Position numbers and translations under genes: made by a program | Assembly (NCBI GenBank): GCA_044868695.1 | Contig: JBIOWP010000084.1 | Location: 11,659 to 75,658 of the forward strand | From: a bacterium | GTDB taxonomy: Bacteria; Sysuimicrobiota; Sysuimicrobiia; Sysuimicrobiales; Kaftiobacteriaceae | Reading direction: 5' to 3' | DNA length: 64,000 nt | Notes under the pieces: model-generated | What the model was told of the DNA's origin: nothing | Databases searched by the model: none | What the model saw: only the letters and a program-made list of their open reading frames with translations | Part shown: positions 1 through 64,000 of the stretch, piece after piece | Layout: each line of letters starts with the position of its first letter | Position numbering within the stretch: position 1 is the stretch's first letter

Positions 1-752
1 TCGAGCGCGACGATCTCGCGATTCTGCTCGAGCAGTGCCCGTTTGACGGCAAGTTCATCGGCAGACGTTGCCAGAGTCTCGCGTGCCGCCGACAGGTCGA
101 CCCGCAGCCGGTCCCCCGCTGCGGCGCTGGCTACCAGGCGGCGCTGTTCATCTCGCAAGGCAGCAGCCCGCTCTTCCAGGGTCCGGAGGATCCCCGGATC
201 TTTGGTCAGCGCTTTCGTGCCCTTCTCCATTGCCCGGACGTGCTGCTCCAGCCGGCGGATCGCGGTGGCAACGTCCTCGCCCCCACCCCCGACGATGCGG
301 CCGAGTTCTTTGGCGATGCTGGTCTCTTGGATGCGCACTAGCTCCGCCTGAGCCACCTGCGCCGTCGCCTCGAAGAGGACTTCGGTCATGAGTCCGACCT
401 GCGCCACCAGGCGCTCCTGGACGACTTTGTGCTGGTCCCAGACGCGGCCGAGGTCGTCCTGCAGCGTCACTTTTCGCGAGGCGAAATCTTTGGTGAGGAC
501 AAACCGTTTGCCTTCGACCTCAAACTCCAGTTCCAGCAGAGGCGGATCTTCGGCGTCCCACCTGCGAAACTCGTCGCGGGACTTGGCCGACGTCGTGGCG
601 GGATTACCGTACAGCGCCGTCCGGATGGCCGTCCGCAGCGAAGACTTTCCGCTCTCATTCGGGCCGACGATCACGTTCAGCCCGGCGGCAAAGTCGAATA
701 CCTCATCGGGGAGACCGAGGAATCGCCGGGCGCGGAGATGCCGCAGGATCAC
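1..752 (-). CDS. sbcC: DNA double-strand-break repair ATPase SbcC/Rad50, N-terminal part; continues beyond the window start
   Basis: Minus-strand translation from about 752 gives MILRHLRARRFLGLPDEVFDFAAGLNVIVGPNESGKSSLRTAIRTALYG, a Rad50/SbcC Walker A. GTG start overlaps the sbcD stop by 4 nt (GTGA). Missing from the ORF track because it runs off the window edge. Confidence 0.8.
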   Translation of the reverse strand, partial: MILRHLRARRFLGLPDEVFDFAAGLNVIVGPNESGKSSLRTAIRTALYGNPATTSAKSRDEFRRWDAEDPPLLELEFEVEGKRFVLTKDFASRKVTLQDDLGRVWDQHKVVQERLVAQVGLMTEVLFEATAQVAQAELVRIQETSIAKELGRIVGGGGEDVATAIRRLEQHVRAMEKGTKALTKDPGILRTLEERAAALRDEQRRLVASAAAGDRLRVDLSAARETLATSADELAVKRALLEQNREIVAL

Positions 753-1864
753 GACAGCACCTCGCGGCCCTGCAGCAGCGCGACGCCGACCTGGAGTGCT
801 TCTTCCAGCACCGGCCGCTGGCTCTCCTCGGCTTCGGCCAGGCGCTCCCGCATGAGGCGCGCAAACCGGCCGAGCACGCTCTCGTCCGGGAGCCGGCCCA
901 GTTGCTCGTCATCCAACCATAGCTGCACGCGGGACGACACTCGCAGGCGGAAGAACCGGTCGGTCAGCTCCCGCTCGATGGCCTGCGCGTCGACGACCCG
1001 GTCGACCGGCGCTAGGCCGGCCAGCACCACGTCGCAGACCGCGTCCGGATCCGCCGCATCCTCGATCGCCTTTCGCAGGGCGGCATCATCGAGCGCGCTC
1101 ACGTCGAGATCCAGCTTCTTGTATTGGCGGCGCCCCACGCGGACCGCGGTGACGGCGGCGCGGCCCGGCTCGGAAACCTCGACCAGCAGCGCGTGTCCGG
1201 CTCCCTCCTGGTCGTAGGCCAGCAGCTCCGGGGAGCCCGCATACCAGGCCGCCGGCGAGGCGGTGACTTCAGATGCGGAATGCCAGTCCCCCAGCGCCAG
1301 GTAGTCGAGCCCCAGATCGCGGATTTCCTGCGGATGGATGGTGGCCGTGCCTTCCACCTGCCCCCCGCGGTAGGCAGAGCCGTGCGTAACCCCGACTGCA
1401 AACCGTGTGCCGCGCTCCCGCGGCCAACCGGCCAACGGGCTGGCCGGCGTGCCGGGTTCGGGTGACCGGCCCGTAATGGTGAGGTCGAGTTCGGGGATTG
1501 GGTGCGAGACCACTGTGCGGCCGAACAGCAGGACGCGCGACCCCGCGTGACGCAGGCGGTCGCTGCCGCCGACGAACCCGTCCGGAGCCACATCGTGGTT
1601 GCCCGCCACCAGCGCGGTCCAGATCCCGCGGTCATCCAGCCGCCGCAGCTCGCGTTGGACGAGGTCTAGCAGCGCCAGCGACGGCCGCGGGCTGTCAAAG
1701 AGATCGCCGGCGATCACGACCACCTGGACCTCCCGGGCCAGCGCCAGGTCCACCGAGCGCACGAAGGCATCCTCGAGGGCGCGGCGTTGGGCGGCTCCCT
1801 GCGCGCCCAGCATGTGAAAGGCTTTGCCCAGGTGGACATCGGCGAGATGCAGCAACCTCAGCAT
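749..1864 (-). CDS. sbcD: nuclease SbcCD subunit D (Mre11-like metallophosphoesterase)
   Basis: 371 aa. N-terminal LHLADVHLG and GNHD calcineurin-like phosphoesterase motifs. Immediately upstream of sbcC. Confidence 0.85.
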   Translation of the reverse strand: MLRLLHLADVHLGKAFHMLGAQGAAQRRALEDAFVRSVDLALAREVQVVVIAGDLFDSPRPSLALLDLVQRELRRLDDRGIWTALVAGNHDVAPDGFVGGSDRLRHAGSRVLLFGRTVVSHPIPELDLTITGRSPEPGTPASPLAGWPRERGTRFAVGVTHGSAYRGGQVEGTATIHPQEIRDLGLDYLALGDWHSASEVTASPAAWYAGSPELLAYDQEGAGHALLVEVSEPGRAAVTAVRVGRRQYKKLDLDVSALDDAALRKAIEDAADPDAVCDVVLAGLAPVDRVVDAQAIERELTDRFFRLRVSSRVQLWLDDEQLGRLPDESVLGRFARLMRERLAEAEESQRPVLEEALQVGVALLQGREVLS

Positions 1865-1867
1865 CGC

Positions 1868-4800
1868 CTACTCTTCCTCAAGGTCGGGGTCGCCCGTGGC
1901 CGTGTACGGACAGATGGACGCGAAGGCACAGTACCGGCAGGCGCGGTAGAAGTCAGGCGTCGCGATGAACTGCCCGGCGCGGATCCCGCCGGCGACGCGT
2001 TCAATGATCGCGGCGGTCTTCTCCAGCGCCTCAGCGTCGGGCACGGCGGTGCCGACCAGCACCTGCTGCGGGCCCAGGAAGTGCAGCTCCAGGCGGGTCG
2101 GCAGCGCGCCGTAGACCTCGCGATACGCCAGCGCGTAGAGCGCGAGCTGCAGACTCTCGCGGGCGCGGCGGTCGGCGTCCTTCTGCGCGCGGACGTCGGA
2201 GGTCTTGAAGTCGATCAACACCACTTCGTCCCCCCGCAGGTCCACGCGGTCCCAGCGGCCCTTCACGCGGGTGAGGCCGACCTGGAATGAGAACGGCGCT
2301 TCGACGAACGTAGGCACCCGGCCGCTCGTTTCCTGATATTCAAAGAAGCGCGCCAGGACCTCGCGGCCCTCCGCCATCCGCTGGTCCTCATGTTCCCGGC
2401 TGATGAATCCTTCGTTGACCCACGCCCGCTCGAATGAGCCGACCAGGTCGTCCAGGGTAATGAGCTGCCGGCGCGCTTTGCGGCGATGGTACTCGCGGAT
2501 CGCCTCGTGAATCGCCAAGCCGTAGACGACCCGGTGGTCGCGCAGCAGCGGGACGCGCAGGATGTGCGTGTACTTGTACTTCAGCGGGCACAGATCGTAG
2601 TCGTCGACCTGCCGGTAGGAGAGGAAGATGGGCTGGTCCGGCGGGATGAGCCCCGCCAGCCCCTGCTGCCCGTTGGCCGACGGGGCGTGGCGGTGGATAG
2701 CCTCGACCGGGGACGCATGGAATGCCGTCGTGTCTGCCTTGGGCAGGTCGAGCGCCTCCAGCACGAACCGGCTCACTTTGCGAGCCCGCACGCCGCCGTA
2801 GTCCCGTGCGCTGGTCAGGTACAGCTCGCGCTGGGCGCGCGTCATGGCGACGTAGAATAGCCTGCGTTCCTCTTGGAGGTGGAAGTCGCCGCTGGGCAGG
2901 ATGTCCTTGATCAGCGGCCCCGGCAGGGCGATCGGTTCCCCGCGGTGGCGGGTCGGAAAGCGGTCGGCCACGCAGTTGACTAGGAAGACGATGGGAAACT
3001 CCAGTCCCTTGGCTTTATGGACGGTCAGGATGTTGACCGCGTCCTGATCCACCTCGGCCTCGGCCACCGCGGGATCGTCGCCCGCGGCGATGAGGTCGTC
3101 CATGTGCTTGACGAACTCCGGGACGCGGTCGTAGGCGGCGATCTCCCCGTACCGGGCGACGAGGTCAAAGAATTTGGCTAGATTGGCTACGCGGACCTCG
3201 TCGTCGGCGAGGCCGCTCGTGGCCAGGCGCCGGACATACCCGGTACGGGTCACGAGGTACTCGTAGAGGACTCGGCCGGTCGCATGATCGTTCATCACCC
3301 CGCGCATCTCTTCCAGGTCGTTCAGCAGCTTGCTGATCGCGGCGCGGCTCTCCGGGGCAATTTCTTCGACAAGGTCGGCGGATGCGTCGAGGTGCCGGAA
3401 GACGTGCTCGAGCGTCCGGTGCTTGCGGTCGGCGTAGCTGAGGGCCTTGGCCAGGTCGGTGGCCGAGATTAGGTATAGCGGAGAGACGCCCAGATAGTAG
3501 AGGCTCAGGTTGTCCCCGGGCTTGGCCAGGGCCCGCAGGAAGGCCAGGGCGAGGCGAATTTCCTCCCGATTGTACAGGCCGCGGCTGCCGGTGAACCGGA
3601 ACGGCACCCCCCGCATGTTCAACGCGCGCATGAATGGGTCCGCGTCGGCGTTGCTGCGGACGAGGACCGCGCAGTGTTTGTAGGCACAGTCCCCCCGTTC
3701 GACTTTCTGGGCAATCTGCTGGGCGACCCAGTCGGCCTCCCCGCTGAGCGTGTCCAGGTGCACGTGTTGGGGCGCCTGACCGTCGACCCGCACCGCGCGC
3801 AGGCGTTTGTCGAGGTCGCGCCGGTCTTCCAGGCGGTCGGGATTGTTGTGCTGGATCAGGCGGTAGGCCGTATCGAGAATCCCCTGATGCGAGCGATAGT
3901 TGGTGGTCAACACTACCTGCGCGGCCTGCGGGAAGACGTCGAGGAAGTTGAGGATGTTGCTGATCGCGGCGCCCCGGAACTTGTAGATGGACTGGTCGTC
4001 GTCGCCGACCACGGCAATGTGCTGGGGTCCGTCGTCCCCGACCAGCAGCCGCACCAGCTGGAACTGTGCGTAGTTGGTGTCCTGGAACTCGTCGACCAGG
4101 ATGTACGTGAAGCGTTCCCGGTACTCCCGCAGCACCGCCGGTCGCTCCCGGAGGAGCCGCAGCGTGTGGGTGATGAGGTCGCCGAAGTCGACCAGCCCCT
4201 CTTTGGCCAGCAGTTCCTGGTAGCGTTGGTATGTCAGCGCGAGCTCCTGCTGCTGGCGGGCCAGGTCCGCCAGTTCGCGGTCATCCGGATGGGCCCGGGC
4301 TTCCGCGATGACCCGGTCGGCGTGCGCGCGATACTCGGCCGGACTGGCGTCCTCGTCCTTCGCCCGGGAGATCAACGCGATCAGGGTTTCGATGTATCGT
4401 GTCGGGTCGCCCAGCGGCCGGTAGACGTCGAGCGGAAATTCAAACAGGTGCTCCCGGAAGAAGATGACCTGCTCGGCTTTAGTCAGCACGCGGAAGTCGG
4501 GGGACAGGCCCAGCTCCAACGCATGGTCCCGCAACACCCGGTCGCCGAAGGCGTGGAAGGTGCTGATCCAGACGTCGGTGTACCCGTAGGGCACGAGGAC
4601 ATCGACGCGCTCTTCCATCTCGGCCGCGGCCTTGTCCGTGAAGGTGAGGGCGAGGATCTCCGCGGGCCGCGCTCGCCGGGTGGCAATCAGCCAGGCGATC
4701 CGCCGCGTGATGACCGCCGTCTTGCCGGTGCCGGCCCCGGCGACGATCAGCAGCGGCCCCGAGGCGTGCGTGACGGCCCGCCGCTGCTCGTCATTGAGGT

Positions 4801-4921
4801 CGGCCAGGATCCGGTCGTCGAGAGGGACCGGGGCAGCGGCCCGGTCTGGTGCGGTCAGTTCCAGCGGCAGCTGGCCCGGCGGGCGGGCGTCGATGGTGAG
4901 GGGATGGCGTCGGTCCGGCAT
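1868..4921 (-). CDS. UvrD/PcrA-family superfamily-1 helicase fused to a C-terminal Cas4/AddB-type PD-(D/E)XK Fe-S nuclease (AddAB-like single-chain helicase-nuclease)
   Basis: 1017 aa. Walker A AGAGTGKT, motif II DEFQDTNYAQ, other UvrD motifs. C-terminal nuclease with CPLKY, IDFK, QLALYA and CRYCAFASICPY (1+3 Cys). The ATG overlaps the recX stop by 1 nt. sbcD follows after 3 nt. Confidence 0.85.
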   Translation of the reverse strand: MPDRRHPLTIDARPPGQLPLELTAPDRAAAPVPLDDRILADLNDEQRRAVTHASGPLLIVAGAGTGKTAVITRRIAWLIATRRARPAEILALTFTDKAAAEMEERVDVLVPYGYTDVWISTFHAFGDRVLRDHALELGLSPDFRVLTKAEQVIFFREHLFEFPLDVYRPLGDPTRYIETLIALISRAKDEDASPAEYRAHADRVIAEARAHPDDRELADLARQQQELALTYQRYQELLAKEGLVDFGDLITHTLRLLRERPAVLREYRERFTYILVDEFQDTNYAQFQLVRLLVGDDGPQHIAVVGDDDQSIYKFRGAAISNILNFLDVFPQAAQVVLTTNYRSHQGILDTAYRLIQHNNPDRLEDRRDLDKRLRAVRVDGQAPQHVHLDTLSGEADWVAQQIAQKVERGDCAYKHCAVLVRSNADADPFMRALNMRGVPFRFTGSRGLYNREEIRLALAFLRALAKPGDNLSLYYLGVSPLYLISATDLAKALSYADRKHRTLEHVFRHLDASADLVEEIAPESRAAISKLLNDLEEMRGVMNDHATGRVLYEYLVTRTGYVRRLATSGLADDEVRVANLAKFFDLVARYGEIAAYDRVPEFVKHMDDLIAAGDDPAVAEAEVDQDAVNILTVHKAKGLEFPIVFLVNCVADRFPTRHRGEPIALPGPLIKDILPSGDFHLQEERRLFYVAMTRAQRELYLTSARDYGGVRARKVSRFVLEALDLPKADTTAFHASPVEAIHRHAPSANGQQGLAGLIPPDQPIFLSYRQVDDYDLCPLKYKYTHILRVPLLRDHRVVYGLAIHEAIREYHRRKARRQLITLDDLVGSFERAWVNEGFISREHEDQRMAEGREVLARFFEYQETSGRVPTFVEAPFSFQVGLTRVKGRWDRVDLRGDEVVLIDFKTSDVRAQKDADRRARESLQLALYALAYREVYGALPTRLELHFLGPQQVLVGTAVPDAEALEKTAAIIERVAGGIRAGQFIATPDFYRACRYCAFASICPYTATGDPDLEEE

Positions 4922-5565
4922 CAGTCGGTGTCCTGCGGCAGCGAGCCCACCGTGTCCCGGAGGACACGGGCGATCACAGACGTCGAGAATCCGCGGCGTT
5001 CCAGGAGTCCCGCCAGCCGGCGGGCAGCCACCTCGCGGCTCAGGCCGCGGTATCGGCGCAGCCGGCTGCGCGCCACGTCCTGCGCGAGCGCATCCTCGTC
5101 CTGCTCACTGAGACGTTCGCGCAGCGTCCTGTCGATGACCTCCCGCGCGACGCCCTTGCGCGCGAGCTCGTACCGGAGACGGACGCGGCCCGAAGGCTGC
5201 AATGCAGTCCGGCTGCGCACCCAGGCGTCCGCGAAGCGGTGGTCATCCACCAGCCCCGCGTGTTCAAGATCGGTGATGACGGCGGCGACCACCTCAGCGG
5301 GAAGACCCCGCCGGCGCAGCCGGTCGGCCAGTTCCCGGCGGCTGCGGGGGCGGATAGCCAGCAGACGGTAGACGGTTTCTTCTGCCAGCGCCCGCTCTCC
5401 ACGCGCCCGCACCTGCGCGAGCGCGGTCTCGTCAATGTCGGCGCCGGTGGCAAGCCCGAGCGCGTTGACATCCTCCGGCCGCAGGCGAAACGTCCCGCCG
5501 GTGTCCAGCACCACGCGCCGGTGGCCGAGCCGGCCGCGGCTCGGACCGATATGGACGACGTTCAC
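4921..5565 (-). CDS. recX: recombination regulator RecX
   Basis: 214 aa. RecX-like three-repeat helical protein immediately downstream of recA. Confidence 0.85.
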   Translation of the reverse strand: MNVVHIGPSRGRLGHRRVVLDTGGTFRLRPEDVNALGLATGADIDETALAQVRARGERALAEETVYRLLAIRPRSRRELADRLRRRGLPAEVVAAVITDLEHAGLVDDHRFADAWVRSRTALQPSGRVRLRYELARKGVAREVIDRTLRERLSEQDEDALAQDVARSRLRRYRGLSREVAARRLAGLLERRGFSTSVIARVLRDTVGSLPQDTD

Positions 5566-5570
5566 CCCTG

Positions 5571-6626
5571 CTACGCCCTGCCCTTTGCCGGCTCCCTGGC
5601 GGGCGGCGCCTCGCGGACTTCGGCCGGCGCGGGCGATTTGATCAGTCCCAGGTGCGTGCGCACGCGGCGCTCAATCTCTCGCGCCAGTTCCGGGTTCGCG
5701 TCCAGAAAGTCGCGGGCATTGTCGCGTCCCTGGCCCAGTTTCATCTCACCGAACGCGAACCAGGTGCCCGTGCGCTGGACGATGCCGTGCACCGCGGCCA
5801 CGTCGAGGAGACTGGCGGCTTTGGAAATTCCGCGTCCGTAGAAGATGTCGACCTCTGCCTCGCGAAACGGCGGAGCCAGCTTGTTCTTCACCACCTTGAC
5901 CCGCGCGCGCATGCCCTTGAGCTCTTCCCCGACTTTGATGCTCTCCGTCCGCCGGATCTCCATGCGCACCGACGCGTAGAACTTCAGCGCCCGGCCGCCG
6001 GTGGTGGTTTCGGGATTGCCGAACATGACGCCGATCTTCTCACGGATCTGGTTGATGAACACGACGGTCGTGTGGGACCGGCTGATCGCGCCGACCAGTT
6101 TGCGCAGCGCCTGCGACATCAGCCGCGCCTGCAGGCCCATGTGCGCGTCGCCCATGTCGCCTTCCAGTTCGGCTTTGGGGACCAGCGCGGCGACCGAATC
6201 GACGACGATGATGTCGACCGCGCCGCTGCGCACCAGCATCTCGGCGATCTCCAGCGCCTGCTCACCGGAGTCCGGCTGGGAGAGCAGCAGGCCGTCCACG
6301 TCGACGCCTACGGCCTTCGCGTAGTTGGGATCTAGCGCGTGCTCGGCGTCGATAAACGCCGCCACCCCACCCTCGCGCTGCGCCTCGGCGATGATGTGAT
6401 ACCCCAGCGTGGTCTTGCCGGAGGACTCGGGCCCGTAGACTTCGATCACGCGGCCCCGCGGGACCCCGCCGACGCCCAGGGCGATGTCCAACGCCAGAGC
6501 ACCGGTGGAAATGACCTCGACGGCCAGCTTAGCGCTGGCCTCTCCCAGCTTCATAATGGAGCCTTTGCCGAACTGCTTCTCGATCTGCGTCAGGGCGAGA
6601 TCGAGGGCCCGCTGCCGTTCGTTCAT
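5571..6626 (-). CDS. recA: recombinase RecA
   Basis: 351 aa. [10 protein letters not shown] Walker A, canonical RecA throughout. Confidence 0.97.
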
Positions 6627-6659
6627 CGACGCAACCTCCCTGCCCAGCTGTTCGCGCGC

Positions 6660-6688
6660 AGTCTACCAAACGTTTGTTCGCTTGTCAA
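6660..6688 (-). promoter_or_regulatory. recA sigma-A-type promoter (TTGACA, 17 bp spacer, TAGACT) with a Cheo/LexA box GAACAAACGTTT in the spacer
   Basis: Minus strand reads TTGACAagcGAACAAACGTTTggTAGACT about 35 nt upstream of the recA ATG. GAAC-N4-GTTT matches the Firmicutes LexA consensus GAAC-N4-GTTC at 7/8 positions. Confidence 0.5.
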
Positions 6689-6714
6689 TGACTCAGTTGA
6701 GCCGGCCGCACCTA

Positions 6715-7296
6715 CTACTTCTCGTGGCCATGGAGGCTGACCTCCTCAACCCGTGCGTAGATAGGTCCATCAGGGGTCAGATGGCTCTCCATCACCGAGA
6801 TGGTCCTGACCTCTTGGGACCCGACGGGCAGCTCCGCATGCTGGGTGAGGGCCCGGACGACATCTCCCCACTGCCGGGCATCGCGTACCCGCGCCAGCGT
6901 CAGGTGGGGTCGGAACGTGCGGTCCTCGAGCGGGAAGCGGTGATGAGCCAGCCGGTCGTCGAGCCGTTGGGCGAGCGCCTCCAGTGCCTGCGCGCCGTCT
7001 CCCACGCCGATCCACACGACCTGGGGCCGCTGGAGGCTCGGGAACGCGCCCAGGTGGGTCAGCGCGATGGCAAACGGCCGGATCCCGGCCACGGCCTCAC
7101 GTGAGGCGATTTTCGCAAGGGCCACCTGCGCGGGTGTAATCTCGCCGAGAAACCGCAGCGTAAAGTGGAGATTGCCCGGTTTGATCCAGCGGATCCTCGC
7201 GCCGGCCGCTTCCAGGCGCCGCTGTGCTTCGACGACGTGCTGGTGCAGCGCCGGGTCGAGTTCCACGGCGATGAAGATGCGGTGTCGTGCGATCAT
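6715..7296 (-). CDS. thpR: RNA 2',3'-cyclic phosphodiesterase (2H family, ThpR/LigT)
   Basis: 193 aa. Two H-x-T/S-x motifs (HFTLRF, HLTLAR). Confidence 0.8.
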   Translation of the reverse strand: MIARHRIFIAVELDPALHQHVVEAQRRLEAAGARIRWIKPGNLHFTLRFLGEITPAQVALAKIASREAVAGIRPFAIALTHLGAFPSLQRPQVVWIGVGDGAQALEALAQRLDDRLAHHRFPLEDRTFRPHLTLARVRDARQWGDVVRALTQHAELPVGSQEVRTISVMESHLTPDGPIYARVEEVSLHGHEK

Positions 7297-8531
7297 GCCC
7301 GCAGCAGATGGAGGCGCAACAGGTTGAGCGCCGCCTGTGAGGCCAGAAAGCGAATGCCTTCTCGGCCGGCTTCAGACCCCAACAGCAGCCGCCGGTGCGT
7401 CGGTCCTGCGGCACCGGCGAGAGCCAGGAAGACCAGGCCGACCGGTTTTTCGGGCGTCCCCCCGGTAGGACCGGCGATACCGGTGACGGCCAGGCCGAGG
7501 GCCGCACCCGCGCGCCGGCGAATGCCGGCCGCCATGCCCTCCGCGACCTCTGCGCTCACGGCGCCGTGCGCATCGAGGAGTGCTGGATCGACGCCCGCAT
7601 CTCTAATTTTCGCCTCGTTGCTGTAAGCCGCGACGCCCTCGAGGAAATACGTCGAGCTGCCCGGGACGGCCGTCAGGCGGTGGCTGATCTGCCCGCCGGT
7701 GCATGACTCGGCGACCGCAACCGTCAGGCGGCGCGCGGTCAGCGCGGCGGCCACCACGTCTTCCAGCGTCTGGCCGTCGACGCCGTACACGAGGTCGCCG
7801 AGCCGCTCGCGCACAAGGGCTTCGCCTCGATCCAACGTGGCGGCCACGGCGTCGGGGGCTCCCTTTGCGGTGAGTCGCAGGTGCACCTCGCCGAGCTTCG
7901 CGTAGGGCGCGATGGTGGGCTCCGTCAGCTGAAGGAGGTCCTTGATGCGGACCTCGATGGCCGACTCCCCCTCCCCCGTGACACGCAGCACGCGGGATTG
8001 GATGACGGCCGCCCCCGCCCGATCGCGCAGGGCCGGGAGCACGTACCCGTCCATCATGCCCTTCATCTCGTAGGGCACGCCCGGCATCAGGAACAGCGAA
8101 CGGCCGCGGTGCTCGATGTGGACCCCCGGCGCCGTCCCGCGGGTATTGGCGATGATGCGTGCGCCGCGCGGCACCAGCGCCTGCTTGAACACGGTATCCG
8201 ACGGTGTCCGCCCGCGGGCGTCGAAGAACCGGCGGATGTGGTCAGCGGCGCTCTCGTCCGCCACCAGGGGAAGTCCCAGCGTCGTGGCGACCGTCGCCAC
8301 CGTCAGGTCGTCTTCGGTGGGTCCCAGCCCCCCGGTCATCAGCACGACATCGGCGCGTGATAGGGCCAGGCGCGTTGCCTCTTCGATCCGCGTCGGATTG
8401 TCTCCGACGGTCTGCTTGAAGTAGACATCGACGCCGATCTCGGCCAGCCGCTGGGCGAGGTAGGCGGCGTTGGTGTCGACGATCTGACCCAGAAGGAGTT
8501 CCGTACCGACCGAAATGATCTCTGCGCGCAT
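7293..8531 (-). CDS. cinA: competence/damage-inducible protein CinA (MoCF-like domain plus PncC-type NMN deamidase domain)
   Basis: The ORF track extends it to 8732. The conserved N-terminus MRAEIISVGTELLLGQIVDTNAAYLA starts at 8531, giving 412 aa. Confidence 0.85.
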   Translation of the reverse strand: MRAEIISVGTELLLGQIVDTNAAYLAQRLAEIGVDVYFKQTVGDNPTRIEEATRLALSRADVVLMTGGLGPTEDDLTVATVATTLGLPLVADESAADHIRRFFDARGRTPSDTVFKQALVPRGARIIANTRGTAPGVHIEHRGRSLFLMPGVPYEMKGMMDGYVLPALRDRAGAAVIQSRVLRVTGEGESAIEVRIKDLLQLTEPTIAPYAKLGEVHLRLTAKGAPDAVAATLDRGEALVRERLGDLVYGVDGQTLEDVVAAALTARRLTVAVAESCTGGQISHRLTAVPGSSTYFLEGVAAYSNEAKIRDAGVDPALLDAHGAVSAEVAEGMAAGIRRRAGAALGLAVTGIAGPTGGTPEKPVGLVFLALAGAAGPTHRRLLLGSEAGREGIRFLASQAALNLLRLHLLRA

Positions 8532-8533
8532 GG

Positions 8534-9319
8534 CTAGGGTGCCGTGAATGTCTCCTCCCAGACACGTCGCCGCACGTCCGACAGCACCGGTTGGCCGTTG
8601 ACCTGCAACGAAACGGCGGTGGTGTCGCCGACGCGCACCGTGAGCCGTTCGCGTGCCCGCCAGACCTTGACCTCCCCCTCGTGCACCAGCCCCTGGAAGA
8701 TCTCCTCGTCGTCGGCGAGCACGCGCAGCCACGACGTGCCCGTCGCCTGCACGACCAGTTCCACGCCGGCGCCCGGGGTCTGACCCGCGGGCTCGCCGGG
8801 TTCTCCCGGGGCCGGCGGGTGCGCCGGTTCAGCGACCGCCGCCTCCGGCGGGGCCGGCGGCGGAACGGGTTTCGCGAACTGGCGCATCTGCTGGTACCCG
8901 ATCAGGATGAGGACGATGAAGACCAGGACCACCGCCCCGCCGATGATCATGATGATGCGCCGCACACGGGAGGGCGGCACGGCCGGCCGGATGGGCACCT
9001 CCGCGGGGAACGCCGGAACCAGCGGCTGGGCCGGCGCATCAAACGCCAGCGGATACGCCTCGATCAATTCGTCGGGGTTCAGTCCCAGGGTGGCCGCGTA
9101 GGTGCGCAGATATCCCCGCGTGTACACTGTGGCCGGCAGGCGGTCAAACTGTTCCTCCTCCAGCGCCTGAAGGTAGAGGGCGCGGATGTGTGTCAGGGTC
9201 TCGGCCGCGGCCAGCGTCAATCCTTTGGCTTCGCGCGCGTTGCGCAGGCGCTCGCCGATGCCCAGCGTCTCGGAGTGGGGGGACGGGGTCCGATGTTGCT
9301 GCACGCTGTCTGTGTTCAA
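8534..9319 (-). CDS. rodZ: RodZ-like cytoskeleton protein (XRE-type HTH, one TM helix, C-terminal DUF4115-like domain)
   Basis: 261 aa. N-terminal HTH (LGERLRNAREAKGLTLAAAE), TM segment IIMIIGGAVVLVFIVLILIG, Pro-rich linker. Sits upstream of cinA-recA as in Bacillus. Confidence 0.7.
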   Translation of the reverse strand: MNTDSVQQHRTPSPHSETLGIGERLRNAREAKGLTLAAAETLTHIRALYLQALEEEQFDRLPATVYTRGYLRTYAATLGLNPDELIEAYPLAFDAPAQPLVPAFPAEVPIRPAVPPSRVRRIIMIIGGAVVLVFIVLILIGYQQMRQFAKPVPPPAPPEAAVAEPAHPPAPGEPGEPAGQTPGAGVELVVQATGTSWLRVLADDEEIFQGLVHEGEVKVWRARERLTVRVGDTTAVSLQVNGQPVLSDVRRRVWEETFTAP

Positions 9320-9331
9320 TCACCCGAACAA

Positions 9332-10270
9332 TCAATCCTTCGGCGCGGCCGGGGTCATGTGGGAGACCGCCGCGGCCACGGCGGCGGCCAGCGCGGCGTT
9401 GGCGCGCAAAAGGGACAGGTTGGCGCGCAGCGAGCGGCCTCCAGTCCTCTCTACCAGCACGGCAAGCAGGTAGGGCGTGAGGTCGCCGCCCCGCACACCG
9501 GCGGCCCGCGCCTGCTCCGCGGCGTCGCGGACGGCGTGGTCCACTTCCTCCGCAGACAGTGCCTCAGAGACGGGAATGGGGTTGGCGATCACCACGCCCG
9601 TCCGCTGGCCAAGAGCGCGTTTTGCGGCGAGGATCGCGGCAGCCTCGTGCGTCGAGGTGATCTGTCGCGGCGCCGGGAACCCGCTGTCCTGCACGTAGAA
9701 GTTCGGAAAGCGGTCTGATCTGTACGCGACCACGGTGACCCCGGCGCTGTCCAGGTATTCGAGCGTTTTCCCGATATCGCAGACGGCCTTGGCGCCGGCG
9801 CAGACGACGGCGACCGGATGCTCGGCCAGCGCCTGCAGGTCTGCGGAGACATCCCAACTCTGCTCCGCGCCGAGGTGGACTCCGCCGATGCCCCCGGTGG
9901 CCACGACGCCGATGCCGACAAGATCCGCCACCGCGACCGTCGCGGAGACCGTCGTCCCGCCGGACGCCGCGGCTGCGGCGGCGACCGGCAGGTCACGGGA
10001 GGCCACCTTCATCGCAGCCGCGGAGATCAACCCGTTAAGTTCGTCCTGCGTGACTCCGACCCGGATCCGTCCGGCGAGGACGGCCACGATCGCTGGCACC
10101 GCGTCGGCCGCGCGGACGATCTCCTCAAGTTCTCCCGCCATCTGCAGGCCGATGGGATGGGGCAGCCCGTGAGAGACGACCGCCGACTCCAGGGCGACGA
10201 CGGGCCGGCGGCGCGCGAGCGCAGCCGCCACGTCCTCGCGGACGTCAATGAGGGGCGGCAATCTGCGCAT
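9332..10270 (-). CDS. psuG: pseudouridine-5'-phosphate glycosidase
   Basis: Indigoidine-synthase-A-like fold with PVVALESAVVSHGLPHP. Start is probably the internal Met of the 317-aa track ORF. Confidence 0.85.
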   Translation of the reverse strand: MRRLPPLIDVREDVAAALARRRPVVALESAVVSHGLPHPIGLQMAGELEEIVRAADAVPAIVAVLAGRIRVGVTQDELNGLISAAAMKVASRDLPVAAAAAASGGTTVSATVAVADLVGIGVVATGGIGGVHLGAEQSWDVSADLQALAEHPVAVVCAGAKAVCDIGKTLEYLDSAGVTVVAYRSDRFPNFYVQDSGFPAPRQITSTHEAAAILAAKRALGQRTGVVIANPIPVSEALSAEEVDHAVRDAAEQARAAGVRGGDLTPYLLAVLVERTGGRSLRANLSLLRANAALAAAVAAAVSHMTPAAPKD

Positions 10271-11195
10271 GCGCGTACAGGACACCGGGTGTGAGGTCCG
10301 GATGCACGCTGCCTTCGACCGTTGCCGTCAGGGCACCGGCGGCGCGCGCGAGGTGCGCCGCGATGCGATCGTCGAGTCCCGCCAGCAAACCGTAGACGGT
10401 CGCCGCCGCGACGGCATCCCCCGCCCCCGACGGGTCGACCACGGCGACGGGGAGGGCGGGGAGCGGGATGACCTCGCGGCCTCCCCACACCAACCCCTGG
10501 TCCCCCATCGTGACGACGACCGTCGCGTCGGGGAAGCCTCGGATCCTACCGACCGCCTGCACGGCGTCCGCGACCGCGTTGACGGGGGTTGCGGTTAAGG
10601 CAGCGGCCTCCCCGGCGTTCAGCACGACCAGCGAAGCCGCGTGGAGGTGCGCGGCGACCCGCGGCGCTTTCGCCACAGATACCGGCAGCAGACACAACCG
10701 CCGGCCGGCGGCGACACGAACGACGGCGTCGATCGTCCCCGGTGCGAGGTTGGCGTCGACCACAACATAGTCGGCGGCCCGGATGGCATCCGCGTGCGCG
10801 GTGAGGTGGTCAGGCGTGAGCGATTCCGCAGCGGTCATTTCCGAGACCGCCATGGTCGTGGAGGTTGGAGATGCGATGGCCACGTAGGCATTTCGCATCC
10901 CCGCGAGCCGGATCGCGCCGGACACGCGCACGCCAGCATCCTTCGTCCGAGTGAGCACGACTTCGGAGAGCGGATCATCGCCGACGGCGCAGATCAGCTC
11001 CGTGCGGATGCTCAGGCGGGCCAGGTTCTCCGCAACGTTGCGCCCGGCGCCCCCGGCACCGACGCGGATACGGCCCGGAGTGCTAACCTGGGGCCGGAGG
11101 GTCGGCGCGGTCGCGATGATGTCCACGTTGACCCCGCCGATGACGACGGCCGAAAACACGGGATCCCGGATCCCGGACCTTCGATCCTGGATCAT
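10245..11195 (-). CDS. psuK: PfkB-family carbohydrate kinase, probable pseudouridine kinase
   Basis: 316 aa. PfkB motifs (GGVNVD, GAGD). Adjacent to and overlapping psuG. Confidence 0.75.
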   Translation of the reverse strand: MIQDRRSGIRDPVFSAVVIGGVNVDIIATAPTLRPQVSTPGRIRVGAGGAGRNVAENLARLSIRTELICAVGDDPLSEVVLTRTKDAGVRVSGAIRLAGMRNAYVAIASPTSTTMAVSEMTAAESLTPDHLTAHADAIRAADYVVVDANLAPGTIDAVVRVAAGRRLCLLPVSVAKAPRVAAHLHAASLVVLNAGEAAALTATPVNAVADAVQAVGRIRGFPDATVVVTMGDQGLVWGGREVIPLPALPVAVVDPSGAGDAVAAATVYGLLAGLDDRIAAHLARAAGALTATVEGSVHPDLTPGVLYAHAQIAAPH

Positions 11196-11208
11196 CAGTC
11201 GCCCACGG

Positions 11209-12180
11209 TTATTCTTCCTCTTTCGTGTATGCCACGCCGTCGGCGGCCGGCATCTGGGCGCGGCGGACGAACCCGGCCAGAACGAAGATGGTCACAATCT
11301 GTGGGAGCACGCTGATGAATTGATATGGGACGGGCAGCCGCACCACGCGCAGACTCAGGGCGTCAAAGTAGCCAAACAGCGCCGACGCGCCGAGCGCGCC
11401 CACGGGCCACCAGTTCCCGAAGATCATCGCCGCTAGGGCGATAAATCCCCTGCCCTGCGTCATCCCCTCGAAGTACAGGTGGGCCTGTTCGATCGCCAGG
11501 TATGCGCCCGCCATGCCCGCCAGCGCACCGCTCGCCAGCACCCCGATGTACCGCAGCCGATAGACGCTGACGCCGAGCGTGTCGGCAGCCAGCGGGTACT
11601 CGCCGACCGCCCGCAGCCGCAGGCCGAATCGCGTCCGGAGCAGCACCCATTGGCTGAGGAGAACGAGGAGGAGTCCCACTACGATCATCGGCGAGATGCC
11701 GGTCACCAGGGGCCGCAGCAGCGGCACGTCCTTGAGCAGCGGGAGGTCGATCGGCGTGAAGCCCCGCACGCCGGGTGACTGGGTGGCCCGTTCGAACAGG
11801 AGGATGTTCAGGAAACGCGCCAGTCCGCCCGCGAGGAGGTTCAGGGCGACGCCGCTGATGATCTGATCGACCCGGAACGTGATGGTGACGAGGGCGTGGA
11901 TCAGTCCAAAGGCCATCCCCGCGGCTACGGCGGCGAGCACGCCCACCAGCGGCGCGAGGTCCGGCCGGGCCTGCGCCAGATCGGGAAAGCGTTCGGCAAA
12001 CGCGTAGGCGCCGACCGCGCCGAAGAACGTGCCCATGATCATGATGCCTTCCAGAGCAATGTTCACGACGCCGCCGCGTTCCGAGTACACGGCTCCGAGG
12101 GAGGCGAGCAGGATCGGCATCGTGACACGGATCGCCGACGCGACGAGAGCCAGGCTAAACAGGGAGGCCAGCGTGTCCAC
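11209..12180 (-). CDS. ABC transporter permease (BMP/nucleoside system)
   Basis: 323 aa polytopic membrane protein, RbsC/NupQ-like. Confidence 0.8.
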   Translation of the reverse strand: MDTLASLFSLALVASAIRVTMPILLASLGAVYSERGGVVNIALEGIMIMGTFFGAVGAYAFAERFPDLAQARPDLAPLVGVLAAVAAGMAFGLIHALVTITFRVDQIISGVALNLLAGGLARFLNILLFERATQSPGVRGFTPIDLPLLKDVPLLRPLVTGISPMIVVGLLLVLLSQWVLLRTRFGLRLRAVGEYPLAADTLGVSVYRLRYIGVLASGALAGMAGAYLAIEQAHLYFEGMTQGRGFIALAAMIFGNWWPVGALGASALFGYFDALSLRVVRLPVPYQFISVLPQIVTIFVLAGFVRRAQMPAADGVAYTKEEE

Positions 12181-12183
12181 GGG

Positions 12184-13313
12184 CTAGCCTCCGGCCGGGC
12201 TGCCGGCGGCCGCCACGGGTCCGGCCGCCTCGGCCTCACGCTTGCGCTGTGTCCGCACGTACCGCGTCAGCAGTTCGTACGCGACGACGATGGCGAGGAT
12301 GATGATCGCCTGCAGGATCACGATGATCTCCTTGGGCACGCGGGCGAAGAACTGCACCCCCGCCGCCCCGCGGTCCAGGAAGCCGAACAGCAGCGCGGCG
12401 GGGATGACTCCCAGGGGATTATTCTTAGCCAGCAGCGCGACGGAAATCCCCAGGAACCCCAGCCCCTTGGGAAAGTCGATGTCGAGGTAGCCGAAGAACC
12501 CCAGGATGTCGTTCAGCCCTACCAGGCCGGCGACGCCGGCGCTGAGCATGAACATCCAGAATCGCACGCGGGCGTTGGGGATCCCGGCGGCTTCCGCCGC
12601 CAGCGGGTTGAACGCGACGGCCCGCACTTCATACCCGAATCTGGTCCGCCCGATGAAGTAGGCCAGCACGCACGCCAGCGCGATGCCGAGCAGCAGCAAC
12701 AGGTTGAGTTTCTCCACGTCCGATCCGTGCAGCCCCAGGGGAGCCAGGAGAGGACCCATCGACGGGATCCGCGCCGCGGCGGCGACCTCGGGCGTGCGCA
12801 CACGCGGCGTCCCTACCTGCGCGGGGTCGCGAAAGACGTCGTTGATCAGGTAGAGCAGCAGCGCGGAGGCGATGTAGTTCATCATGATCGTGGTGATGAC
12901 TTCGTGCGCTCCGCGCCGCAGCTTCAAGGCGATGGGCACCAGCGCCCAGAGCATGCCTCCGGCCGCCGCCGCGGCTAGGGCCAGCGGCAGGTGGATGGCG
13001 GCCGGCAGGCCGCGGAGGCTGAACCCGACGAACGCGGCGCAGAACGCCCCGACGTAGTACTGTCCTTCCACCCCGATGTTGAACAGGTTGACACGGAACG
13101 ACGCAGCCACCGCGAGGCCCGCGAAGATGAGCGGGGTCGTCTTGAACAGGATCGAGAACAGGCTGTCGGTGCGGGTGAGGTTGAACCGGATCATCACCCC
13201 GTAAACCTCCAGCGGGTTGCGGCCAATGGCCAGGATGATGATCGAGGCGATCAGCATGCCGAACAGGATGGCCACCAGCGGCGCGGCGACCTGCACGAAC
13301 AGCAGACGATGTT

Positions 13314-13317
<4 letters not shown>
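12184..13317 (-). CDS. ABC transporter permease (BMP/nucleoside system)
   Basis: Polytopic membrane protein. GTG at 13317 overlaps the ATPase stop as GTGA. The longer track ORF (to 13356) is probably an over-extension. Confidence 0.75.
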
Positions 13318-14884
<1,567 letters not shown>

Positions 14885-14888
<4 letters not shown>

Positions 14889-15955
14889 TTCTTCAGCGTC
14901 TTCAGGAACTCCTCAAGCTGCTTCTTGTCCTCTGGGACCTTGATCTTCCCGGCGATGATGTCCTTCCGCAGCGCCTCGAGCCGGGCGGCGATGTCCTGCA
15001 CCATCGCCTTGTTGTAGTTGTTGACCGCATAGCCGACCCCGTTCTCCTTCAAGCCGAATGTGCGGACCCCGGCCTTGTACTGGCCGGCGACGGTGGCCTT
15101 GATCGTCTCGTGCACCGCCACGTCGACCCGCTTCAGCATGCTGGTGAGAATCTGCGCCCGCTGGTCCGGCTTGACCGTCAGGGACTGGTCCGCGTCTACG
15201 CCGATGGCCAGCCGCTTCTTCACGACGGCCGCTTCGAACACGCCGATGCCGGTACCGCCGGACGCGTGGTAGATGATGTCGGCGCCCCGGTCGTACTCGG
15301 CCAGCGCGAGCTCCTTGCCTTTGACAGGGTCGCGGAACGCCTCCCCGGTGGTGCCGGCGTATTCGCTGAACACCTCGATGGACGGCTTCACGTACTTGGC
15401 GCCGGCGATGAAGCCGGCCTCAAACTTCTCGATCAGCGGGATCTTCATGCCGCCCACGAATCCGATCTTGTTCGCCCTTGACTTCAGCGCGGCCGCGGCG
15501 CCCACGAGGAACGATCCCTCGTGCTCCTTGAATAGGAGGCTGACCACGTTGGGCTGGTCTCCGATGAACCCGTCTACGATGGCGAACTTGACGCCCGGGA
15601 AATCCTTGGCCACCCGAGTGATGCTGTCCGTGAACAGGAAGCCGATGCCGAAGATGAGGTCAAATTTCTCACCGGCGAGGAGGCGCAGCAGCTCCTCCCG
15701 GTTCTCGCCCCCGGCCGTGGGCTCGAGGTCGCGGGTCTCGATCCGGCTGCCGAATTCCTTCTGGGCGTTCGACAGGCCGGCATACGCCATGTCGTTGAAC
15801 GACAGGTCGCCGCGTCCGCCGACGTCGTACACGATCCCGACCCGCCACTTCTTGGCCTGGGCGACCGCCGGGGTCCCGGGCAGCGCCCATAGAGTGACCG
15901 CGACCACGACCAGCGCCGCAGCCCCGATGCGCATGCCGATTCTCATCCTCAACAC
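14885..15955 (-). CDS. BMP-family (PnrA/Med-like) ABC substrate-binding protein, nucleoside-binding
   Basis: 356 aa. Signal peptide, then the basic-membrane-protein family fold. First gene of the SBP-ATPase-permease-permease-psuK-psuG operon. The true start is probably an ATG a few codons in (AGGTG RBS). Confidence 0.8.
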
Positions 15956-16034
15956 ACCTCCCGTGGGATCACCACTATGTGGATAGAATGGGATTGGTGT
16001 GGGTATCTTCGAGTCGGCGCGGAGGAACTCCTGG

Positions 16035-18305
16035 CTAGGACCGGACGGCGCCGGACTTGATGAGCCGGTCGAGATCTTCCAGCCCGACCAGAATCTCGCG
16101 GGGGTTGCTGCCCTGGGCCGGGCCGACGATGCCCCGCTCCTCGAGCTGGTCTACGATGCGGGCGGCGCGGACGTATCCGATCTTCATCTTCCGCTGCAGC
16201 AGCGACACGGATCCGTAGCCGGCCCGCACCACGAGCCGCGCGGCATCGGCCAGCAGTTCGTCTTCGTCGCTCCCCGCTTCCGGGTTCCCCTGCTCGGACC
16301 GCAGCAGGTCCTGGTCGTACACCGGCTTCCCCTGCGCCTTCCACCAGGCGACCAGGGCCTGGATCTCGCTGTCGGCGATGAAGGCGCCCTGCGCGCGGAC
16401 CGGCCGGGCCGCGCCCATCGGCAGGTACAGCATGTCGCCCTTGCCCAGCAGTTTCTCCGCCCCCGGCATGTCGAGAATGGTCCGGCTGTCCACCTGGCTG
16501 CTCACCGCGAACGCCACCCGCGAGGGAATGTTGGCTTTGATCAGGCCCGTGATCACGTCCACGGACGGCCGCTGGGTCGCCACCACCATGTGGATGCCGG
16601 TGGCCCGGGTCATCTGCGCCAGACGGCAGATGACATCTTCGAAGTCGGCCGGGGCCACCATCATCAGATCCGCCAGCTCGTCGATGATGATGACCACATA
16701 CGGCAGGCGTTCGACGTCGGCCAGCTGGTTGTAGGCCGCGATGTTGCGGGTGCCGGTCGAGGCGAAGCGCTCGAAACGCTCCTCCATTTCCCGCAGCATC
16801 TCCTTCAACGCGCCGGCCGCCGCGCGCGGATTGGTGACCACGGGCGCCAGCAGGTGCGGGATGTTGTTGTAGTTGGCAAACTCCACGCGCTTGGGGTCAA
16901 TCATCAGCAGCCGGACGTGCAGGGGCGTGCAACGGAACAGCAGCCCGGCAATAATCGCATTCAACATCACCGACTTGCCCGACCCGGTGGCGCCCGCGAT
17001 CAGCAGGTGCGGCATCTCGGCCAGGTCGCCCAGGATGGGGTGACCCGCGATGTCTTTGCCCAGCGCGACCACGAGGGGTCCGGCCGTCCGCTGGTAGTCC
17101 TCAGACGACAGGATGTCCTTGATATGGACCAGCGCCGTCTTTTGATTGGGGACCTCGATCCCGACGGCGGACTTGCCGGGGATGGGCGCCTCGATCCGGA
17201 CACTGGGGGCGGCGAGCGCCAGGGCGATGTCGTTGGTGAGGCTGCTGATCTTCTGCACCCGGACGCCGGAGGCGGGCTGCACTTCGAACCGCGTGACGAC
17301 CGGCCCCTGCTCCCACCGGGTGACCTTCGCTTCCACGCCGAAGCTCAAGAGCGTCTGCTCCAGTTGTCTGGCGAGATCGGCGGGATCGGTCTTGGCCTTT
17401 CCCCGTGGCGACGGGAGATCCGCGAGCAGCGTCAGCGGCGGCAGCTGGTATCCGCCTGACGGCACCTCAAGGGCCAGCGTTTCCTGCTTGAACGCCTCGC
17501 TGCGGCGGGCCTCCGCGCATTCCCCGCGATCCTCGTGCGGCGGCGGCGCGGGACTCCGCGCCGGGCGGAGTTCGCCGTTGCGGGGCGCGCCATGCAGTGC
17601 CGGCGGCTCCGCAGTGAGGGGGGCAGGAAGCGAACCGGGCGGTGACACCTCCGGCACCGCCTCCTGGGGATGGCGGAACGCCGACGCGACGGTTCGCGCC
17701 AGCTGCCCCGCGGCGTTCATGGCTTTGAGAATGCTGCCGGCGGCCGCCGCAACGACACCGGCCGCCAGCTGCCACACGGTCGAGACGATACCGGCCAGCG
17801 CCTGCGCCGTCCGGCTGCCGGCCGACACAACGGTCGCCAGCACCGCGGCAAGCGAGGTCCCCGACCACAGCAGCACACCGCCGACGGCGGTAACAGCCAG
17901 GACCAGCCAGGCGCCGGCATCGCCCGACGCGCGGCGCAGCGCCCAGAGCACGACGCCGCCGACCACCCCGCCCGCGCGTCCCGCCGCGCCCGCCGCGAGT
18001 TCCTGGCCGTGCGGGACTTTCATATGGTAGGCGGCGACGGCAGCCAGGGCGACCAGCGCCGCGCCGGCGGCCCGGCGGCCCGGGCGCGAGCGTTCGCCTG
18101 CCAGCAGCAGGGTCACCCCCGCGACCACTGCGGACAGCGGGATCAACCATGCCGCGTCGCCCAGCGCGGTCCGCTGCGCGCGGCCGAGCACGAGCGGGAC
18201 GCCGGTCGCCTCGGGCAAGAACGACAGCGCCAGCATGAGGCCGGCGACCAGGATGAGGGCTCCGGCGGCATGATTCCGGTTGGCGGTTCGTTTCCGGCGC
18301 GGCAC
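16035..18305 (-). CDS. ftsK: DNA translocase FtsK/SpoIIIE
   Basis: 756 aa. N-terminal TM helices, motor domain with AGATGSGKSV, C-terminal gamma winged helix. Confidence 0.9.
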   Translation of the reverse strand: MPRRKRTANRNHAAGALILVAGLMLALSFLPEATGVPLVLGRAQRTALGDAAWLIPLSAVVAGVTLLLAGERSRPGRRAAGAALVALAAVAAYHMKVPHGQELAAGAAGRAGGVVGGVVLWALRRASGDAGAWLVLAVTAVGGVLLWSGTSLAAVLATVVSAGSRTAQALAGIVSTVWQLAAGVVAAAAGSILKAMNAAGQLARTVASAFRHPQEAVPEVSPPGSLPAPLTAEPPALHGAPRNGELRPARSPAPPPHEDRGECAEARRSEAFKQETLALEVPSGGYQLPPLTLLADLPSPRGKAKTDPADLARQLEQTLLSFGVEAKVTRWEQGPVVTRFEVQPASGVRVQKISSLTNDIALALAAPSVRIEAPIPGKSAVGIEVPNQKTALVHIKDILSSEDYQRTAGPLVVALGKDIAGHPILGDLAEMPHLLIAGATGSGKSVMLNAIIAGLLFRCTPLHVRLLMIDPKRVEFANYNNIPHLLAPVVTNPRAAAGALKEMLREMEERFERFASTGTRNIAAYNQLADVERLPYVVIIIDELADLMMVAPADFEDVICRLAQMTRATGIHMVVATQRPSVDVITGLIKANIPSRVAFAVSSQVDSRTILDMPGAEKLLGKGDMLYLPMGAARPVRAQGAFIADSEIQALVAWWKAQGKPVYDQDLLRSEQGNPEAGSDEDELLADAARLVVRAGYGSVSLLQRKMKIGYVRAARIVDQLEERGIVGPAQGSNPREILVGLEDLDRLIKSGAVRS

Positions 18306-18311
18306 GATAAT

Positions 18312-19112
18312 CTACCTCGTCACCAGAAGGACGGCTGCGCCGGTCACCAGGCAGTAGACGGCGAACATGACCAGCCGTCCCCGGCGCAGCAGCGCGAGCA
18401 GCCAGCGAATCGCCGCGGCGCCGGACACCAGCGCCACCGCGCACCCGGCGACCAGCTGCGCTGCAGTATACCCCATCGCCGCGCCCAGCTGAAGATCCTT
18501 GAGCCCGAACACACCTGCACCAGCGACTGCGGGGATTGCGGCGAGAAACGAGAGGCGCGCGGCCTCGTCCTGCCGCAGGCCCATCCACATCCCGGCCGCG
18601 ATCGTCGTTGCCGATCGCGAGATCCCCGGAACAATGGCCACAGCCTGCGCCACGCCGATCGCCGCGGCGTCACGTGCGGTCGCCTCCGTGACGGCGCGGA
18701 CTCCCCGCGCCCGGGCGAATAGCAGCAGCGCTCCCGTCAGCATCAACTGCACCGCCGTTCCACGCACCGAGCCAAACATCCGCTCCAACGGGCCTTCCAG
18801 TGCCAGCCCGGCCGCCGCGGTGATGGCGGTGATGAGGATGATCAACCAGGCCAGGCGTCCGTAGGCGCGCGCGGCGGGATCGGCGGTCCGGCCGGACAGC
18901 GTTGCGATCCACCCGCCGGTCAGGCGCCGGACGTCATCCCAGAACACGATGAGGGCGGCTGCTGCGGTACCGAGATGCAGCACCGCTTCCAGCAGGAGAC
19001 CTGGGCGGGGAATTCCCAGAAAGGCCTCAGCAAAGATGAGGTGGGCGGTACTGCTGACCGGCAGGAACTCAGTCAGCCCCTGGATGAGGCCGAGGATGAT
19101 CATGTTGAGCAC
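18312..19112 (-). CDS. uppP: undecaprenyl-diphosphate phosphatase
   Basis: 266 aa. BacA/UppP family (LPVSSTAHL). Confidence 0.9.
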   Translation of the reverse strand: MLNMIILGLIQGLTEFLPVSSTAHLIFAEAFLGIPRPGLLLEAVLHLGTAAAALIVFWDDVRRLTGGWIATLSGRTADPAARAYGRLAWLIILITAITAAAGLALEGPLERMFGSVRGTAVQLMLTGALLLFARARGVRAVTEATARDAAAIGVAQAVAIVPGISRSATTIAAGMWMGLRQDEAARLSFLAAIPAVAGAGVFGLKDLQLGAAMGYTAAQLVAGCAVALVSGAAAIRWLLALLRRGRLVMFAVYCLVTGAAVLLVTR

Positions 19113-19217
19113 GTACGCGCTCCCGCGAAAGGTGCGTTGTCAGGTGCGTCTGCATGTTCGACCCTAGACGTTCTATGCCCGAAAGAGGCTCTCCTTCACC
19201 GTCCCATGACGCCCGAT

Positions 19218-19805
19218 TCAGCGGCGCGTCTGAAGGAGCATCCGCAGCGCGCGGATATCCCGCCGGAGCATCCGCATCCAGTCCCGCCGGTAGAGGGCCG
19301 CCGCGGGATGGTACAGAGGGAGAATCGTCAAGCGTCCGCTCGCCACCAGGCGGCCGTGCACGTCCGCGATCTTGCGGCCGGGCAGAAAGTACTGGAGCGC
19401 GAACCGGCCGAGGGTGACGACGACCCGCGGGCGGATGATCTCAAGCTGTTCCATCAGCCACGGCGCGCACGCGCCGATCTCGCCGGGCGCCGGCGCGCGG
19501 TTCCGGCCCGGCGGCGGGCCGGCCACCGGCCGCGACTTCACGAGGTTGGTAATGTAGACATCCGACCGGGAGAGTCCTGAGGAAGCCAGCAGGCCGTCCA
19601 AAAGCTTTCCGGCCGCGCCGACGAATGGTTCACCGCGGAGGTCCTCCTGCTTTCCCGGCGCTTCGCCGACGAGCATGATGCGCGCGCTAGCGGGACCGGT
19701 GCCGGGGACGGCCTGCGTGCGGGTTCGCCACAACGGACAGCGCGTGCACGTCCGGATGCGTGCGTGCAGACGCGCCAGCGCGCGGGCCTTCGATGCACCC
19801 TTCAG
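19218..19805 (-). CDS. uracil-DNA glycosylase, family 4 (Fe-S UDG); 5' end uncertain
   Basis: The track ORF starts at a TTG (19733), but the in-frame upstream region encodes LARLHARIRTCTRCPLWRTRTQAVPGTG, the conserved family-4 CxxC Fe-S N-terminus. GEAPG, PFVG, HPAA motifs follow. No ATG/GTG/TTG lies between the in-frame TAG (about 19827) and the CxxC. The only candidate start is a CTG at about 19803-19805, overlapping the dapA stop. Confidence 0.65.
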   Translation of the reverse strand: MKGASKARALARLHARIRTCTRCPLWRTRTQAVPGTGPASARIMLVGEAPGKQEDLRGEPFVGAAGKLLDGLLASSGLSRSDVYITNLVKSRPVAGPPPGRNRAPAPGEIGACAPWLMEQLEIIRPRVVVTLGRFALQYFLPGRKIADVHGRLVASGRLTILPLYHPAAALYRRDWMRMLRRDIRALRMLLQTRR

Positions 19806-20689
19806 ACAGCCACCAGGGCGAGGTCTCTAAGCACCGTCTGAATCTGTTCTCTCTCTTTTGCGGTGGCGTCCACGAGCGGCAGCCGGGGGCGTCCGACCTC
19901 GAACCCGCTGAGATTAAGCGCGGCCTTGACCGGCACCGGGTTCGTCGTGATAAATAGTACTTTGAACAGCGGAAAGAGGCGCAGGTGAATCTGCAGCGCC
20001 TTGCGGCTCTCCCCGCGCTCGTAAGCGCGTACCATCTCCTGGATGTCCGGTCCGACCAGGTGCGATGCGACGCTCACGATTCCCCGGCCGCCGACGGCCA
20101 GGATGGGGAGCGTGAGACTGTCGTCGCCACTGTAGATGTCGAACGCGGCCGGCGTCTTGCGGCGGATCTCCGACGCCTGGTCGAGGCTGCCGCTGGCTTC
20201 CTTCACCGCGACGATGTTGGGAATCTCGGCCAGCGCGGCGATCGTGTCGGGCGCGCAATTGACGCCGGTCCGGCCCGGGATGTTGTACAGCATGCAGGGT
20301 TTTTCGGTGGATTCGGCGATCGCCTTGAAGTGCGCGTGCAGCCCGTCCTGCGACGGTCTGTTGTAATACGGATTCACCAGCAGAAACCCGTCGGCGCCGG
20401 CACGACCCGCCTCTGTGGTCAGATGGATGGAGTGACGCGTGTCATTGGTCCCGGTGCCGGCCACCACGACCGCCCGTACGCCCACCGCCTCCTTGACCGT
20501 GCGGACCAGGCGGATCTTCTCTTCATCGGTGAGAGTGGGAGACTCTCCGGTTGTCCCCGCGACCACCAGCCCATCTGATCCCGCGTCGGCGAGCCGCTTT
20601 GCCAGCGCCGCGGCCTGTCCGTAATCGACGGCTCCCGCGCCGTCGAACGGCGTCACCATGGCGGTCAGGACCCGACCGAAGCCCGACAT
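19802..20689 (-). CDS. dapA: 4-hydroxy-tetrahydrodipicolinate synthase
   Basis: 295 aa. Canonical DapA/TIM barrel (GTTGES). Confidence 0.9.
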   Translation of the reverse strand: MSGFGRVLTAMVTPFDGAGAVDYGQAAALAKRLADAGSDGLVVAGTTGESPTLTDEEKIRLVRTVKEAVGVRAVVVAGTGTNDTRHSIHLTTEAGRAGADGFLLVNPYYNRPSQDGLHAHFKAIAESTEKPCMLYNIPGRTGVNCAPDTIAALAEIPNIVAVKEASGSLDQASEIRRKTPAAFDIYSGDDSLTLPILAVGGRGIVSVASHLVGPDIQEMVRAYERGESRKALQIHLRLFPLFKVLFITTNPVPVKAALNLSGFEVGRPRLPLVDATAKEREQIQTVLRDLALVAV

Positions 20690-20707
20690 CTCTCTTCCCC
20701 CCTCGCC

Positions 20708-21952
20708 CTACCCTTCAGATTCGCGTTCTGAGGTCACGTCGTCCCCGAGGCCGAATTCGTCATGCAGCGCATTCAGCGCCCGCTGCAGCTGTTCTCGTCC
20801 GACCAGGCACGAGATCGTAGTGTGGGAGTCCGCCGTCTGCAGGATCTCCGTGCCGGCGGCGTGCAGCGCCTTCACCACGCGCGCCATCACGCCCGGCCGT
20901 CCGCGCATCCCGGCGCCGATAATCGAGACTTTGGCGCATGCGCTGCTGGTGTTCACTTGGAATCCGAGTTTGGTGAGTAGGTTGGCCGCCTGTGAGACGG
21001 CTTCCTCCTTGACGGTGAACACCAGGACCTCCGGAAGGAGGTTGATGAGGTCGATGCTGATGCCGTGCTCTGCCAGGGCGGCCAGCGCGCGCAACGGCCT
21101 GGACAGGTCTTCTCCCGGCCCCCGGGCAATTCTGACCTGCACCACGTCGGGCAGGTGCGCCAGCGCCACGACCGGCCGGCCGTCGATGATCGGAACTCCG
21201 AGCTCTTGGCCTTTCACGATGATCGTCCCTCCGTCCGCGCTGCCCATGCGCCGGATGACGAGCTTCACGTTGTGGTCGCGCCCGATGTCCGCTGCGCGGG
21301 GGTGCAGAACCCGCGCCCCCAGCGCCGCCATTTGTGACACTTCGTCGTACGTGATTCGGCGGATCGGCCTGGCCGGCCCCACCAGTTTGGGGTCGGCGGT
21401 CATGATGCCCTCGACGTCTTTGTAGATCTCGACGACCTCAGCGTCCAGCGCCGCCCCCACCGCGACCGCCGTGGTATCACTGCCGCCCCGGCCGAGGGTG
21501 GTGATGTCCCCTTCGGGGGTCACGCCCTGAAATCCGGCGACGACGACCACCTCCCCGCGCGCGAGGTGGCGGCGGGTCCGGCCGGAGTCGATGCTGAGGA
21601 TGCGCGCGTCGTTGAACTCGTCGGTGGTAATGATCCCGGCCTGCGCGCCGGTCAGCGCGATCGCGGGGCAGCCGGCGCGGACGAGCGTGTGGGCGACCAG
21701 CGCGGTGGAAATCACCTCGCCGGTCGACAGGAGGAGGTCGAGCGTACGCGGGTCGATCTCGCCGCCGGCTTCGCGCATCAGTCCCACCAGGGTGTCGGTG
21801 GCGTAGGGATCTCCTTCGCGGCCGATCGCGGACACGACGACCACAATCTGGCTCCCGCGCGCCCGGGTCGCGGTGACGAGGTCAGCGACCTGCGTCCGCC
21901 CCGAGCGCGTCGCGAGCAACGCGCCGCCGAATTTTTGAACAACGACTCCCAT
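20708..21952 (-). CDS. lysC: aspartate kinase with C-terminal ACT domains
   Basis: 414 aa. VVQKFGG, amino-acid kinase fold plus two ACT domains. Confidence 0.9.
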   Translation of the reverse strand: MGVVVQKFGGALLATRSGRTQVADLVTATRARGSQIVVVVSAIGREGDPYATDTLVGLMREAGGEIDPRTLDLLLSTGEVISTALVAHTLVRAGCPAIALTGAQAGIITTDEFNDARILSIDSGRTRRHLARGEVVVVAGFQGVTPEGDITTLGRGGSDTTAVAVGAALDAEVVEIYKDVEGIMTADPKLVGPARPIRRITYDEVSQMAALGARVLHPRAADIGRDHNVKLVIRRMGSADGGTIIVKGQELGVPIIDGRPVVALAHLPDVVQVRIARGPGEDLSRPLRALAALAEHGISIDLINLLPEVLVFTVKEEAVSQAANLLTKLGFQVNTSSACAKVSIIGAGMRGRPGVMARVVKALHAAGTEILQTADSHTTISCLVGREQLQRALNALHDEFGLGDDVTSERESEG

Positions 21953-21969
21953 AGAGGACGACCGCGAGA

Positions 21970-22995
21970 CTAGGAGGTGACCCTCGACGTCACGACGTGC
22001 ATGGCGACCAGATGCTCTGCGATCTGGACCGCGTTGAGCGCCGCGCCTTTCCGCAGGTTGTCGCAGGCGGCAAAGAAGGCCAGGAAGCCGGCCTCATCCG
22101 TCCGGATACGTCCCACCAGGCACGGGTCGCGGCCGGCGGCCGCGAGCGCCGTCGGGTAGCGGGCCGCGGAGGGATCGTCCACGACTTCCACGCCCGGGGC
22201 CGCGCTCAGCAGCGCGCGCGCCCGGGGCGCGTCCAGCCGCCGGTCGAACTCGGCGTGCACGGCGACGCCGTGGGCGACCAGCGTCGGCACCCGGACGCAC
22301 GTCACCCCGACCGCGAGGGCGGGTGCGGAGAGCATCTTCCGCAGTTCGGCGGCCACTTTGATCTCTTCACTGAACCCGGCGTCCCGGAGCGATCCGACCG
22401 CCGGGATCACGTTCATCGCAATCGGGTGCGCGAACGCCGTCCCGCGAGGCTGGTCAGATGGCCGCCGGGCCGAGGCGGTTTCGTCGAGCTCGTTCCACAG
22501 CTGGTCCACCCCGCGCTGACCGGCTCCGGACGCCGACTGGTACGAGCAGGCGACGACGCGGCGCAGCCCCGCGGCCCGGTGCAGCGGCGCCAGAGGGACG
22601 GCGATGGTCGCCGTGGTGCAGTTGGGGTTGGCGATGATTCGCCGCGGCGCGTCGCGGAGGGCTTCGGGATTCACCTCGGGGATGACCAGCGGCACGTCCG
22701 GGTCCATGCGAAAGGCGGCGGAGTTGTCGATCGCGATCGCGCCCGCCCCCACCGCCATGGGTACCCACTGCTCCGCCACATCGTCCGGCGTGTCGAACAG
22801 GACCAGATCGAGATCGCGAAACGCGTCTGCGGTGAGCTCGTCAACCCGTCGCGATCCGATCCGCGTCCCGGCCGACCGCGCGGACGCGAACAGCCGGACG
22901 GCCGCCGCGGGGAAGCGCCGCTCTTCCAGGATCCGCAGCACCTCCCGCCCGACGACGCCGGTCGCTCCCACGACTCCGACGCGATACCCGCTCAC
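21970..22995 (-). CDS. asd: aspartate-semialdehyde dehydrogenase
   Basis: 341 aa. GATGVVG NAD-binding motif, catalytic Cys region. Confidence 0.9.
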   Translation of the reverse strand: MSGYRVGVVGATGVVGREVLRILEERRFPAAAVRLFASARSAGTRIGSRRVDELTADAFRDLDLVLFDTPDDVAEQWVPMAVGAGAIAIDNSAAFRMDPDVPLVIPEVNPEALRDAPRRIIANPNCTTATIAVPLAPLHRAAGLRRVVACSYQSASGAGQRGVDQLWNELDETASARRPSDQPRGTAFAHPIAMNVIPAVGSLRDAGFSEEIKVAAELRKMLSAPALAVGVTCVRVPTLVAHGVAVHAEFDRRLDAPRARALLSAAPGVEVVDDPSAARYPTALAAAGRDPCLVGRIRTDEAGFLAFFAACDNLRKGAALNAVQIAEHLVAMHVVTSRVTS

Positions 22996-23005
22996 GGTCC
23001 GGTTG

Positions 23006-23821
23006 TCAACTCCTCAACGTCAGTTCAAGGAGTTTCTCTAGGCCGTAGACCAGTCCTACTTGCGATCGGACCTTGCGCACGGCCAGGAGAAGGCCGGGCA
23101 TGAACGACTCTTCGTTGATGGAATCGTGCCGGATGGTCAGCGTCTGGCCCTGACCGCCGAAGATGACCATCTGGTGCGCCACCAGCCCGGGGAGGCGGAC
23201 GCTGTGCACAGGAATACCGTCCGCTCTGCCCCCGCGCGCGCCGGTCACCATTTCTTCTTCGCCCGCCGGTGCGGGTGGAATGCTGCGGGCAGAGGCGACC
23301 GCGGCGGCGGTTTTCAGTGCGGTCCCCGACGGCGCATCCCGCTTGCGGTCGTGATGGAGTTCGATGATCTCGGCGTGCGGGAAGTACTTCGCGGCGACGC
23401 GGGAGAACTCGATCATCAGGACAGCTCCGACCGCAAAATTGGGCGCGGCGACCGCGCCGACGCGCCGTGAGGCCGACAGCGCCGTGAGGCTCTCGAGGTC
23501 GGCCGCGGACATCCCGGTCGCACCGATGACGGGAGAGACTCCGACCGGGATGGCCGCCCTCGCGTGCTCCACGGCGGCCGTCCCAGGCGAGAAGTCAACG
23601 AGGACGTCAGGTTTGGCGTCGAGCAGGTCGGCGACGCTCGCGGTCACGCTGACGCCGAGCGATCCGGTCCCTGCGATGGTCCCGGCGTCCTGGCCGATGC
23701 CGCGCGAACGGCCGAGGGCGGCGACCAGCGTCATGTCCGGCTGGGCCGCGACCGCCCGCACCGCGGCCTTGCCCATCCGGCCGGCGGCGCCGGCGACCGC
23801 CACGCGGATCTTGTCCCCCAT
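23006..23821 (-). CDS. dapB: 4-hydroxy-tetrahydrodipicolinate reductase
   Basis: The track ORF (to 24103) is over-extended. The conserved N-terminus MGDKIRVAVAGAAGRMGKA starts at 23821, giving 271 aa. Confidence 0.85.
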   Translation of the reverse strand: MGDKIRVAVAGAAGRMGKAAVRAVAAQPDMTLVAALGRSRGIGQDAGTIAGTGSLGVSVTASVADLLDAKPDVLVDFSPGTAAVEHARAAIPVGVSPVIGATGMSAADLESLTALSASRRVGAVAAPNFAVGAVLMIEFSRVAAKYFPHAEIIELHHDRKRDAPSGTALKTAAAVASARSIPPAPAGEEEMVTGARGGRADGIPVHSVRLPGLVAHQMVIFGGQGQTLTIRHDSINEESFMPGLLLAVRKVRSQVGLVYGLEKLLELTLRS

Positions 23822-23857
23822 GGGACTCACCTCCACCCTCAACCCTTCGAGACTGAC

Positions 23858-23937
23858 TGGGGACCAGGGACCGGGGACCGGAGAAAGATGGAGTGCCGTT
23901 CGTCTAATCTGGTCCCTGGTCCCGGGTCCCTGGTCCC
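23858..23937. repeat. tandem-hexamer inverted-repeat hairpin element (GGGACC units), between dapB and the M16 peptidase
   Basis: Left arm tggggaccagggaccggggaccgg, 29-nt loop, right arm ggtccctggtcccgggtccctggtccc. The right arm encodes the last residues (GPGTRDQGPD) of the peptidase. Confidence 0.55.
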
Positions 23938-25253
23938 GCGGGTGTTTTCTGCGCCTTCTCTCCGACGTAGCGCTCGAAGGCTTTCCGCATGCCGGACCGC
24001 AGCGCTCCGTCGGAACGGAACGGGCCGATGGCCGCCATGGACAGCGCTCCGGGGCGGAAGAGGTCGTCGGCGGCGCGTTGCACATCGTCGGCGGTGACGG
24101 CATCGACTTTCGAGATCAACTCGTCGAGCGTGACGTGCCGGCCGTGGTAGATCTCCGATCTGGCCAGCATCGACATCCGGCTGCCGGTGCTCTCCAACCC
24201 CAGCATGAGGCCGCCCTTGAGCGACTCTTTGGCGCGGCGGAGCTCCGCGGCGTCCGGTGGGTGTGCTTTGACCTTCTCGATCTCGTCGATGACGAGGCGG
24301 ATGACCTCGGGGCCGGCATCGGGACTCATCCCGGCATAGATGACGAACAGGCCGCCGTCACGGTACGACGCCGCGTACGACGAGATGCTGTACACCAGCC
24401 CCCGCCGCTCTCGGATCTCCTGGAACAACCGTGAGCTCATGCCGCCGCCCAGCAGGTGGTCCAGGACGGACAGCGCGTAGCGCCGCGGATCCGCCTGGCT
24501 CAGTCCCTGCGTGCCCAGGCATAGGTGGACCTGTTCCGTTTCCTTCGTGCGGGTGGAGAGGCCGGCCTGCGGCTGCGGCGGCGCCTGCGGCACGACGGAC
24601 GCGGCCCCCGCCCACCCGCCGAAGTGAGCGGCGATGAGCGATTCGACCTGCGCGTGTTCCAGCTGCCCGGCCGCGGCAATCACCACGTTGGTAGGCCGGT
24701 AGAACCGCTCGATGTAGGAGAGGAAGTCATCGCGGGTCAGGGCGCCGACGGTCTGCAGGGTGCCGATCACCGGCCGGCCGAGCGGGTGCCTGTTCCACAC
24801 CGTCTGGGCGAGCAGGTCCTGGACCAGCTCATCCGGAGAGTCCTCATAGCTCTTGATCTCCTCGGTGATGACCTGCCGCTCGCGCTCGATGTGTTCCGGG
24901 GTCAGCGTGGAGTGGAGCAGCATGTCCGCGTAGATCTCCAGCGCACGGTCCAGGTGCGTGCTCAGCACCTTCAGATAGAAGACGGTCTGCTCACGATCGG
25001 TGAATGCGTTCATCTGGCCGCCGATGTCGTCGACGGCCTGCGCGATTTCCAGCGCCGACCGCGTCGCGGTGCCTTTGAAGAAGAGATGCTCGAGAAAGTG
25101 TGAGATGCCGTGGTGCTCAGACGGCTCGAAGCGCGAGCCGGCCCCCACCCAGATACCGACGGCGGTCGTGCGGACGTGCGGAATCTGCTCGGTGAGCACA
25201 CGGATGCCGCCCAGCAGCGTGCTCTTGGTGACCGTTCCCGGCGGCGGCTCCAT
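23904..25253 (-). CDS. M16-family zinc peptidase (pitrilysin-like; MlpA/YmxG position)
   Basis: 449 aa. HFLEHLFFKG inverted zincin motif. Downstream of pnp as in Bacillus. Confidence 0.8.
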   Translation of the reverse strand: MEPPPGTVTKSTLLGGIRVLTEQIPHVRTTAVGIWVGAGSRFEPSEHHGISHFLEHLFFKGTATRSALEIAQAVDDIGGQMNAFTDREQTVFYLKVLSTHLDRALEIYADMLLHSTLTPEHIERERQVITEEIKSYEDSPDELVQDLLAQTVWNRHPLGRPVIGTLQTVGALTRDDFLSYIERFYRPTNVVIAAAGQLEHAQVESLIAAHFGGWAGAASVVPQAPPQPQAGLSTRTKETEQVHLCLGTQGLSQADPRRYALSVLDHLLGGGMSSRLFQEIRERRGLVYSISSYAASYRDGGLFVIYAGMSPDAGPEVIRLVIDEIEKVKAHPPDAAELRRAKESLKGGLMLGLESTGSRMSMLARSEIYHGRHVTLDELISKVDAVTADDVQRAADDLFRPGALSMAAIGPFRSDGALRSGMRKAFERYVGEKAQKTPAGPGTRDQGPD

Positions 25254-25276
25254 CCCCCGTGAGTGCCCGGAAATGC

Positions 25277-27517
<2,241 letters not shown>

Positions 27518-27560
27518 GGAGCCCTCCTAGGGACGTACCTGCACAGACCTGACAGGTAAA

Positions 27561-27582
27561 TGGGAGCGGGTACCCCCGCTCC
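27561..27582 (-). terminator. rpsO-pnp intergenic stem-loop (rpsO attenuating terminator or pnp leader processing hairpin)
   Basis: Perfect 9-bp stem GGGAGCGGG / CCCGCTCCC with a 5-nt loop, between the rpsO stop and pnp start. The minus-strand RNA continues with AUUUACCUG. Confidence 0.4.
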
Positions 27583-27629
27583 CATCACCACACCGCACGC
27601 GCCAGACCAGCTGTCGAAGACGAACCGGG

Positions 27630-27899
27630 TTATCGACGCAGGCCAAGGGAGTCGACGATCTGGCGGTACCGATCGACGTCGGTCCGCATCAGATAGGCAA
27701 GGAGTTGGCGGCGCTGGCCGACCATTTTCAGCAACCCCCGCCGGGAGTGGATGTCCTTCTTGTGGGCGGTCAGGTGCTCCGTCAGCTGAGTAATGCGCTC
27801 GGTGAGCAGCGCAATCTGCACTTCTGGTGAGCCCGTATCGCCATCGTGCCGCTTGAACTTTCCCATGATCTCCTTCTTGGATTCCTTGGCTAACACCAC
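27630..27899 (-). CDS. rpsO: 30S ribosomal protein S15
   Basis: 89 aa, canonical S15. Confidence 0.95.
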
Positions 27900-28048
27900 G
27901 CCTCAACCCCCACCACACCGTCAGATCGCGTCATGAAAAAATCGACTCACCGAGGGGGCCGCCGGGGCACGGACCTCCCAGCTATCGACGCCTCAGACTA
28001 TCGTAGCACACCCGTTTCTGCTGTGCCAGCGGAAGCTCGCCCGGGCAC

Positions 28049-29029
28049 TCACGGCGCGCTCGCCCGCCGCCTGACGTCCGGTTCCGATGCCAATCGCGAG
28101 GCCGACGCCGCCAGGGCCTGCGGGATTCCGGCCACGTCCGCGCGGATCTGGCTGATCAGGGCCTCGACGGACGGGAAGGCCACCTCGTCGCGCAGCCGAG
28201 CCGCGAGATGCAGTTCGAGCGATGCGCCGTACAGATCTCCTTCGAAGTCCAGCAGGTAGGCTTCCACCGCCAGCGCGCCCGGGCCGAAGGTCGGCCGCGT
28301 CCCGATGTTGACCGCGGCCGGGTGCGCGCCGGTCGCGGTGCCGGCATGTGCCGCGTAGATGCCGGCCGCGGGAATGAGCTTGCCGGCGGGCAGGCTCACG
28401 TTTGCCGTGGGAAACCCCAACCCTCGCCCCCGGCCGTCTCCATGGACGACCACGCCCCGCAGCGCGTACCAGCGGCCGAGCAGCCGGCCGGCGTCGTCGA
28501 CACGGCCCTGCTGGAGCAGGCTCCGGACACGCGTGCTGCTGACCGGGCCGCCGTCCACCTCCACGGGGCCGTTCACCAGTACGTGAAACCCGAACTGTCT
28601 GGCCAGATGCGCAAGCACCCGCGCATCGCCCGTGCGATCGCGTCCGAACGTGTAGTTGGGCCCGCACACGGCTTCCACCAGCCCGGTCGACGTGACGAGG
28701 GCTGCGACCCACTCCCCGGCCGGCATCCTCCGGAACGCTTCGTCGAAGCGGACGACCACGGCCAGGTCGACGCCCAACCCCGCGAGCAGCTCGAGACGCT
28801 CGTCCAGCGTGGTGAGGAGGACGGCGCCCGATTCCGGGGTCAGGAACGTGCGGGGATGCGGGTCGAACGTAAACACCGCGCACCGGCCGTCACGCTCACG
28901 GGCCCGCCGCATCGCCGTGCCGATCAACGCCTGGTGCCCGCGGTGCACCCCGTCAAACGTGCCCAGGGCTGCCACAACGGGCACGCGCTGTTTGGAAAAC
29001 GACTCGAGGCCGTGAATGACTTCCATCAA
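28049..29029 (-). CDS. ribF: bifunctional riboflavin kinase / FAD synthetase
   Basis: 326 aa. N-terminal FAD synthetase domain (GTFDGVHRGH) and C-terminal riboflavin kinase domain. Confidence 0.9.
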   Translation of the reverse strand: MMEVIHGLESFSKQRVPVVAALGTFDGVHRGHQALIGTAMRRARERDGRCAVFTFDPHPRTFLTPESGAVLLTTLDERLELLAGLGVDLAVVVRFDEAFRRMPAGEWVAALVTSTGLVEAVCGPNYTFGRDRTGDARVLAHLARQFGFHVLVNGPVEVDGGPVSSTRVRSLLQQGRVDDAGRLLGRWYALRGVVVHGDGRGRGLGFPTANVSLPAGKLIPAAGIYAAHAGTATGAHPAAVNIGTRPTFGPGALAVEAYLLDFEGDLYGASLELHLAARLRDEVAFPSVEALISQIRADVAGIPQALAASASRLASEPDVRRRASAP

Positions 29030-29956
29030 TCAATCACGCAGTACCTTGACCGGCTTCAGCATGCCTTCCTCAACCTTCGCAATGGCTACGAGGCCATGGT
29101 GGTCCCGCAGGCGCACCAGCTTCGCCCCGACCAGCCGCTGCCAGTGGGCGATGCGGAACAGCGGAATGGGTTGTCCGTGCACCACGGACTGCCGCTGCGG
29201 GGGCAGCAGGTCGACGGCCGGGAGTTCCGGCAGGGCGTCGTCCATCCCGAGGATCGCCTGCGCCAGCTCCCCCTGATCCGCGAGTGCGCGCAGCTCTTCC
29301 AGGGTGAAGGACGATGCCAGTTCGTATCGCCCGACCCTAGTGCGGACCATGAACGAGGCGTAGGCGCCGCAGCCCAGGACCTCGCCCAGGTCCGCGCACA
29401 GCCGCCTGATGTAGGTGCCTTTCGAGCAGGCAACATGCAGCACGGCGCGGGGTGGCGGCCCAGGACGAAACTCGCGGAGTTCCAACTGGTAGATGCGCAC
29501 CCGTCTGGGCGGCGCGTCCACGACCGCGCCTGAGCGGGCCAATTCGTACAGCCGCCGGCCGCCGACGTGGACCGCAGACGCCATCGGCGGGATCTGCTGG
29601 ATCTCACCTGTGAAACGGGGCAGCGCGCCGGCGACCTGCGGCGCGTCGAGCGTGTCCGCCGGTCCCTCCTGGATGGTGACCCCGTAGGCATCGCCGGTGT
29701 CGGTGGACCGTCCGAACGTGACCTCGACGCGATACTCCTTGTCGGCATCGGTCAGGAACTCGGCGATCCGGGTCGCGTGGTTCAGGGCCAGGACGAGGAC
29801 GCCGCTGGCGCCGGGATCGAGTGTGCCCGTATGCCCCACCCTCCGGGTCCGTGCAAGCAGGCGGACGGCATCGACCACATCGTGCGAGGTCATGCCGACC
29901 GGTTTGCACAGGTTGAGCACTCCGTCCGGCGACGGCGCGGATGGGACGGCGGGCAT
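29030..29956 (-). CDS. truB: tRNA pseudouridine(55) synthase
   Basis: The track ORF is over-extended to 30157. The conserved N-terminus MPAVPSAPSPDGVLNLCKPVGMTSHDVV starts at 29956, with the catalytic Asp in HTGTLDP. Confidence 0.9.
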   Translation of the reverse strand: MPAVPSAPSPDGVLNLCKPVGMTSHDVVDAVRLLARTRRVGHTGTLDPGASGVLVLALNHATRIAEFLTDADKEYRVEVTFGRSTDTGDAYGVTIQEGPADTLDAPQVAGALPRFTGEIQQIPPMASAVHVGGRRLYELARSGAVVDAPPRRVRIYQLELREFRPGPPPRAVLHVACSKGTYIRRLCADLGEVLGCGAYASFMVRTRVGRYELASSFTLEELRALADQGELAQAILGMDDALPELPAVDLLPPQRQSVVHGQPIPLFRIAHWQRLVGAKLVRLRDHHGLVAIAKVEEGMLKPVKVLRD

Positions 29957-29972
29957 GTGCACGGGCCGGGTG

Positions 29973-30040
29973 TCAGGGGTCGGAGGTCGGCAATGGCGCC
30001 GGGTCCGCTCTGACCCCAGACCCCCGACCCCCGATCCCCA
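29973..30040. repeat. tandem-heptamer inverted-repeat hairpin element (GGGGTCG units) inside the 3' end of nrnA
   Basis: Left arm ggggtcggaggtcgg, 20-nt loop, right arm tgaccccagacccccgacccccgatcccc. The right arm encodes the C-terminal tail of NrnA (GIGGRGSGVRADPAPLPTSDP). Confidence 0.5.
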
Positions 30041-31001
30041 TCTCCCGCAGTTCGTTCTCTGCTGCGGCCAGGGTCGTCGCGAGCACCTGGTCCAGCGGGC
30101 CGGCGCGGGTGAACCCAGCGGCGCCCTGGTGTCCTCCTCCGCCGAACGCCTCCGCAATCACGTTCGACCTGACACCGTCTCGCGACCGGATCCCCACCCG
30201 GATCCCCTGGGCGGTCTCCTCGAACAGCAGGGCCGCCCGGACGCCCCGGATCTGGCGAAGCATGCCGACGATGCCGGTCGTGTCTTCCGGCACCGCCCCG
30301 GCCTCCTGCAGCATCTGTGGCGTGACCACCGTCCACGCCATCTGTCCGTCCGCGGACAGCCTCAGGGATGCCAGGGCCATGCCCAGCAGGCGCAGGCCGC
30401 CCGGGCTGCGGGTTTCATAGACACGCTCCACGATCTCGGGGACCGACCCGCCCGCGTCCACGAGGTCGGCAGCCAACCGAAGGGACCTGGCTCCTGTGTT
30501 GGGATAGCGGAAGCTGCCGGTGTCGGTGACGATGGCGGTGAGCAGGCACTGTGCGATCTCGCGGTCGATCGCGACGCGCAGTGCCTGGATCACTTTGGTC
30601 ACCTGCTCGCCGACCGCAGCCGCGGTGGTGTCCCAATAGACGATGTGGCCGTAGCCGGCGTTGCTGACGTGGTGGTCGATATTGATCAGCGTGCCTGCGC
30701 GGGTGAGGGCCGGCGCGAACGTCCCGGCCCGGTCCGGGGTGCTGCACTCGACGGCGACGGCCGCGTCGGCGGGGTCGGCGGGCGGCGCGGTGAGAATGCG
30801 GTCGGCCCCCGGCAGAGTGAGGAACGCGTCAGGGACGCCGTCGGAACTTCCGACCTGCGCGCTGATCCGCAGACGCGCCAGCGCCAGCCGCAGCGCCAGC
30901 GCCGACCCCAGGCAGTCGCCGTCGGGCGCGACGTGGCAGGCGATGAGCACGTTACGGCTTTTTCGGAGTCTTGCCGCGATCTGGTGTGGAAGCTCGGTCA
31001 T
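29973..31001 (-). CDS. nrnA: DHH/DHHA1-family bifunctional oligoribonuclease / pAp phosphatase
   Basis: 342 aa. DHH motifs (HVAPDGD, DHH) and DHHA1 GGGH. Sits between rbfA and truB. Confidence 0.8.
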   Translation of the reverse strand: MTELPHQIAARLRKSRNVLIACHVAPDGDCLGSALALRLALARLRISAQVGSSDGVPDAFLTLPGADRILTAPPADPADAAVAVECSTPDRAGTFAPALTRAGTLINIDHHVSNAGYGHIVYWDTTAAAVGEQVTKVIQALRVAIDREIAQCLLTAIVTDTGSFRYPNTGARSLRLAADLVDAGGSVPEIVERVYETRSPGGLRLLGMALASLRLSADGQMAWTVVTPQMLQEAGAVPEDTTGIVGMLRQIRGVRAALLFEETAQGIRVGIRSRDGVRSNVIAEAFGGGGHQGAAGFTRAGPLDQVLATTLAAAENELREMGIGGRGSGVRADPAPLPTSDP

Positions 31002-31347
31002 GCCCGGTGTCCTTGGCCACCTCGCGGATCAGGGTGACGATCCGCGTGCCGCGCTCGATGGATTCGTCGAGCCGGAAGAGGATCTCCGGCGCGAACCGCA
31101 TCTGCAGACGCCGGCCCAGCTCGCCCCGGACATAGCCCTGCGCGCTCTCCAGGCCGGCCATCGTGTCGGACTTGGCCTGCGCGTCCCCCAGCACGCTGAC
31201 GAAGACCTTCGCGTGGCGCAGGTCGACGCTGACCTCCACGTCCGTCACCGACACAAACCCGATGCGCGGGTCTTTCAGCTGGTGCTGGATGATGTCGCTG
31301 ACCTGTTCTTTGATGAATTCCCGAACCTTCTCCGGGCGATGGGACAT
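30952..31347 (-). CDS. rbfA: ribosome-binding factor A
   Basis: 131 aa. KH-like RbfA fold. Overlaps the nrnA start by 50 nt. Confidence 0.85.
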   Translation of the reverse strand: MSHRPEKVREFIKEQVSDIIQHQLKDPRIGFVSVTDVEVSVDLRHAKVFVSVLGDAQAKSDTMAGLESAQGYVRGELGRRLQMRFAPEILFRLDESIERGTRIVTLIREVAKDTGHDRASTPDRGKTPKKP

Positions 31348-31368
31348 GTGCGTACCCTCTCGCGTTGA

Positions 31369-31650
31369 TCACCGCAGCTCCATGTCGAAGTGGACGACCA
31401 CCATCTCGGTTTCCCGTTCCACTCGTGACATCACGCGGGACAGGATCTGGTTGGCGTGCCGCGCCTCGCTGCTGACGCAGGTCACAGCCAGGTGGGCATG
31501 ACGGTGGTTGTCCTGCGCGTCGACCTCGGCCGCGGCGATGTTGAATTCGTTGTGCAGCCGGTCCAACAGGCTCTTCACCAGCCGCCGCTTGTCTTTCAGG
31601 CTCTGGCTGGCCGGCAAACTCAGTTCCACCTGCAGGACGCCGATGACCAT
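31369..31650 (-). CDS. ylxP: DUF503 protein (YlxP-like)
   Basis: Conserved start MVIGVLQVELSLPASQSLKDKRR. Occupies the Bacillus ylxP position between infB and rbfA. Confidence 0.7.
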   Translation of the reverse strand: MVIGVLQVELSLPASQSLKDKRRLVKSLLDRLHNEFNIAAAEVDAQDNHRHAHLAVTCVSSEARHANQILSRVMSRVERETEMVVVHFDMELR

Positions 31651-31663
31651 GACCGCGACTACA

Positions 31664-31750
31664 GGGAACAAGGGATCGAGGGAACGAGGGAACACGGGAC
31701 CGCCCGACGTGGCTTCCTTGGTTCCCTCGTTCCCTGGTTCCCTCGTTTCC
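31664..31750. repeat. tandem-hexamer inverted-repeat hairpin element (GGGAAC units) in the infB-ylxP intergenic space
   Basis: Left arm gggaacaagggatcgagggaacgagggaacacggg, 15-nt loop, right arm ttccttggttccctcgttccctggttccctcgtttcc. Confidence 0.55.
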
Positions 31751-31754
31751 TGAC

Positions 31755-34214
<2,460 letters not shown>

Positions 34215-34217
34215 CGG

Positions 34218-34577
34218 TTACCTGTCCTCCGGTCCAGGCGCCCTCAATGGGCGTCCGCCTGACGGAATTCTGATCACACGCGGTTCGCCGGCTCCGGACT
34301 GCACGGCCGCCGCCGATGCGGCAACCTGCAGCAGCTCTGCCTCCAGCGATGCGGGGACCGCGGACTCCAGAGCGTGCTGCAGGCGGCCCTCCCGGACCCC
34401 GGTCGCCACACAGCTCGCCGTCGGACACACATATGCGCCGCGGCCCGACAGCTTGCCGGTCGGATCCACGGCGACGTCGCCCGAGCCGGTCCGGACAACG
34501 CGCACGAGCTCCCTCTTAGGCCGCATCTGCTGGCAGGCCACGCACATCCGCGTCGGGATCTTTCGGGTCCTAGGCAT
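34218..34577 (-). CDS. ylxR: YlxR/RnpM-family RNA-binding protein (DUF448)
   Basis: [28 protein letters not shown] matches the YlxR family. Sits between nusA and infB. The track ORF is over-extended to 34856. Confidence 0.8.
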
Positions 34578-36033
34578 CCGCCTGTGCGGTCTTCTTGCTC
34601 CGCCGCTTCGGCTTTGCCGGCACGGTCCCCTCCGAGCTTTCGGCAGTCCCCAGCGCCTCGGTCGGCGCCGGGTCCGCCACGGCGGGCGCTGCCGAGGGCT
34701 CTGCGTGCTCCACCGCAGGCTCCGCAGTCTCTGCGGGGACATCCGCGGAAGGCGGCGCAGCAGTGGAAAGATCGGCAGCCGGGGTCTCTTCCGCGGCCGC
34801 GCCGGCGGGAGCCGACCCATCGCCGAATGCGGTCTCGGCCTCGGCCGCCGCGGCAACCGGCGCGCCCTCCGCGGGGACGCCCTCCGCGGGCACGCTCTCC
34901 GCAGGCACGCTCTCCGCCGGGACGCCTTCTGCGGGGACGGGAGCCTCCTCTTCAGGCAGGTCCACGAACAGCTTCTTGGCCTCGATCTCCTTGATCTGCG
35001 TTTCGCTCTTGATGTCGATCCGCCAGCCGGTCAGCTTCGCAGCCAGGCGCGCGTTCTGCCCCTCGCGGCCGATCGCCAGCGACAACTGGTTGTCCGGCAC
35101 GATGACCAGCGCGGTCTTCGTCTCCTCATGAATCTCCACCCGCGTCACTTTGGCGGGGCTGAGTGCGCCGGCGACGAAGAGCGCCTGGTCGATGTTCCAC
35201 GGCACGATGTCAATCTTCTCGCCCTTCAACTCATCCACGATGGACTGCACGCGGGTGCCTTTGGGCCCCACGCAGGCGCCGACGGCATCCACGTTCTTGT
35301 CCCGGGACGACACGGCGATCTTGCTGCGGGCGCCGGCTTCGCGCGCGATGGCTTTGATCTCCACGATGCCCTCGTAAATCTCCGGGACCTCCAGTTCGAA
35401 CAACCGCTTCAACAGGCCCGGGTGGGTGCGTGAGACGACGATCTGCGGACCGCGCGTGCCCTGGCGCACTTCCACCACGTAGGCTTTGATCCGTTCGCTC
35501 TGGCGGTAACTTTCCCGCGGGATCTGCTCCGTCGGAGGCAGGACGGCCTCGATCCGGCCCAGATCGAGATAGACGTTCTTCCGCTCGATCCGCTGGACCG
35601 TCCCGGTGACGATGTCGCCTTCGCGGTCGCGAAACTCCTTGTAGACCAGGTCGCGCTCCGCCTCGCGCAACCGCTGGACGACGACTTGTTTGGCGGTCTG
35701 CGCGGCGATCCGCCCGAAGTCGCGGGGCGTGACCTCGATCTCGACCATGTCCCCTACCTTGGCGGTCGGATCCCACTCCCGCGCCTCGTCGAGGGAGATC
35801 TGCGAGTGTTCATCCTCCACGGCCTCGACGATGGTCCGGATCTGGTAGGCCCGCATCTCGCCGGTCTCGCGGTCCACCTCGATGCGCATGTTCTGCGCCG
35901 AGGCGCCGTAGTTCTTCTTGTACGCGGACAGCAGCGCCGCCTCGATGGCCTCGATGATGACCTCTTTGCCGATGCCTTTTTCTTCCTCGATTTGCTCGAG
36001 GGCTTTCATCAGTTCGACGTTCATCCCGCCCAC
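34570..36033 (-). CDS. nusA: transcription termination/antitermination factor NusA
   Basis: 487 aa. NusA N-terminal domain, S1 and two KH domains, then an acidic Ala/Pro/Glu-rich tail with four VPAE(S/G) pentapeptide repeats. Confidence 0.9.
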
Positions 36034-36050
36034 CTCATCACTGTCACGCC

Positions 36051-36542
36051 TTACGCCTGCAGGTCCGCGCGGAGGTCGTCCATCTCGACCACAAGGCGCG
36101 CCTGCGCGATCTGCGCCTTGGGCAGACGCACCTGCCGGTCATCCACCTGCAGGATCACCGCGTCCCCTATGACCCCCAGCAGGATGCCGCGGAAGTGCCG
36201 CTGTCCGTCGACCGGGCCGTACGTCGTAATCTCCGCTTTCCGGCCCGCAAACCGGCGGAAGTCCGCGTCGGAGCGGAGCGGCCGGTCGAGTCCCGGCGAT
36301 GACACCTCCAGCGTGTAGCGGTGCACGAAGATGTCATAGAGATCCAGCTGCCGGCTGAGGGATTCGCTCACCCGCGCGCACTCCTCCACGGTGATGCCCC
36401 CCTCGGGACGGTCCATCAACACCCGCAGCACCGTCCGGTGGGCCTCCCCTGAGACCGACACGTCCACCGTTTCCAGTCCAAGCCGCGCCGCGATCGGCCG
36501 CAGCAGCTCTTCCACCTGTGCTACCACGTCCTGGCGTGTCAT
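36051..36542 (-). CDS. rimP: ribosome maturation factor RimP
   Basis: Conserved start [28 protein letters not shown] at 36542 (163 aa). The track ORF is over-extended to 36665. Confidence 0.85.
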
Positions 36543-36559
36543 CGTCGTCCTTTTCCCAT

Positions 36560-36591
36560 AAAAAAGAGTGGGCCGAGACCTCCACCCACTC
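36560..36591 (-). terminator. intrinsic terminator in the rimP-nusA leader (candidate NusA-autoregulatory attenuator)
   Basis: Minus-strand RNA: GAGUGGG-UGGAGGUCUCGG-CCCACUC followed by UUUUUUAU, ending about 18 nt before the rimP ATG. Confidence 0.5.
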
Positions 36592-36641
36592 CGCAACGCT
36601 CCCAAGGCGGGAGCTCCCCATCCCTCTTGCGCCGCGCGTTG

Positions 36642-36670
36642 CACGCGACAGCCCAAGTATAGCACGCACC
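36642..36670 (-). promoter_or_regulatory. putative sigma-A promoter of the rimP-nusA-infB operon (TTGAAG, 17 bp spacer, TGc-TATACT)
   Basis: Minus strand reads cgTTGAAGcggccgggggtgcgtgcTATACTtggg about 95 nt upstream of rimP. Confidence 0.45.
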
Positions 36671-36766
36671 CCCGGCCGCTTCAACGCCGCCGCCGCGCGG
36701 TCTTCACGGCACGGGCGGGAAGAAAGCGCCGCCCGCGCAGCGAAGCCCCTTCTACGGAGGCGGACG

Positions 36767-38059
36767 ATGCTCATCAGGATCGAAGACGCGGCAGCGCACA
36801 CAGGGACGGAGATTGAAGTCCGGGGCTGGCTGTACCACCGGCGCAGTAGCGGAAGCATCCACTTCCTGATGATCCGCGACGGGTCTGGGCTCATGCAGGC
36901 GGTCCTGGCCAAGCAAGACGTCTCGCCCGCCGTGTTTGCCGCCGCCGCCGAAGCGACCCAGGAATCGGCTATCGTCGTGAAGGGAGTGGTGCGGGCAGAC
37001 CAGAGGGCGCCCGGAGGATTTGAGCTGACGGTCCGGGACCTGCGCGTCGTCCAGCAGGCGGCCCCCTACCCCATCACCCCAAAAGAGCACGGCGTCGAGT
37101 TCCTCATGGACCACCGCCACCTCTGGCTGCGCTCCCGGCACCAGCACGCGCTGATGCGCGTCCGGGCCGAGGTAATCCGGGCCGCCACGGAGTTTTTGGA
37201 TACTGCCGGGTATCTTCGCGTGGATGCCCCTATCCTCACGCCGGCGTCCGTGGAGGGCACCACGACGCTGTTCGAGACGCCCTATTTCGACCTGGGCAAA
37301 GCCTATCTGACGCAGTCGGGGCAGCTGTACAACGAAGCGGCCGCGATGGCATTCGGCCGGGTGTACTGCTTCGGCCCGACGTTTCGCGCGGAGAAGTCCA
37401 AGACCCGGCGTCACCTCACGGAGTTCTGGATGCTTGAGCCCGAGGCCGCGTACATGACCCTCGACGAGTACATGGATCTGGCCGAGGCCCTCGTCTGCGC
37501 CATCGTGGGGCAGGTGCTGGAGCGCCGCCTGACGGAGCTCCAGGTCCTGGAGCGCGACGTCGCCAAACTCCAGGCCGTACGCCCGCCGTTCCCGCGCCTG
37601 TCATACGATGAGGCGCTGGCGAAACTCCGGGCCGCGGGCACACCGCTTCCGTGGGGGGACGATCTCGGCGGCGACGAGGAAACGGTGATCTCGTCTGCGT
37701 TCGACCGTCCGGTCTTCATCCACCATTATCCGGCGCAGTGCAAGGCATTCTACATGCAGCCGGACGACGATCGCGCCGAGGTCGTGCTCTCGGCGGATCT
37801 GCTGGCCAGCGAAGGGTACGGGGAGATCGTCGGCGGAGGCCAGCGCATCCACGACCCGGGGCTGCTGCAGCGCCGGCTGCGGGAGCACGGGCTGCCGGAG
37901 GAAGTCTACCGGTGGTACTCGGACCTGCGGCAGTACGGATCGGTTCCGCACTGCGGGTTCGGGATCGGCATCGAGCGCACGGTGGCCTGGATCGCGGGCA
38001 TCGAGCACGTGCGCGAGGCGATTCCGTTTCCGAGGCTCTTGAACCGCCTCTATCCGTAG
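36767..38059 (+). CDS. asnS: asparagine--tRNA ligase
   Basis: Conserved start [13 protein letters not shown] at 36767 (430 aa). Class IIb motifs: [35 protein letters not shown]. The track ORF is over-extended to 36518. Confidence 0.9.
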
Positions 38060-38076
38060 CGGCAGGAGGACAGCCT

Positions 38077-39345
38077 ATGGGTCTCCGTGGTGGACGGTGG
38101 ATGCGAGCGGCGCTCGGCCTCGCCGTCCTGCTCGCGTTGCCGGCGTCGGGCGCCGGGCCGGTGACGGTGACGTTCTGGCACGGCATGAGCGGTGTGCTCC
38201 AGCCGGCCCTCGCCGAGCTCACCGCGGACTTCAACACGCTGAATCCCGGGATCGCCGTGACCGCGCAGTATCAGGGGAACTATCCCACCTTGAACCAGAA
38301 GGTGATTGCCGCGGTGGCCGCCGGCAATCCCCCGACCATCACCCAGCTCTTCCCCAACTGGACGGAGGTGCTGATCCGCGCGAATGCGCTGGTCCCTGTG
38401 GCCAATTTCATTCAGGGAGCCGACGGGCTCTCGGCCGAGAGCCTGAATGACATTCTCCCGATCCTCCGGCAGGAGAACACCTTCGGCGGCGTCCTGTGGA
38501 CCCTGCCGTTCAACAAGAGCGTCTACCTCCTCTTCTACAATGCCGACCTGCTGAAAGAACACCAGCAGAAGGTGCCGCAGACGTGGGACGATCTGGCGAG
38601 CGTCGCCAAGGCGCTGACCAAAGAGGACGGCGGGCGGACGGTGCGGTACGGGTTCGTGGTCCGGCCGACCGTCGAGTACTTCACGACCTTTCTGCTGACC
38701 AACGGCGGCGAGTTCTTCCAGCCCGGCGGGAAGGCGTTTGCGTTCAACAGCCCAGCCGGCGTGGAAGCGCTCCAGTACCTGGTCGACCTGATCGCCCTCC
38801 ACAAGGCCGCGTACGTCCTGCCAGGATTCCCAGATGGAGATTTCGGCGCGGGGAAGACGGCGATGTACATTGCCACCAACCCCGGGCTCGCGTTTGCCAA
38901 AGCCGCGGTCGCCGGCAAGTTCACGATCGGCCTCGCCCCGCTGCCGTACAAACGGGTCCGGTCGACGCTGCTCACCGGGACGAACGTCGGAATCATGGCG
39001 CGGGCCACCCCGGAGCAGCAGGCCGCGGCGTGGAAATACCTCAAGTTCATCACCGGGACCACCGGGACCACCCGGTGGTCACTGCGGACGTTCTACATGC
39101 CGGTCCGCCGGTCGGCCCGCGACTCCACGCTGATGCAGGTCTACCTCCGCGACAATCCCGAGCATCAGGCGGGCCTGGACTCACTGGCGTTCGCCCGTAC
39201 GGATCCCAGCATTGCTGAATGGGAAGAGGTGCGGGACATCGTTGCCGGCGCAGTGGAGGAAGCGGTGCTGGGCAAGAAGACGCCGCGCCAGGCGCTGGAT
39301 GAGGCGACCGCGAAGGCCAACCGCCTGCTGGCGCAGCGCAAGTAG
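38077..39345 (+). CDS. ABC transporter extracellular solute-binding protein, family 1 (carbohydrate type)
   Basis: ATG at 38077 preceded by GGCAGGAGGA. Signal peptide MGLRGGRWMRAALGLAVLLALPASGAGP. Confidence 0.85.
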   Translation: MGLRGGRWMRAALGLAVLLALPASGAGPVTVTFWHGMSGVLQPALAELTADFNTLNPGIAVTAQYQGNYPTLNQKVIAAVAAGNPPTITQLFPNWTEVLIRANALVPVANFIQGADGLSAESLNDILPILRQENTFGGVLWTLPFNKSVYLLFYNADLLKEHQQKVPQTWDDLASVAKALTKEDGGRTVRYGFVVRPTVEYFTTFLLTNGGEFFQPGGKAFAFNSPAGVEALQYLVDLIALHKAAYVLPGFPDGDFGAGKTAMYIATNPGLAFAKAAVAGKFTIGLAPLPYKRVRSTLLTGTNVGIMARATPEQQAAAWKYLKFITGTTGTTRWSLRTFYMPVRRSARDSTLMQVYLRDNPEHQAGLDSLAFARTDPSIAEWEEVRDIVAGAVEEAVLGKKTPRQALDEATAKANRLLAQRK

Positions 39346-40241
39346 TGCGGCCGCGCCGGGTGCGCCGGGCGCGTGAGCATCTGGAAGCCTACGGCTTCCT
39401 GCTGCCGGCCGCGCTCGTGCTGGCCGTCTTCCATCTCCTGCCGATCGCCTACGCATTCTACGTCAGCCTGCTGCGGTGGAACCTTCTCGATCCCGACCGG
39501 CCGTTTGTTGGACTGGACAACTACCGCCAGCTCGCGTCAGACGCCAGGTTTCTCACCGCGCTGTGGAATACGGCGTACTTTGCGGTCGTGTCGGTGGGCG
39601 TGGCCATCCCGCTGGCGTTGGGATGCGCCCTGCTGCTGAACCGCCGGCTGGCGGGGATGTCCGTGTACCGCACGGCGTTCTTTATCCCGTACGTGACGCC
39701 GCTGGCGGCCGCGGCCATGGCGTGGAAGTGGCTCTACCATCCGGACTCCTTCGGCCTGCTCAACACGCTGCTCGGGGCGATCGGGCTCCCTGCGCAGCCG
39801 TGGCTGCTGGATCCGGGGCAGGCAATGCCGGCGGTGATCGCGGTGGCAATCTGGGCCGGGATGGGCCGGGACGTCGTCATCTTCCTCGCTGGGCTGCAGC
39901 ACATTGCGCCCGAATACTACGAGGCGGCGGCGCTGGACGGGGCCGGGACCTGGCAGCGGCTGCGCCACATCACCCTGCCGCTGCTCTCGCCGACGACCTA
40001 TTTCATCCTGCTCATCAGCATGATTGGGGCGTTCAAAGTGTTCGCGCTGCCGCTGTTTCTCACCGACGGGGGGCCGCTGGACCGCACGTTCACCATCGTC
40101 TTCTCCATCTATAGGCAGGGGTTTACGTATTTCCGGATGGGCTACGCCTCGGCGCAGGCGTACGCCCTGTTCGCGATTATCTTCATCCTGACGATGCTGC
40201 AGCGGCGTGTGCTCGCCGGCCGCGTGCACTACGACAGCTGA
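39345..40241 (+). CDS. carbohydrate ABC transporter permease (MalF/UgpA-like)
   Basis: 298 aa. Six TM segments with the EAA loop region. Confidence 0.85.
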   Translation: MRPRRVRRAREHLEAYGFLLPAALVLAVFHLLPIAYAFYVSLLRWNLLDPDRPFVGLDNYRQLASDARFLTALWNTAYFAVVSVGVAIPLALGCALLLNRRLAGMSVYRTAFFIPYVTPLAAAAMAWKWLYHPDSFGLLNTLLGAIGLPAQPWLLDPGQAMPAVIAVAIWAGMGRDVVIFLAGLQHIAPEYYEAAALDGAGTWQRLRHITLPLLSPTTYFILLISMIGAFKVFALPLFLTDGGPLDRTFTIVFSIYRQGFTYFRMGYASAQAYALFAIIFILTMLQRRVLAGRVHYDS

Positions 40242-41053
40242 TGGCGGCCCGGGTGCTCGTGCATGCCGTCCTGCTGGCCGGCGCCGCGGCGATGCTCCTG
40301 CCCTATTACCTGATGGTCGCAACGTCGCTCAAGCCGCTGGGGGAGGTGTTTACCGACCCGTTCACGTGGATCCCGTCCGCCATGGCATGGGAGAACTACG
40401 TTGACGCCTGGACCCACGCGCCGTTTGCCAGGTACTTCTTCAACAGCGCGGTCATCGCGACCGCGGAAACGCTCGGCGTGCTGGTGACCTCGGCGCTCGC
40501 AGCCTACGCCTTTTCCAGGATGCGGTTTGCCGGGCGGGAGCTGCTGTTTGTGCTCTTCTTGGGGACGTTGATGGTGCCGGGGGAGGTGCAGCTGGTGCCC
40601 AATTACATCACGATTACACGCCTGGGGTGGCTCAACACCTATGCCGCGCTGATCGTCCCCTGGCTGGCCAGCGTCTTCGGGATTTTCTTCCTCCGGCAGT
40701 CCTTTGCCACGATCCCCCAAGAGCTCCAGGACGCCGCCACCGTCGACGGCGCGTCGCACCTGACGTTCTTATGGCGTGTGGTGGCGCCGCTCAGCACGCC
40801 GGCGTTCATTACGGTGGCGCTGCTCACCTTTTTGGGATCGTGGAACGCCCTGACCTGGCCGCTGATCGTCACGAATACGCCGGAGATGCGCCCGATCATG
40901 GTCGGCCTCCTGTCGTTCTCCACGGAGTGGGGCACGCAGCCCAGGCTGCTGATGGCGGCCGCGACGTTTTCGACCGCGCCGGTCCTGCTGCTGTTTTTTG
41001 TGCTGCAGCGCTACTTCGTCGAGGGGATTGCCAGGTCGGGGCTCACGCGCTAG
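40241..41053 (+). CDS. carbohydrate ABC transporter permease (MalG/UgpE-like)
   Basis: 270 aa. Start overlaps the previous stop (ATGA). No ATPase gene in the operon, so it probably shares an MsmX-like ATPase. Confidence 0.85.
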   Translation: MAARVLVHAVLLAGAAAMLLPYYLMVATSLKPLGEVFTDPFTWIPSAMAWENYVDAWTHAPFARYFFNSAVIATAETLGVLVTSALAAYAFSRMRFAGRELLFVLFLGTLMVPGEVQLVPNYITITRLGWLNTYAALIVPWLASVFGIFFLRQSFATIPQELQDAATVDGASHLTFLWRVVAPLSTPAFITVALLTFLGSWNALTWPLIVTNTPEMRPIMVGLLSFSTEWGTQPRLLMAAATFSTAPVLLLFFVLQRYFVEGIARSGLTR

Positions 41054-41057
41054 CTGA

Positions 41058-41146
41058 GGGGGAACGCGGGAACGGGGGAACGCGGAAACACGATACGGTC
41101 CGACGTTAGCGCCGCGTTTCCTCGCTTCCACGTTTCCGTGTTTCCG
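41058..41146. repeat. tandem-hexamer inverted-repeat hairpin element (GGGAAC/GGAAAC units) between the convergent sugar permease and bcp
   Basis: Left arm gggggaacgcgggaacgggggaacgcggaaacacg, 20-nt loop, right arm cgcgtttcctcgcttccacgtttccgtgtttccg. The right arm encodes the Bcp C-terminal tail TETRKRGSEETRR. Confidence 0.55.
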
Positions 41147-41606
41147 TTAGTTGTTTCAGCGCCTCCAGCACTGCGGCGCTGTGGCCGCTGACCTGCACCT
41201 TCGGGAACACTTTCACGATCGTCCCGTGCTCGTCGATGATGAACGTCGTCCGCGCGACGCCCCAGTACGTCTTGCCCATCATGGATTTCTCCGCCCAGAC
41301 CCCGTACCGGTTCGCGACGGCATGATCCGTGTCGGCCAGCAATGGGTGAGGAATCCGCAGCTTCTCCTTCCACCTGGCGTGGGACTCCACCGTGTCGGTG
41401 CTCACGCCCAGGATCTCCGCGTGCAGGGTCGTATAGGCCGCGTAGTCGTCACGGAACGCGGTGGCCTCGATGGTTCAGCCGGCCGTGTCATCCCGGACGT
41501 AGAACCACAGCACGACCCTCCTGCCGCGAAAATCCGAGAGTGCCACCCGCCGGCCGTGATCGTCCGTCAGCGTGAACTGCGGAGCCGTTTCGCCTTCTGC
41601 AACCAC
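41106..41606 (-). CDS. Bcp/PrxQ-type peroxiredoxin with in-frame TGA (41475..41477) at the peroxidatic-Cys codon; candidate selenoprotein (PrxU-like), alternatively a nonsense pseudogene
   Basis: Two track ORFs (41475..41723 and 41106..41405) are in the same frame, separated only by the TGA. Joined product: [58 protein letters not shown]...GVSTDTVESHARW...YGVW..MGKTYWGVARTTFIIDEHGTIV. It aligns to E. coli Bcp FYPKAMTPGCTVQACGLRD with the TGA at the Cp position. GTG start at 41606 is preceded by AGGAGGAG. A GC-rich hairpin begins about 10 nt 3' of the UGA. Confidence 0.6.
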
Positions 41607-41674
41607 TGGAGTCTCCTCCTGCGCGCCACGTGCGCGCACGAAGACATTAGACCCGGTCCGGCGAACTCCCTGTC

Positions 41675-42352
41675 GTGATGCGGCCGGACGAAGTCGCGCT
41701 GATCTTTGATCTCGACAACACACTGCTCATGTCCAACATCGACTTCCTGGCGGTGCGCCACCGCCTGATCGATCTCCTCGAGCATGCGGGGGCGGCCGGG
41801 CCGCCCCGCGACGCGCTGGTGCCCCTCGCACTGCCGGAGCTGGTGGCCCTGGGCGCCGCCGCCAGCGCGTCCCTGGCCGACGCGATGTGGGAGGTCATCC
41901 GGCAGGCGGAGCTTGCCGGCCTGGCCGGCGCGACGCTGGACGCGGCGGCCCCCGTCGTGCTTGAGGCGTTCCGCGCCCGCGGGTTCCAGCTCGCGATGCT
42001 GACCAACAACGCCAGCGAGATGCTGGCGGAGGTGCTTGCCACCTTCGGCCTGGCCCAGTACTTTCGTGTGATGGCCGCCCGCGACACCGTGCCGGCGCTC
42101 AAGCCCGCGCCCGACGGGATCCGCCACGTGCTGGCGCAGCTGGCGGGCATCCGCCGCGCCTACATGATCGGCGACGCCTGGATTGACGCGGGCGCCGCAC
42201 ACGCCGCCGGCGTGAGATTCATCGGCGTCGGTCCCAGGCGGGATACCGTGGAAGCGCGGGGGATTCCAATCTGGGCGTGGGCGGACGATCTGTCGGCGCT
42301 GCTGACGCTGGACCTTGTGGGGAAGGCGCGCGACAGGGAGTCGGAGAGTTGA
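41675..42352 (+). CDS. HAD-superfamily hydrolase (phosphoglycolate-phosphatase-like)
   Basis: 225 aa. Motif I IFDLDNTL, motif III K, motif IV GDAWIDAGAA. Confidence 0.8.
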   Translation: MMRPDEVALIFDLDNTLLMSNIDFLAVRHRLIDLLEHAGAAGPPRDALVPLALPELVALGAAASASLADAMWEVIRQAELAGLAGATLDAAAPVVLEAFRARGFQLAMLTNNASEMLAEVLATFGLAQYFRVMAARDTVPALKPAPDGIRHVLAQLAGIRRAYMIGDAWIDAGAAHAAGVRFIGVGPRRDTVEARGIPIWAWADDLSALLTLDLVGKARDRESES

Positions 42353-42421
42353 AGAGTTGGAAAGTTGAAGAGTCAACCAAAAATTCTCGACTGACGTTCC
42401 AACTCTCCAACTTTTCAACTG
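42344..42421. repeat. tandem-heptamer inverted-repeat hairpin element (GAGTTGA units), AT-rich
   Basis: Left arm gagagttgaagagttggaaagttgaagagtc, 21-nt loop, right arm gttccaactctccaacttttcaactg. Lies between the convergent HAD hydrolase and the Cys-rich small gene. Confidence 0.55.
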
Positions 42422-42430
42422 CAGTTCGCG

Positions 42431-42829
42431 TTACCAGAGATGCTTGAACTTGGCCGCAAACCGCCGCTCCATCTCCTCTTGATGGAGCGCGTACACCGGG
42501 CATTCCCGGAGGCGGCAGATATGCAGCGCGGTATTGCAGTACGCCTCGGACAGCTCCCAGCACTTCTTGTTGACGAAGTACGCGGCGCACACCCCCTTCT
42601 TCGGGTGCAGCACCAGCTCGTCCAGCCCCCGGACCGGCTCGGGGACCGCCGGGGAAGCGTCACGCACCAGCCGCAGGATGGGCCGGTCGGCCGGCGCCGG
42701 CTCCCGCGAGGCGGGAGGCTTCGGCGGGACGGCGGGAGCGGGTGCCGACGTGAACGCCGCGAGCTCGGCCGAGGTGTCCTGGATGAACGCCCTAATGCCG
42801 CGCCGCAGTTCCTCGCGTTCTTTCCTCAT
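42431..42829 (-). CDS. hypothetical Cys-rich protein (C-terminal CX8CX7CX6CX4C cluster)
   Basis: 132 aa. The last gene of the ParA-like cluster; its 5' end overlaps the ParA stop. No family recognised. Confidence 0.45.
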   Translation of the reverse strand: MRKEREELRRGIRAFIQDTSAELAAFTSAPAPAVPPKPPASREPAPADRPILRLVRDASPAVPEPVRGLDELVLHPKKGVCAAYFVNKKCWELSEAYCNTALHICRLRECPVYALHQEEMERRFAAKFKHLW

Positions 42830-43619
42830 GGAGCTTCATGACCTCCTTGGCCAGTTCCATGTACTCCTGCGCGCCGCGCGACGACGAGTCGTGGACCAGC
42901 AGCGGCACGCCCACCATCGATGACTCCACCAGCTTGATGTTGAAGTGGATGCTGGTGGAGAAGACCTTATCCCCAAAGAAATCCTTGATGCCCTGCACAA
43001 TCTCCTTGCTGATATTGGTCCGGGAGTCGTACATCGTCGGCAGGACGCCCAGGATCTCGACCTGATGGCCAACCTCTTCACGCACCATCTTCAGTGTCCG
43101 CAGCAGCTGCCGCATCCCCAGCAGCGCGTAGTAGTGGGTCTGGATCGGGATGATGACGTCGTCGCTGGCGACCAGCGCGTTGAGGGTCAATAGCCCCAGG
43201 CTCGGCGGGGTATCTATAAAGATGTATGCGTACTCCGAGAGGACCGGTCCCATCCGCTTGCGCAGCGAGTTCTCCCGGCCGATCCGCGCCGCCAGTTCCA
43301 GCTCCGCGGCCGCCAGGTCGATGGACGACGGGGCCAGGAACAGATTGCTGACCGTGGTCGGGACAATGATCTGCGAGAGCGAGACGGACGCATCGTCCTG
43401 GTCTTCGCTCACCATCAGGTGGTACACCGTTCTGGTCAATCCCCCGGGATCGACGCCGAGGCTGACCGTCGCGTTGGCCTGGGGATCCAGATCGATCAGC
43501 AGGATCTTCCGGCCGCTGACGGCAAGACAGGCTGCAAGGTTGACCGCCGTCGTCGTCTTCGCGCAGCCACCCTTCTGGTTGACGAGCGCGATCACTCGGG
43601 CGGGTTGCGAGTGCGCCAC
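42792..43619 (-). CDS. ParA/MinD-family P-loop ATPase with atypical Walker A KGGCAKTT
   Basis: 275 aa. NQKGGCAKTT deviant Walker A (A in place of the second Gly), DLDPQAN, DTPP Walker B. No parB in the window. Confidence 0.8.
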   Translation of the reverse strand: MAHSQPARVIALVNQKGGCAKTTTAVNLAACLAVSGRKILLIDLDPQANATVSLGVDPGGLTRTVYHLMVSEDQDDASVSLSQIIVPTTVSNLFLAPSSIDLAAAELELAARIGRENSLRKRMGPVLSEYAYIFIDTPPSLGLLTLNALVASDDVIIPIQTHYYALLGMRQLLRTLKMVREEVGHQVEILGVLPTMYDSRTNISKEIVQGIKDFFGDKVFSTSIHFNIKLVESSMVGVPLLVHDSSSRGAQEYMELAKEVMKLHEERTRGTAARH

Positions 43620-43649
43620 ACGATCCTCCCGCGTACCGTGGTGCGGGGG

Positions 43650-44042
43650 TCAGCGATCCAGGAGCCAGGCCAGGCGCCGGTCGACGGCGTCCAGGACCGC
43701 GGCAACCGCGGCGTCCTCCAGCGGTCCGCCCCGGCCGAGCGCGCTCCCGACCAGGTGCTCCTGTCCCCGCGGCGTATCCACGACGACGTGCGTCACCACC
43801 GCGGGTCCGGCCCCTACGAGCTCACTGCTCGCTCGCTGGAGCACGAACGTTGTGTCCGGCGGCGCCACCTGGCGGACGGCTTGGACCGCGGCTTCCGCCG
43901 CGACCTGCACCCCGCCCGACTCTCCGGCCGGACGCTCGACCCGTGCGGTGAGCACGGTATCGTCGTGCAGCAAATTCACAGTGACCGCCACGCGTCCCGG
44001 CGTCCGTTCGACGCGAACCCCTGCCACCCGCAGCCGCGCCAT
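43650..44042 (-). CDS. hypothetical protein with an internal duplication of a ~60-aa domain
   Basis: Conserved-looking start MARLRVAGVRVERTPGRVAVTV. Two similar halves, each ending in an AAEAAVQAV / AAVAAVLDAV helix. First gene of the ParA-like cluster. Confidence 0.45.
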   Translation of the reverse strand: MARLRVAGVRVERTPGRVAVTVNLLHDDTVLTARVERPAGESGGVQVAAEAAVQAVRQVAPPDTTFVLQRASSELVGAGPAVVTHVVVDTPRGQEHLVGSALGRGGPLEDAAVAAVLDAVDRRLAWLLDR

Positions 44043-44201
44043 TCTCCCCCGCCCGCACAGAGTCAGCGGCACGTACCTGCGGGGGGCGGCAAGGCAGCGT
44101 GTCGTGCGCTATCCGCAAGCCTGTTCGACTCAGTTGAGAGGTTTTCCTCTATGAGACCAGAACTGCTACAAGTACCGCGTTCCAGGCGAGGTGGTTGACT
44201 G

Positions 44202-45335
44202 ATGCGGGTTACCGTGAGTGTGATCAAGGCGGACATCGGCGCTGTCGGCGGTCACACCGTTCCCAGCGCTGAAGTCCTCGGCGTGGTGCGCGACCGCGTC
44301 GCCCGCGAGCGCGGCCGGCTCCTCATCGACGCGTTCGTGTACCATACTGGCGATGACATCGCCATCCTCATGACCCACACGAAAGGCAGCGATCACCCAG
44401 CCGTCCATCAGCTGGCCTGGGACGCGTTCCGTGAAGCGACGGAGGTCGCCAAACGCCAGGGCCTGTACGGCGCGGGCCAGGACCTGTTGAAAGACGCGTT
44501 CTCGGGCAACGTCAAGGGATTGGGACCCGGCTCCGCTGAGATCGAGACTGAGGAGCGGCCCAACGAAGCGTTGATGATTCTCACCGCGGACAAGACGGAA
44601 CCCGGCGCGTTCAACCTGCCGCTGTATCTCGTCTTCGCCGATCCGATGTACTCGTCGGGGCTGCTGCTGTCGGAGTCCCTGCATGCCGGGTTTACTTTCC
44701 GCATCATGGACGTAGACTACACGGAAGGCGACCGGGTGATCACGCTGGAGGCTCCGGAGCGCCTCTACGACATCGCCGCGCTGCTGCGCGACACGCACCG
44801 GTATGTCGTGGAATCCATCTGGTCCCGGAAATACCCGAAGGAGCAGGCGGCTGCGGTCAGCACGTCCCGGCTGCGCAACATCGCGGGCAAGTACGTCGGC
44901 AAGGATGACCCGTGCGCGGTCGTACGGGTGCAGAAGATTTTCCCGGCGACGGAGGAATTCGGCCCCGCCTTTGCCCTGGGACAGTACGTGGCCGGCGATA
45001 CCCGCGGCAGCCACAACCTGCCGCTCATGCCGGTGCCGATGAACACCGCGGCATCGACGTTCTTCTGTTGCCCGATGGTCTGCGGCCTGGGATTCTCGAT
45101 GCACGAGGGGCGCCTCACCGAGCCCTCGGATCTGTTCGCCGATCCCTTCTGGAACGGGGTCCGAGACCACATCGCCCAGAAGGCGGTGGAAATGCGCAAG
45201 CAGGGTTTCTTTGGCCCGGCGATGCTGCCGATGTCGGAACTGGAATACGGCGGCATTGTGGCCCGCCTGCGCAGTCTGGAGCAGGAGTTCGTGATCAAGA
45301 AGGAAGCTGCCGGCGCGCCGGCGGGGTCGGACTAG
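44202..45335 (+). CDS. fbp: bifunctional fructose-1,6-bisphosphate aldolase/phosphatase (class V FBPase, archaeal type)
   Basis: 377 aa. N-terminus MRVTVSVIKADIGAVGGHTV is characteristic of FBP aldolase/phosphatase. Confidence 0.85.
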   Translation: MRVTVSVIKADIGAVGGHTVPSAEVLGVVRDRVARERGRLLIDAFVYHTGDDIAILMTHTKGSDHPAVHQLAWDAFREATEVAKRQGLYGAGQDLLKDAFSGNVKGLGPGSAEIETEERPNEALMILTADKTEPGAFNLPLYLVFADPMYSSGLLLSESLHAGFTFRIMDVDYTEGDRVITLEAPERLYDIAALLRDTHRYVVESIWSRKYPKEQAAAVSTSRLRNIAGKYVGKDDPCAVVRVQKIFPATEEFGPAFALGQYVAGDTRGSHNLPLMPVPMNTAASTFFCCPMVCGLGFSMHEGRLTEPSDLFADPFWNGVRDHIAQKAVEMRKQGFFGPAMLPMSELEYGGIVARLRSLEQEFVIKKEAAGAPAGSD

Positions 45336-45338
45336 CGA

Positions 45339-45360
45339 GAGTTGGAGAGTTGGAAAGGCC
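45339..45360. repeat. half-copy of the GAGTTGG repeat element (no inverted partner)
   Basis: gagagttggagagttggaaagg directly after the fbp stop. Related to the 42344..42421 element. Confidence 0.4.
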
Positions 45361-45361
45361 G

Positions 45362-45516
45362 TTAGTGGTTTTTCTCCCCGTCAGAACCCTTCTCTTCCTT
45401 CAGCACCGCGGTATCGAGGTAGCGGACCAGCGACGGTAGGTACTTCGGGATCAACGCGCCGACGACCACAAAAACCGCCAGGAGTCCAAGGAAGAGATAG
45501 ACGATGGCGAGTTCAT
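45362..45516 (-). CDS. small hypothetical membrane protein (51 aa), downstream of cca
   Basis: Minus-strand ORF MNELAIVYLFLGLLAVFVVVGALIPKYLPSLVRYLDTAVLKEEKGSDGEKNH with one TM helix and a GGGGTGA RBS-like upstream. Too short for the ORF track. May be spurious. Confidence 0.3.
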
Positions 45517-45526
45517 TCACGCCGTA

Positions 45527-46879
45527 TCACCCCGACGTTGACTTCCGCACCTGCCGGTTCGTTCCTTCCGCGGGAAACGCCGTGCGGATGAGAGCTACGG
45601 CCTCATCGCGCGTCCGGATCCGTCCCTCGAGCATGGCGTCCTCGATCGTCTCCAGGATGATCTTGAATTGAGGGCCGGGGCGGTACCCCAGGTCAATCAA
45701 GTCATCGCCGTTGATCAGGGGGCGTGGAGGCGGCGGCTCGATGGCTAGGCCCTGTAGCGCGTCCACCGCCCATTGATGCACGCTCAGGTCTCCATGGCTG
45801 GCCAGGCAGTCCGCGCGGTGCAGCTCCAGATGGTCGGCGGCGTCCGGTTGCAGCAGAAACCGCTTCGCCTTAGCGGGCCGCATCTTCGGCAGGTCTTTCA
45901 CCCGCAGATGGTTGGCGACCAGGTCGACGATCCGGTCGGTCTCCTCCCCCGAGAGGTGGAGGCGGCGGCAGACCGCTCCTGCCATCTCCGCCCCAACGGC
46001 GTCGTGTTCGTTGAAGCGGATCCGGTCCGTCCGTGACAACGTCGGGGGCTTGCCGATGTCGTGCAGCAAGGCGGCCATCGCGAGCGCCGGCGACGGGTCG
46101 CGCAGGTGTTCGACCGTCATGACGGTATGCGTGAAGACGTCGCCCTCGGGGTGAAATTCCGGCGGTTGCGGCACCCCGGCGGTCGCGGCGACTTCCGGGA
46201 GGATGATCCGGAGCAGGCCGGAGGCGTGGAGCGCCCTGAGGCCCCTCCCCCTTCCTGGGCAGGTCAGGAGGCGCAGGAGTTCGTCGCGGACGCGCTCTGC
46301 GCTGACCGCCGCGATGGCCGGGGCGTTTGCGGAGACGGCGCGGAGGGCCTCGGGATCGATCTCGAAGTCGAGCTCCGCCGCCAACCGGACCGCCCGCAGC
46401 ATCCGCAGCCGGTCTTCTGCAAATCGTTCGGTGGCCGTCCCAATGGTCCGGACGATCCGGGCGCGAATATCCGCTCTCCCGCCGACATAGTCGATCGTCT
46501 CACCCCGCACGGGATCGTGCAGCAGCCCGTTGATCGTAAAATCGCGTCGGGTGACGTCGGTCCGCGCGTCGACAAACTCCACCCGGCTGGGATGCCTGCC
46601 GTCCAGGTAGGGGCCTTCCGCCCGGAAGGTAGAGACATCGTAGCGATGCGAGTTGATCGTCACGACTACGACACCGAACTGGGCGCCGACTAGGATGGTC
46701 TGTTCAAACAGCGCGGCGACGTCGGACGGTCTGGCCTCGGTGGCGATATCGTAATCGTGCGGCTCCCGGCCCATCTCGAGGTCCCGGACGCATCCGCCTA
46801 CCCAGTACGCGGCAAACCCGGCGCCGCGCAGCCGGCGCACCACCTCCAGCGCGCCGTCGCGCAGGCTGAGCGCGCTCAC
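45527..46879 (-). CDS. cca: CCA tRNA nucleotidyltransferase with HD domain
   Basis: GTG at 46879 overlaps the ctpA stop (GTGA). PolyA-polymerase head domain (GGCVRD, DYD), HD domain HDIGK. The track ORF is over-extended to 47068. Confidence 0.85.
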   Translation of the reverse strand: MSALSLRDGALEVVRRLRGAGFAAYWVGGCVRDLEMGREPHDYDIATEARPSDVAALFEQTILVGAQFGVVVVTINSHRYDVSTFRAEGPYLDGRHPSRVEFVDARTDVTRRDFTINGLLHDPVRGETIDYVGGRADIRARIVRTIGTATERFAEDRLRMLRAVRLAAELDFEIDPEALRAVSANAPAIAAVSAERVRDELLRLLTCPGRGRGLRALHASGLLRIILPEVAATAGVPQPPEFHPEGDVFTHTVMTVEHLRDPSPALAMAALLHDIGKPPTLSRTDRIRFNEHDAVGAEMAGAVCRRLHLSGEETDRIVDLVANHLRVKDLPKMRPAKAKRFLLQPDAADHLELHRADCLASHGDLSVHQWAVDALQGLAIEPPPPRPLINGDDLIDLGYRPGPQFKIILETIEDAMLEGRIRTRDEAVALIRTAFPAEGTNRQVRKSTSG

Positions 46880-48207
46880 GGCCTGGTGCCGGTCCCGGCC
46901 GCCATGCGGGCCCTCAGCGCCGTGGTGGCTTCCAGCGCCTGCACGTCCGCCGCTCCCTGGATCTGCTCGTCGTCCATCGTGACGGGGACCTCCGGCTGCA
47001 GGCCCTGCCCGTCGATGGCCCGCCCGCGGCGTGTGAAGTAGCGGGCCGTGGTCAGCCGCAGTCCCCATCCTCCCCGCAGCGGGTAGATGGTCTGGACGGT
47101 GGCTTTGCCAAACGTGCGCCGTCCCACCAGCGGCGCGCCGGTATCCTGGAGGGCGCCGGCGACGATCTCCGAGGCGCTGGCCGTAAAGATGTTGGTGATC
47201 ACCACCACCGGCCCCGAGAAACGTCGCGCCTGCGGGATGATGGGGAGCGGGTTCAACGCTCCCCGCCGCTCTTCCATGGCGACGATGCCATCGGGCAGGA
47301 ACAGGCTGGCAATCGCGATCGCTTCGTCAAGGAGTCCCCCGCCGTTGTCCCGCAGGTCCAGCAACAGCGCCGCGGCCCCGGCGTCCGTCAGGCCGCCGAG
47401 CGCGCGGCGCACGTCGGTCGATGCCCCTTCGGAGAACTCCAGGAGCCGCAGGTACCCAATGCGCGGGTCCACCATTTTTGCGCGGACCGGGGTCTCGCGC
47501 GCCGCTTCGCGCGTCAGGGACAGGCGGACGACACCGCCGGCTGCCCTGCGGACGACGATCACCACTAGGCTGCCCGTGTCCCCGCGCAGGCGGTCCATCA
47601 CGTGATCGGGGGTGCTGCCCGTGGTGGGCCGGCCGTCGACTTCAACGATGACGTCCCCGGCCCGCAGACCTGCGCGGGCGGCAGGCCCCCTCGCCGTCAC
47701 GTCGGCAAGAATAATCTCGCCTCGCACCGCGTCGACCTGCGCGCCGATGCCGGTGTGTTCCCCGCGCAGTTCGCGATGATACCGGGTGAACTCGATCGGT
47801 GGAAACACCGCTCCCTGGAGGTCGCTTCCGGTGCGCACCATGCCCCGCAGCACGGATGCCATGATGCGGTCGGTATCGCGGGGTGCGGCGGCGAGCACCG
47901 CCTGGACGTAGGCGACCACGACGGCGAGGTCCCGGGCCTCCTGCCCGGTCACGACCGGCAGGGGCGGCGGATCTGCGACGCCCGAGGAGATCACGGCGAG
48001 ATGCGCGGACAGGACTGTCTGATGAAGGAGGGTTAGCAGGTCGGGTGGACGCAGCGCGTCGTCCCGGATGGCCTCGTAGATTTCCCTGATCAGTCCTTCG
48101 GCCAGATCGGGGGGAACATCCGCAGCCAGCGGACTCGGCCACCCTGCCGCGATCAGGACCGCGACCAGCAGGGCGACACGGCGGGACCGGCGATGTCCCG
48201 TTACCAC
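46876..48207 (-). CDS. ctpA: S41-family carboxyl-terminal processing protease with PDZ domain
   Basis: 443 aa. N-terminal TM/signal segment, PDZ domain, S41 catalytic region (GGG..GTASASEI). Confidence 0.85.
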   Translation of the reverse strand: MVTGHRRSRRVALLVAVLIAAGWPSPLAADVPPDLAEGLIREIYEAIRDDALRPPDLLTLLHQTVLSAHLAVISSGVADPPPLPVVTGQEARDLAVVVAYVQAVLAAAPRDTDRIMASVLRGMVRTGSDLQGAVFPPIEFTRYHRELRGEHTGIGAQVDAVRGEIILADVTARGPAARAGLRAGDVIVEVDGRPTTGSTPDHVMDRLRGDTGSLVVIVVRRAAGGVVRLSLTREAARETPVRAKMVDPRIGYLRLLEFSEGASTDVRRALGGLTDAGAAALLLDLRDNGGGLLDEAIAIASLFLPDGIVAMEERRGALNPLPIIPQARRFSGPVVVITNIFTASASEIVAGALQDTGAPLVGRRTFGKATVQTIYPLRGGWGLRLTTARYFTRRGRAIDGQGLQPEVPVTMDDEQIQGAADVQALEATTALRARMAAGTGTRP

Positions 48208-48228
48208 ACCTCTATTGTATCGGGTTGG

Positions 48229-49335
48229 CTAGGCGTAGACTCGGGCAGGCAGCCGTACGTGGGTGATCGTCCCGCCGCCGAGCACGAGGGCGCCGTCGTA
48301 GAACGCGATCGCCTGCCCGGTAGACGGCGCCCGCTGCGGCTGAGCGAACCGCACCGTCACCTCTCCCCGGTGTTCGGTCGGCTGCAGGCTCGCATCGACG
48401 TCCTGGGCGGCGTGCCGCACGCGCGCGGTCGCCCCCCGGGGGTGATCGAGCGCGTCAATGCCGATCCAGTTGAGCGCCGACACAGTCAGTTCCTCGCAGA
48501 AGAGATCCCGCTCGTCCCCGATGATGACCGCGTTGCGTTGTGGGTCGATCCCCACCACGTACCGCGGCGCGCCGGCGGAGAGGCCCAGGCCGCGGCGCTG
48601 ACCGACGGTATAGCGGGCAATCCCCTGGTGCTCCCCCAGCACGCGTCCGTCCGTATCGAGAATCTGACCGGGCCGCAGCGCCTCAGGGTGGAACCGGGCT
48701 ACGACATCGGCGTACGATCCCCTGGGCACGAAGCAGATTTCCTGACTGTCCGGTTTGTCCGCGACCGGGAGCGCGAACGTCCGCGCCAGATCGCGGATGC
48801 GCGCTTTCGTGTGGATCCCCGTGGGAAAGCGAACACGGCCCAACTGGTCCTGCGTGAGGCCGTACAGCACATACGACTGGTCTTTCCGGCCATCCACCGC
48901 GCGCAGGAGCAGGTACCGTCCGGAGGTCTCATCACGGGCCACGCGCGCGTAGTGGCCGGTGGCCACCCCGTCCAGGCCGAGCGCGGTGACTTTCCGCAGG
49001 AGGAGGGAGAACTTTATCGCCTGGTTGCACGCGACACACGGGTTGGGGGTCCTGCCCAGCGCGTACTCGTCGGCAAAATAGCCGATGACCGACTGCTCGA
49101 ACTCCTCGCGCATGTTGAGGACGTAGTGCCGGATCCCCAATTGCCGGGCCACGGCGCGGGCGTCGTCGATCGCCGACATGCCGCAGCAGGCCTTAAAGGC
49201 GTCGTCGGGCTCGGGCAGCCAGTCCGGCCACAGGTTCATGGTGAGGCCGACCACCTCGTGTCCCTCGGCCGCCAGCAGCGCCGCGGCGACTGAACTGTCA
49301 ACTCCGCCGCTCATCGCGACGGCCCACGTGCCCAC
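48229..49335 (-). CDS. mnmA: tRNA 2-thiouridine(34) synthase
   Basis: GTG at 49335 preceded by GAGGGGG. AVAMSGGVDSSVAA PP-loop, catalytic Cys residues. Confidence 0.9.
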   Translation of the reverse strand: MGTWAVAMSGGVDSSVAAALLAAEGHEVVGLTMNLWPDWLPEPDDAFKACCGMSAIDDARAVARQLGIRHYVLNMREEFEQSVIGYFADEYALGRTPNPCVACNQAIKFSLLLRKVTALGLDGVATGHYARVARDETSGRYLLLRAVDGRKDQSYVLYGLTQDQLGRVRFPTGIHTKARIRDLARTFALPVADKPDSQEICFVPRGSYADVVARFHPEALRPGQILDTDGRVLGEHQGIARYTVGQRRGLGLSAGAPRYVVGIDPQRNAVIIGDERDLFCEELTVSALNWIGIDALDHPRGATARVRHAAQDVDASLQPTEHRGEVTVRFAQPQRAPSTGQAIAFYDGALVLGGGTITHVRLPARVYA

Positions 49336-49394
49336 ACAGGACCCCCTCGCTCGACCAAATCGCGTCCATGATAGCAACTGCGCGGATGCTATGT

Positions 49395-50738
49395 CTACTC
49401 GGGGGTGTAGCGTTTCACGCCCTTCCACCACGCCCGCAGCCGGCGGCGGACCTCGGCTTCCAGGCCGTGCTCGGTCGGGTCGTAGTAGATACGGCCCGCC
49501 ACATTGGCCGGAAGGTATTCCTGGGGGGTGAAACTGTCAGGATAGTCGTGGGCGTATTTGTAACCTTCGCCGTGCCCAAGCTGGCGGACGGCCTGCGGGT
49601 GGCTGGTATCCCTGAGATGGATTGGAACGGGATCGGCGCGCCGTTCCTCGACGTCGCGCATCGCTGCGCCGATGGCCCGGACGACGGCATTGCTTTTCGG
49701 GGCGGAGGCGATGTAAATGGCCGCCTCGGCCATGGGGATCTGCGCTTCCGGCAGTCCCACATACTCCACCGCGTGCGCCGCGGACGTGGCGACCACCAGA
49801 GCCATTGGATCCGCCATCCCGACGTCCTCCGCCGCGTGCACTACCATCCGGCGGGCGATGTAGCGCGGGTCCTCACCGGCCGCCAGCATCCGGGCCAGCC
49901 AGTACACGGCGGCATCGGGATCTGAGCCCCGCATGCTCTTAATGAAGGCCGACACGTGATCGTAATGCGCGTCGCCCTCCCGGTCGTACACCAGGGCGCG
50001 ACGCTGGGTGATTTCCTCAATCGCCTGCCGGCCCACCCGGCGGCCACCTGACCCGTCCGGCGGCGAGGTCATGACAGCCATCTCCAGCGTGTTCAGCGCG
50101 GCCCGCGCATCGCCGTTGCTGATGAGGACCAGGTGGGCCAGGGCGTCCTCATCCACCTGCGGCCGGTATCCGCCCAGGCCCCGTTCTCCGTCGGAGAGCG
50201 CACGCGCCAGGATCAGCCGGACCTCCTCATCCCGCAGCGGCTCCAGCCGGAGTACCCTGGAGCGCGACACTAGGGTGGAGTTGACTTCGAAGAATGGGTT
50301 TTCGGTCGTGGCGCCGATGAGAATCACCGTACCGGCCTCCACGTGGGGCAGCAGCACGTCCTGCTGCGCCTTGTTGAACCTGTGGATTTCATCGATGAAG
50401 AGAATCGTCCGCGTCCCATGCAGCGCCTGCCGTTCCTGGGCGCGGGCGATGACCCGTTTGAGGTCTGCGACGCCGGCCGTGACGGCGTTCACCTGCTCGA
50501 CCTCCGAGCGGGTGGCCTGCGCGATGACATGCGCGAGCGACGTCTTGCCGGTTCCGGGGGGTCCGTACAGGATCAGCGAGGACAGCTCGTCGCGCTCGAT
50601 CGCGCGCCGCAGGACGCGATCCGCGCCGACCAGGTGGCTCTGCCCGACGAACTCATCGAGCGTCCGCGGCCGCATCCGCGCCGCCAGCGGCGCCTGGGCG
50701 GCGGTCCGCTGGGCTGCGCTCTGCCGGAATAGCTCCAC
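49395..50738 (-). CDS. rarA: replication-associated recombination protein A (AAA+ ATPase)
   Basis: 447 aa. GPPGTGKTS Walker A, MgsA C-terminal domain. Confidence 0.9.
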   Translation of the reverse strand: MELFRQSAAQRTAAQAPLAARMRPRTLDEFVGQSHLVGADRVLRRAIERDELSSLILYGPPGTGKTSLAHVIAQATRSEVEQVNAVTAGVADLKRVIARAQERQALHGTRTILFIDEIHRFNKAQQDVLLPHVEAGTVILIGATTENPFFEVNSTLVSRSRVLRLEPLRDEEVRLILARALSDGERGLGGYRPQVDEDALAHLVLISNGDARAALNTLEMAVMTSPPDGSGGRRVGRQAIEEITQRRALVYDREGDAHYDHVSAFIKSMRGSDPDAAVYWLARMLAAGEDPRYIARRMVVHAAEDVGMADPMALVVATSAAHAVEYVGLPEAQIPMAEAAIYIASAPKSNAVVRAIGAAMRDVEERRADPVPIHLRDTSHPQAVRQLGHGEGYKYAHDYPDSFTPQEYLPANVAGRIYYDPTEHGLEAEVRRRLRAWWKGVKRYTPE

Positions 50739-50968
50739 CTGTCTCCTCCCCCCGCCTCAGTCCCGGCGGCCATCCAGGCCGCCGCCTCGATGGTAGCATA
50801 CTCGAGCGGGGCCGGGCTGGAGCGGTCGCCCGCGGGTCGGGAGAGCGGAAAAGCCGCATCAGGACTGGGAAATCTTGAGGTCAGAGGTCGGCAGAAGCAG
50901 GAAAATCAGGCCTGGCGCGGAAATTCCGCATCCGAACGAAATTCGACGCTGCCTCAGGAGGGGTATCA

Positions 50969-51259
50969 ATGGCCAAAGCGATGACGAAGGCGAAGGTTGC
51001 CGACTACCTGGCCGGCAAGCTGGACATCTCCAAGAAGCAAGCCGCCACGTTCCTGGAGGAATTGGCCCAGCTCGCCTACCGGGAGGCGAAGAACGCGTTT
51101 ACCCTTCCCGGGCTGGGCAAGCTCGTGCTGGTGAATCGCAAGGCGCGCATGGGCCGCAACCCGCAGACCGGTGAACCGATCCGCATCCCGGCCAAGCGGG
51201 TGGTCAGGTTCCGTGTGGCCAAGGCTGCGAAGGACGCGATTCTCGGCAACAGCAAGTAG
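50969..51259 (+). CDS. hup: HU-family DNA-binding protein
   Basis: 96 aa. GRNPQTGEPIRIPAKRVVRFRVAKA beta-arm region. AGGAGGGG RBS. Confidence 0.9.
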   Translation: MAKAMTKAKVADYLAGKLDISKKQAATFLEELAQLAYREAKNAFTLPGLGKLVLVNRKARMGRNPQTGEPIRIPAKRVVRFRVAKAAKDAILGNSK

Positions 51260-51284
51260 CGGGTTGGCCTTCTTCCGATAGCGC

Positions 51285-51317
51285 GCGAGCGGGACGTAGG
51301 GTCTACGTCCCGCTCGT
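51285..51317. terminator. strong stem-loop after hup, at the far 3' end of the convergent aspS transcript
   Basis: Perfect 13-bp stem GAGCGGGACGTAG / CTACGTCCCGCTC with a 3-5 nt loop. Followed on the plus strand by gtcacatttcccc (weak T tract). Confidence 0.5.
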
Positions 51318-51542
51318 CACATTTCCCCGCCGTGCCGTGAGGCAGAAGTTCCCGAACCTGCACTAAGCAGGTGGGTGCCCTCCTGGCCGCTCCTGAGATC
51401 CCCGACGTGATGGGGCGTGTCATCGGCGGTCAGAGCCCGGGCTCCCAGTGTATTCGGTGTTGGATCGGAACTATCGGCCCACACGCACACGGCAGGAACC
51501 CTGCTTACGGCCATCGTACGCCCCAGGGCACGAAATTGCAAT

Positions 51543-52877
51543 CTAGGGGTGGAGTCTGGTGGGTCCCCGGTAGATGTAGGTCACCTCGCGGATGCTGGGC
51601 CGGTTGAGCAGGACCATCAGCATACGGCTCAATCCGAACCCGAATCCCCCGTGCGGCGGACACCCATATTTGAAGAAGTCCAGATAGAACTGGATCGGCT
51701 CCAGGCTCAGCCCCGCCTCTTTCGCCTGCGCCACGAGCACGTCGTACCGGTGCTCGCGCTGCGCGCCGGTGCTCATCTCGATGCCGTTCCACAGGAGGTC
51801 GAAGCTCTTGGTGGTCGCCGGCGCGTGGTCGTACCGCATGTGGTAGAAGGCTCTCACAGCGGCCGGGTAGTCGGTGACAAACACGAACTGGTGCCCGAGT
51901 TCCAGGGCGGCGTACTCGCCGATCATCCGCTCCCCGGCCGGGTCGAGGTCGCCCCTGCGCTCCGGCGTGTGCCCGCGCAGGGCGACGATGCGCAGGACCT
52001 CATCCATCGGGATGCGCGGAAACGGGATCTCCGGCACGATGACCTCGGCACCGAACGCCTCCCGGATCTGTGGGCCGAACTCCTCCCGCACGCGCCCCAG
52101 CGCATGCTGCAGCCAGCGTTCTTTGAAGGCCATCACATCCTCATGCGACTCGATCCATGACATCTCCATGTCCACACTGGTGAACTCCGTGGCATGGCGC
52201 GGGGTGAACGACGGGTCGGCGCGGAACGCCGGTCCGATCTCGAAGACACGATCGAACCCGGCGGCCATCGCCATCTGTTTGTAGAATTGCGGGGATTGCG
52301 CCAGATAGGCCGGGCGTCCGAAGTAGTCGAGCGTGAACAACTCGGCTCCCGACTCACTGGCGCTGCCCATCAGCTTCGGCGAGTGGATCTCGATGAACCC
52401 CTCATGGATCCAGAATTCCCGCATCGCGTGCTCGACGGCCGTCTGGACGCGGAAGATGAGCAGATTCTCGGGGTGGCGCAGGTCGAGCATCCGCCAGTTG
52501 AGCCGGACCTCCGGATTTGATTCCTGGGGGCCGGACACGTCAAGCGGGAGCAGGCGGTCGGCCAGTCCCTCGACCCGCAGGTCTCGGATGGCGATCTCGA
52601 CCCCGCCGGTCTTGACGATTGGGTTCTCGACCACCGTGCCGGTCACCGTCACCGCCGACTCGCGGGTGAGGGATGCGATGGTGTTGTTGATGGCGCTCTT
52701 CCCTGGGCTGCGCTCGGTGGTCGCCTGGGCCAGTCCCGTATGGTCGCGGAGGATAAGGAACTGCACGCGTTTCTGGTCCCGGATGGTCCTGACCCACCCG
52801 CAGACTTTCACCTCGCGCCCGACATGCGAGCGGAGGTCTCTGATGAGGGTGCGCCCCATGGCCGGCATCCCGCTCAC
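51543..52877 (-). CDS. aspS: aspartate--tRNA ligase, archaeal/eukaryotic type (class IIb)
   Basis: 444 aa. FEIGPAFRADPSFTPRHATEFTSVDMEMSW and GGFGFGLSRM motifs. Downstream of hisS as in Bacillus. True start is probably the Met at residue 7. Confidence 0.85.
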   Translation of the reverse strand: MSGMPAMGRTLIRDLRSHVGREVKVCGWVRTIRDQKRVQFLILRDHTGLAQATTERSPGKSAINNTIASLTRESAVTVTGTVVENPIVKTGGVEIAIRDLRVEGLADRLLPLDVSGPQESNPEVRLNWRMLDLRHPENLLIFRVQTAVEHAMREFWIHEGFIEIHSPKLMGSASESGAELFTLDYFGRPAYLAQSPQFYKQMAMAAGFDRVFEIGPAFRADPSFTPRHATEFTSVDMEMSWIESHEDVMAFKERWLQHALGRVREEFGPQIREAFGAEVIVPEIPFPRIPMDEVLRIVALRGHTPERRGDLDPAGERMIGEYAALELGHQFVFVTDYPAAVRAFYHMRYDHAPATTKSFDLLWNGIEMSTGAQREHRYDVLVAQAKEAGLSLEPIQFYLDFFKYGCPPHGGFGFGLSRMLMVLLNRPSIREVTYIYRGPTRLHP

Positions 52878-54151
52878 GCTCCGTTCCGGGCCGCCGCGGT
52901 GAGGTGGGCGATGACCCGGTCCAGCGGAATGTCTTGCTGAGTCCCGGCCCGCATGTCCCGCACGCCAGCGCGCCGCCCGGCCACCTCCTGCTCGCCGAGA
53001 ATCACGGCGAACCGTGCCCCGAGACGGTCGGCCTGCTTCATCTGCGCACGGAGGCCGCGGTCGATCGTTTCACCCACCGCCCGCAGGCCGGCGGCGCGGA
53101 TACGGTCGAGCAGGCGGAAAGCTTCCCGCTCCGCCTCAGGGCCCACCGCGGCGACGAACACATCCAATCCGTCCACATGCGTGCGGGAGGGAATGTCGAG
53201 TCCTTCGGCGCGCAGGACGAGGAGCAGCCGCTCGATGCCCAGGCCGAACCCGACCCCCGGCGTGTGCGGGCCCCCAAGCTGCTCGGCGAGGCCGTCATAC
53301 CGCCCGCCGCCCAGCACCTGGTGCTGCGCCCCGCCGAGGCGGCCCGAGTGAATCTCAACCGCGGTGCGGGTGTAGTAGTCCAGCCCGCGCACGATGAACG
53401 GATCCTCGACGAATGGGATTTCCAGCGCCGCCAGCAACTGTTTCACGCCCTCGAAGTGCGCGCGGCAGGCATCGTCGAGGTAGGCGGTGATGCGGGGCGC
53501 GCCTTCGGCAATCGCGTGATCGGCCGGCACCTTGCACTCCAGGATCCGGAGCGGGTTGACATCCAGCCGGCGGGCGCAATCCTCGCACAGTGCGTCGCGA
53601 TGAGGCCGGAAATACTCCCGCAGCGCCTGCAGGTAGGCCGGCCGGCACACCGGATCGCCGACGGTGTTCAGGTGGACCTGCACCTCGGTGAGCCCCAGGC
53701 TCTGAATAAGCCTGATGGGCAGGCTGAGTACCTCGACGTCGGCCGTCGGGGACGGCGAGCCCAGAGCCTCCGCCCCGAACTGGTTATGCATCCGGTACCG
53801 GCCCTTCTGCGGCCGGTCGTACCGGAACATCGGGGCGACGTAGTAGAGCCGGACCGGCTGGGGCCATGAGGCCATGCCGTGCTCAAGGTAGGCGCGGACC
53901 ACCCCCGCCGTGCCTTCCGGCCGCAGGGTGAGACTCCGCCCGCCCCGGTCCGCAAACGTGTACATCTCCTTCTCGACGATGTCGGATGTCTCGCCGGCCG
54001 TCCGCTGGAACACCTCGGTCTGCTCGACGGGCGGCGTGCGGATCTCCCGGTACCCGTACCGGGCGGAGAACTCCCGGATGAGGGATTCCAGCGCCTGCCA
54101 CTGCGGTGTCTCGTCCGGAAGAATGTCGTGGATTCCTCGAGGAGCTTTCAT
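52874..54151 (-). CDS. hisS: histidine--tRNA ligase
   Basis: 425 aa. Class IIa motifs, canonical HisRS N-terminus MKAPRGIHDILPDE. Confidence 0.9.
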   Translation of the reverse strand: MKAPRGIHDILPDETPQWQALESLIREFSARYGYREIRTPPVEQTEVFQRTAGETSDIVEKEMYTFADRGGRSLTLRPEGTAGVVRAYLEHGMASWPQPVRLYYVAPMFRYDRPQKGRYRMHNQFGAEALGSPSPTADVEVLSLPIRLIQSLGLTEVQVHLNTVGDPVCRPAYLQALREYFRPHRDALCEDCARRLDVNPLRILECKVPADHAIAEGAPRITAYLDDACRAHFEGVKQLLAALEIPFVEDPFIVRGLDYYTRTAVEIHSGRLGGAQHQVLGGGRYDGLAEQLGGPHTPGVGFGLGIERLLLVLRAEGLDIPSRTHVDGLDVFVAAVGPEAEREAFRLLDRIRAAGLRAVGETIDRGLRAQMKQADRLGARFAVILGEQEVAGRRAGVRDMRAGTQQDIPLDRVIAHLTAAARNGA

Positions 54152-54170
54152 GCGCGTCTCCGCCCGGACT

Positions 54171-54280
54171 GAAATGAAAGACTCCCATCCCCATTCAGGG
54201 ACGGGAGCCGTCGCCCCTACTGGTCTCCGTCATCGCCGCACTGTGGATGGATTATACTAGGAAAGCCGCCGGACCGGCAA
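54171..54280 (-). promoter_or_regulatory. hisS-aspS promoter (TTGCCG, 18 bp spacer, TATAAT) and a short leader with alternative antiterminator/terminator hairpins
   Basis: Minus strand: TTGCCGgtccggcggctttcctagTATAAT. The leader contains GGGGCGACGG/CCGTCCCC overlapping CTCCCGTCCC-TGAAT-GGGGATGGGAG, followed by UCUUUCAUUUC just before the ATG. The leader is under 100 nt, too short for a T-box. Confidence 0.35.
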
Positions 54281-54314
54281 GAATGGTACACGCGGTTGAC
54301 GTGGGGGTGTGACG

Positions 54315-55022
54315 ATGCAGGCCATCATCCTGGCGGGCGGAAAGGGCGAACGGCTGCGGCCGTTCACGTCTGACCGGCCCAAGCCGATGGTGGAAATCCT
54401 CGGGATCCCGCTGTTGGGATACCAGCTCCAGTGGCTGCAGGCGCAGGGAGTCACCGAGATCATCATTGTCTGCGGCTACCGTCACGAGGTGATCCAGGAG
54501 TACTTTGGAGTGGGCGAGAAGTGGGGCGTGCAGATCCAGTACGCCGTGGAGCCCCAGCCCCTCGGACGCGGCGGCGCGCTCAAGCTCGGGTTCGGCCTCC
54601 TGCGCGCCGGCGAGGATGCCTGCCTGGCGACCAACGGCGATGTCCTCACTAACGTGCGGATCAAGAACCTGGTGCAGACCCACCGCGCCAGCAATTGCAT
54701 GGCGACCGTGATGCTGACGCCGTTTGTCAGCCAATACGGAATTGTTGAAGTGGACGCGGACGAGAAGATCGTCGCCTTCCGAGAGAAGCCGGAACTCCCC
54801 TATTGGATCAACGGCGGCATCTACGTCCTGTCGCGCGAGATCCAGAGCCTGCTCCCTGACCAGGGCGATCAAGAAGACACGACCTTCCCCCGCCTTGCCG
54901 CCGAGCACCAGCTGGCCGCGTACAAGTCCCGGTCCTACTGGCGCGCGGTGGACACGGTCAAAGACCTCTCCGAGGTCCACAAAGACCTTGAGCAGAGACT
55001 CTTGACGTCCTTCCTCGCCTAA
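54315..55022 (+). CDS. sugar-phosphate nucleotidyltransferase (NTP_transferase family, GCD1/mannose-1-phosphate guanylyltransferase-like)
   Basis: Start MQAIILAGGKGERLRPFT (G-x-G-x-R-L motif). The track ORF begins 2 codons earlier at a GTG. Confidence 0.8.
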   Translation: MQAIILAGGKGERLRPFTSDRPKPMVEILGIPLLGYQLQWLQAQGVTEIIIVCGYRHEVIQEYFGVGEKWGVQIQYAVEPQPLGRGGALKLGFGLLRAGEDACLATNGDVLTNVRIKNLVQTHRASNCMATVMLTPFVSQYGIVEVDADEKIVAFREKPELPYWINGGIYVLSREIQSLLPDQGDQEDTTFPRLAAEHQLAAYKSRSYWRAVDTVKDLSEVHKDLEQRLLTSFLA

Positions 55023-55026
55023 CTAA

Positions 55027-55109
55027 CGGAAACGGGAAGCAGGAAGCCCGGAAACGGGAAACGGGAATTGCCTGCCGGGCCGTTTCCCGCTTCCCGTTTC
55101 CCGCTTCCG
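55027..55109. repeat. tandem-heptamer inverted-repeat hairpin element (GGGAAAC/GGGAAGC units) between convergent genes
   Basis: Left arm cggaaacgggaagcaggaagcccggaaacgggaaacggg, 15-nt loop, right arm cgtttcccgcttcccgtttcccgcttccg. Abuts the amidase stop codon. Confidence 0.55.
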
Positions 55110-56489
55110 TCAGGTCAGCACGGGGCGCCGCAGGTGCCAGTCTGTCGCCTGCTGGTACGCGTGTCCCGCACGCAGCACCGTCGCGTCGGCGAACGGCTTG
55201 CCCACAATCTGGAGTCCGATAGGCAGGCCGCCCGACGTGAATCCGCAGGGAACGGACAGCGCGGGCAGCCCCGTGAGGTTGAACGGATTGGTGCACCGCG
55301 TGTACTCGGCGCTCATCGCGAGCGACGCGGCCGGCGCCTTCTCCTGGTCTTCTTCGATCGGCGCCGCTGGGACGGCGGTGGCGGGCGTCAGGATGAGGTC
55401 GACGCCCGCGATCGCCTCCAGGAATTCCCGCGTCAGGAAGCGCCGGGCGCGCAGCCCAATGAGATAATCGGCCGCGGAGAGGAACAGGCCGCGGTCCAGC
55501 CGGATGCGCACATCCGGTCCGTAGGCCTCCCCGTGCTCCCGAAGGCGTCGCTCATGGTACGCTGACGCTTCGGCCGTGAGCACCAGGGCCGAGGCGGCGC
55601 CGGCATCCGCGGCGTGCGGGATCGACACATCCGTCACCGCGGCTCCGAGACCGGCGAGGGTGCGGACCGCCTGCTGGCAGGCGGCACTCACTTCAGCGTC
55701 CACGCCGTCCCAAAAGAATTCCTTCGGGATGCCCACGCGCAGGCCGGCCATCCCTCGAGTGAGCTCTGAGGTCATCTGCGGCGTGCCAGCCAGGACGGAC
55801 AGGAGCAGCGCCGCGTCCGCCGCCGTGCGGGCGAGGGGTCCGAGATGGTCGAGGCTCCAGGCCAGCGGAACGACGCCGGCCGTCGGCACGACTCCGCGCG
55901 TCGGTTTCAGGCCCGTGACACCGCACAGCGACGCCGGAATGCGGATGGATCCGCCCGTGTCGCTGCCGAGCGCGGCGGCGCAGAAGCCGGCCGCGACGGC
56001 CGCGGCCGACCCTCCACTGGATCCCCCAGGAATGCGCGAGCGGTCCCAGGGATTGCGCACCGGGCCCATGTGCGGGTTGATGTTCGTGACGCCGTAGGCG
56101 AATTCGTGCAGGCCGGTTTTCCCGACGATCACGGCTCCGGCGGTGCGCAGGCGCGCCACCACCGGGGCGTCCTCCGCCGGGGTGGTGTGAAACCGGCGGT
56201 GCGCGCCGGATGTCGTGGGCACGCCGGCGATGTCGATGATGTCCTTGACGGCGATGGGAACGCCGGCGATCGGCGCCGGGGACCGGCCCGCGCGCACCGC
56301 GGCGTCGATCCGCCGCGCGGTCAGGAGCGCCTCTTCGGGCATCGGCCGGATGAAACTGTTCAAGAGACGGTCGGAGGAGGCGAGTTGCTCCAGGTGGGCT
56401 TCCGCCACATCCACCGCGGAGATGGATCCATTGCCCACCATCGAAGCGATCGTGGCCGCCGGCGCAAAGCACAGGTCGGCCGCGTTCAC
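55110..56489 (-). CDS. amidase-signature family amidase (GatA/AtzE-like)
   Basis: 459 aa. GGSSGGSAAAVAAG Gly/Ser-rich signature, Ser-cisSer-Lys triad context. Confidence 0.85.
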   Translation of the reverse strand: MNAADLCFAPAATIASMVGNGSISAVDVAEAHLEQLASSDRLLNSFIRPMPEEALLTARRIDAAVRAGRSPAPIAGVPIAVKDIIDIAGVPTTSGAHRRFHTTPAEDAPVVARLRTAGAVIVGKTGLHEFAYGVTNINPHMGPVRNPWDRSRIPGGSSGGSAAAVAAGFCAAALGSDTGGSIRIPASLCGVTGLKPTRGVVPTAGVVPLAWSLDHLGPLARTAADAALLLSVLAGTPQMTSELTRGMAGLRVGIPKEFFWDGVDAEVSAACQQAVRTLAGLGAAVTDVSIPHAADAGAASALVLTAEASAYHERRLREHGEAYGPDVRIRLDRGLFLSAADYLIGLRARRFLTREFLEAIAGVDLILTPATAVPAAPIEEDQEKAPAASLAMSAEYTRCTNPFNLTGLPALSVPCGFTSGGLPIGLQIVGKPFADATVLRAGHAYQQATDWHLRRPVLT

Positions 56490-56683
56490 GTAGGAGCGCC
56501 CCCCTCCGCCGGCGGTTCCTCGCCCAGGGCTAGCGCGTCGAGCCGGCGGACCAGCTCGTGCAGGCGGCGGACTTCGGGGAGCACCGCCTGGAGCCTCTCA
56601 CGCGAGAACTCATAACCGCGCGCGCGGGCCAGCGTCTCCAGCGCGTCGAGGGTCAGCTCCCGTCCCGCGGCGGGTTCCGTCAT
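56486..56683 (-). CDS. small GatC/AtzG-like (DUF4089-like) helical protein, probable partner subunit of the amidase
   Basis: 65 aa (MTEPAAGRELTLDALETLARARGYEFSRERLQAVLPEVRRLHELVRRLDAL...). ATG overlaps the upstream stop (ATGA) and its stop overlaps the amidase start. The track ORF is over-extended to 56875. Confidence 0.5.
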   Translation of the reverse strand: MTEPAAGRELTLDALETLARARGYEFSRERLQAVLPEVRRLHELVRRLDALALGEEPPAEGGAPT

Positions 56684-57294
56684 GACATCGGCGTGCCGAT
56701 GTTGATGCCGGCGACGACCGTGCCGTAGGTCGTTTCCCGGCAGGCCGAGAGCCCTCCGGTTCCGATCTCCAGTGCGCGGATCCCGTTCAGCGGGGCGTGC
56801 AGCAGCCGACAGAGCAGCGCCGACAGCGGATCCTGGTGCGAGACCAGCACCCCGGGCTCGCCGCGCCCTGCCCACTCCCGGTACGCAATTTCCATGCGGT
56901 CGGCCACCTGGTCAAGGCGCTCAGCCCCGTCAAGGCGCAGGTCGTCGGGGCGCTCCCGCCAGGTGCTCCACTGTGCGGGGTACCTCCGCTGGATCTCCGC
57001 AATCTCCATCCCTTCCCAGGGACCGAAGCGCCACTCGATGAGCCGGTCGTCGGGTTTCACCGTCAGGCCGTGCTCACGAGCGATGATGTCCGCGGTCTGC
57101 ATCGTGCGCTGGAGGGGGCTGCTGGCCACCCAGGCGAGCGGTTCGCCGGCCAGCCGCATCGCGAGGTGAGTCGCTTCGCGAATCCCCTGCTCGTTCAATC
57201 CGACCCCGGGCAGCGTGCCGGCCAGGCGGCCGTGGTCCGGCCGCAGCCAGTCGTGCATGCCGTGGCGCGCCAGATACACCGTTGTCTCCGGCAT
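56680..57294 (-). CDS. histidine phosphatase family protein (phosphoglycerate-mutase-like)
   Basis: 204 aa. RHG motif (LARHGMHDW), second catalytic His in SHQD. Confidence 0.75.
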   Translation of the reverse strand: MPETTVYLARHGMHDWLRPDHGRLAGTLPGVGLNEQGIREATHLAMRLAGEPLAWVASSPLQRTMQTADIIAREHGLTVKPDDRLIEWRFGPWEGMEIAEIQRRYPAQWSTWRERPDDLRLDGAERLDQVADRMEIAYREWAGRGEPGVLVSHQDPLSALLCRLLHAPLNGIRALEIGTGGLSACRETTYGTVVAGINIGTPMS

Positions 57295-57312
57295 CTGCTC
57301 CCGGGGGCGCGG

Positions 57313-58485
57313 CTACGCGATGCCGTCCCGTTCGAGGTCGGCAATGGCGGCCACCACGCGCGCACACTCGTCCGGGGTGTTGTAAAAGTACGGCGACAGG
57401 CGCACGATGCCGGGCCGGGCGTCGGCGATGATGCCCCGGCGGGCGAGCGCGGAGACGACCGCGCGTGGATCCGTCCGCGGCACCGTGACGATGCCGGCAT
57501 GCGCCTCGCCGCGGCCGCCGACACGGGGCCGGAGGTGACGGGTGCGGGCCGCGTCGATCACGACCTCCAGCAACTCCACCTGGCGCCGCCGGATCCGCGG
57601 GACACCGATCTCTTCCACCATCTCCAATCCCGCACTTCCCGCATAGATGGCCGCCACCGATGGCGTGCCTCCCTCAAACCGTCGCGCGCCGTCCGCGTAG
57701 TCGAAGTGATGAATGTCAAAGGCGAACTGGTCGCGGTGCGCGAACCAGCCGACGTCACTCGGCCGCAGCCGGCCGGCCAGGTCTCGCCGGACGTACAGAT
57801 AGGCGATCCCTGGTCCCCCCAGCAACCACTTCAGCCCGCCTGTGATCAGAAAGTCGACCCCGGTCGCGTGCACGTCGGTGGGAAGCTGTCCGGTGGCGTG
57901 GTAGGCGTCGATGAGGCTGTGCGCGCCGCGTTCACGCGCGATGCGTGCCAGTGCGGCGATGTCCTGAATCACTCCGCTGGTGAAGTACACGTGCGATGCC
58001 ACGAGCAGCTGCGTCCGCTCGTCTGTCGCCTGCTCGTACAGGTCGATGGGCACGGAGAGCTGGTCGGGGCTGCGCAGCATGTGCAGCGCGACCCCCTCCC
58101 GTTCCTTGACGAGCCACTGGTACACCGTGGTCGGGAACTCCAAGTCGCTGATGACGACCTTTGGTCTGGCGCGGTAGTCGAAGGCGCTGGCTACCGCCGT
58201 GAGCGCCGCGGTCACCGATGGGAACAGGGCCACTTCGTCGGGGGCGGCTCCGATGAGGCCCGCGAAGCGCTCCCGCAGCCGCTCGATCTCATCGTGCCAC
58301 GGTCCGTGCCACGCCGCGGCGCCCGACGCATCCCACAACTCGACGAACCGGCGTACCGCGGCGGCGACACGGGTCGACACCGCACCCAGCGAGCAGGAGT
58401 TGAAATAGGTCGTGCGCTCGAAGATAGGAAATTCCGCGCGGTAGGCGTCCCACGCGACAGCCACCGGAGGTGCGGTCTTCTCCAT
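57313..58485 (-). CDS. class V aminotransferase-fold PLP-dependent enzyme (kynureninase / cysteine-desulfurase-like)
   Basis: 390 aa. PLP-Lys region ITGGLKWLLGGPG. Confidence 0.8.
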   Translation of the reverse strand: MEKTAPPVAVAWDAYRAEFPIFERTTYFNSCSLGAVSTRVAAAVRRFVELWDASGAAAWHGPWHDEIERLRERFAGLIGAAPDEVALFPSVTAALTAVASAFDYRARPKVVISDLEFPTTVYQWLVKEREGVALHMLRSPDQLSVPIDLYEQATDERTQLLVASHVYFTSGVIQDIAALARIARERGAHSLIDAYHATGQLPTDVHATGVDFLITGGLKWLLGGPGIAYLYVRRDLAGRLRPSDVGWFAHRDQFAFDIHHFDYADGARRFEGGTPSVAAIYAGSAGLEMVEEIGVPRIRRRQVELLEVVIDAARTRHLRPRVGGRGEAHAGIVTVPRTDPRAVVSALARRGIIADARPGIVRLSPYFYNTPDECARVVAAIADLERDGIA

Positions 58486-58508
58486 CCCGCTACGGGCTCT
58501 CCACCTGT

Positions 58509-59696
58509 TCAGCGCTTCAACTTTGCAACGGCCTTGGGAAGACGGGCCAGGCGCCGGGCAACGTCATCGAACGTTTCTTCGCGCTTGGGATAGGCGAAGC
58601 GGATGTAGCGCCTGCCCCGCGCCGGGTCATGGAAGAAACTGCTGCCGGGGACCGTCGCCACCCCGACGTCTTTGACCAGAAACTGCGTGAACGCGACGTC
58701 GTCGTCGCCGAACCCGCCGATATCGGCCATGATGTAGTATGCGCCCCGGGGCACGATCGGCTGGAATCCGGTCTCCTGCAGAATCCCCAGCAGCCGGTCC
58801 CGTTTGCGGCGGTACATCGCGGCCAGATCGGCGTAGTACTGGCGGGGAAAGTGCAGGGCCGTGACGGCGGCCTCCTGCAGCGGCGCCGCGGCGCCGACGG
58901 TGAGGAAGTCGTGCGCCTTGCGGATCGCGGTGGTGATGTCGGCGTTCTTGCAGATCGTCCACCCGACGCGCCACCCGGTCACACTGTACGTCTTGCTCGC
59001 GCTGTTGATCGTCACCGTTCGCTCCGCCATCCCCGGGAGCGACGCCAGGCTGATGTGCCGGCGGTCATCGTAGAGGAGGTGTTCGTACACTTCATCTGTC
59101 ACCGCGAGCGCGTCGTGGCGAACGCACAGGTCGGCGATCAGCTCGAGCTCGGCGCGCGTGAACACTTTCCCGGTGGGGTTGTGAGGGGTGTTGACGATGA
59201 CCGCTTTGGTCCTGGGCGAGAAGGCCCGGCGGAGGTCCTCCGGGTCGAACCGGAACTCCGGATCGTCAAGGTGCATCGCCACGTACCGCGGCGACGCCCC
59301 GGTCAGGGCGGCGTCCGGCCCGTAATTTTCGTAGAAGGGCTCGAAGATGATGACCTCGTCGCCCGGGTCGATGATGGCGAGCAGCGTGGCCATCATGGCT
59401 TCCGTCGCGCCGCAAGTGACGGTGAGGTGGCGCTCGGGATCCACCTCGACCCCGTTGTACCAGGCGAACTTTTCGGCAATCGCCTGCCGCAACCGGGCCG
59501 AGCCCCAGGTGATGGCGTACTGGTTGTGCCCCTCCCGCAGCGCCTTCGCGGCCGCGTCCAGCAGCTCTGCCGGCGGCTCGAAGTCCGGGAAGCCCTGCGC
59601 GAGGTTGACGCCGCCGTGGAGGGCGTTGAGGCGGGTCATCTCGCGGATGACCGATTCCGTAAACACGCCCACCCGGGCCGCCGTGCTGCGCTTCAC
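58509..59696 (-). CDS. class I/II PLP-dependent aminotransferase (aspartate / methionine / kynurenine aminotransferase-like)
   Basis: 395 aa. NLAQGFPDF N-terminal motif, SASKTYSVTGWRVGW PLP-Lys motif. Confidence 0.85.
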   Translation of the reverse strand: MKRSTAARVGVFTESVIREMTRLNALHGGVNLAQGFPDFEPPAELLDAAAKALREGHNQYAITWGSARLRQAIAEKFAWYNGVEVDPERHLTVTCGATEAMMATLLAIIDPGDEVIIFEPFYENYGPDAALTGASPRYVAMHLDDPEFRFDPEDLRRAFSPRTKAVIVNTPHNPTGKVFTRAELELIADLCVRHDALAVTDEVYEHLLYDDRRHISLASLPGMAERTVTINSASKTYSVTGWRVGWTICKNADITTAIRKAHDFLTVGAAAPLQEAAVTALHFPRQYYADLAAMYRRKRDRLLGILQETGFQPIVPRGAYYIMADIGGFGDDDVAFTQFLVKDVGVATVPGSSFFHDPARGRRYIRFAYPKREETFDDVARRLARLPKAVAKLKR

Positions 59697-59763
59697 AAGA
59701 CCCTCCGCCCTGACGAAAAGTACGCTTCAGGCATTTAGACGCGTGGGCGGGGGAACCTTCCGT

Positions 59764-60159
59764 TCACGCCTGTCCAAGGAGTTGTTTGACGAGCTCGCGG
59801 GCGTCGTAGTAGACGCGCTGCCGGCGGATCGCCCCGGCAGCGACGTCGACGAACATCGCGAATCGGTGCCGGTAGGTCGGGGCGTCTGCGGGGATCCTTC
59901 CGGGAATGCGCAGGTGCAGGGTGCGGTGGCGCCCGGTGACTGTGCCCTCCACCGCGGCCGCGTTCCCGGAAACGATGACCGCCTCGTAGGTGCTGGTCTC
60001 GTCCCAGTTCTCAAAGAATGATGCAAACGCCCGCCGGATCTTGTCCTTCCCTTCCATCCGCGGGCTGGCTGGGAACTCCAGGATGGCCCCGTCCGCGTAA
60101 AAGGTCATCAACCGGTCCAGGTCCCGGTGGTTGAGCGCGTCGAGGTAGGCCACCAGCAT
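59764..60159 (-). CDS. SnoaL-like / NTF2-like small protein (ketosteroid-isomerase fold)
   Basis: Only the C-terminal 131 aa of the 454-aa track ORF (from MLVAYLDALNHRDLDRLMTFYADGAILEF) is plausible. The rest is antisense to relA. Confidence 0.55.
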   Translation of the reverse strand: MLVAYLDALNHRDLDRLMTFYADGAILEFPASPRMEGKDKIRRAFASFFENWDETSTYEAVIVSGNAAAVEGTVTGRHRTLHLRIPGRIPADAPTYRHRFAMFVDVAAGAIRRQRVYYDARELVKQLLGQA

Positions 60160-60239
60160 CCGTTGGAGATCGCCCGGCGGCGCGGCCAGCCCGTGCGCCG
60201 ATGACTTGGGCGTCCGCGGAGTCTTGCGCGAGGCGCGGG

Positions 60240-62444
60240 TCACGAGTGCACCACGCGGTCGACGGAGTACACCTCGGGGACTTTGCCGACCTTCTGCATC
60301 ACCGCGTGCAGCTGCGCGACGTTGCGGATGTCCAGGACGACGTTGATGACCCCGACTTTGTCCTTGCGCACGCGGGCGTTGACCGAGACCACGTTGGTCT
60401 TGCTGTCCGCGATCGCCGCCAGGACGTCTTTCAACAGCCCCACCCGATCGAACGCCGCCACTTCGATTTCCACCTGGTAGGATCCTTCGGGGATAGACTC
60501 CCATTCGACCTCGATCACGCGCTCCGGATGGGTACGCAGCGAGTCCACGTTCGGGCAGTCCTGGCGATGGATCGTGACGCCTCGCCCGCGCGTGACGTAT
60601 CCGACAATGCGGTCGCCGGGCAGCGGCGTGCAGCAGCGCGAGAAGCGCGTCAGTACGTTGTCGGCGCCGCGTACGCGTACGCCTGCGGGCGATGGAGCCG
60701 GCGCGGTGGGCATGGGCGCCGCCGCGGGTGGGGCTTCGGCGGCGCGCGGTTCCCCGCGCAGGGCGGTGATGACGGACAGCAGCGAGATGTCGCCGTTGCC
60801 CAGGGCCGCGAGCAGTTCCTCTTCTGACGGCAGGTCGAATGCCGGCGCGGCGTCCCGCAGCTTGTCCGGCTTCATCAGAGCGGTGAGCGCCCCCAGCCTC
60901 CGGAGCTCCTTCTCCAGCATCTCCCGGCCCCGCTGGATGTTCTCGTCGCGCGCCTCCTTCTTGAACCACTGCCGGATCTTCGTCCGGGCGTTGTTGGTGG
61001 TGACGAACGCCAGCCAGTCCCGGCTGGGGCCCGCGCTGGTCTTGCTCGTCACGACTTCCACGATGTCGCCGGTGCGGAGACGGTACGACAGCGGCACGAG
61101 CCGCCCGCTCACCTTGGCGCCGACGCACCGGTGGCCGACGTCGGTGTGGATCCGGTACGCGAAGTCGACCGGCGTGGCACCGGACGGCAGGTCGATGACG
61201 TCGCCCTTGGGGGTGAAGACGAATACCTCGTTCTGGAAGAGATCCAGCTTGACCGACTGCACAAACGTCCGGGCGTCCTGCAGTTCCGAGTGCCAGTCCA
61301 GCAGGTGCCGCAGCCAGGACAGCTTCTGCTCGAACTCTCGTTCTGCCGGTTTGCCTTCCTTATATTTCCAGTGCGCCGCAATGCCGTGCTCGGCCTCGCG
61401 GTGCATCTGGAGGGTGCGAATCTGGATCTCCAGCGGCTCGCCTTCGTAGAGCACGGTGGTGTGGAGGGACTGGTACCCGCTGGTCTTCGGGTTCGCGATG
61501 TAGTCGTCGAACTCGCCGGGGATGGGCTTCCAGAGGGAGTGCACGACGCCCAGCGCCGCGTAGCATTCCTTTACGTCGTCCACGATGGCGCGGACACCCA
61601 GGCGATCGTAGATGCGGGCCACCGGCTGGCCGGCGTACTTGGGGCGCTGCATCTTGCGCCAGATGCTGTACACGTGCTTCGGCCGGGCGGTGATCTGCTC
61701 GCGGCCCACGCTGAGACCGGCGCGGTTCAACTCCCGGTGGAGGGTCTCGGCCACCTGCTCGAGGAACTGGGCGCGGGTCGCCTCGGCCTGCGCCAGCTGA
61801 CTCTTGATTTCCTGGAACGGCTCCGCCTGCAGGACGCCGAACGCGAGGTCCTCCAGTTCCCGCTGGATTGTCCCGATCCCCAGCCGTTCTGCCAGCGGCG
61901 CGTAGATATCGAGGGTTTCCTGGCTGGTGCGCCGCTGCTTCCACTCGGGCAGGTACTGGATGGTGCGCATGTTGTGCAGGCGGTCGGCCAGCTTGATGAG
62001 CACGATCCTAATGTCGCTGGCCATCGCCAGGAACATCTTCCGCAGGTTTTCCGCCTGCCGTTCCTCACGGCTCATCCACTCAATCTTCCCGAGCTTGGTG
62101 ACCCCGTCCACCAGGGCGGCAATCTCGAGCCCGAAGTGTTCCTGAACTTCTTTGAGCGTGACGCCGGTGTCTTCGGCGACGTCGTGCAGCAGCGCGGAGG
62201 CGACCGTCACGGGGTCCAGCCGCAGATCGACCAGGGTGGAGGCGACGGCGAGAGAGTGGTTGATATACGGCTCCCCGGAGGCGCGGGTCTGCGTCCGGTG
62301 GGCGTGTGCCGCGAAGGCATACGCCGCGCGGATGACATCCAGGTCTGCTTTGGGGAAGTGCTCGCGCATCTTCGCCAGCAGGGCCTGAATGTCGGCCGGC
62401 AGGTCCCGGAACGCGTCCGTTTGTCGAGCCTGCAGCCACTTCAT
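60240..62444 (-). CDS. relA: bifunctional (p)ppGpp synthetase/hydrolase Rel
   Basis: 734 aa. Intact HD hydrolase motif (HDVAED), synthetase domain, TGS and ACT domains. Confidence 0.95.
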   Translation of the reverse strand: MKWLQARQTDAFRDLPADIQALLAKMREHFPKADLDVIRAAYAFAAHAHRTQTRASGEPYINHSLAVASTLVDLRLDPVTVASALLHDVAEDTGVTLKEVQEHFGLEIAALVDGVTKLGKIEWMSREERQAENLRKMFLAMASDIRIVLIKLADRLHNMRTIQYLPEWKQRRTSQETLDIYAPLAERLGIGTIQRELEDLAFGVLQAEPFQEIKSQLAQAEATRAQFLEQVAETLHRELNRAGLSVGREQITARPKHVYSIWRKMQRPKYAGQPVARIYDRLGVRAIVDDVKECYAALGVVHSLWKPIPGEFDDYIANPKTSGYQSLHTTVLYEGEPLEIQIRTLQMHREAEHGIAAHWKYKEGKPAEREFEQKLSWLRHLLDWHSELQDARTFVQSVKLDLFQNEVFVFTPKGDVIDLPSGATPVDFAYRIHTDVGHRCVGAKVSGRLVPLSYRLRTGDIVEVVTSKTSAGPSRDWLAFVTTNNARTKIRQWFKKEARDENIQRGREMLEKELRRLGALTALMKPDKLRDAAPAFDLPSEEELLAALGNGDISLLSVITALRGEPRAAEAPPAAAPMPTAPAPSPAGVRVRGADNVLTRFSRCCTPLPGDRIVGYVTRGRGVTIHRQDCPNVDSLRTHPERVIEVEWESIPEGSYQVEIEVAAFDRVGLLKDVLAAIADSKTNVVSVNARVRKDKVGVINVVLDIRNVAQLHAVMQKVGKVPEVYSVDRVVHS

Positions 62445-62456
62445 CCTTGAGTCACA

Positions 62457-62556
62457 AATCTGTTGAATCTCTTGAATCTGTTGAATCTATTGGATCCAAG
62501 ATTCAATAGATCCAATAGATCCAAAAGATTCGCAGTTCTCTAGATCCAACAGATTC
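62457..62556. repeat. AT-rich tandem-heptamer inverted-repeat element (TTGAATC/TTGGATC units) between the RecQ-like stop and the relA start
   Basis: aatctgttgaatctcttgaatctgttgaatctattggatc | caa | gattcaatagatccaatagatccaaaagattc..tagatccaacagattc. About 30% GC in a roughly 70% GC window. It occupies the relA promoter/leader region. Confidence 0.55.
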
Positions 62557-64000
62557 ACGCCGTTGTTCCCGCGGTCGGTCCGGCTACCGCTTTTAGGATG
62601 TCGGTCAGCGGGCCGAAGGCCCAGCGGCTCACGTCGGCCAGGGCCTGCGCTTCGCGACGGCCTTCGGCGTACCGCAGCGACGTGGTTAAGTCCCGGCGCT
62701 CCTGCCCGGCGGGCGTAATGCGCCACCGCTCTCCATCGTACTCCCGCTGGACCGCCCCTGCCTCGGCCAAGATGTCCAGTGCGATGCCGGCGGTCCTGGG
62801 TGAGACCCCTGCGGCCTCCAGCGCCGTCCGCACCGTTTCATCCGGCCACTGCGCGGCGCCCGCCCGCTCAACTTCTTCGCGGACCACTCGATAGACCGCC
62901 GCCAGGGTCTCCCGATTCGGATGGTCCTGGTCCAGGATCACTGCCGTCGCCGCGAGATCCTCCTTCCGATATAACAACGTCACCGTGGCCTGCCGTCCAT
63001 CCAATCCGGCCGACCCGATGACCTCAAGGAAATCCCCCCGGTGCACCGGCAGCCCGGCCACGGCGGCCTGCCGGATGTCCGCGGGTGCGGCCTCGGCGGT
63101 GAATCCGTCCGACGCCACGAGCACCGAAATCTTGCCGTCCGCAAACAACTGCTCAACGACCTCCCGCACCCGGACGGGGAGTCCTCCGTGGTAATAGGCG
63201 ACCGGCCCGTGTGTCGTGTCGCGCAGCCGGGCCGCGACCGCAACGGCCTCCGCCCTGGTGCCGGCGTAGATCAGCGTCTTCTCCCCGCGGCCGACAATCG
63301 CCGCGAGCGCGGCGTCGCGGTCCACCGTGCCCCGCCGGTCGATCAGCCGGAGGTTTACGCGCAGGAAGGCATCGGTGATGACCTCACCGTGTTCCGGCTG
63401 CGGTCCCCCTCCGGAGGATGCAAACAGGCCCCACTGGGAGACCCCCGGCGCGTGCACGGCCGCCTCCAGCGGGTTATTCTCCATTGTAGGGTCGCAATCT
63501 CCGAGAAGCAAAGACGCGCGCAGTGGGGGCGTCCCGGCCCGCAAGTATTCCGCGCTAGCCAGGACGACGTCCACCGATCCGGCCTGCAGCGCCTGCAGCA
63601 GATGCTGGCGGGCGCGGAAGCGCAGGGCGCCGTGGGCGCGGGCGCAGCGCACGCCGATCTCCCGCAGGCCTGCGGCCAGCCGTTCGTACCACCGGTCCAC
63701 CTGGGACTGCAGAGGAACCGCGATGACCACCGGACCCCGGCCGGAGATCACCCAGCAGGCCGCGGCAATCCCAATGATGGCCCGCCGTCCGCGCCCCGGA
63801 CCGAAGATGCCCCGGATCGGCCGGCCATCGAGGATGGCCTTGATCGCGGCGAATTGGGGATCGCGCAGGCGGCGTCCACGATGCAGGTGGACGCGGACCC
63901 GCTCGATAACGTCCGCCGCCGGCAGCTCCCTCCAGGCGAGTCGAAGAGCCCCGCCCGGGTCAGGCTCATCGGCGGGACCATCGTGGCGCTGGATGTGGAT
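62555..64000 (-). CDS. RecQ-family helicase homologue with degenerate ATPase motifs; partial, 5' end beyond the window
   Basis: Minus-strand frame is open from 64000 to 62555. It aligns to RecQ across the whole core: FRPGQ-like LRDPQFAAIKAILDGRP; Walker A position GPGRGRRA (RecQ PTGGGKSL); DEAH position LEAAVHAPGVSQWG (RecQ VDEAHCISQWG); helicase-C block IYAGTRAEAVAVAARLRD..YYHGGL..VLVASDGF; motif VI EVIGSAGLDG (RecQ QETGRAGRDG). The track ORF 62555..63751 starts at an internal GTG. Confidence 0.7.
   Translation of the reverse strand: MHIQRHDGPADEPDPGGALRLAWRELPAADVIERVRVHLHRGRRLRDPQFAAIKAILDGRPIRGIFGPGRGRRAIIGIAAACWVISGRGPVVIAVPLQSQVDRWYERLAAGLREIGVRCARAHGALRFRARQHLLQALQAGSVDVVLASAEYLRAGTPPLRASLLLGDCDPTMENNPLEAAVHAPGVSQWGLFASSGGGPQPEHGEVITDAFLRVNLRLIDRRGTVDRDAALAAIVGRGEKTLIYAGTRAEAVAVAARLRDTTHGPVAYYHGGLPVRVREVVEQLFADGKISVLVASDGFTAEAAPADIRQAAVAGLPVHRGDFLEVIGSAGLDGRQATVTLLYRKEDLAATAVILDQDHPNRETLAAVYRVVREEVERAGAAQWPDETVRTALEAAGVSPRTAGIALDILAEAGAVQREYDGERWRITPAGQERRDLTTSLRYAEGRREAQALADVSRWAFGPLTDILKAVAGPTAGTTA

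Follow-up and report, generated by a model that had tools for sequence, protein, structure and literature searches.

A clade-specific recA operon of Armatimonadota with a single-chain UvrD-type helicase-nuclease and a putative LexA-type operator

Gene content of the recA locus

In the window, the 64-kb stretch of DNA that we analyzed, genes for RecA, RecX, a helicase-nuclease, an SbcD-like protein, and an SMC-like ATPase follow one another in that order, all on the minus strand. Two further genes lie upstream of recA.

1..752, minus strand: SMC-like ATPase of the YhaN/SbcE type (AAA_23, AAA_27); first 250 of 747 codons, cut by the window edge
749..1864, minus strand: SbcD/Mre11-type metallophosphoesterase, 371 aa (Metallophos, 1.5e-10)
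1868..4921, minus strand: helicase-nuclease, a single chain of 1017 aa
4921..5565, minus strand: recX, 214 aa, GTG start (RecX_HTH1, HTH2, and HTH3; gene call of the same length in locus L161)
5571..6626, minus strand: recA, 351 aa (RecA, 2.9e-140; TIGR02012, 549.9 bits versus a cut-off of 325)
6715..7296, minus strand: thpR/ligT, RNA 2',3'-cyclic phosphodiesterase (TIGR02258, 150 bits), directly upstream of recA
7293..8732, minus strand: cinA, competence/damage-inducible protein A (NF001813, 479 bits over aa 68-477), overlapping thpR by 4 nt; translation probably begins near codon 68

Independent gene calls on an NCBI contig of the same organism (L161) match our ORFs at 351, 214, 1017, 371, and 747 aa, confirming the gene cluster that a sequence-only reading had placed here. 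That reading gave the operon a span of 749-6688; the genes are real, but the fifth one, which it called sbcC, runs from 752 to 1 and falls outside this span. Read directly, the recA TAG is followed by 5 nt and the recX GTG (+5), the recX TGA and the helicase ATG overlap by 1 nt in TGATG (-1), gcg separates the helicase TAG from the ATG of the sbcD-like gene (a 3-nt gap, +3), and the TGA of the latter overlaps the ATPase GTG by 4 nt in GTGA (-4). The packing is as tight as had been claimed (-4 to +5 nt), but the overlaps reported at every junction exist at only two of the four. A Shine-Dalgarno sequence, GGGAGG, lies 8 nt upstream of recA.

A UvrD-type motor and a predicted Fe-S nuclease on one chain

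The 1017-aa protein contains the following domains.

2807..4798, minus strand: SF1A UvrD/PcrA-like motor, aa 42-705 (PF00580, PF13361)
1907..2623, minus strand: PD-(D/E)XK nuclease domain, aa 767-1005 (PDDEXK_1, PF12705, 1.1e-34)

Domain searches matched UvrD-helicase (PF00580) at 1.9e-79 and UvrD_C (PF13361) at 2e-51. All the motor motifs are present (Walker A GAGTGKT, DEFQD, GDDDQSIYKFRGA, TVHKAKGLEF, and VAMTRA), and across 48 homologues from the clade, Walker A, DEFQD, and motifs III, V, and VI do not vary. The domain search and the intact motifs agree with the earlier assignment of a UvrD-type motor and a C-terminal Cas4/AddB-type nuclease to one 1017-aa chain.

The motor matched PcrA best (1pjr, 1.1e-94, 321 bits), followed by UvrD (~1e-88, 301 bits), AdnB (1.5e-65, 225 bits), and AddA (2.2e-33). 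All curated models scored below their cut-offs: pcrA (TIGR01073) came first with 472.6 versus 911 bits, and addA_Gpos and recB reached 237 versus 708 and 166 versus 696 bits, respectively. As no curated cut-off was reached and the motor was nearest to PcrA/UvrD, orthology of the helicase-nuclease with AddA, AdnB, or RecB was ruled out. We found that the 64-kb window contains no other UvrD-like gene and that no paralogous subunit adjoins the helicase gene in the loci of the clade. Foldseek aligned ~1000 columns to both AdnA and AdnB.

In the nuclease domain, the catalytic residues E874, D891, D904-x-K906, and Q925...Y929 are invariant across phyla. Loss of the D/E-x-K set had been named in the sequence-only reading as the finding that would tell against it; these residues are intact and invariant in the 48 homologues, and the assignment was not refuted. 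Four cysteines (C778, C995, C998, and C1004; C...CxxCx5C) bracket the nuclease core, one on its N-terminal and three on its C-terminal side. They do not vary among the 48 clade homologues or among 11 sequences that represent several phyla, and are missing from one Berkelbacteria sequence (L020). The best PDB matches of the domain were AdnB (1e-12) and AdnA (2e-9), ahead of AddB (5e-4) and Cas4 SSO0001 (1e-3), and the AdnA and AddB alignments run through the cysteine region, of which residues 994-1017 have low confidence in the AF2 model. The nuclease is thus predicted to be an iron-sulfur PD-(D/E)XK domain like those of AdnA, AddB, and Cas4. Since it scores higher with AdnB, a 3'-strand nuclease devoid of an Fe-S cluster, than with AdnA, these matches do not predict which strand is cut.

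The Mre11/Rad50-like pair resembles SbcE/SbcF

The SbcD-like protein displays, by eye, the motifs DVH, GDLFD, GNHD, THG, and GDWH and matched E. coli SbcD at 1.6e-9. Its score with TIGR00619 (70.4 bits) is below the cut-off of 77.65, and SbcD and Mre11 from the PDB align over the first ~92 aa only.

The full-length ATPase P0279 (747 aa) is identical to the 250 aa encoded in the window. Its Walker A motif is GPNESGKSS, and its match to AAA_27 (PF13514) reaches 43.6 bits versus a cut-off of 22. Orthologues are 712-747 aa long with a hydrophobic hairpin in the middle, and a CxxC hook was absent from seven of them and from P0279. Canonical SbcC/Rad50, of ~1000 aa or more and equipped with a CxxC zinc hook, was ruled out by the 747-aa length, the lack of CxxC, and the central hydrophobic hairpin. 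Hence, the pair is not the canonical SbcCD that had been proposed, as the ATPase is of the YhaN/SbcE type and has no zinc hook. YhaN from Bacillus subtilis is 963 aa long, so the 747-aa protein would have shorter coiled coils, and no yhaM partner is found here.

Some ATPase orthologues carry the JGI name "uncharacterized protein YhaN". Together with the length, the missing CxxC, the hairpin, and AAA_27, this makes the ATPase SbcE/SbcF-like, with the features described for these proteins: SbcE/SbcF act in DSB repair and include an SMC-like ATPase with a partly hydrophobic central domain and no CxxC (PMC2811018). By its described features, the pair of hookless ATPase and metallophosphoesterase thus resembles B. 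subtilis SbcE/SbcF (YhaN/YhaO), encoded by the LexA-regulated yhaONM genes; in Bacillus, yhaO/yhaN are grouped with the lexA/SOS genes (PMC3896406).

A conserved palindrome in the recA promoter

The promoter elements of recA are listed below.

6683..6688, minus strand: -35 hexamer TTGACA; TTGAC invariant in 9 related loci
6667..6680, minus strand: LexA-type (Cheo-like) operator CGAACAAACGTTTG, within the 17-nt promoter spacer
6660..6665, minus strand: -10 hexamer TAGACT preceded by TG (extended -10); TA invariant in the alignment of related loci

A consensus scan restricted to sigma-70-like sites returned this promoter as the sole strong one in window positions 1-9500 (10 of 12 matches). The near-consensus Cheo box that the sequence-only reading had noticed in the spacer was borne out: CGAACAAACGTTTG fits CGAAC-N4-GTTCG at 9 of the 10 specified bases and is conserved in all nine related loci. 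In each of these, the operator lies between -35 and -10, with conserved arms, a variable center, and nonconserved flanks. The left arm CGAAC is kept in eight loci and reads CAAAC in the ninth (L008), while the right arm, GTTTG throughout the nine, never takes the canonical form GTTCG. Within the window alone, the box does not exceed chance, as GAACN4GTTT occurs twice where 0.55 occurrences are expected, a count attained in 10 of 100 shuffles; its significance comes from the conservation in 9/9 related loci. This Cheo-type box is, judging from the alignment, under selection. Conserved arms around a variable center between -35 and -10 are the pattern expected where a repressor dimer akin to LexA of Firmicutes/Actinobacteria binds, and we infer that LexA would control this putative operator. 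We found no second convincing box or further regulon member in the window.

Control of recA does not involve LexA in some phyla (Deinococcus, for example, uses DdrO/PprI), and the palindrome might be bound by a non-LexA repressor, perhaps a different HTH protein that regulates a response to damage or competence. The constant GTTTG right arm would fit this explanation, as would the result of our tblastn searches, in which approximate LexA queries detected no lexA gene in the window or in 160 loci. We nevertheless judge it quite unlikely, given the agreement at 9/10 bases with CGAAC-N4-GTTCG, the location in the promoter of recA, the most conserved LexA target, and the fact that motif variants are documented in neighboring phyla. 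LexA of Firmicutes and Actinobacteria has GAAC-N4-GTTC as its motif, and variants exist in Chloroflexi and Cyanobacteria (PMC4951493).

Conservation of gene order and extent of the putative transcript

The order cinA-thpR-recA-recX-helicase-nuclease-sbcD-sbcC is kept, as far as the contigs reach, in 8/8 metagenome loci with a helicase identity of 62% or more (contig ends truncate two of them, L081 and L086), and also in L161. In L008, the helicase gene directly follows recA, and recX is missing. The Mre11/Rad50-like pair follows the helicase gene in every locus that reaches beyond it. This order held while identity dropped to 41% for the SbcD-like protein and to 43% for RecX.

We infer from this arrangement that recA through the ATPase gene would form a single SOS transcript. 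Alternatively, the operator may govern recA or recA-recX only, with the helicase-nuclease and sbc-like genes expressed constitutively or from internal promoters, in which case the cluster would be a functional neighborhood. Units of recA-recX with attenuation are common, and junctions are wider in the distant orthologous loci L085, L087, and L088, with gaps of ~50-290 nt at several of them. In L087 and L088, the gaps on both sides of recX (122-293 nt after recA and 102-151 nt before the helicase gene) contain no box, and independent promoters could sit there; our scan covered sigma-70-like sites only. However, the window and the loci closest to it have junctions of -4 to +11 nt, the gene order withstood a large sequence divergence, and the recA/recX junction showed no unusual RNA structure (z = 0.58). 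Within the operon, neither an internal promoter-like site nor a second box nor a coding-strand terminator was detected in the window, L161, L087, or L088, except for intragenic terminator-like matches at chance level in L088. Each locus has one promoter-like site and one box, both upstream of recA. Separate expression of the downstream genes thus seems to us a serious contender but rather improbable.

A widespread family of helicase-nucleases

The architecture of a UvrD-like helicase with a C-terminal PF12705 nuclease was found in all of at least 120 homologues, among the matches listed, and most complete homologues are 940-1060 aa long. By its predicted domain architecture, the protein belongs to the class of UvrD-Cas4-like fusions that were described computationally in 2017 by Hudaiberdiev et al. 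(PMC5704561). These SF1 UvrD-like helicases with a C-terminal Cas4-like nuclease are widespread in bacteria and biochemically uncharacterized; they lie mostly near type III restriction-modification (RM) or Dcm/Vsr genes, from which a defense role was inferred (PMC5704561).

The genomic context differs here, with recA-recX and the Mre11/Rad50-like pair in place of RM or Dcm/Vsr genes. Type III RM and Dcm/Vsr genes were absent from the window and from the commonest neighbor families of 111 loci with full-length homologues, where the neighbors were housekeeping genes, with RmuC in 8 loci. Thus, it is very improbable that the helicase-nuclease is an antiphage or antiplasmid component placed beside recA incidentally, as its published relatives and the match of PADLOC GajB models to the motor might suggest. 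The PADLOC matches are generic for UvrD motors, the SbcD-like protein and RecX match no defense model, and no RM, Dcm, or defense genes flank the gene here or in the 111 loci. Furthermore, the uniform GC content across the region does not give the look of an island, and the chromosomal backbone rodZ-cinA-recA...rny-ymdB is conserved.

Outside the clade (about 100 of the 111 full-length homologues), none was linked to recA or sbc genes, and no convincing box was found in the 106 upstream regions of homologues that we examined. Among these homologues, the recA/sbc linkage of the helicase-nuclease is confined to one Armatimonadota clade. There, the LexA-type operator, recA-recX, and the Mre11/Rad50-like pair as neighbors suggest that this widespread uncharacterized family works in DNA-break repair.

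A model for end processing and its relation to known systems

We consider it probable, though well short of certain, that this Armatimonadota locus is a DNA-damage operon specific to its clade, in which the helicase-nuclease resects ends for RecA under putative LexA-type control. A repressor dimer on the promoter-spacer operator would occlude RNA polymerase, and its cleavage after damage would release transcription of recA and probably also of the four genes that follow, which are translationally coupled. The PcrA/UvrD-like SF1A motor would track the 3' strand in the 3'-to-5' direction from a DNA end, and the tethered Fe-S nuclease would degrade the DNA so displaced. The 5' strand is its most plausible target, which would leave RecA a 3' tail. 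The Mre11-like nuclease and the YhaN/SbcE-like ATPase would clean blocked or hairpinned ends, and RecX would temper the growth of RecA filaments. In this model, one chain would do the job of two or three subunits in AddAB, AdnAB, or RecBCD. As a counterpoint, the motor resembles PcrA/UvrD, which remove RecA from DNA, more than it does AddA or RecB.

PcrA and UvrD dismantle RecA filaments, so the protein could instead be a PcrA/UvrD-like antirecombinase fused to a nuclease, acting with RecX mainly on RecA filaments or recombination intermediates. This agrees with TIGR01073 and 1pjr as best matches of the motor, as well as with a gene position directly behind recX, which encodes a RecA inhibitor. 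Yet an intact, conserved Fe-S PD-(D/E)XK domain is otherwise typical of DNA-end-processing enzymes, the Mre11/Rad50-like pair accompanies the helicase gene in every locus extending that far, and recA still precedes the helicase gene in L008, where recX is lacking. We hold this role to be unlikely.

The resection model finds a close parallel in mycobacterial AdnAB (PDB 6PPU, 6PPR, and 7SJR), whose chains of ~1000-1100 aa also join a UvrD-like N-terminal motor to a C-terminal RecB-type nuclease. The adnAB genes are damage-induced. The four-cysteine arrangement resembles that of AdnA, the Fe-S nuclease of which takes the 5' strand (PMC13000450). However, AdnAB is an obligate heterodimer of adjacent paralogues with one dead motor, whereas the single gene studied here in effect combines an active-looking AdnB motor, albeit one nearer to PcrA/UvrD, with an AdnA-style nuclease. 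The Bacillus addB-addA-sbcD-sbcC cluster likewise has helicase-nuclease genes followed by an Mre11/Rad50-type pair, and AddB shares the cysteine-bracketed Fe-S PD-(D/E)XK design. In contrast to AddAB, there is one chain instead of two and no AddB-like, Chi-scanning dead helicase, the addA score is far below its cut-off, the downstream ATPase is not SbcC-like, and the cluster sits behind recA-recX and a LexA-type box.

As a broader conjecture, which we advance tentatively and regard as doubtful, UvrD-Cas4-like fusions may constitute a fourth class of DSB-resection enzymes in bacteria, made of one polypeptide and probably independent of Chi, that many phyla would use (Armatimonadota, Chloroflexota, Patescibacteria, Acidobacteriota, Aminicenantes, and Omnitrophota). 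The Armatimonadota version would be a hard-wired part of the SOS recA operon, with a membrane-tethered SbcE/SbcF-like complex as its partner. Archaeal mre11-rad50-herA-nurA operons coexpress an Mre11/Rad50 pair with helicase and nuclease activities for end resection, and the Armatimonadota module, if the conjecture is true, would be their bacterial counterpart. The archaeal activities reside in unrelated folds on two chains, the hexameric FtsK-like ATPase HerA and NurA, whereas an SF1A helicase is fused to a PD-(D/E)XK nuclease here.

The wider neighborhood also has parallels. The order cinA-thpR(ligT)-recA is that of the cinA-ligT-recA operon of Deinococcus radiodurans, and rodZ upstream and rny-ymdB downstream recall the arrangement rodZ-pgsA-cinA-recA-pbpX-rny-ymdB of Bacillus. 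Unlike in either, the interval from recA to rny has here received recX, the helicase-nuclease gene, and the sbcD/sbcC-like genes. Finally, thpR lies on the same strand as recA, and read-through from thpR into recA is possible.

Gene organization of the recA operon

Bacteria resect DNA double-strand breaks (DSBs) by RecBCD, AddAB, AdnAB, or RecJ plus a helicase and, to our knowledge, many uncultivated phyla are without an assigned DSB resection machinery. The sequence-only reading of the window had placed a LexA-box operon, recA-recX-helicase/nuclease-sbcD-sbcC, at 749-6688 with overlaps at all junctions. We confirmed the observation itself with small corrections, and its interpretation was supported in part. 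The region contains the following features:

7293-8732, minus strand: cinA (Pfam/NCBIfam)
6715-7296, minus strand: thpR/ligT (Pfam/NCBIfam)
6627-6714: thpR-recA intergenic region, 88 nt
5571-6626, minus strand: recA, 351 aa (Pfam/NCBIfam RecA)
4921-5565, minus strand: recX, 214 aa, GTG start (Pfam/NCBIfam, three RecX helical domains)
1868-4921, minus strand: helicase-nuclease, 1017 aa
749-1864, minus strand: metallophosphoesterase (SbcD-like), 371 aa
752 to 1, minus strand: SMC-like ATPase, GTG at 752, leaving the window after 250 codons

Independent gene calls on L161, an NCBI contig from the same or a near-identical organism (GCA_044867385.1, JBIOUV010000029.1), gave five lengths identical to those of the window, with an ATPase of 747 aa. 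Read base by base, recX and the helicase gene overlap by 1 nt (TGATG) and the phosphoesterase and ATPase genes by 4 nt (GTGA), with gaps of +5 nt between recA and recX (TAG-caggg-GTG) and +3 nt between the helicase and phosphoesterase genes (TAG-gcg-ATG). Thus the genes are tightly packed, as proposed, but overlap at only two of the four junctions, and the fifth gene falls outside 749-6688.

The genes belong to a backbone that reads ftsK...rodZ-cinA-thpR-recA-(recX-helicase-sbcD-ATPase)-orf-rny-ymdB. It comprises ftsK, a nucleoside ABC transporter, a PfkB kinase, pseudouridine-5'-phosphate glycosidase, rodZ, cinA, thpR, recA ... rny and ymdB (window 8534-18305, minus strand, and L161 8865-11197). 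We take its counterparts to be the rodZ-pgsA-cinA-recA-pbpX-rny-ymdB neighborhood in Bacillus and the cinA-ligT-recA operon in Deinococcus. The comparison suggests that the backbone is old and conserved and that recX, the helicase-nuclease gene, and the sbc-like genes, four in all, entered it behind recA. As GC content is uniform (65-72%), we rejected a horizontal origin of the recX-to-sbcC module.

In three related loci, recA is a continuous ORF of 721-741 aa (L082 1555-3735, L085 7085-9307, and L008 7657-9819). Similarity to RecA stops at about residues 200-234 and resumes after ∼1 kb of inserted sequence, in all likelihood a RecA intein. No such insert is present in the window recA (351 aa). 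Elsewhere in the window, a 6S (SsrS) RNA gene lies at 51320-51501 on the minus strand (Rfam RF00013, 79.3 bits against a gathering score of 46.4).

A conserved LexA-type box in the recA promoter

A consensus scan of window positions 1-9500 returned a sole sigma-70-like site, the recA promoter, with TTGACA (6688-6683), a 17-nt spacer, and TAGACT (6665-6660), the -10 being preceded by TG. The spacer, AG-CGAACAAACGTTTG-G, holds a Cheo-like inverted repeat (6680-6667), a 14-mer that differs at 1 position from CGAAC-N4-GTTCG. GAACN4GTTT occurs twice in the window (0.55 expected) and two-mismatch matches to the box are at chance level (55 observed, 46.6 expected). The box by itself is not significant in the window; the evidence for it is comparative.

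We compared the recA upstream regions of nine loci (L081-L085, L087, L088, L008, and the window). In all nine, the -35 TTGAC is kept, and the left arm C(G/A)AAC-A (CGAAC in eight, CAAAC in L008) is followed by three variable bases, a right arm that is always GTTTG and never GTTCG, one base, and the TA of the -10. The flanks above the -35 and below the -10 are unconserved, with a mean column identity of 43%. Constant arms and a variable center at a fixed spacer position are the pattern that would be expected for a dimeric repressor occluding RNA polymerase. In Firmicutes and Actinobacteria, LexA recognizes GAAC-N4-GTTC, and variants of this motif are documented in Chloroflexi and Cyanobacteria (PMC4951493). 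The box supplies a first candidate LexA-type motif for Armatimonadota. One of the main rivals is that a repressor other than LexA binds it: tblastn with Bacillus subtilis and Escherichia coli LexA queries found no lexA-like sequence in the window or in 160 loci.

We also looked for further regulon members, but the remaining box matches were not convincing operators. The match at window 522-533 sits inside the ATPase gene, the one at L088 17147 (rny leader) is not conserved in L161, and the only Cheo-like match in 106 upstream regions examined, in L156, lies inside a reverse-strand ribosomal-protein gene. Upstream of recA in L087, tandem promoter-like sites occur at 7534-7563 and 7587-7616. The box is confined to the proximal site, so this recA may have both a constitutive and a repressible promoter.

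Transcript structure

No further promoter-like sites were found within the operon in the window, L161, L087, or L088, and no coding-strand terminator-like sites in the window or L161; in L088, terminator-like matches within the operon were intragenic and at chance level only. A second box across the operon region was absent in every locus checked. The recA/recX junction folded no better than shuffled sequence, and a concealed terminator or attenuator there was discarded. Beyond the window, the ATPase gene is followed by an 81-nt gap, an ORF for a 116-aa signal-peptide protein, and then a separate strong rny promoter. Given the lack of internal promoters, terminators, boxes, and junction structure, and the separate promoter of rny, the simplest reading is that recA through the ATPase gene would form one damage-inducible transcript. 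Another of the main rivals is separate transcription of the distal genes; in the more distant loci L085, L087, and L088, several junctions have gaps of ∼50-290 nt, the widest between recA and recX.

In L161, just past window position 1, the 18-mer GTTAATCCCCGATTGACA occurs twice (8247-8266 and 8730-8748), one copy directly upstream of the ORF for the 116-aa signal-peptide protein and the other directly upstream of rny. The TTGACA within it could act as a -35, and the 18-mer may be a regulatory element common to both genes.

A motor and an Fe-S-type nuclease on one chain

Residues 42-705 of the 1017-aa protein are a UvrD/REP helicase (PF00580, 1.9e-79; PF13361, 2e-51) and residues 767-1005 a PF12705 PD-(D/E)XK domain (1.1e-34). 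Among the comparisons run, the motor was nearest to PcrA and UvrD (TIGR01073 [pcrA], 473 bits; PDB 1pjr [PcrA], 1.1e-94), followed by AdnB (1.5e-65), AddA (2.2e-33), and RecB (1e-15). Across 48 homologues, the motifs Walker A (GAGTGKT), DEFQD, GDDDQSIYKFRGA, TVHKAKGLEF, and VAMTRA are invariant. One main rival for the function is a PcrA/UvrD-like anti-recombinase working with RecX.

The nuclease-domain profile matched AdnB (1e-12), AdnA (2e-9, spanning the Cys region), and AddB (5e-4), as well as an Argonaute-associated Cas4-family enzyme and Cas4 SSO0001 (1e-3). E874, D891, D904-x-K906, and Q925...Y929 are invariant, as are cysteines C778 and C995-x2-C998-x5-C1004, and both sets are also kept in homologues from Chloroflexota, Patescibacteria, Acidobacteriota, Aminicenantes, and Omnitrophota. 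The loss of catalytic residues that would have refuted the sequence-only reading was thus not seen. A homologue in L020 (Candidatus Berkelbacteria, 10001-12883) retains the nuclease core but none of the four cysteines; at least one lineage can thus do without the Fe-S module.

An AF2 model of moderate quality (pLDDT 75, pTM 0.57; Cys-rich tail of low confidence) resembles UvrD/PcrA across the motor and AddA, AdnA, AdnB, and RecB over ∼1000-1200 columns; it supports the predicted fold class only, domain geometry and strand routing being beyond its reach. Judged from its residues, one chain joins an active-looking motor and an Fe-S-type nuclease. In AdnAB, the Fe-S cluster is in the nuclease domain of AdnA, which acts on the 5' strand, and the active motor is in AdnB (PMC13000450), so that two chains carry what is here found on one. 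The protein reached none of the curated equivalog cutoffs and no paralogous gene for a partner subunit adjoins it; on both counts, it falls outside AddA, AdnB, and RecB. By architecture, it qualifies as a member of the UvrD-Cas4-like class, which a computational study of 2017 described as the largest pfam12705 branch (PMC5704561).

An SbcE/SbcF-like pair

The 371-aa protein is, by profile and alignment, a divergent Mre11/SbcD-type phosphoesterase: TIGR00619 scored 70.4 bits, below its cutoff, and SbcD and Mre11 from the PDB aligned over ∼92 N-terminal residues only. The ATPase (747 aa; 712-747 aa in seven orthologues) matches Pfam AAA_27, and some of its orthologues carry the JGI name "uncharacterized protein YhaN." A CxxC hook is lacking, and a two-segment hydrophobic hairpin occupies the hook position. 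With its length, these features ruled out a canonical SbcC, and the fifth gene, previously read as sbcC, has SbcE/YhaN-type features instead. B. subtilis SbcE (YhaN) is without CxxC, and its central domain is hydrophobic in part; paired with the nuclease SbcF (YhaO), it plays a role in DSB repair (PMC2811018); yhaO and yhaN belong to the Bacillus lexA/SOS group (PMC3896406). The ATPase is likened to SbcE by these described features (no CxxC, hydrophobic center, nuclease partner), which would make the companion ATPase of the system SbcE/YhaN type, not SbcC. The hydrophobic pair, at ∼aa 335-385 of the full product (P0279) in the part of the gene beyond the window, lies at the coiled-coil apex and is conserved in the L082-L088 orthologues; it suggests membrane insertion or a novel dimerization device.

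Synteny, function, and distribution

The architecture of the helicase-nuclease recurs in all of its best 120 homologues (62-100% identity), and the named ones are Armatimonadota MAGs. The order cinA-thpR-recA-recX-helicase-sbcD-ATPase is kept in 8/8 metagenome loci at ≥62% identity wherever the contig reaches (L081 and L086 end at contig edges), despite identities down to 41% for the SbcD-like protein and 43% for RecX. In L008, the helicase gene directly follows recA.

Three known kinds are combined in the locus: its recA operon is LexA-type, its helicase-nuclease UvrD-Cas4-like, and its last two gene products SbcE/SbcF-like; the fusion architecture was already known, and what is new is its genomic context. 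UvrD-Cas4-like fusions mostly adjoin type III RM or Dcm/Vsr genes, from which a defense association was inferred (PMC5704561). In the literature searched, defense is the only published functional inference for the family, and we found no biochemical study of these fusions. A role in defense is another main rival; PADLOC gave generic matches only (GajB/UvrD and LmuB/GajA ATPase), and we rejected the defense reading as uninformative. That the recA operon is conserved and under operator control favors a role of the helicase-nuclease in recombinational repair, as a putative single-chain analogue of AddAB/AdnAB. Its position, with recA-recX on one side and an Mre11/Rad50-like pair on the other, is so far the strongest argument from genomics for such a role, which could give a large uncharacterized enzyme family a repair function. 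The locus offers a concrete enzyme and a concrete operator open to testing.

Retrieval by peptide patterns, partly generic UvrD motifs, in genome and metagenome contigs yielded at least 9 loci of the clade and at least 111 listed loci with full-length homologues, counts that are lower bounds. Homologues of 31-58% identity came from Chloroflexota, Patescibacteria, Acidobacteriota, Aminicenantes, Omnitrophota, and others. Among the matches listed in this identity range, none had recA, recX, or sbc genes nearby or RM or Dcm genes beside it; the neighbors were housekeeping genes, with RmuC in at least 8 loci. The nuclease domain alone was found in 199 representatives of 50%-identity clusters at E≤1e-30 and in 1501 at E≤1e-10, the complete ones being mostly 940-1060 aa with the domain C-terminal. 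From these counts, the enzyme family appears broad, and the operon specific to the clade.

In eight loci from Patescibacteria-type MAGs (reduced genomes), among them L014 (8947-9948), the helicase-nuclease gene adjoins rmuC, which encodes a DNA recombination protein, and in several of the eight a second helicase gene, PcrA-like, lies no more than a few kb away.

Follow-up and report, generated by a model that had tools for sequence, protein, structure and literature searches.

In the 64,000-nt stretch of Sysuimicrobiota DNA analyzed here (hereafter the window), the 3' ends of genes were found to carry a class of elements best read as stem-loops in which both arms are arrays of a 7-9-nt unit, and which we term tandem-repeat hairpins (TRHs). 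Their arrays change by whole units, the elements turn over between close relatives, and each lies directly at a stop codon or no more than a few nucleotides from one. We consider it reasonably probable that TRHs are simple-sequence repeats grown by slippage at the position of the 3'-end hairpin, and that the C-terminal protein tails which some of them encode are by-products of read-through.

Detection and general architecture

TRHs were called by combining TRF repeats with the requirement for an inverted copy, and the reversed sequence and 40 order-2 Markov simulations served as controls. The scan returned seven TRHs in the 64-kb window, as compared with none in the reversed control and a mean of 0.23 in the simulations (maximum 2, n = 40). 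In addition to these seven, the window contained one decayed half-element. In all seven elements (7/7), TRF reported a period of 7, 8 or 9 and 2-5.6 copies per arm (typically 3-5); arm complementarity was 76-95%, and the spacers measured 3-30 nt. Their units were of several types, namely GGGACCR, GGGGTCG, AGGGAACG, GGAAACG, AGAGTTGA, and GATCTAYTG, with no single consensus. The predicted RNA folds had energies between -37 and -59 kcal/mol; measured against dinucleotide shuffles, their z-scores lay between -2.0 and -8.3.

The same element copies were recovered in six independent assemblies (NCBI MAGs and Logan runs), and because identical copies recur in this way, an assembly artefact was ruled out. 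An Rfam search of the window at the gathering threshold yielded 6S RNA only, with no match at any element, and the publication that introduced the phylum is silent on repeats and on terminators. The comparison genomes (designated by L-numbers) were reached via homologues of window proteins. GCA_044870075.1 and GCA_044867385.1 are MAGs nearly identical to the window, and GCA_031459455.1 is an example of a TRH-poor Sysuimicrobiota genome. A PNPase-guided metagenome scan returned nearly exclusively distant phyla (best match 69%) and is usable as background only; clear TRHs were rare in that background, with one each in L023, L121, L135, L152, L160, and L164.

Individual elements of the window

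The initial annotation had pointed out three of these elements, at the M16 peptidase-dapB junction, at nrnA and at bcp. All three were present where it had placed them, together with the tails that it had described. The phenomenon proved to be real but understated, as E3, E5, E6, and E7 are built alike and the half-element comes in addition.

E1 (23859..23937, - strand; 7-nt unit GGGACCR) lies between the co-directional genes for the M16 peptidase and dapB, with ~3.9 and ~4.1 unit copies in its arms and a spacer of 28 nt. Its mRNA 5' arm (23909-23937) and part of its loop code for the last residues of the M16 peptidase, the stop codon of which (TAG, 23904-23906) falls within the loop. The predicted fold of E1 was -48.8 kcal/mol (z = -3.9), and its sequence was identical in the 99.65% strain L081. 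E2 (29967..30039, - strand; 7-nt unit GGGGTCG, ~2 and ~4 copies) lies entirely within the 3' end of nrnA, whose stop codon (TGA, 29973-29975) is followed 16 nt downstream by the ATG of truB (29954-29956); its predicted fold was -56.6 kcal/mol (z = -4.4). A homologous element together with its tail was present in L085, and none was present in L082, where nrnA abuts truB. E3 (31662..31752, - strand; 8-nt unit AGGGAACG) fills the spacer between infB (stop 31755-31757) and ylxP/DUF503 (ATG 31648-31650), with a predicted fold of -59.4 kcal/mol (z = -6.0).

E4 (41058..41147), having ~3.8 and ~3.9 copies of the unit GGGAACGC/GGAAACG in its arms, is located between the convergent genes for an ABC permease (+ strand, stop 41051-41053) and Bcp (- strand, stop 41106-41108), and its arm at 41109-41147 is the coding sequence of the Bcp tail TETRKRGSEETRR. 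Its RNA was predicted to fold with -36.7 kcal/mol on the - strand and -46.5 kcal/mol on the + strand. E5 (42329..42430; 8-nt unit AGAGTTGA; -46.5 kcal/mol, z = -5.2) likewise occupies a convergent junction, between a HAD hydrolase gene (+ strand), whose stop codon (42350-42352) is inside the first unit, and a gene for a 132-aa protein (- strand, stop 42431-42433). The decayed half-element (45337..45360), at the 3' end of the FBPase gene, consists of two to three copies of GAGAGTTG without an intact partner arm. E6 (55028..55109; 7-nt unit GGAAACG/GGGAAGC; -52.9 kcal/mol, z = -5.3) fills the 87 nt that separate the convergent genes for an NTP-transferase (+ strand, stop 55020-55022) and an amidase (- strand, stop 55110-55112). 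E7 (62450..62558, or 62457-62558 in a narrower delimitation; - strand; 9-nt unit GATCTAYTG) is a near-perfect palindrome centred on GGATCC with its pyrimidine-rich arm first. It takes up the whole spacer, beginning at the stop codon of a helicase-C-domain gene (TGA, 62555-62557) and stopping 8 nt short of the ATG of relA/spoT (62442-62444); its predicted fold was -51.7 kcal/mol (z = -8.3). Elsewhere in the same window, the NusA gene contains an in-frame repeat of five 15-nt units that encodes (VPAE[G/S])5.

The unit sequences bear on the idea that TRHs are regulatory G-quadruplex (G4) repeats, in which a G-rich arm would form a G4 in competition with the hairpin, as proposed for the heptamers of Xanthomonas and Nostoc. 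The quadruplex motif G3+N1-7 is matched on the coding strand by the G-rich arms of E1 and E2 (four GGG and four GGGG tracts, respectively) and on the + strand by the five GGG tracts of E3. Most elements begin with the G-rich arm whichever strand is read, and oligonucleotides representing the comparable repeats of Xanthomonas and Nostoc fold into G4 in vitro (PMC4692102). We nevertheless consider this idea very unlikely to hold for the class: E5 and E7 are devoid of any G-tract, E4 (- strand) and E6 have three GGG runs at most, and a family of RGTCTWCYY units has the pyrimidine-rich arm first. Since several elements thus lack fitting G-tracts, the features common to TRHs are tandem periodicity and arm complementarity rather than G4 potential.

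C-terminal tails encoded by the arms

The initial annotation held that the right arms of three elements encode C-terminal tails, which was borne out; because the genes for the M16 peptidase, NrnA, and Bcp are all on the - strand, its right arm corresponds to the 5' arm of the mRNA. The M16 peptidase (23904-25253, - strand) ends in ...YVGEKA-QKTPAGPGTRDQGPD*. Its tail had been given as the 10 residues GPGTRDQGPD; the full extension, however, comprises the 15 codons QKTPAGPGTRDQGPD* (23904..23948, - strand) and begins at a CAG in place of the ancestral stop codon. Among the more than 25 M16 orthologues inspected (58-85% identity), the close ones (66-85%) end in ...YV(E/G)A(K/N)A* or a near variant, and the codon directly after ...A(K/N)A is TAA in L082 and L085, TAG in L177, TGA in L176, and CAG in the window. 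The 15-aa tail occurred in the window and one 99% strain only, and was absent from the other orthologues inspected.

Similarly, NrnA (29973-31001, - strand) ends in ...ELRE-MGIGGRGSGVRADPAPLPTSDP*, with the entire hairpin within the reading frame. Conservation among its orthologues ends at ...AE(K/N)ELR(Q/E), and a tail of the G(I/A)GGRGSG type was found in a single relative, L085, which also has the homologous G-rich/C-rich element; the position of the tail's stop codon differs between the window and L085. The Bcp of the window ends in ...ALKQL-TETRKRGSEETRR, as compared with the usual Bcp terminus ...VLAAL(R/K)xx, and the tail T(E/G)T(R/G)KRG(S/N)(E/G)ETR occurred only in genomes having the GGAAACG repeat hairpin in their DNA. 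Peptides spanning the junctions between the conserved proteins and their tails are ...YVGEKAQKTPAGPGTR, ...ELREMGIGGR, and ...KQLTETR.

As the M16, NrnA, and Bcp orthologues all end just before the repeat-encoded part, and as no relative was found to have the same tails without repeats at the DNA level, the alignments support the view that the tails are lineage-specific additions past the ancestral C-termini. The further proposal that the elements inserted at or over the original stop codons was not upheld at the M16-dapB junction, where the hairpin starts ~12 nt past the ancestral stop and the stop itself has become CAG. Because this CAG stands where relatives have TAA, TAG, or TGA, the M16 tail is to be attributed to stop loss followed by read-through and not to insertion over the stop. 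The purine-rich arms are free of stop codons. In the mechanism that we propose, once mutation or overgrowth has removed the native stop, translation would continue through the arm and end at the first stop codon met in the loop or the far arm. The tails would then be by-products.

Alternatively, the repeats might be selected for the peptides that they encode, as new disordered C-terminal tails of the kind proposed for Borg repeats. Three or four proteins have gained low-complexity tails, the Bcp tail is common to three species, and the in-frame (VPAE[G/S])5 repeat of NusA lies in the same window. This explanation is most improbable, considering that three of the seven elements are wholly non-coding, that 7- and 8-nt units are not multiples of three, and that the tail ends wherever the first stop codon is met, as seen in the NrnA tails of the window and L085. 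Moreover, the differences among Bcp tails are mostly non-synonymous (R/G, S/N, E/G) and follow the arm sequence, and the close relative L082 lacks E1 and E2. Where the elements overlap coding sequence, they take in no more than the last 3-22 codons, and the overlap seems incidental.

Turnover among strains and relatives

Among strains 99.6-100% identical to the window, the sole multi-nucleotide indel in ~20 kb was a gain of 8 nt at 45336, which is exactly one GAGAGTTG unit and is carried by L171 and L172. Slippage was thereby observed directly, with this indel segregating among strains that are 99.7-99.9% identical. At the site orthologous to this half-element, L168 was found to have an intact two-armed hairpin. 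Between L082 and L083 (99.87% identical), 3 of the 15 substitutions fell inside two TRHs that make up 1.9% of the length.

The M16-dapB junction differed among genomes. L177 (75% identity) has a hairpin CCGGGACGCCGGGAC...GGTCCCGGTC with the same CGGGAC...GTCCCG core as E1, L085 has two units of the GGGAACGC type, L082 has GCGGGAC-TG-GTC only, and in the window each arm consists of four GGGACC units. The core shared with a 75% relative points to amplification in situ. At the infB-ylxP junction, L082 has a hairpin of a different 8-nt unit, GTCGSGNN (z = -4.5), unrelated to that of E3, and the corresponding gap of L085 appears periodic by eye, did not pass the repeat scan, and gave z = -0.7. E4 orthologues in L168 and L169 have kept the unit with different loops, L167 has a decayed copy, and L179 has none. 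E5 is kept with the same unit in L168 (~4.5 units) and L167 (~2 units), as compared with ~4 in the window. Both E4 and E5 thus persist at 85-90% amino-acid identity with diverged loops and changed unit counts.

Across the TRH-rich subclade, 21 elements were counted in ~135 kb (~1 per 6 kb), and none in ~100 kb of sister Sysuimicrobiota with 71-79% marker identity. The hairpins of the TRH-poor relatives at the same junctions are foldable, though not beyond their shuffles (z of -1.8 to +0.5); because they fold no better than shuffles, the case for TRHs having replaced ordinary hairpins comes only from the sequence resemblance at the M16-dapB junction.

Such a distribution could also be explained by functionless mutational debris, whereby a lineage-specific replication or repair regime inflates short inverted repeats and gene 3' ends merely tolerate the arrays. 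The sharp phylogenetic on/off pattern, the decay states at 45337, at the Bcp locus of L167 and at the M16-dapB junction of L085, the raised substitution density inside elements, and the lack of asymmetry in stability between sense and antisense RNA all agree with this explanation. It is, however, difficult to reconcile with the long, well-paired stems that E4 and E5 hold with the same unit at 85-90% protein identity while their loops diverge, with arms that stay complementary although each gains and loses units independently, and with the strong enrichment at convergent junctions and absence from divergent ones. On balance, we regard debris as unlikely.

Recurrence of unit families

Slippage-driven growth, the explanation that we prefer, posits that slipped-strand mispairing would cause the arrays to gain and lose whole units, and polymerase slippage has been proposed to favour heptamer-class repeats (summarised in PMC4679880). 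Purely local growth leaves unaccounted for the recurrence of the GGRAACG, GAGTTGRA, and RGTCTWCYY families at unrelated loci, as well as the constancy of units at orthologous sites while loops diverge.

These observations are what would be expected of dispersed repeat families spreading between gene ends by REPIN- or MITE-like transposition, ectopic gene conversion, or hairpin template switching, thereby replacing ordinary 3' hairpins and overwriting stop codons, which is essentially the idea of the initial annotation. Similar units were shared by 15 pairs of non-orthologous loci, as against a composition-matched expectation of 5.4 +/- 2.3 (P ~0.001), although this statistic is somewhat inflated in that the L167-1823 and L168-994 sites are orthologous. 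GGRAACG-type units occurred in E3, E4, E6, L168-994, and L167-1823, GAGTTGRA units at two loci each in the window and L168, and RGTCTWCYY units in E7, L082-13165, L168-4910, and L169-2703/-4049. Two neighbouring elements of L082 have one unit in common, and two L169 elements flanking one gene have an 18-nt super-unit in common. In addition, the unrelated units at infB-ylxP in the window and L082 are as replacement predicts, and the Bcp arm starts exactly at the position of the relatives' stop codon.

Against spreading, the elements have no conserved termini, target-site duplications, or shared loops or cores, and neither a Pfam search of 10 window proteins nor the Pfam-annotated genes of syntenic relatives, which cover much of the window, revealed a transposase or RAYT. 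The core of E1 is that of the ancestral local hairpin. Furthermore, units of the G3-A2-Y form recur in Xanthomonas (GGGAATC) and in the unrelated MAG L160 (GGGAACTG), so a convergent bias rather than descent is suggested. We judge dispersal rather unlikely. The likening of TRHs to miniature mobile elements was not sustained, as shared termini, a shared core, and target-site duplications were lacking and no transposase-like gene was found in the proteins scanned; a recombinogenic character, on the other hand, is possible in light of the unit families that recur at unrelated loci above chance. Still less likely, and distinctly doubtful, is the stronger proposition that TRHs are an active, lineage-restricted repeat system of one Sysuimicrobiota subclade, in which a sequence-specific factor or hairpin-to-hairpin template switching would spread the unit families and replace the 3' hairpins of core genes, with the arms in concerted evolution.

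Two further candidates were rejected. A paralogy of the E3 and E4 loops was based on a shared 7-mer ACGTCGG plus 3/7 matches and was not significant after correction for the loop pairs compared. An integron attC-like nature was dismissed on the grounds that the flanking genes are core housekeeping genes with conserved synteny and no integrase.

Placement at gene ends and possible RNA role

Each of the 22 element instances in the window and relatives (22/22) comes after a stop codon, and the genes there are arranged co-directionally or convergently. The initial annotation had set the elements apart from passive terminators, a contrast that their positions do not support: every element is at a gene 3' end, and in the window 3-4 of the 5 convergent gaps and none of the 4 divergent gaps are occupied. 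E1, E2, E3, and E7, however, sit within apparent operons, and the harm that complete termination would do there counts against a terminator role. Because no U-tract or T-run follows any element and none is flanked by U-tracts or A-tracts, TRHs are not canonical intrinsic terminators. A scan of 42001-62000 for U-tract terminators found 8, as compared with 7.9 by chance, and called no TRH; with U-tract terminators only at chance level, TRHs are the conspicuous 3' structures of this genome.

Sense RNA was more stable than antisense RNA in 9 of 15 co-directional elements, which is not significant, and owing to the lack of a consistent asymmetry, selection at the RNA level was not demonstrated. A role at the DNA level, or no role at all, is an alternative. 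Their position alone suggests that TRHs may act in RNA. If transcribed, each would form a near-perfect stem of ~20-35 paired positions just after or overlapping the stop codon, which may function as the message's 3'-end hairpin. Between convergent genes, such a stem could serve as a bidirectional terminator or an exonuclease barrier, and inside operons it could bring about attenuation, RNase III-type processing, or stabilisation.

Comparison with known repeat systems

Of the known systems, the convergent GGGAATC heptamer-repeat pairs of Xanthomonas come closest. Themselves of no known function, they were studied in X. campestris and X. citri (Rehm et al., 2015; PMC4692102), and the Nostoc GGGGA(C/T)T repeats and Calothrix STRR heptamers are related to them. 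Each Xanthomonas genome has 70-75 convergent array pairs forming an inverted repeat, built of a G-rich 7-nt unit in typically ~4 copies (PMC4692102). The mean distance of the arrays from the upstream ORF is 28 nt. Most are intergenic, although 7-11% share at least some sequence with an ORF; divergent ORFs seldom have one between them, and close species differ in array length and sequence (PMC4692102). TRHs thus share with them the tandem units, convergent inverted pairing, near-stop placement, depletion from divergent gaps, and variation in unit number. In contrast to the one genome-wide consensus of Xanthomonas (GGGAATC/GGGANTN), TRH units measure 7, 8, or 9 nt and fall into six or seven types at the least, some of them without G-tracts, and one family has the pyrimidine-rich arm first. 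Four or more G3+ tracts, a trait of the Xanthomonas arrays, are present on one strand in E1, E2, and E3, whereas E4 and E6 are marginal and E5 and E7 lack G-tracts. Also unlike in Xanthomonas, nearly every TRH array is paired into a hairpin. The TRH host belongs to a different phylum, the uncultured Sysuimicrobiota (CSP1-3), with on/off occurrence within it, and its elements give rise to C-terminal extensions, which are not described for Xanthomonas.

REPs are family-consensus copies that are tagged GTAG or CGTC and mobilised by RAYT transposases, and their arms are not tandem arrays. TRHs resemble the REP/BIME/REPIN elements of Enterobacteria and Pseudomonas in being abundant hairpins just past gene 3' ends, operons included, but their ends differ (CGCGGGACC, GTCAGGAAACG, GACAGGGAGTC, GTGAATCTG), with no shared tag or consensus, and no RAYT (IS200/IS605-like Y1 transposase) was found among 10 window proteins searched against Pfam or the called genes of the relatives' loci. 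The roles proposed for REP/BIME/REPIN elements include mRNA 3'-end stabilisation, termination, and effects on DNA structure (PMC3733652). Unlike MITEs, TRHs have neither shared terminal inverted repeats nor flanking direct duplications, and a comparison of orthologous sites with and without an element shows gradual changes instead of precise insertions.

As predicted GC-rich stem-loops directly 3' of an ORF, TRHs are also akin to intrinsic and bidirectional terminators and to intercistronic RNase III hairpins such as those of the phage T7 early mRNA and the rpsO-pnp leader. Symmetric hairpins at convergent genes can work in both directions, and near-perfect stems of at least 20 bp belong to the RNase III substrate class. 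The TRH stems (~20-35 paired positions) are much longer than those of usual terminators, and their arms are internally repetitive. Finally, Rickettsia palindromic elements (RPEs) and Borg repeats likewise exemplify non-coding repeats translated into low-complexity additions on conserved proteins. RPEs are mobile-consensus copies inserted in frame inside genes, and Borg repeats are direct arrays without the complementary partner arm that TRHs have. The tandem repeats of Borgs are described as arising locally with locus-specific units (PMC9879509).

Significance

Stop loss beside a stop-free repeat arm would offer a simple route by which conserved housekeeping proteins acquire new low-complexity tails, and in genomes of this kind gene callers will output such tails and stretch ORFs across elements. 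Were TRHs indeed an active repeat system, they would represent a separate way for bacterial 3'-UTRs and protein tails to evolve, with new C-terminal peptides as a side effect. Hairpin-forming long simple-sequence repeats have so far been documented mainly as the single-unit family of Xanthomonas. In this uncultured phylum, several unit families are found, and their gain, growth, decay, and loss are visible among close relatives, making the TRH set a comparative system for the origin and turnover of bacterial 3'-end hairpins.

Architecture and number of the hairpins

The region carries a Firmicute-like gene order on the minus strand (infB, ylxP, rbfA, nrnA, truB, ribF, rpsO, pnp, M16 peptidase, dapB, asd) at a window GC content of 67–69%. 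Based on PNPase and the M16 peptidase, the nearest public genomes were MAGs labelled Armatimonadota/CSP1-3, a group now named Candidatus Sysuimicrobiota; the paper describing this phylum makes no mention of repeats. Two long stretches, 7297–8533 and 59697–60239, contained no ORF passing a GC3-based gene filter.

The three hairpins named in the initial annotation were all found at their positions, namely E1 (23858–23937), E2 (29973–30040), and E4 (41058–41146). Each of these tandem-repeat hairpins (TRHs) consists of a run of 7–8-nt units, a unique 20–30-nt spacer, and a complementary unit run; since the genes lie on the minus strand, the arm originally described as the right one comes first (5′) in the message. 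Inverted-repeat and tandem-repeat scans extended the set to seven by four elements of the same build, E3, E5, E6, and E7, plus a one-armed remnant. E1 lies between the co-directional M16 peptidase gene and dapB, with the M16 stop inside its loop, and E2 occupies the last 22 codons of nrnA, ending 16 nt before the ATG of the co-directional truB. E3 (31662–31752) fills the spacer between the co-directional infB and ylxP, and E7 (62457–62558) covers the 110-nt spacer between a helicase-like gene and the co-directional relA/spoT, starting at the TGA of the former and stopping 8 nt short of the relA/spoT ATG. E4, E5 (42329–42430), E6 (55028–55109), and the remnant (45337–45360) each lie between convergent genes.

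When the reverse complement of each TRF array was sought within 110 nt, the window yielded 7 elements, whereas 40 order-2 Markov simulations averaged 0.23 and the reversed window sequence yielded none. Chance is no explanation for this number. The same elements were present in six independent assemblies and are therefore not assembly artefacts. Their RNAs folded as single long hairpins (−37 to −59 kcal/mol, z-scores −2.0 to −8.3), and an Rfam search gave no match at their positions.

Origin of the C-terminal tails

Comparison of M16, NrnA, and Bcp with their orthologues favored the earlier proposal that the repeat-encoded tails extend beyond the usual protein ends, and no distant orthologue was found to share these tails without repeats in its DNA. 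More than 25 M16 orthologues (58–85% identity) were inspected. None of them had the tail of the window's protein, and the close ones (66–85%) terminate at ...FE(R/G)YV(E/G)A(K/N)A or something closely similar, the continuation QKTPAGPGTRDQGPD being confined to the window and one 99% strain. At the stop position, the window has CAG versus TAA in the relatives L082 and L085, TAG in L177, and TGA in L176 (L-numbers denote loci or contigs of other genomes), and the hairpin starts about 12 nt past this codon, indicating that the stop was lost and that translation read through into a pre-existing downstream hairpin.

NrnA was conserved up to ...AE(K/N)ELR(Q/E), and the short tail beyond differed in every lineage: L085 possesses a homologous G-rich/C-rich element and a related tail, TGGAGRGSGAFPTADS, with the stop placed differently, and in L082 nrnA lacks the element and abuts truB. 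Bcp usually terminates at ...VLAAL(R/K)xx; the tail T(E/G)T(R/G)KRG(S/N)(E/G)ETR was seen only in genomes having the GGAAACG-unit hairpin (the window, L168, L169, and, in degenerate form, L167), and in L179 the protein terminates at RQMT, followed by non-repetitive sequence.

The same Bcp/PrxQ peroxiredoxin gene (41106–41660, minus strand) contains an in-frame TGA at 41475–41477, exactly at the peroxidatic Cys position (FYVRDDTAG-TGA-TIEATAFRD). This codon and a conserved hairpin, CCGCGUUCCGUGACGACUACGCGG, about 16 nt downstream are kept in five related genomes, where gene callers split Bcp into two fragments. Judging from these features, Bcp looks like a selenocysteine-containing enzyme with a putative bacterial SECIS; neither tRNA-Sec nor sel genes were found within the window. 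Separately, the 3′ region of nusA (34863–34939, minus strand) harbors a 15-nt tandem repeat, in frame and present in 5.1 copies, that encodes (VPAE[G/S])5 within a long acidic, Pro/Ala-rich C-terminal tail, a second route in this genome from tandem repeats to low-complexity tails on proteins.

Variation among strains and species

In seven loci 99.6–100% identical to the window, E1, E3, E4, and E5 were essentially unchanged. The sole multi-base indel in about 20 kb of these loci, +8 nt at 45336 in L171 and L172, was exactly one extra GAGAGTTG unit, absent from the window, L170, and L173; this unit-number polymorphism segregates in DNA that is otherwise 99.7–99.9% identical. Between L083 and L082, 15 substitutions were counted in 11.3 kb, and the three that fell within two TRHs (1.9% of the length) turn one unit variant into another.

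In species at 83–90% protein identity, E4 and E5 were kept with the unit unchanged and with different loops and unit numbers. The element at the FBPase end has two arms in L168 and one in the window, and is absent in L167. At the infB-ylxP junction, the hairpins of the window and of L082 are made of 8-nt units unrelated to each other; L082 has neither E1 nor E2 and carries elements after ylxP, asd, and aspartokinase instead, and L085 has one within the 3′ end of ribF. At M16-dapB, the more distant L177 possesses a hairpin, CCGGGACGCCGGGAC...GGTCCCGGTC, whose core is identical to that of the window's GGGACC unit, and only GCGGGAC-TG-GTC is left in L082. Together, the strain and species comparisons suggest that hairpin stems are amplified, contracted, and deleted locally through slippage of units. 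A summary in PMC4679880 names polymerase slippage as the proposed cause of an over-representation of heptamer repeats.

The TRH-rich subclade contained 21 elements in about 135 kb, and distant Sysuimicrobiota at 71–79% identity (L176, L177/L178, L001–L004, L086/L087, L179) none in about 100 kb. The TRH-poor L177 (16653–21302) and L178 (16667–21302) have CRISPR-Cas genes (Cas3, Cas_GSU0053) beside udg, a position occupied by bacA/ftsK in the window lineage.

Recurrence of units and comparison with known repeats

Several unit types recurred: GGRAACG-type units at E3, E4, E6, L168-994, and L167-1823; GAGTTGRA at two loci in two species; and RGTCTWCYY, pyrimidine-rich arm first, at E7 and four loci in relatives. 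Unit pairs with a common circular 6-mer or longer numbered 15 (one locus pair being orthologous), versus 5.4 ± 2.3 under a composition-matched null (P about 0.001). Units at different loci are thus not independent and fit simple in-situ growth poorly. Such recurrence could result from copying between elements, or it could reflect a convergent bias toward G3-A2-Y-type units, which also occur in Xanthomonas (GGGAATC) and in one unrelated MAG.

The initial annotation had also suggested that the elements inserted at or over the original stop codons and behave like miniature mobile or recombinogenic elements. Its view of the tails as element-encoded additions holds, but the mobile-element mechanism is unsupported: neither shared termini nor target duplications were found among the elements, as would mark MITEs, and no transposase gene was seen either in the window proteins that were scanned or in genes called for syntenic relatives. 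The defining features of REP/REPINs were missing too, the TRHs having no tagged consensus and no RAYT being found among the scanned window proteins or the relatives' gene calls.

The closest description is that of the Xanthomonas GGGAATC arrays (Rehm et al., 2015; PMC4692102), numbering about 185 per genome, mostly of four units, on average 28 nt past the upstream ORF and rarely between divergent ORFs. About 70–75 pairs per genome are convergently oriented as inverted repeats, and the arrays vary in length among species and have no known function. TRHs resemble them in architecture, position, and dynamics, but comprise several unit families of 7–9 nt, are almost always paired, and show an on/off distribution in another phylum.

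Isolated, very clean TRHs were also observed in unrelated phyla, at L023 2920–3013 (Chloroflexota MAG DATLRG010000600.1; about six GAGTGAT units per arm, forming a 36-nt perfect stem directly 3′ of the pnp stop), L121 10671–10744, and L164 12517–12595, with further ones at L160 3230–3291, L135 9854–9912, and L152 16774–16827. Sysuimicrobiota are therefore not alone in having this architecture, which is widespread at low density.

Placement and possible function

Every element adjoined or overlapped a stop codon. Elements occupied three to four of the five convergent window gaps of at least 25 nt and none of the four divergent ones; the fifth convergent gap, which separates the HU gene from its neighbor, holds a full-length 6S RNA (Rfam RF00013, 79 bits; 51320–51501, minus strand). 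This positioning after stop codons and at convergent junctions, with none in divergent gaps, supports a putative role as 3′-end RNA hairpins. At gene 3′ ends, TRHs might act in bidirectional termination or as exonuclease barriers, and inside operons in attenuation or RNase III-type processing, the last proposed because near-perfect stems of about 20–35 paired positions are the RNase III substrate class. Same-junction sequences of TRH-poor relatives folded no better than shuffles.

The elements are not canonical intrinsic terminators, as they lack a U-tract, and no T-run followed any of them; in the 42001–62000 stretch, canonical hairpin-plus-T terminators showed no enrichment (8 versus 7.9 by chance). 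Sense RNA was more stable than antisense in 9 of 15 cases, with no systematic difference. Alternatively, the repeats may act at the DNA level or have no role. G-quadruplex potential was present in E1–E3 and absent in E5 and E7, and is therefore not a unifying property.

Folding was also unusually strong for the rpsO-pnp spacer (27518–27629, minus strand; −62.5 kcal/mol, z about −3), which fits the classical pnp leader hairpin that RNase III targets in E. coli.

Taken together, most of the data are explained by hairpin repeats that sit at gene 3′ ends and evolve locally through slippage, with stop loss leading to read-through. The interesting residue beyond slippage is that unit families recur and that the burst of TRHs is specific to one subclade.

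Follow-up and report, generated by a model that had tools for sequence, protein, structure and literature searches.

The closest known case to the elements described here is that of the inverted GGGAATC heptamer pairs of Xanthomonas. Each Xanthomonas genome holds approximately 70-75 inverted pairs of GGGAATC heptamer arrays that are capable of forming stem-loops (PMC4692102, Rehm et al. 2015). These arrays mostly consist of approximately 4 units, 89-93% of them are intergenic at a mean distance of 28 nt after the upstream ORF, to which they lie far nearer than to the following ORF, and they are rare between divergent genes; their length and sequence vary between species, and the paired or single type of array is usually kept (PMC4692102). 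The STRR sequences of cyanobacteria (GGGGA(C/T)T in Nostoc and Anabaena) and the TAACTGA repeats of Beggiatoaceae are likewise abundant intergenic 7-nt arrays near gene ends; Anabaena is described as having "only a few paired repeats", and of 169 sets in Maribeggiatoa one is an indirect repeat (PMC4692102, PMC4679880). Literature searches on ANGP1, on STRR and hairpins, and on the GGGAATC string produced nothing closer than the Xanthomonas report (PMC4692102), and the paper describing the phylum Sysuimicrobiota makes no mention of repeats. Intergenic arrays of 7-9-nt units, inverted pairs among them, have been on record for years in Xanthomonas and cyanobacteria without an explanation.

A REP is one imperfect palindrome, 20-40 nt long, whose sequence is conserved and which carries a GTAG/CGTC tag; RAYT transposases are associated with such elements. 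REP and BIME elements have been proposed to stabilize upstream mRNA or to attenuate transcription. Against this background, we analyzed the window, the whole 64-kb stretch of DNA, which comes from a Candidatus Sysuimicrobiota (Segetimicrobiaceae-like) MAG, and the orthologous junctions of related genomes and strains. On balance, we lean with moderate confidence toward the interpretation that the window carries lineage-specific, hypervariable gene-end hairpins, which are slippage-remodeled inverted pairs of 7-9-nt repeats with 3-5 copies per arm and which form putative 3'-end stem-loops.

The original prediction placed GGGAAC-unit hairpins at three gene ends. All three are real, with complementary tandem-array arms at gene 3' ends:

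31662..31752, no strand assigned: H3, a GGGAAC-family hairpin of period 8 and approximately 37 bp.
41058..41147, no strand assigned: H4, a GGGAAC-family hairpin of period 8 with GGGAACGC-type units.
55027..55109, no strand assigned: H7, a GGGAAC-family hairpin of period 7 with GGAAACG/GGGAAGC units.

These hairpins share one architecture, as proposed, in that TRF detects tandem repeats in both arms of each and the arms are inverted repeats of one another. This tandem-unit construction is as unusual as had been claimed: the arms are multi-unit arrays. The stems comprise 27-37 pairs, and an inverted-repeat search pairs the arms in several registers 8 nt apart, as tandem arms should. The flanking genes named earlier agree with Pfam (IF-2/DUF503, ABC permease/AhpC-TSA (bcp), and NTP_transferase/amidase).

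H3 is built from 4-5 copies of AGGGAACN, a spacer, and 4-5 copies of the complementary GTTCCCNN, all at period 8; its neighbors, both on the minus strand, are infB, with its stop at 31755, and DUF503/ylxP, with its start at 31650. Its loop contains CGTCGGGCGGTC, and the same 12-mer occurs in the family-D arm at the infB/ylxP junction of the relative L001. H4 is situated between a converging ABC permease gene (plus strand, ending at 41053) and bcp (minus strand), whose last 14 or so codons are read from the right arm of H4. The notion that this bcp is a frameshifted pseudogene was rejected. The gene has an in-frame TGA at the position of the catalytic Cys. H7 fills the entire 87-nt spacer between converging NTP_transferase (plus strand) and amidase (minus strand) genes. 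The real start of the NTP_transferase gene is two codons downstream of the long ORF start.

Predicted RNA folds of H3 have energies of -63.9 kcal/mol for the plus strand and -59.4 kcal/mol for the minus strand (z = -7.0 and -6.0), and those of H7 have energies of -54.9 and -62.5 kcal/mol (z = -5.2 and -6.8). H4 folds more weakly, at -50.2 kcal/mol for the plus strand and -38.5 kcal/mol for the minus strand (z = -2.5 and -1.1). The non-repeat stretch between the arrays is 20-35 nt long, and the MFE loops are just 3-6 nt because the inner part pairs as well. H3 and H4 have similar loops, and the ends of H4 and H7 have a common 13-mer, AACTAACGGAAAC, which spans flank and first unit, has an expected count of 0.02, and has no other copy in the window. 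A single conserved loop motif (CGACGT, seen in H3, H4, and H5) was considered and dropped, since the loops in L001, L086, and L098 are without it.

A family defined by GGGAAC proved too narrow. At least 5-6 unit families have this architecture, GGGAAC being one of them; the window by itself contains 8 elements, and further ones are present in relatives. At least five further window elements have the same architecture with other units, including GGGGACC, GGGGTC, GAGTTGGA, and AATCTGTTG. These elements, and one empty site, are as follows:

23855..23938, no strand assigned: H1, a GGGGACC-unit hairpin of period 7 between peptidase M16 and dapB (both on the minus strand).
29968..30039, no strand assigned: H2, a GGGGTC/GACCCC-unit hairpin of period 7 at the DHH (nrnA-like)/truB junction.
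42329..42430, no strand assigned: H5, a GAGTTGRA-unit hairpin of period 8.
45337..45358, plus strand: H6, an array without a partner that follows the FBPase gene and has 2.5 units of GAGAGTTG.
51535..51545, no strand assigned: an empty site between the aspS stop and 6S RNA, filled in strain L094.
62457..62560, no strand assigned: H8, a AATCTGTTG-unit hairpin of period 9 with hardly any loop and, to one side, an additional partial array.

Arrays are paired in seven of the 8 window elements, and H6 is probably the remnant of a full hairpin. The arms measure 25-45 nt, with a period of 7-9 and 2.5-5.6 copies per arm (TRF and our own detector). Three of the unit families, B (GAGTTGGA), C (GTCTWCCAG), and E (AATCTGTTG), are without G3 tracts. 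In families A, B, D, and F, it is the 5' arm that is G-rich in every case, and this polarity is reversed in C and E. A search of the whole window against Rfam at gathering thresholds returned 6S RNA as the sole match and no tandem hairpin, so the elements were rejected as a known structured RNA.

The predicted location at gene 3' ends holds throughout, as all of the elements abut or overlap a stop codon. In the window, arrays occupy all 4 of the clear convergent spacers versus 0 of the 5 divergent ones (Fisher p = 1/126 by our own arithmetic), and they occupy 4 of roughly ten co-directional spacers, in each case abutting the upstream stop codon. H5 lies between a converging HAD hydrolase gene (plus strand), the TGA stop of which is in the left arm, and a gene for a 132-aa hypothetical protein (minus strand); H8 lies between a RecJ-like/helicase gene and relA/spoT, both on the minus strand. 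Several elements are located within operons, such as infB-ylxP. The ORF tails that are read from arms are not conserved in orthologs, which fits arrays growing across stop codons. The tail of the M16 ORF enters the right arm of H1 and the ortholog alignment stops at residue 428 of 449, and H2 lies within the last 22 or so codons of the DHH ORF, for which the ortholog alignment reaches only residue 321 of 342.

We searched for pairs of tandem arrays that are complementary, have one and the same period, and lie no more than 60 nt apart. In the window, this strict detector yields 5 pairs, or 6 when the thresholds are relaxed; it yields 0 pairs in each of 40 dinucleotide shuffles of the window and 0 pairs in 1.42 Mb from 80 loci of other genomes. 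Chance origin of the paired arrays is excluded. Our first detector, which required clean arrays, overlooked degenerate cases, namely the infB junction of L001 and H4. A hairpin-first scan without a periodicity filter was uninformative because sequence of 68% GC folds everywhere, and it became usable once both arms had to be periodic. Allowing up to 2 mismatches, GGGAACNNGGGAAC occurs 22 times in the window versus an expected 8.3 ± 2.8, and 17 of the 22 occurrences lie inside tandem hairpins. The density of period 7-9 arrays is 2.43 per 10 kb in array-bearing genomes (169 kb), compared with 0.15 per 10 kb in controls (1.37 Mb), 0.16 in high-GC controls, and 0.15 in the sister genomes L002, L003, L082, and L088, so that array-rich genomes (the window, L001, L086, and L098) and array-poor ones differ approximately 16-fold in density. 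The enrichment of arrays is lineage-specific. The relatives are labeled Candidatus Segetimicrobium genomatis (ANGP1), of the phylum Sysuimicrobiota.

Related genomes had been predicted to differ in the presence or absence of the elements, and comparison of orthologous junctions revealed such differences. In some relatives, a tandem hairpin likewise occupies the junction, with another unit and in some cases another period; in other relatives or sister genomes, the junction has nothing more than a short plain hairpin or lacks a spacer. At infB/ylxP, the array is period-8 AGGGAACG in the window and period-8 GGGCRGTC in L001 and L086. Downstream of bcp, it is period-8 GGGAACGC in the window, and L001 has a period-7 GCAGAAC hairpin. 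The H5 junction is occupied by a period-9 GTCTWCCAG hairpin in L001, L086, L087, and L090 and by a 36-nt remnant in L083 and L091, so that even close relatives differ there (family B in the window versus family C in L090). For this junction, a metagenome scan with the HAD protein yielded just 4 loci, two of them informative. The H7 junction holds a period-8 GCGGTCGN hairpin in L098 and L099 and a plain hairpin in L097; a plain hairpin is also found at an array junction in L003. The H1 and H2 junctions have no tandem hairpin in the ortholog L002. One alignment was read without its L085 row, a segment of which had been wrongly placed. L087 also carries a single IS256-type gene, the position of which is unrelated to the elements.

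Unpaired arrays recur in these comparisons as well. The 3' end of the FBPase gene has GAGAGTTG in the window, a full period-8 RAGTTGGA hairpin in L086 and L087, and four copies of GCGTTGGA in L092. Between RecJ and relA, the unit is GTAGACCGG in L098, GTAGATTGG in L097, and ACAGATTCA in the window; the inverted partner is present in the window only, and the arrays found here in L097, L098, and L099 are direct and unpaired. Besides H3, H4, and H7, family A occupies the H5 site in L093. Family C turns up at the H5 and H8 sites and at the 3' end of cca, and family E at H8, at the aspS site, and, in L093, at the H6 site. As these aligned junctions show, a given junction can over longer times exchange its unit sequence, and even its period, with the arms remaining complementary. 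Across families and orthologous junctions of the array-bearing genomes, it is the hairpin architecture that recurs, whereas unit sequence and G4 potential do not. Pairing of the arrays is not obligatory, given the unpaired arrays at H6, at the H6 site of L092, and at the H8 site of L097 and L098, and the elaborate tandem form of the hairpin is dispensable, given that sister genomes have plain hairpins or no spacer.

At the level of strains, we compared approximately 31 kb of the window to three same-species assemblies (two NCBI MAGs and one Logan assembly) at 99.55-99.74% identity. Wherever same-species assemblies cover H4, H5, or H7 (2-4 assemblies for each site, window included), the sequence is unchanged, with H4 identical in strain L085 and H7 identical in L094, L095, and L096. 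This identity indicates that these three hairpins are not assembly artefacts. We observed four length differences among the strains, three of which fall in tandem arrays; the fourth is one 1-nt indel. At H6, strains L085 and L095 have exactly one extra 8-nt unit (+8 nt, GAGAGTTG), and at H8 one arm in strain L094 is missing one 9-nt unit (-9 nt, CAATAGATC, window 62504-62512). L086 and L087 are likewise one 8-nt unit apart at the H6 site. Units are added or removed singly and in one arm per event, with replication slippage as the most likely cause, and slippage is the main mode of change seen among the strains. The third array difference lies at 51541, where L094 has a 172-nt period-9 AATCTNTTG tandem hairpin that the window and L095 are without. 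The flanks of this hairpin in L094 read ..CCCCTAGAT|CACAGC...CCTGAT|TTGCAA.., with a GAT microhomology, and a member of the same hairpin family sits at the aspS/6S RNA site of L098 (protein identity 82%). Since the hairpin is also found in this distant relative, the window most likely lost it by deletion rather than L094 having gained it by insertion. Whole hairpins can thus be deleted between flanking microhomologies.

As for function, we rejected the proposal that the elements are specialized terminators of the canonical intrinsic type: none of them has a T-run, a consensus scan for a stem plus a T-run (the U-tract of the transcript) misses all of them, and several are inside operons. Ordinary compact terminator hairpins do occur elsewhere in the window, after rpsO and at approximately 51285-51320. 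Nor did we find evidence for a protein-binding array, and so varied a set of units speaks against a single binder. At the four co-directional sites, folding energies and G.U counts reveal no consistent sense-strand preference (for H1, the fold is -48.8 kcal/mol for the sense strand and -64.6 kcal/mol for the antisense strand), and a symmetric DNA-level process therefore fits at least as well as selection on RNA. We nevertheless infer a role as 3'-end RNA stem-loops that act without a U-tract. When transcribed, the elements would place 30-37-bp stem-loops without a U-tract at mRNA 3' ends on either strand, and their most plausible effects would be an inefficient pausing or termination of RNA polymerase, a block to 3'-to-5' exonucleases, or a function as processing sites. 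Such putative pausing, exonuclease-blocking, and processing roles would match those proposed for REP/BIME elements.

In this genome and some of its relatives, arrays sit in short spacers just 3' of stop codons, at times overrunning the stop, and under the slippage-based interpretation that we prefer, selection would exclude them from spacers that bear promoters. Arm-to-arm template switching (the quasipalindrome mechanism) may create the inverted partner and re-match the arms after slippage; template switching is reported to create and maintain hairpins (PMC8794818, PMC7202029). Shared loops and the shared 13-mer terminus hint at occasional copying between sites, and a small number of unit families is found repeatedly at junctions that are not orthologous. 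Slippage in situ does not by itself account for the recurring families, the family swaps, and the shared loop and terminus. These same features speak for the REP/MITE-like identity suggested originally, in which a non-autonomous mobile family (MITE/REPIN-like) would be copied as whole hairpins into gene-end spacers by a transposase or by ectopic conversion, with slippage acting only afterwards. Such a family could account for finding the same families at different junctions within and between genomes, for the replacement of a junction's family between close relatives with divergence beginning exactly at the array edge, for the similar loops of H3 and H4 and the restriction of AACTAACGGAAAC to the ends of H4 and H7, for the presence or absence of the 172-nt element among strains, and for the overrunning of stop codons, which recalls Correia or RPE insertions. 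However, there are no target-site duplications, with just GAT shared at the polymorphic site 51541, and the 172-nt element, being present in L098, speaks for deletion. No terminus or loop is common to all family members, and the period varies within family A (7 versus 8). H3 and H4 have loop sequence in common, as H4 and H7 have the 13-mer; otherwise, copies share the unit only and differ in period. At H5, the flank is conserved to the array edge, but in relatives the site is filled by another array. Arrays stay at one junction as their unit drifts: the FBPase and relA arrays are orthologous and differ by unit drift only, with flanking proteins 82-93% identical to those of the window, and intermediates between families (L097 between C and E; D versus F) are what gradual drift predicts. 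The strain changes are single units and one hairpin deletion, and neither the 64-kb window nor the examined flanks contain a transposase linked to one of the elements. We therefore regard a mobile family as unlikely. A bolder version, in which these are self-propagating gene-end elements whose families (GGGAACG, GAGTTGGA, GTCTWCCAG, GCGGTCGN, and AATCTNTTG) are copied between 3'-end spacers of Segetimicrobiaceae and serve as putative U-tract-less terminators or stabilizers, strikes us as more doubtful still. If true, it would imply a copying process that acts on hairpins, such as an ssDNA-hairpin transposase or template switching/conversion at replication or transcription ends, with arms that are inherently expandable, and it would explain the recurrence of families at non-orthologous sites, the family swaps at one junction between near-identical relatives, and the loop and terminus shared among H3, H4, and H7.

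A neutral origin is a possibility that we take seriously without thinking it probable. Here the arrays would be a mutational by-product without a function of their own: 7-9-nt units would undergo slippage and template switching unusually often in this lineage, and arrays and their inverted copies would accumulate where they are harmless, downstream of genes. The lineage-specific enrichment, missing from sister genomes at the same junctions, would follow from such a process, as would the lack of a sense-strand bias, the unpaired or decayed arrays (H6 and the remnants in L083 and L091), the spilling of arrays into ORF tails, and the loss of a whole hairpin in one strain with no obvious consequence. 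Purifying selection on promoters would suffice for the avoidance of divergent spacers, an argument also made for Xanthomonas (PMC4692102). Harder to reconcile with neutrality are the arms that are still complementary at four junctions despite complete unit turnover, the occupancy of every convergent spacer in the window, and the plain hairpins at the same junctions in L003 and L097, which suggest that some stem-loop is wanted there and that a tandem hairpin is one means of providing it. The hairpin might instead be incidental to a sequence-specific array of protein sites or G-quadruplex tracts, and certain arms would suit this: H3 carries five GGG tracts in its 5' arm, spaced 5 nt apart, H2 carries four G4-5 tracts in its sense arm, spaced 3 nt apart, G4 formation in vitro is on record for the related repeats GGGAATC and GGGGA(C/T)T (PMC4692102), and the 5' position of the G-rich arm is constant in families A, B, D, and F. 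Yet families B, C, and E have the same architecture and position without any G3 tracts, C and E reverse the polarity, and a change of unit and period at a fixed junction is hard to square with a dedicated binder, making this explanation highly improbable.

The Sysuimicrobiota lineage is a much more informative case than those previously on record, as several families occur together, orthologous junctions can be followed through relatives graded in distance, and changes can be seen between strains that are >99.5% identical. Two questions become testable in an abundant soil phylum, namely whether such hairpins are functional 3'-end structures or mutational debris, and how long perfect stems arise and persist. 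In practical terms, tandem hairpins break short-read assemblies and give predicted proteins spurious C-terminal tails, and the arrays are natural markers of variable unit number for tracking Sysuimicrobiota strains in soil metagenomes.

Compared with known systems, the elements resemble intrinsic terminators in having a stable stem-loop right after a stop codon, and between convergent genes one hairpin can serve both strands. They differ in their stems of 27-37 bp, which are much longer than usual, in having no U-tract, and in that several lie within operons. They resemble REP/BIME/REPIN elements as short extragenic palindromes at gene 3' ends and in operons, with many copies in family-like groups. 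Unlike REPs, they are made of tandem units, the units are variable, and the termini read here have no common tetranucleotide tag; in the 64-kb window and flanks we found no RAYT (IS200/IS605-like Y1) transposase. Quasipalindrome template switching copies one imperfect arm onto the other and can produce a reverse-complement repeat in one step (PMC7202029; PMC8794818). It is a mechanism rather than a class of element, and we infer it from the pattern here; the strain changes seen are unit changes in single arms. The STRR unit GGGGACT resembles the H1 unit GGGGACC, but STRR and TAACTGA repeats are mostly unpaired direct arrays, whereas the inverted pair is dominant here. With the Xanthomonas repeats, the elements share tandem arrays of short units, inverted stem-loop pairs, placement at 3' ends, and variation at conserved junctions, and the G-rich 7-nt unit GGGAATC is very close to GGGAAC(G). 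Xanthomonas, which belongs to Pseudomonadota rather than Sysuimicrobiota, has one genome-wide unit that is G-rich and G4-capable; no such unit dominates here, where at least 5-6 families have periods of 7, 8, and 9 and several are incapable of G4. Also unlike Xanthomonas, close relatives here differ in unit family at one junction, and polymorphisms of single units and of a whole element separate strains that are >99.5% identical.

The original prediction described three hairpins built from tandem GGGAAC units, here designated H3, H4 and H7, and all three are borne out. Each consists of three to five GGGAAC-type units followed by a short spacer and a reverse-complement run. Tandem Repeats Finder (TRF) detects both arms at each locus, and in a repeat search the two arms come up as inverted repeats with several possible alignments, each shifted by one unit, as is characteristic of tandem arms. 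When folded as RNA and compared with shuffled sequences, H3 yields z-scores of -7.0 and -6.0 on the two strands and H7 yields -5.2 and -6.8; H4 is less extreme (-2.5 and -1.1). Stems of the tandem hairpins comprise 27-37 pairs. By Pfam, the flanking genes are those given in the original prediction. The three loci do share one architecture, as predicted, but GGGAAC is not the sole unit, since TRF reports other arm pairs with unrelated units in the window.

Tandem-repeat elements of the window
H1, 23855-23938: arm pair, GGGGACC unit, period 7
H2, 29968-30039: arm pair, GGGGTC unit, period 7
H3, 31662-31752: GGGAAC-type hairpin, period 8, infB/ylxP junction
H4, 41058-41147: GGGAAC-type hairpin, period 8, convergent spacer adjoining bcp
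H5, 42329-42430: arm pair, GAGTTGRA unit, period 8
H6, 45337-45358: unpaired GAGAGTTG array
H7, 55027-55109: GGGAAC-type hairpin, period 7, convergent spacer NTP_transferase/amidase
H8, 62457-62560: arm pair, AATCTGTTG unit, period 9

A detector requiring two complementary arrays of equal period no more than 60 nt apart finds five pairs in the window (six with looser settings), none in 40 dinucleotide shuffles of the window, and likewise none in 80 loci of other genomes totalling 1.42 Mb. Array-bearing genomes of the clade carry 2.43 arrays of period 7-9 per 10 kb, compared with 0.15 per 10 kb in controls and 0.16 per 10 kb in high-GC controls. H4, H5 and H7 are identical across all same-species assemblies that cover them (GCA_044870075.1, GCA_044867385.1 and one Logan assembly, 99.55-99.74% identical to the window), which rules out an assembly artefact. 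The tandem hairpins are a genuine, non-random feature, richer than first described. Short-read contigs of relatives stop inside or just beside them (L090, 1620-1774; L081, 1735-1856), and the hairpins are a probable cause of fragmented metagenome assemblies in this lineage. The nearest InfB sequences share 75-77% identity and are from uncultured soil MAGs, 'Bacillati bacterium ANGP1' among them. The ANGP1 proteins are labelled Candidatus Segetimicrobium genomatis, of the phylum Candidatus Sysuimicrobiota (once CSP1-3); the paper describing that phylum makes no mention of repeats.

Within this 68% GC window of densely packed genes, arrays occupy all four clear convergent spacers (H4, H5, H6, H7), four of about ten co-directional spacers (H1, H2, H3, H8) and none of five divergent spacers. 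Each co-directional array touches or overlaps the stop codon of the upstream gene. Four ORFs end inside a hairpin arm, namely those for a peptidase M16 (tail 23904-23970), a DHH/nrnA-like protein (29973-30040), Bcp (41106-41150) and a HAD hydrolase (42320-42352). These C-terminal tails lack a counterpart in orthologs, with alignments ending 11-23 residues short of the ORF end, and the original stop codons appear to have been overrun by repeat growth. The bcp/AhpC-TSA peroxiredoxin gene (41106-41723, minus strand) consists of one reading frame interrupted by a lone in-frame TGA (41475-41477) at the peroxidatic Cys position (..WFYVRDDTAG-U-TIEATAF..); it probably encodes a selenocysteine-containing Bcp, and in all relatives it is split into two by gene callers.

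We mapped the synteny of these junctions by tblastn, then extracted and compared the spacers between orthologous genes. Handles beginning with L denote stretches from other assemblies; L085, L094 and L095 are of the same species as the window and the others are relatives.

Arrays at orthologous junctions (p7, p8, p9: repeat period in nt)
infB/ylxP: window, p8 AGGGAACG; L001 and L086, p8 GGGCRGTC hairpin; L002, L003, L004, L082 and L093, plain hairpins or nothing
Downstream of bcp: window, p8 GGGAACGC; L001, p7 GCAGAAC; L003, L081 and L086, plain or none
HAD/hyp132: window, p8 GAGTTGRA; L001, L086, L087 and L090, p9 GTCTWCCAG; L093, GGAACGTC units; L083 and L091, 36-nt remnant with one or two GTCTWCCAG-type units; L003, L082 and L088, nothing
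FBPase 3' end: window, 2.5 GAGAGTTG units; L086 and L087, full p8 hairpin; L092, GCGTTGGA x4; L093, about ten direct GCAGATTGA units
NTP_transferase/amidase: window, p7 GGGAAC family; L098 and L099, p8 GCGGTCGN; L097, plain hairpin
RecJ/relA: window, full hairpin with 3' arm ACAGATTCA; L098 and L099, direct GTAGACCGG x4; L097, GTAGATTGG-type

In this comparison, which had been proposed with the original prediction, a tandem hairpin is present or absent at a given junction depending on the relative. At infB/ylxP, the loop of the window hairpin retains CGTCGGGCGGTC, a 12-mer of the L001 arm, and at RecJ/relA the window 3' arm occupies the exact place of the relatives' direct arrays. Together with the tabulated junctions, these observations indicate that array-bearing genomes keep arrays at given junctions even where protein identity is about 80-85%. 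Unit, period and presence of a partner all vary there. The arms of every paired array are complementary.

The relatives show several further differences. Downstream of aspS, two relatives at 85% ParA identity (L092, 1795-1908; L093, 1641-1740) carry long purine-rich GGGAARA x6-7 arrays followed by only partly complementary CGYTYCAA arrays, a further, more irregular form of the phenomenon. The two ABC permease genes (39345-41053, between the solute-binding protein gene and bcp) are absent from the close relatives L081, L086 and L087, where the solute-binding protein gene directly abuts bcp, and the whole transporter is absent from L001, L003 and L092; the operon is a variable insertion adjoining H4. 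L002 has a 150-bp tandem duplication (5023-5322, two copies, 95% identical) flanked by nusA and the annotated infB match; it probably lies within the N-terminal part of IF-2. An IS256-type transposase gene (Transposase_mut/MULE), found only in L087 (15267-16469, between lysS and rimP), adjoins no tandem hairpin.

Comparison with the three same-species assemblies, covering about 31 kb of the window, reveals four length differences. H6 has exactly one GAGAGTTG unit more in L085 and L095, the right arm of H8 has exactly one CAATAGATC unit fewer in L094, and a 172-nt AATCTNTTG tandem hairpin bounded by GAT microhomology lies between the aspS stop codon and 6S RNA in L094 and is absent from the window; the fourth is a single-base indel. 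Since the distant relative L098 has a hairpin of the same family at this site, the window has most likely lost the 172-nt element. The 6S/SsrS RNA itself (51320-51501, minus strand, directly downstream of aspS) is a full-length Rfam match of 79 bits. A one-unit difference also separates L086 from L087 at the FBPase site. The changes seen comprise gain or loss of a single unit in one arm, disappearance of an entire hairpin, and replacement of the unit at a fixed junction.

Replication slippage would account for the changes in unit number, and the higher TRF identity at double-unit periods (14, 16 and 18) suggests growth by two-unit duplications. Arm-to-arm template switching may create the inverted partners and re-match the arms; it is a documented mechanism of quasipalindrome mutation and can produce perfect stems in one step (PMC7202029, PMC8794818). 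The original prediction saw in the three hairpins a possible REP/MITE-like family. A MITE/REPIN-like component is possible, and there are hints of copying between sites. The same few unit families are found again, in different genomes, at junctions that are not orthologous, close relatives may differ in the family present at one junction, the H3 and H4 loops are similar, and a 13-mer, AACTAACGGAAAC, is common to one terminus of H4 and H7 and found nowhere else in the window (0.02 expected). The window and L090 share the H5 flank CGCG(C)AACTGC, and divergence starts exactly at the array edge. However, we found neither a target-site duplication nor a common terminus, the period differs within a family, and intermediates join families: L097 lies between the GTCTWCCAG family and that of H8, and the GGGCRGTC family resembles family F with one extra base.

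The position of the hairpins fits a role as a 3'-end RNA stem-loop, serving both strands between convergent genes, that might attenuate transcription, block exonucleases or act as a processing site. The suggestion that they are terminators fares less well in its canonical, intrinsic form: no tandem hairpin of the window contains a T-run or is picked up by a terminator consensus scan, and ordinary compact hairpins follow other genes (e.g. rpsO and the gene ending at 51259). An Rfam search of the window matched only 6S RNA and no tandem hairpin. Against a 3'-end RNA role, neither fold energy nor G.U pairing favours the sense strand at the four co-directional sites, some arrays are unpaired, and sister genomes do without tandem hairpins.

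The features tested set the elements apart from canonical intrinsic terminators, from REPs and from MITEs. Their nearest described counterpart is a heptamer repeat of Xanthomonas, GGGAATC, with about 186 arrays and about 70-75 inverted pairs per genome (PMC4692102). That repeat is 89-93% intergenic, lies at a mean of 28 nt past the upstream ORF and seldom occurs between divergent genes; it varies between species, forms G4 structures in vitro and is of unknown function. The window elements share all of its defining features except a single G-rich unit. Unlike the Xanthomonas repeat, they comprise several coexisting families whose periods are 7-9, some of them lacking G-tracts, indicating that the hairpin, not a G-quadruplex, is the common denominator. 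The tandem hairpins are thus a variant of a repeat type that is known but unexplained, here in a soil phylum that is abundant and uncultured, and one in which the repeat dynamics are directly observed within a Sysuimicrobiota lineage.

Follow-up and report, generated by a model that had tools for sequence, protein, structure and literature searches.

A probable selenocysteine-containing Bcp/PrxQ-type peroxiredoxin gene with a conserved hairpin downstream of its in-frame UGA

Sec-containing peroxiredoxins (Prx) of the Bcp type are an established, bioinformatically defined family. Two reviews list Prx (COG1225/Bcp; PF00578), with the motif TxxU and the example WP_011365628.1, among the prokaryotic selenoprotein families (PMC9312934, PMC13188914); this kind of gene is therefore already known, and its discovery is not new in itself. 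In the reviews, the only such enzyme cited with experimental support is PrxU of Eubacterium acidaminophilum (Sohling et al. 2001, via PMC9312934). PrxU is likewise a peroxiredoxin with selenocysteine (Sec) at the peroxidatic position, but it belongs to another Prx subfamily, which is described by a model of 233 positions (NF040737). The Cys-type Bcp/PrxQ enzymes (NF006960; PDB 5enu, 3drn and 3gkk/5iiz) have a peroxidatic Cys, a Pro seven residues before it (position -7) and a resolving Cys five residues after it (position +5), and they require neither a UGA nor a SECIS element. The resolving Cys at +5 defines the atypical 2-Cys subtype of Bcp and not the whole Bcp/PrxQ family. In E. coli fdhF, the SECIS is a stem-loop that closely follows the UGA on its 3' side, and a hairpin in the same place is found at the locus described here. 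In this study, we analysed a window, that is, the whole stretch of DNA of 64,000 nucleotides, and we believe that its locus 41106..41606 on the minus strand is very probably a functional gene for a Sec-containing Bcp/PrxQ-type peroxiredoxin, in which the UGA is read as Sec. Judged by its sequence, the gene belongs to the Prx (COG1225/Bcp) TxxU family, with which it shares the Bcp-type thioredoxin fold, the UGA at the peroxidatic position in T-x-x-U, and a SECIS hairpin directly 3' of the UGA, over the F-R-D codons. Compared with that family, the clade of the window gene has Val in place of Pro and no resolving Cys, is usually free of Cys altogether, and has a SECIS with a two-nucleotide bulge below the CGUGAY loop.

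The gene runs on the minus strand in one frame from a GTG start codon (41606-41604) to a TAA stop codon (41108-41106). The joined frame has 167 codons, and its sole internal stop is a TGA at 41477-41475, which is codon 44 and occupies the peroxidatic Cys/Sec position in the motif T-A-G-U. The translation and the profile matches showed that the product is complete, with 166 residues including U44. A Shine-Dalgarno-like GGAGGAG (41613..41619, minus strand) was read from the sequence 6 nt 5' of the GTG, and the orthologues begin at the same start position as the window gene; no sigma-70-like promoter was found upstream of the gene. The original prediction had placed two open reading frames (41475..41723 and 41106..41405) in a single frame interrupted by the TGA, and this is correct, with positions 41406-41474 between them also open. 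In the public gene calls, the locus appears as a fragment of 99 amino acids (P0001; 41106..41405, minus strand), which stops at the UGA and restarts at an internal GTG. This GTG at 41405 is an internal Val codon, at the conserved Val of an L-G-V-S motif, and the call of 99 amino acids is an artefact of gene calling at the UGA. When the window was screened for further coding frames interrupted by TGA, only ordinary gene junctions were found.

For the profile searches, the U of the joined product was replaced by C. The product matched Pfam AhpC-TSA (PF00578) with E = 3.7e-37 and NCBIfam PRK09437/NF006960 (thioredoxin-dependent thiol peroxidase/Bcp, COG1225) with 154 bits against a cut-off of 140; the latter match spanned protein residues 3-152 and positions 5-154 of the 156-position model. 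The best PDB matches were Bcp/PrxQ structures (5enu, 3drn and the Xanthomonas campestris Bcp 3gkk/5iiz). The joined frames thus encode a full-length Bcp-type peroxiredoxin, with the AhpC-TSA match at 3.7e-37 and the Bcp equivalog above its cut-off, as had been proposed. The label "PrxU-like" that came with that proposal had to be dropped: the PrxU equivalog (NF040737) scored 60 bits against a cut-off of 270, so that the window protein is an analogue of PrxU and not a member of its family.

The alignment of the TGA with the peroxidatic Cys of T-x-x-C held up as well, the column being Cys in 119 of the 119 best Cys homologues and in the Bcp structures. The window protein shares with the Cys-type enzymes its full-length homology, its size and the active-site Thr and Arg. 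Thr41 of the T-x-x-U motif (codon 41484..41486, minus strand) is Thr in 21 of 21 orthologues, and Arg119 (codon 41250..41252, minus strand), in the segment GVARTTFIID, corresponds, in the alignment with PDB 5enu, to the Arg of its GIERSTFLID segment and is conserved in the orthologues. An Arg at this position is the conserved active-site Arg of peroxiredoxins. The residue at +5 is Thr49 here and Cys in every one of the 119 Cys forms, which bears out the replacement of the resolving Cys by Thr; across the clade, this residue is Thr, Ser or Ala. Among the matches listed, the resolving Cys was absent from 66 of 115 other Sec forms and kept in 49, compared with an absence in 0 of the 119 best Cys forms. 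Its loss is therefore characteristic of Sec forms and agrees with the selenoprotein reading. No Cys was found anywhere in 20 of the 21 clade sequences, and the window protein is likewise Cys-free.

The Pro at -7 behaves differently. It was present in all of the 119 best Cys forms and, among the matches listed, in 114 of the 115 other Sec forms; Val occupies the position in 20 of the 21 clade members and Ser in the remaining one. In the window protein, this residue is Val37 (codon 41496..41498, minus strand), where the motif P-x-x-x-T-x-x-C/U otherwise has a universal Pro. On the present alignments, the replacement of Pro is specific to the clade of the window gene. Because this Pro is missing, the protein is a divergent member of Bcp/PrxQ by homology, its catalytic equivalence would be an extrapolation from that homology, and peroxidase activity is not guaranteed with Val in its place.

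To place the gene among known relatives, one genome per GTDB species was scanned for GAYACNSCNGGNTGAACNNNNGARGC, which encodes D-T-[PA]-G-UGA-T-x-E-A. At least 116 further intact Bcp genes with a TGA at the peroxidatic codon were found among the 120 matches listed, the other four being chance matches. Among the matches listed, the phyla carrying these Sec-Bcp genes included Acidobacteriota, Gemmatimonadota, Eremiobacterota, Desulfobacterota, Chloroflexota and others, and the window protein was 50-58% identical to the best of them.

The putative SECIS element CCGCGUUCCGUGACGACUACGCGG lies at 41438..41461 on the minus strand and begins 13 nt past the UGA. An alignment of 75 nt around the UGA, with 20 distinct sequences, showed one uninterrupted block of 24 nt at +14 to +37 past the UGA, CCGCGUUCCGUGAyGAhUACGCGG, which was invariant in the 20 sequences except at two nucleotides, both of them unpaired (the final base of the loop and the first of the bulge). 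Freely varying synonymous sites surround this block. Among the 53 conserved columns with four- or sixfold degenerate codons, only three kept an invariant codon (GCG in two Ala columns and CGT in an Arg column), and each of them was in the block (hypergeometric P = 4e-5). When all degenerate codons were counted, six of 82 conserved columns were invariant, five of them within the six columns of the block (P = 1.3e-6). The Arg codon CGT was used in 21 of 21 orthologues, although it is rare, making up only 6.2% of the Arg codons in the window genes. Nucleotides within the block are thus constrained beyond the protein that they encode.

The predicted hairpin has a lower stem of 6 bp, CCGCGU/ACGCGG (41461-41456 with 41443-41438), which was paired in 100% of the sequences, then a 3' bulge of two nucleotides (41445-41444), two upper pairs (U41455-A41446 and C41454-G41447) and an apical loop CGUGAC (41448..41453, all on the minus strand). 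The loop covers the Arg52-Asp53 codons and contains the G-U predicted to contact SelB. In the bacterial SECIS model (bSECISearch) as given in PMC13188914, the loop measures 3-9 nt and has G within its first two positions, as a rule with G or U after it, the spacing between UGA and loop is 16-37 nt, the stem is 4-16 bp and the MFE is at most -7.5. The window hairpin agrees with this model: its loop has 6 nt, with G at position 2 and then U, and lies 21 nt from the UGA. Its stem has 8 bp in all plus the 2-nt bulge, and its MFE is -9.1 to -9.9 kcal/mol. Compared with the bacterial SECIS consensus, the stem is broken by the 2-nt 3' bulge, and SelB binding is a prediction.

The conserved stem begins 13 nt past the UGA and not about 10 nt past it as the original prediction had stated. 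The CCGCG/CGCGG core with GU in its loop, which had been proposed in the same place, is conserved; the outer GGCC/GGCC helix proposed with it is not, because no more than 3 of the 20 sequences can form its G21-C51 pair, and we rejected it. Within the clade, no covariation was seen in the 20 sequences that could prove the pairing, because the stem is invariant. In 13 other Sec-Bcp genes, the CGUGAY loop is closed by C-G and U-A on covarying stems, and pair 18:31 of these genes occurs as CG, UA, AU and GC, which are compensatory changes. Family-wide, stems of at least 5 bp around the loop were found in 88% of the sequences, compared with 64% in synonymous-codon shuffles, which is a modest enrichment. 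The folding energy itself was unexceptional against dinucleotide shuffles in this GC-rich context (z = +1.03 for 81 nt and -0.9 to -1.9 for 28 nt), and we gave it no weight as evidence. Rfam gave no SECIS match at the gathering threshold over the window, nor at E up to 10 on 41350-41520; 6S RNA was the only Rfam family matched in the window.

We then considered whether the UGA could be read through without selenium, for example by a near-cognate or suppressor tRNA that inserts Trp, Cys, Gly or Arg, or by tRNA-Sec charged with Cys, so that the product would be a non-selenium enzyme. Neither the 64-kb window nor the flanks fetched yielded a selA, selB, selD or tRNA-Sec gene, and the habitats are soil and sediment, in which selenium may be scarce; both observations would suit such a reading. 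Against it, a conserved hairpin of the SECIS type stands at SECIS distance from the UGA, which SelB decoding needs and simple read-through does not. The codon is at a redox-active Cys position, where only Sec or Cys would preserve the function, and the same arrangement recurs in at least 116 homologous genes of phyla known to use Sec. TGA is, moreover, the commonest ordinary stop in the window, ending 25 of 51 genes, and a general reassignment of UGA was rejected on this ground. We therefore consider read-through without Sec improbable. In the same searches, tRNA genes of any kind were found neither in the window nor in the 21 related loci.

Whether relatives carry Cys or the same TGA was examined at the DNA level by searching JGI metagenomes with the window gene, which returned 29 loci. 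Twenty-six were orthologous, with 64-78% amino acid and 68-77% nucleotide identity to the window gene, and all 26 had TGA at codon 44 with flanking sequence open and conserved on both sides; the diverged orthologues thus share the TGA without exception. Counted over distinct full-length orthologues, the TGA was present in 21 of 21. TGC was found at this codon only in the two distant JGI matches (41-45% identity). The metagenome loci are true orthologues because their gene neighbourhood is that of the window gene: S41 protease, CCA-adding enzyme, class 3 FBPase, an ORF, a ParA-like protein, an ORF, a HAD hydrolase and the Bcp gene, followed by an optional ABC transporter, an AsnS-like protein, NusA and IF2. 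The neighbour proteins are 46-95% identical between the window and these loci. The best full-length matches in the protein databases were 57-59% identical and were all Cys forms; this low identity is an artefact, because gene callers break the relatives that contain TGA. An "Armatimonadota bacterium" protein (P0026), the best named Cys homologue with 58% identity, was rejected as a Cys orthologue, its neighbourhood being different.

We calculated dN/dS by the Nei-Gojobori method for the window gene against each orthologue. The ratio was 0.09-0.32 over the 43 codons before the TGA and 0.12-0.30 over the 106 codons after it, where dS was 0.7-1.7. The sequence 3' of the UGA is therefore translated, since a dN/dS of 0.12-0.30 there indicates purifying selection. 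These values bear on the possibility that the locus is a pseudogene, in which a nonsense mutation turned TGC or TGT of an ordinary bcp into TGA and struck the catalytic codon by coincidence. A single base change is enough to make TGA from TGC, the public annotation is a fragment of 99 amino acids, the Sec genes are missing from the window, and the active-site motif is odd: Val and Ala each replace a Pro, and Thr stands where the resolving Cys would be. However, all 26 orthologues, in which about 30% of the nucleotides differ, have kept the TGA, and with a dS of 0.7-1.7 these are not recent copies of one sequence. Selection past the TGA remained strong (dN/dS 0.12-0.30) where dS was saturated, the gene was checked for decay and contained no extra stops or frameshifts, the synonymous sites of the downstream hairpin are frozen, and the clade as a whole conserves the odd residues of the motif. 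A pseudogene is accordingly very improbable, even more so than read-through without Sec.

It is harder still to believe that the locus yields two products, a 43-residue N-terminal peptide and a 99-residue C-terminal protein that starts at GTG 41405. This is how the gene callers read the locus, but the stretch from the TGA to GTG 41405, 23 codons long, is conserved at the protein level under purifying selection, GTG 41405 is the internal Val codon of L-G-V-S, and neither piece would hold a complete thioredoxin fold or active site. A sequencing or assembly error of a single base, for which only the prior that MAGs contain errors can be cited, is dismissed, because seven independent assemblies agree on the TGA, and the orthologues of about 20 unrelated metagenomes have it too. 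The contigs that carry the fragment of 99 amino acids stem from different samples and belong to two NCBI MAGs and four Logan assemblies, and over 601 nt these six assemblies equal the window sequence except for one synonymous change, with TGA in all. A read error is excluded because the TGA is common to these six further assemblies, which are silent on selection.

The selenoprotein reading that was first proposed for this locus, with a Bcp/PrxQ-type enzyme, Sec at the peroxidatic position and a SECIS downstream, is thus essentially right as far as sequence comparison can tell, and it is strongly supported. From what is established about Sec decoding in bacteria and about 1-Cys peroxiredoxins, we infer how the gene would be expressed and how its product would act. 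The ribosome that starts at GTG 41606 would meet the UGA at 41477-41475, and the hairpin at 41461-41438 (loop CGUGAC), 13 nt downstream, would recruit SelB-GTP-Sec-tRNA(Sec). Sec would then be inserted at codon 44, and translation would continue to the TAA at 41106. In the protein, Sec44, together with Arg119 in the T-x-x-U site, may be oxidised by peroxide to a selenenic acid. An external thiol, perhaps thioredoxin or a similar reductant, would then reduce Sec44 through a mixed selenenylsulfide in a "1-Sec" cycle; the external thiol would be needed for regeneration because the protein has no second Cys. The roles of SelB and tRNA-Sec, the incorporation of selenium, the peroxidase activity and the identity of the reductant are all deduced in this way and should be read as predictions.

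We also speculated on what the syntenic clade represents. It might be a lineage-specific "1-Sec, zero-Cys" subtype of Prx, in which Sec allowed the loss of the Pro, maybe with a changed substrate or reductant, and it might be the first evidence of UGA as Sec in Ca. Sysuimicrobiota (CSP1-3), an abundant phylum of deep soil. This proposal is tentative, and in our view it has only a modest chance of being correct as a whole. RecA of the window is 90-95% identical to proteins of uncultured bacteria, of which the named ones are "Bacillati bacterium ANGP1 / Candidatus Segetimicrobium" and "Armatimonadota bacterium"; Ca. Segetimicrobium is a member of Ca. Sysuimicrobiota (CSP1-3), and on this one marker the organism probably falls in that phylum. 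Selenium genes are unmentioned in the CSP1-3 paper and its supplements, and the searchable literature contained no report linking Sysuimicrobiota/CSP1-3 with selenium use. The gene would imply that selenocysteine is used in a widespread soil phylum, probably CSP1-3/Sysuimicrobiota. The clade offers a natural experiment on the Prx active site, with Pro changed to Val and no Cys, and its 24-nt SECIS is cleanly delimited and open to direct testing.

The locus also shows how such genes may be overlooked. All public assemblies that contain the gene mis-annotate it as the fragment of 99 amino acids. The protein databases miss its true orthologues, the best protein matches being 57-59% identical compared with up to 78% for the orthologues found at the DNA level. 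As this gene illustrates, the selenoproteomes of uncultured phyla are under-counted.

On the basis of one degenerate DNA pattern applied to the GTDB reference genomes (one genome per species), predicted Sec-containing Bcp genes are very common in these genomes. Among the 120 matches listed (L007-L126), 116 were true Sec-Bcp genes, and these came chiefly from MAGs of Acidobacteriota, Gemmatimonadota, Eremiobacterota and Desulfobacterota. The SECIS hairpins of the examples inspected fell into several registers, namely GCGUGCGG-GUU-CCGCGACGC, CCAGUUC-16 nt-GAACUGG and stems closing directly on CGUGAY, the apical loop of the hairpin in the window clade.

In the family comparison, the resolving Cys at position +5 relative to the peroxidatic residue was present in all 119 Cys-form Bcp relatives, whereas only 49 of the 115 Sec forms had it. 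At position -10, Tyr was found in 118 of the 119 Cys forms, and Trp or Phe was common among the Sec forms. Because the +5 Cys is often missing and Trp or Phe is common at -10, these alignments suggest that the replacement of Cys by Sec in Bcp was followed by a systematic remodelling of the active site.

Gene callers split the window Bcp gene at the UGA, and every public call of the locus is a 99-aa fragment (P0001). This splitting explains why the protein database shows no relative above 59% identity, whereas the DNA-level search recovered syntenic orthologues of up to 78% identity.

The last approximately 12 codons of the window Bcp gene are made up of three 8-nt-periodic repeats (ACGGAAAC-like), whose product is the C-terminal tail TETRKRGSEETRR; the orthologues lack this tail. 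Three complementary 8-nt repeats (GUUCCCSC-like) lie in the intergenic DNA immediately 3' of the gene, and together the two sets form a 33-nt inverted repeat with 76% complementarity around the TAA stop codon at 41106-41108 (region 41058-41145). Its folding energy was unexceptional (z = -0.95). The inverted repeat may represent either a terminator or a repeat element whose insertion extended the ORF.

A three-gene ABC sugar-transporter cassette sits between the Bcp gene and an AsnS-like gene. The cassette is missing from some of the orthologous metagenome loci (L133, L140, L142, L145-L148), which keep the Sec-Bcp gene and the remaining neighbourhood. Two ORFs, one on each side of the ParA-like gene (42431-42829 and 43650-44072, both on the minus strand), had no Pfam match; their position is conserved in the orthologous loci, with 47-80% identity.

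The Rfam search of the window matched a single family, a full-length 6S/SsrS RNA on the minus strand (51320-51501; RF00013), which scored 79.3 bits where the gathering threshold is 46.4. The window also contains two genes, 13 kb apart, for class-II aminoacyl-tRNA synthetases of the Asp/Lys/Asn type (36518-38059, plus strand; 51543-52877, minus strand), and both encode the Pfam tRNA-synt_2 domain and an OB anticodon-binding domain. The first of these synthetase genes or the second, in one case each, has the ABC sugar-transporter genes or hisS as its neighbour.
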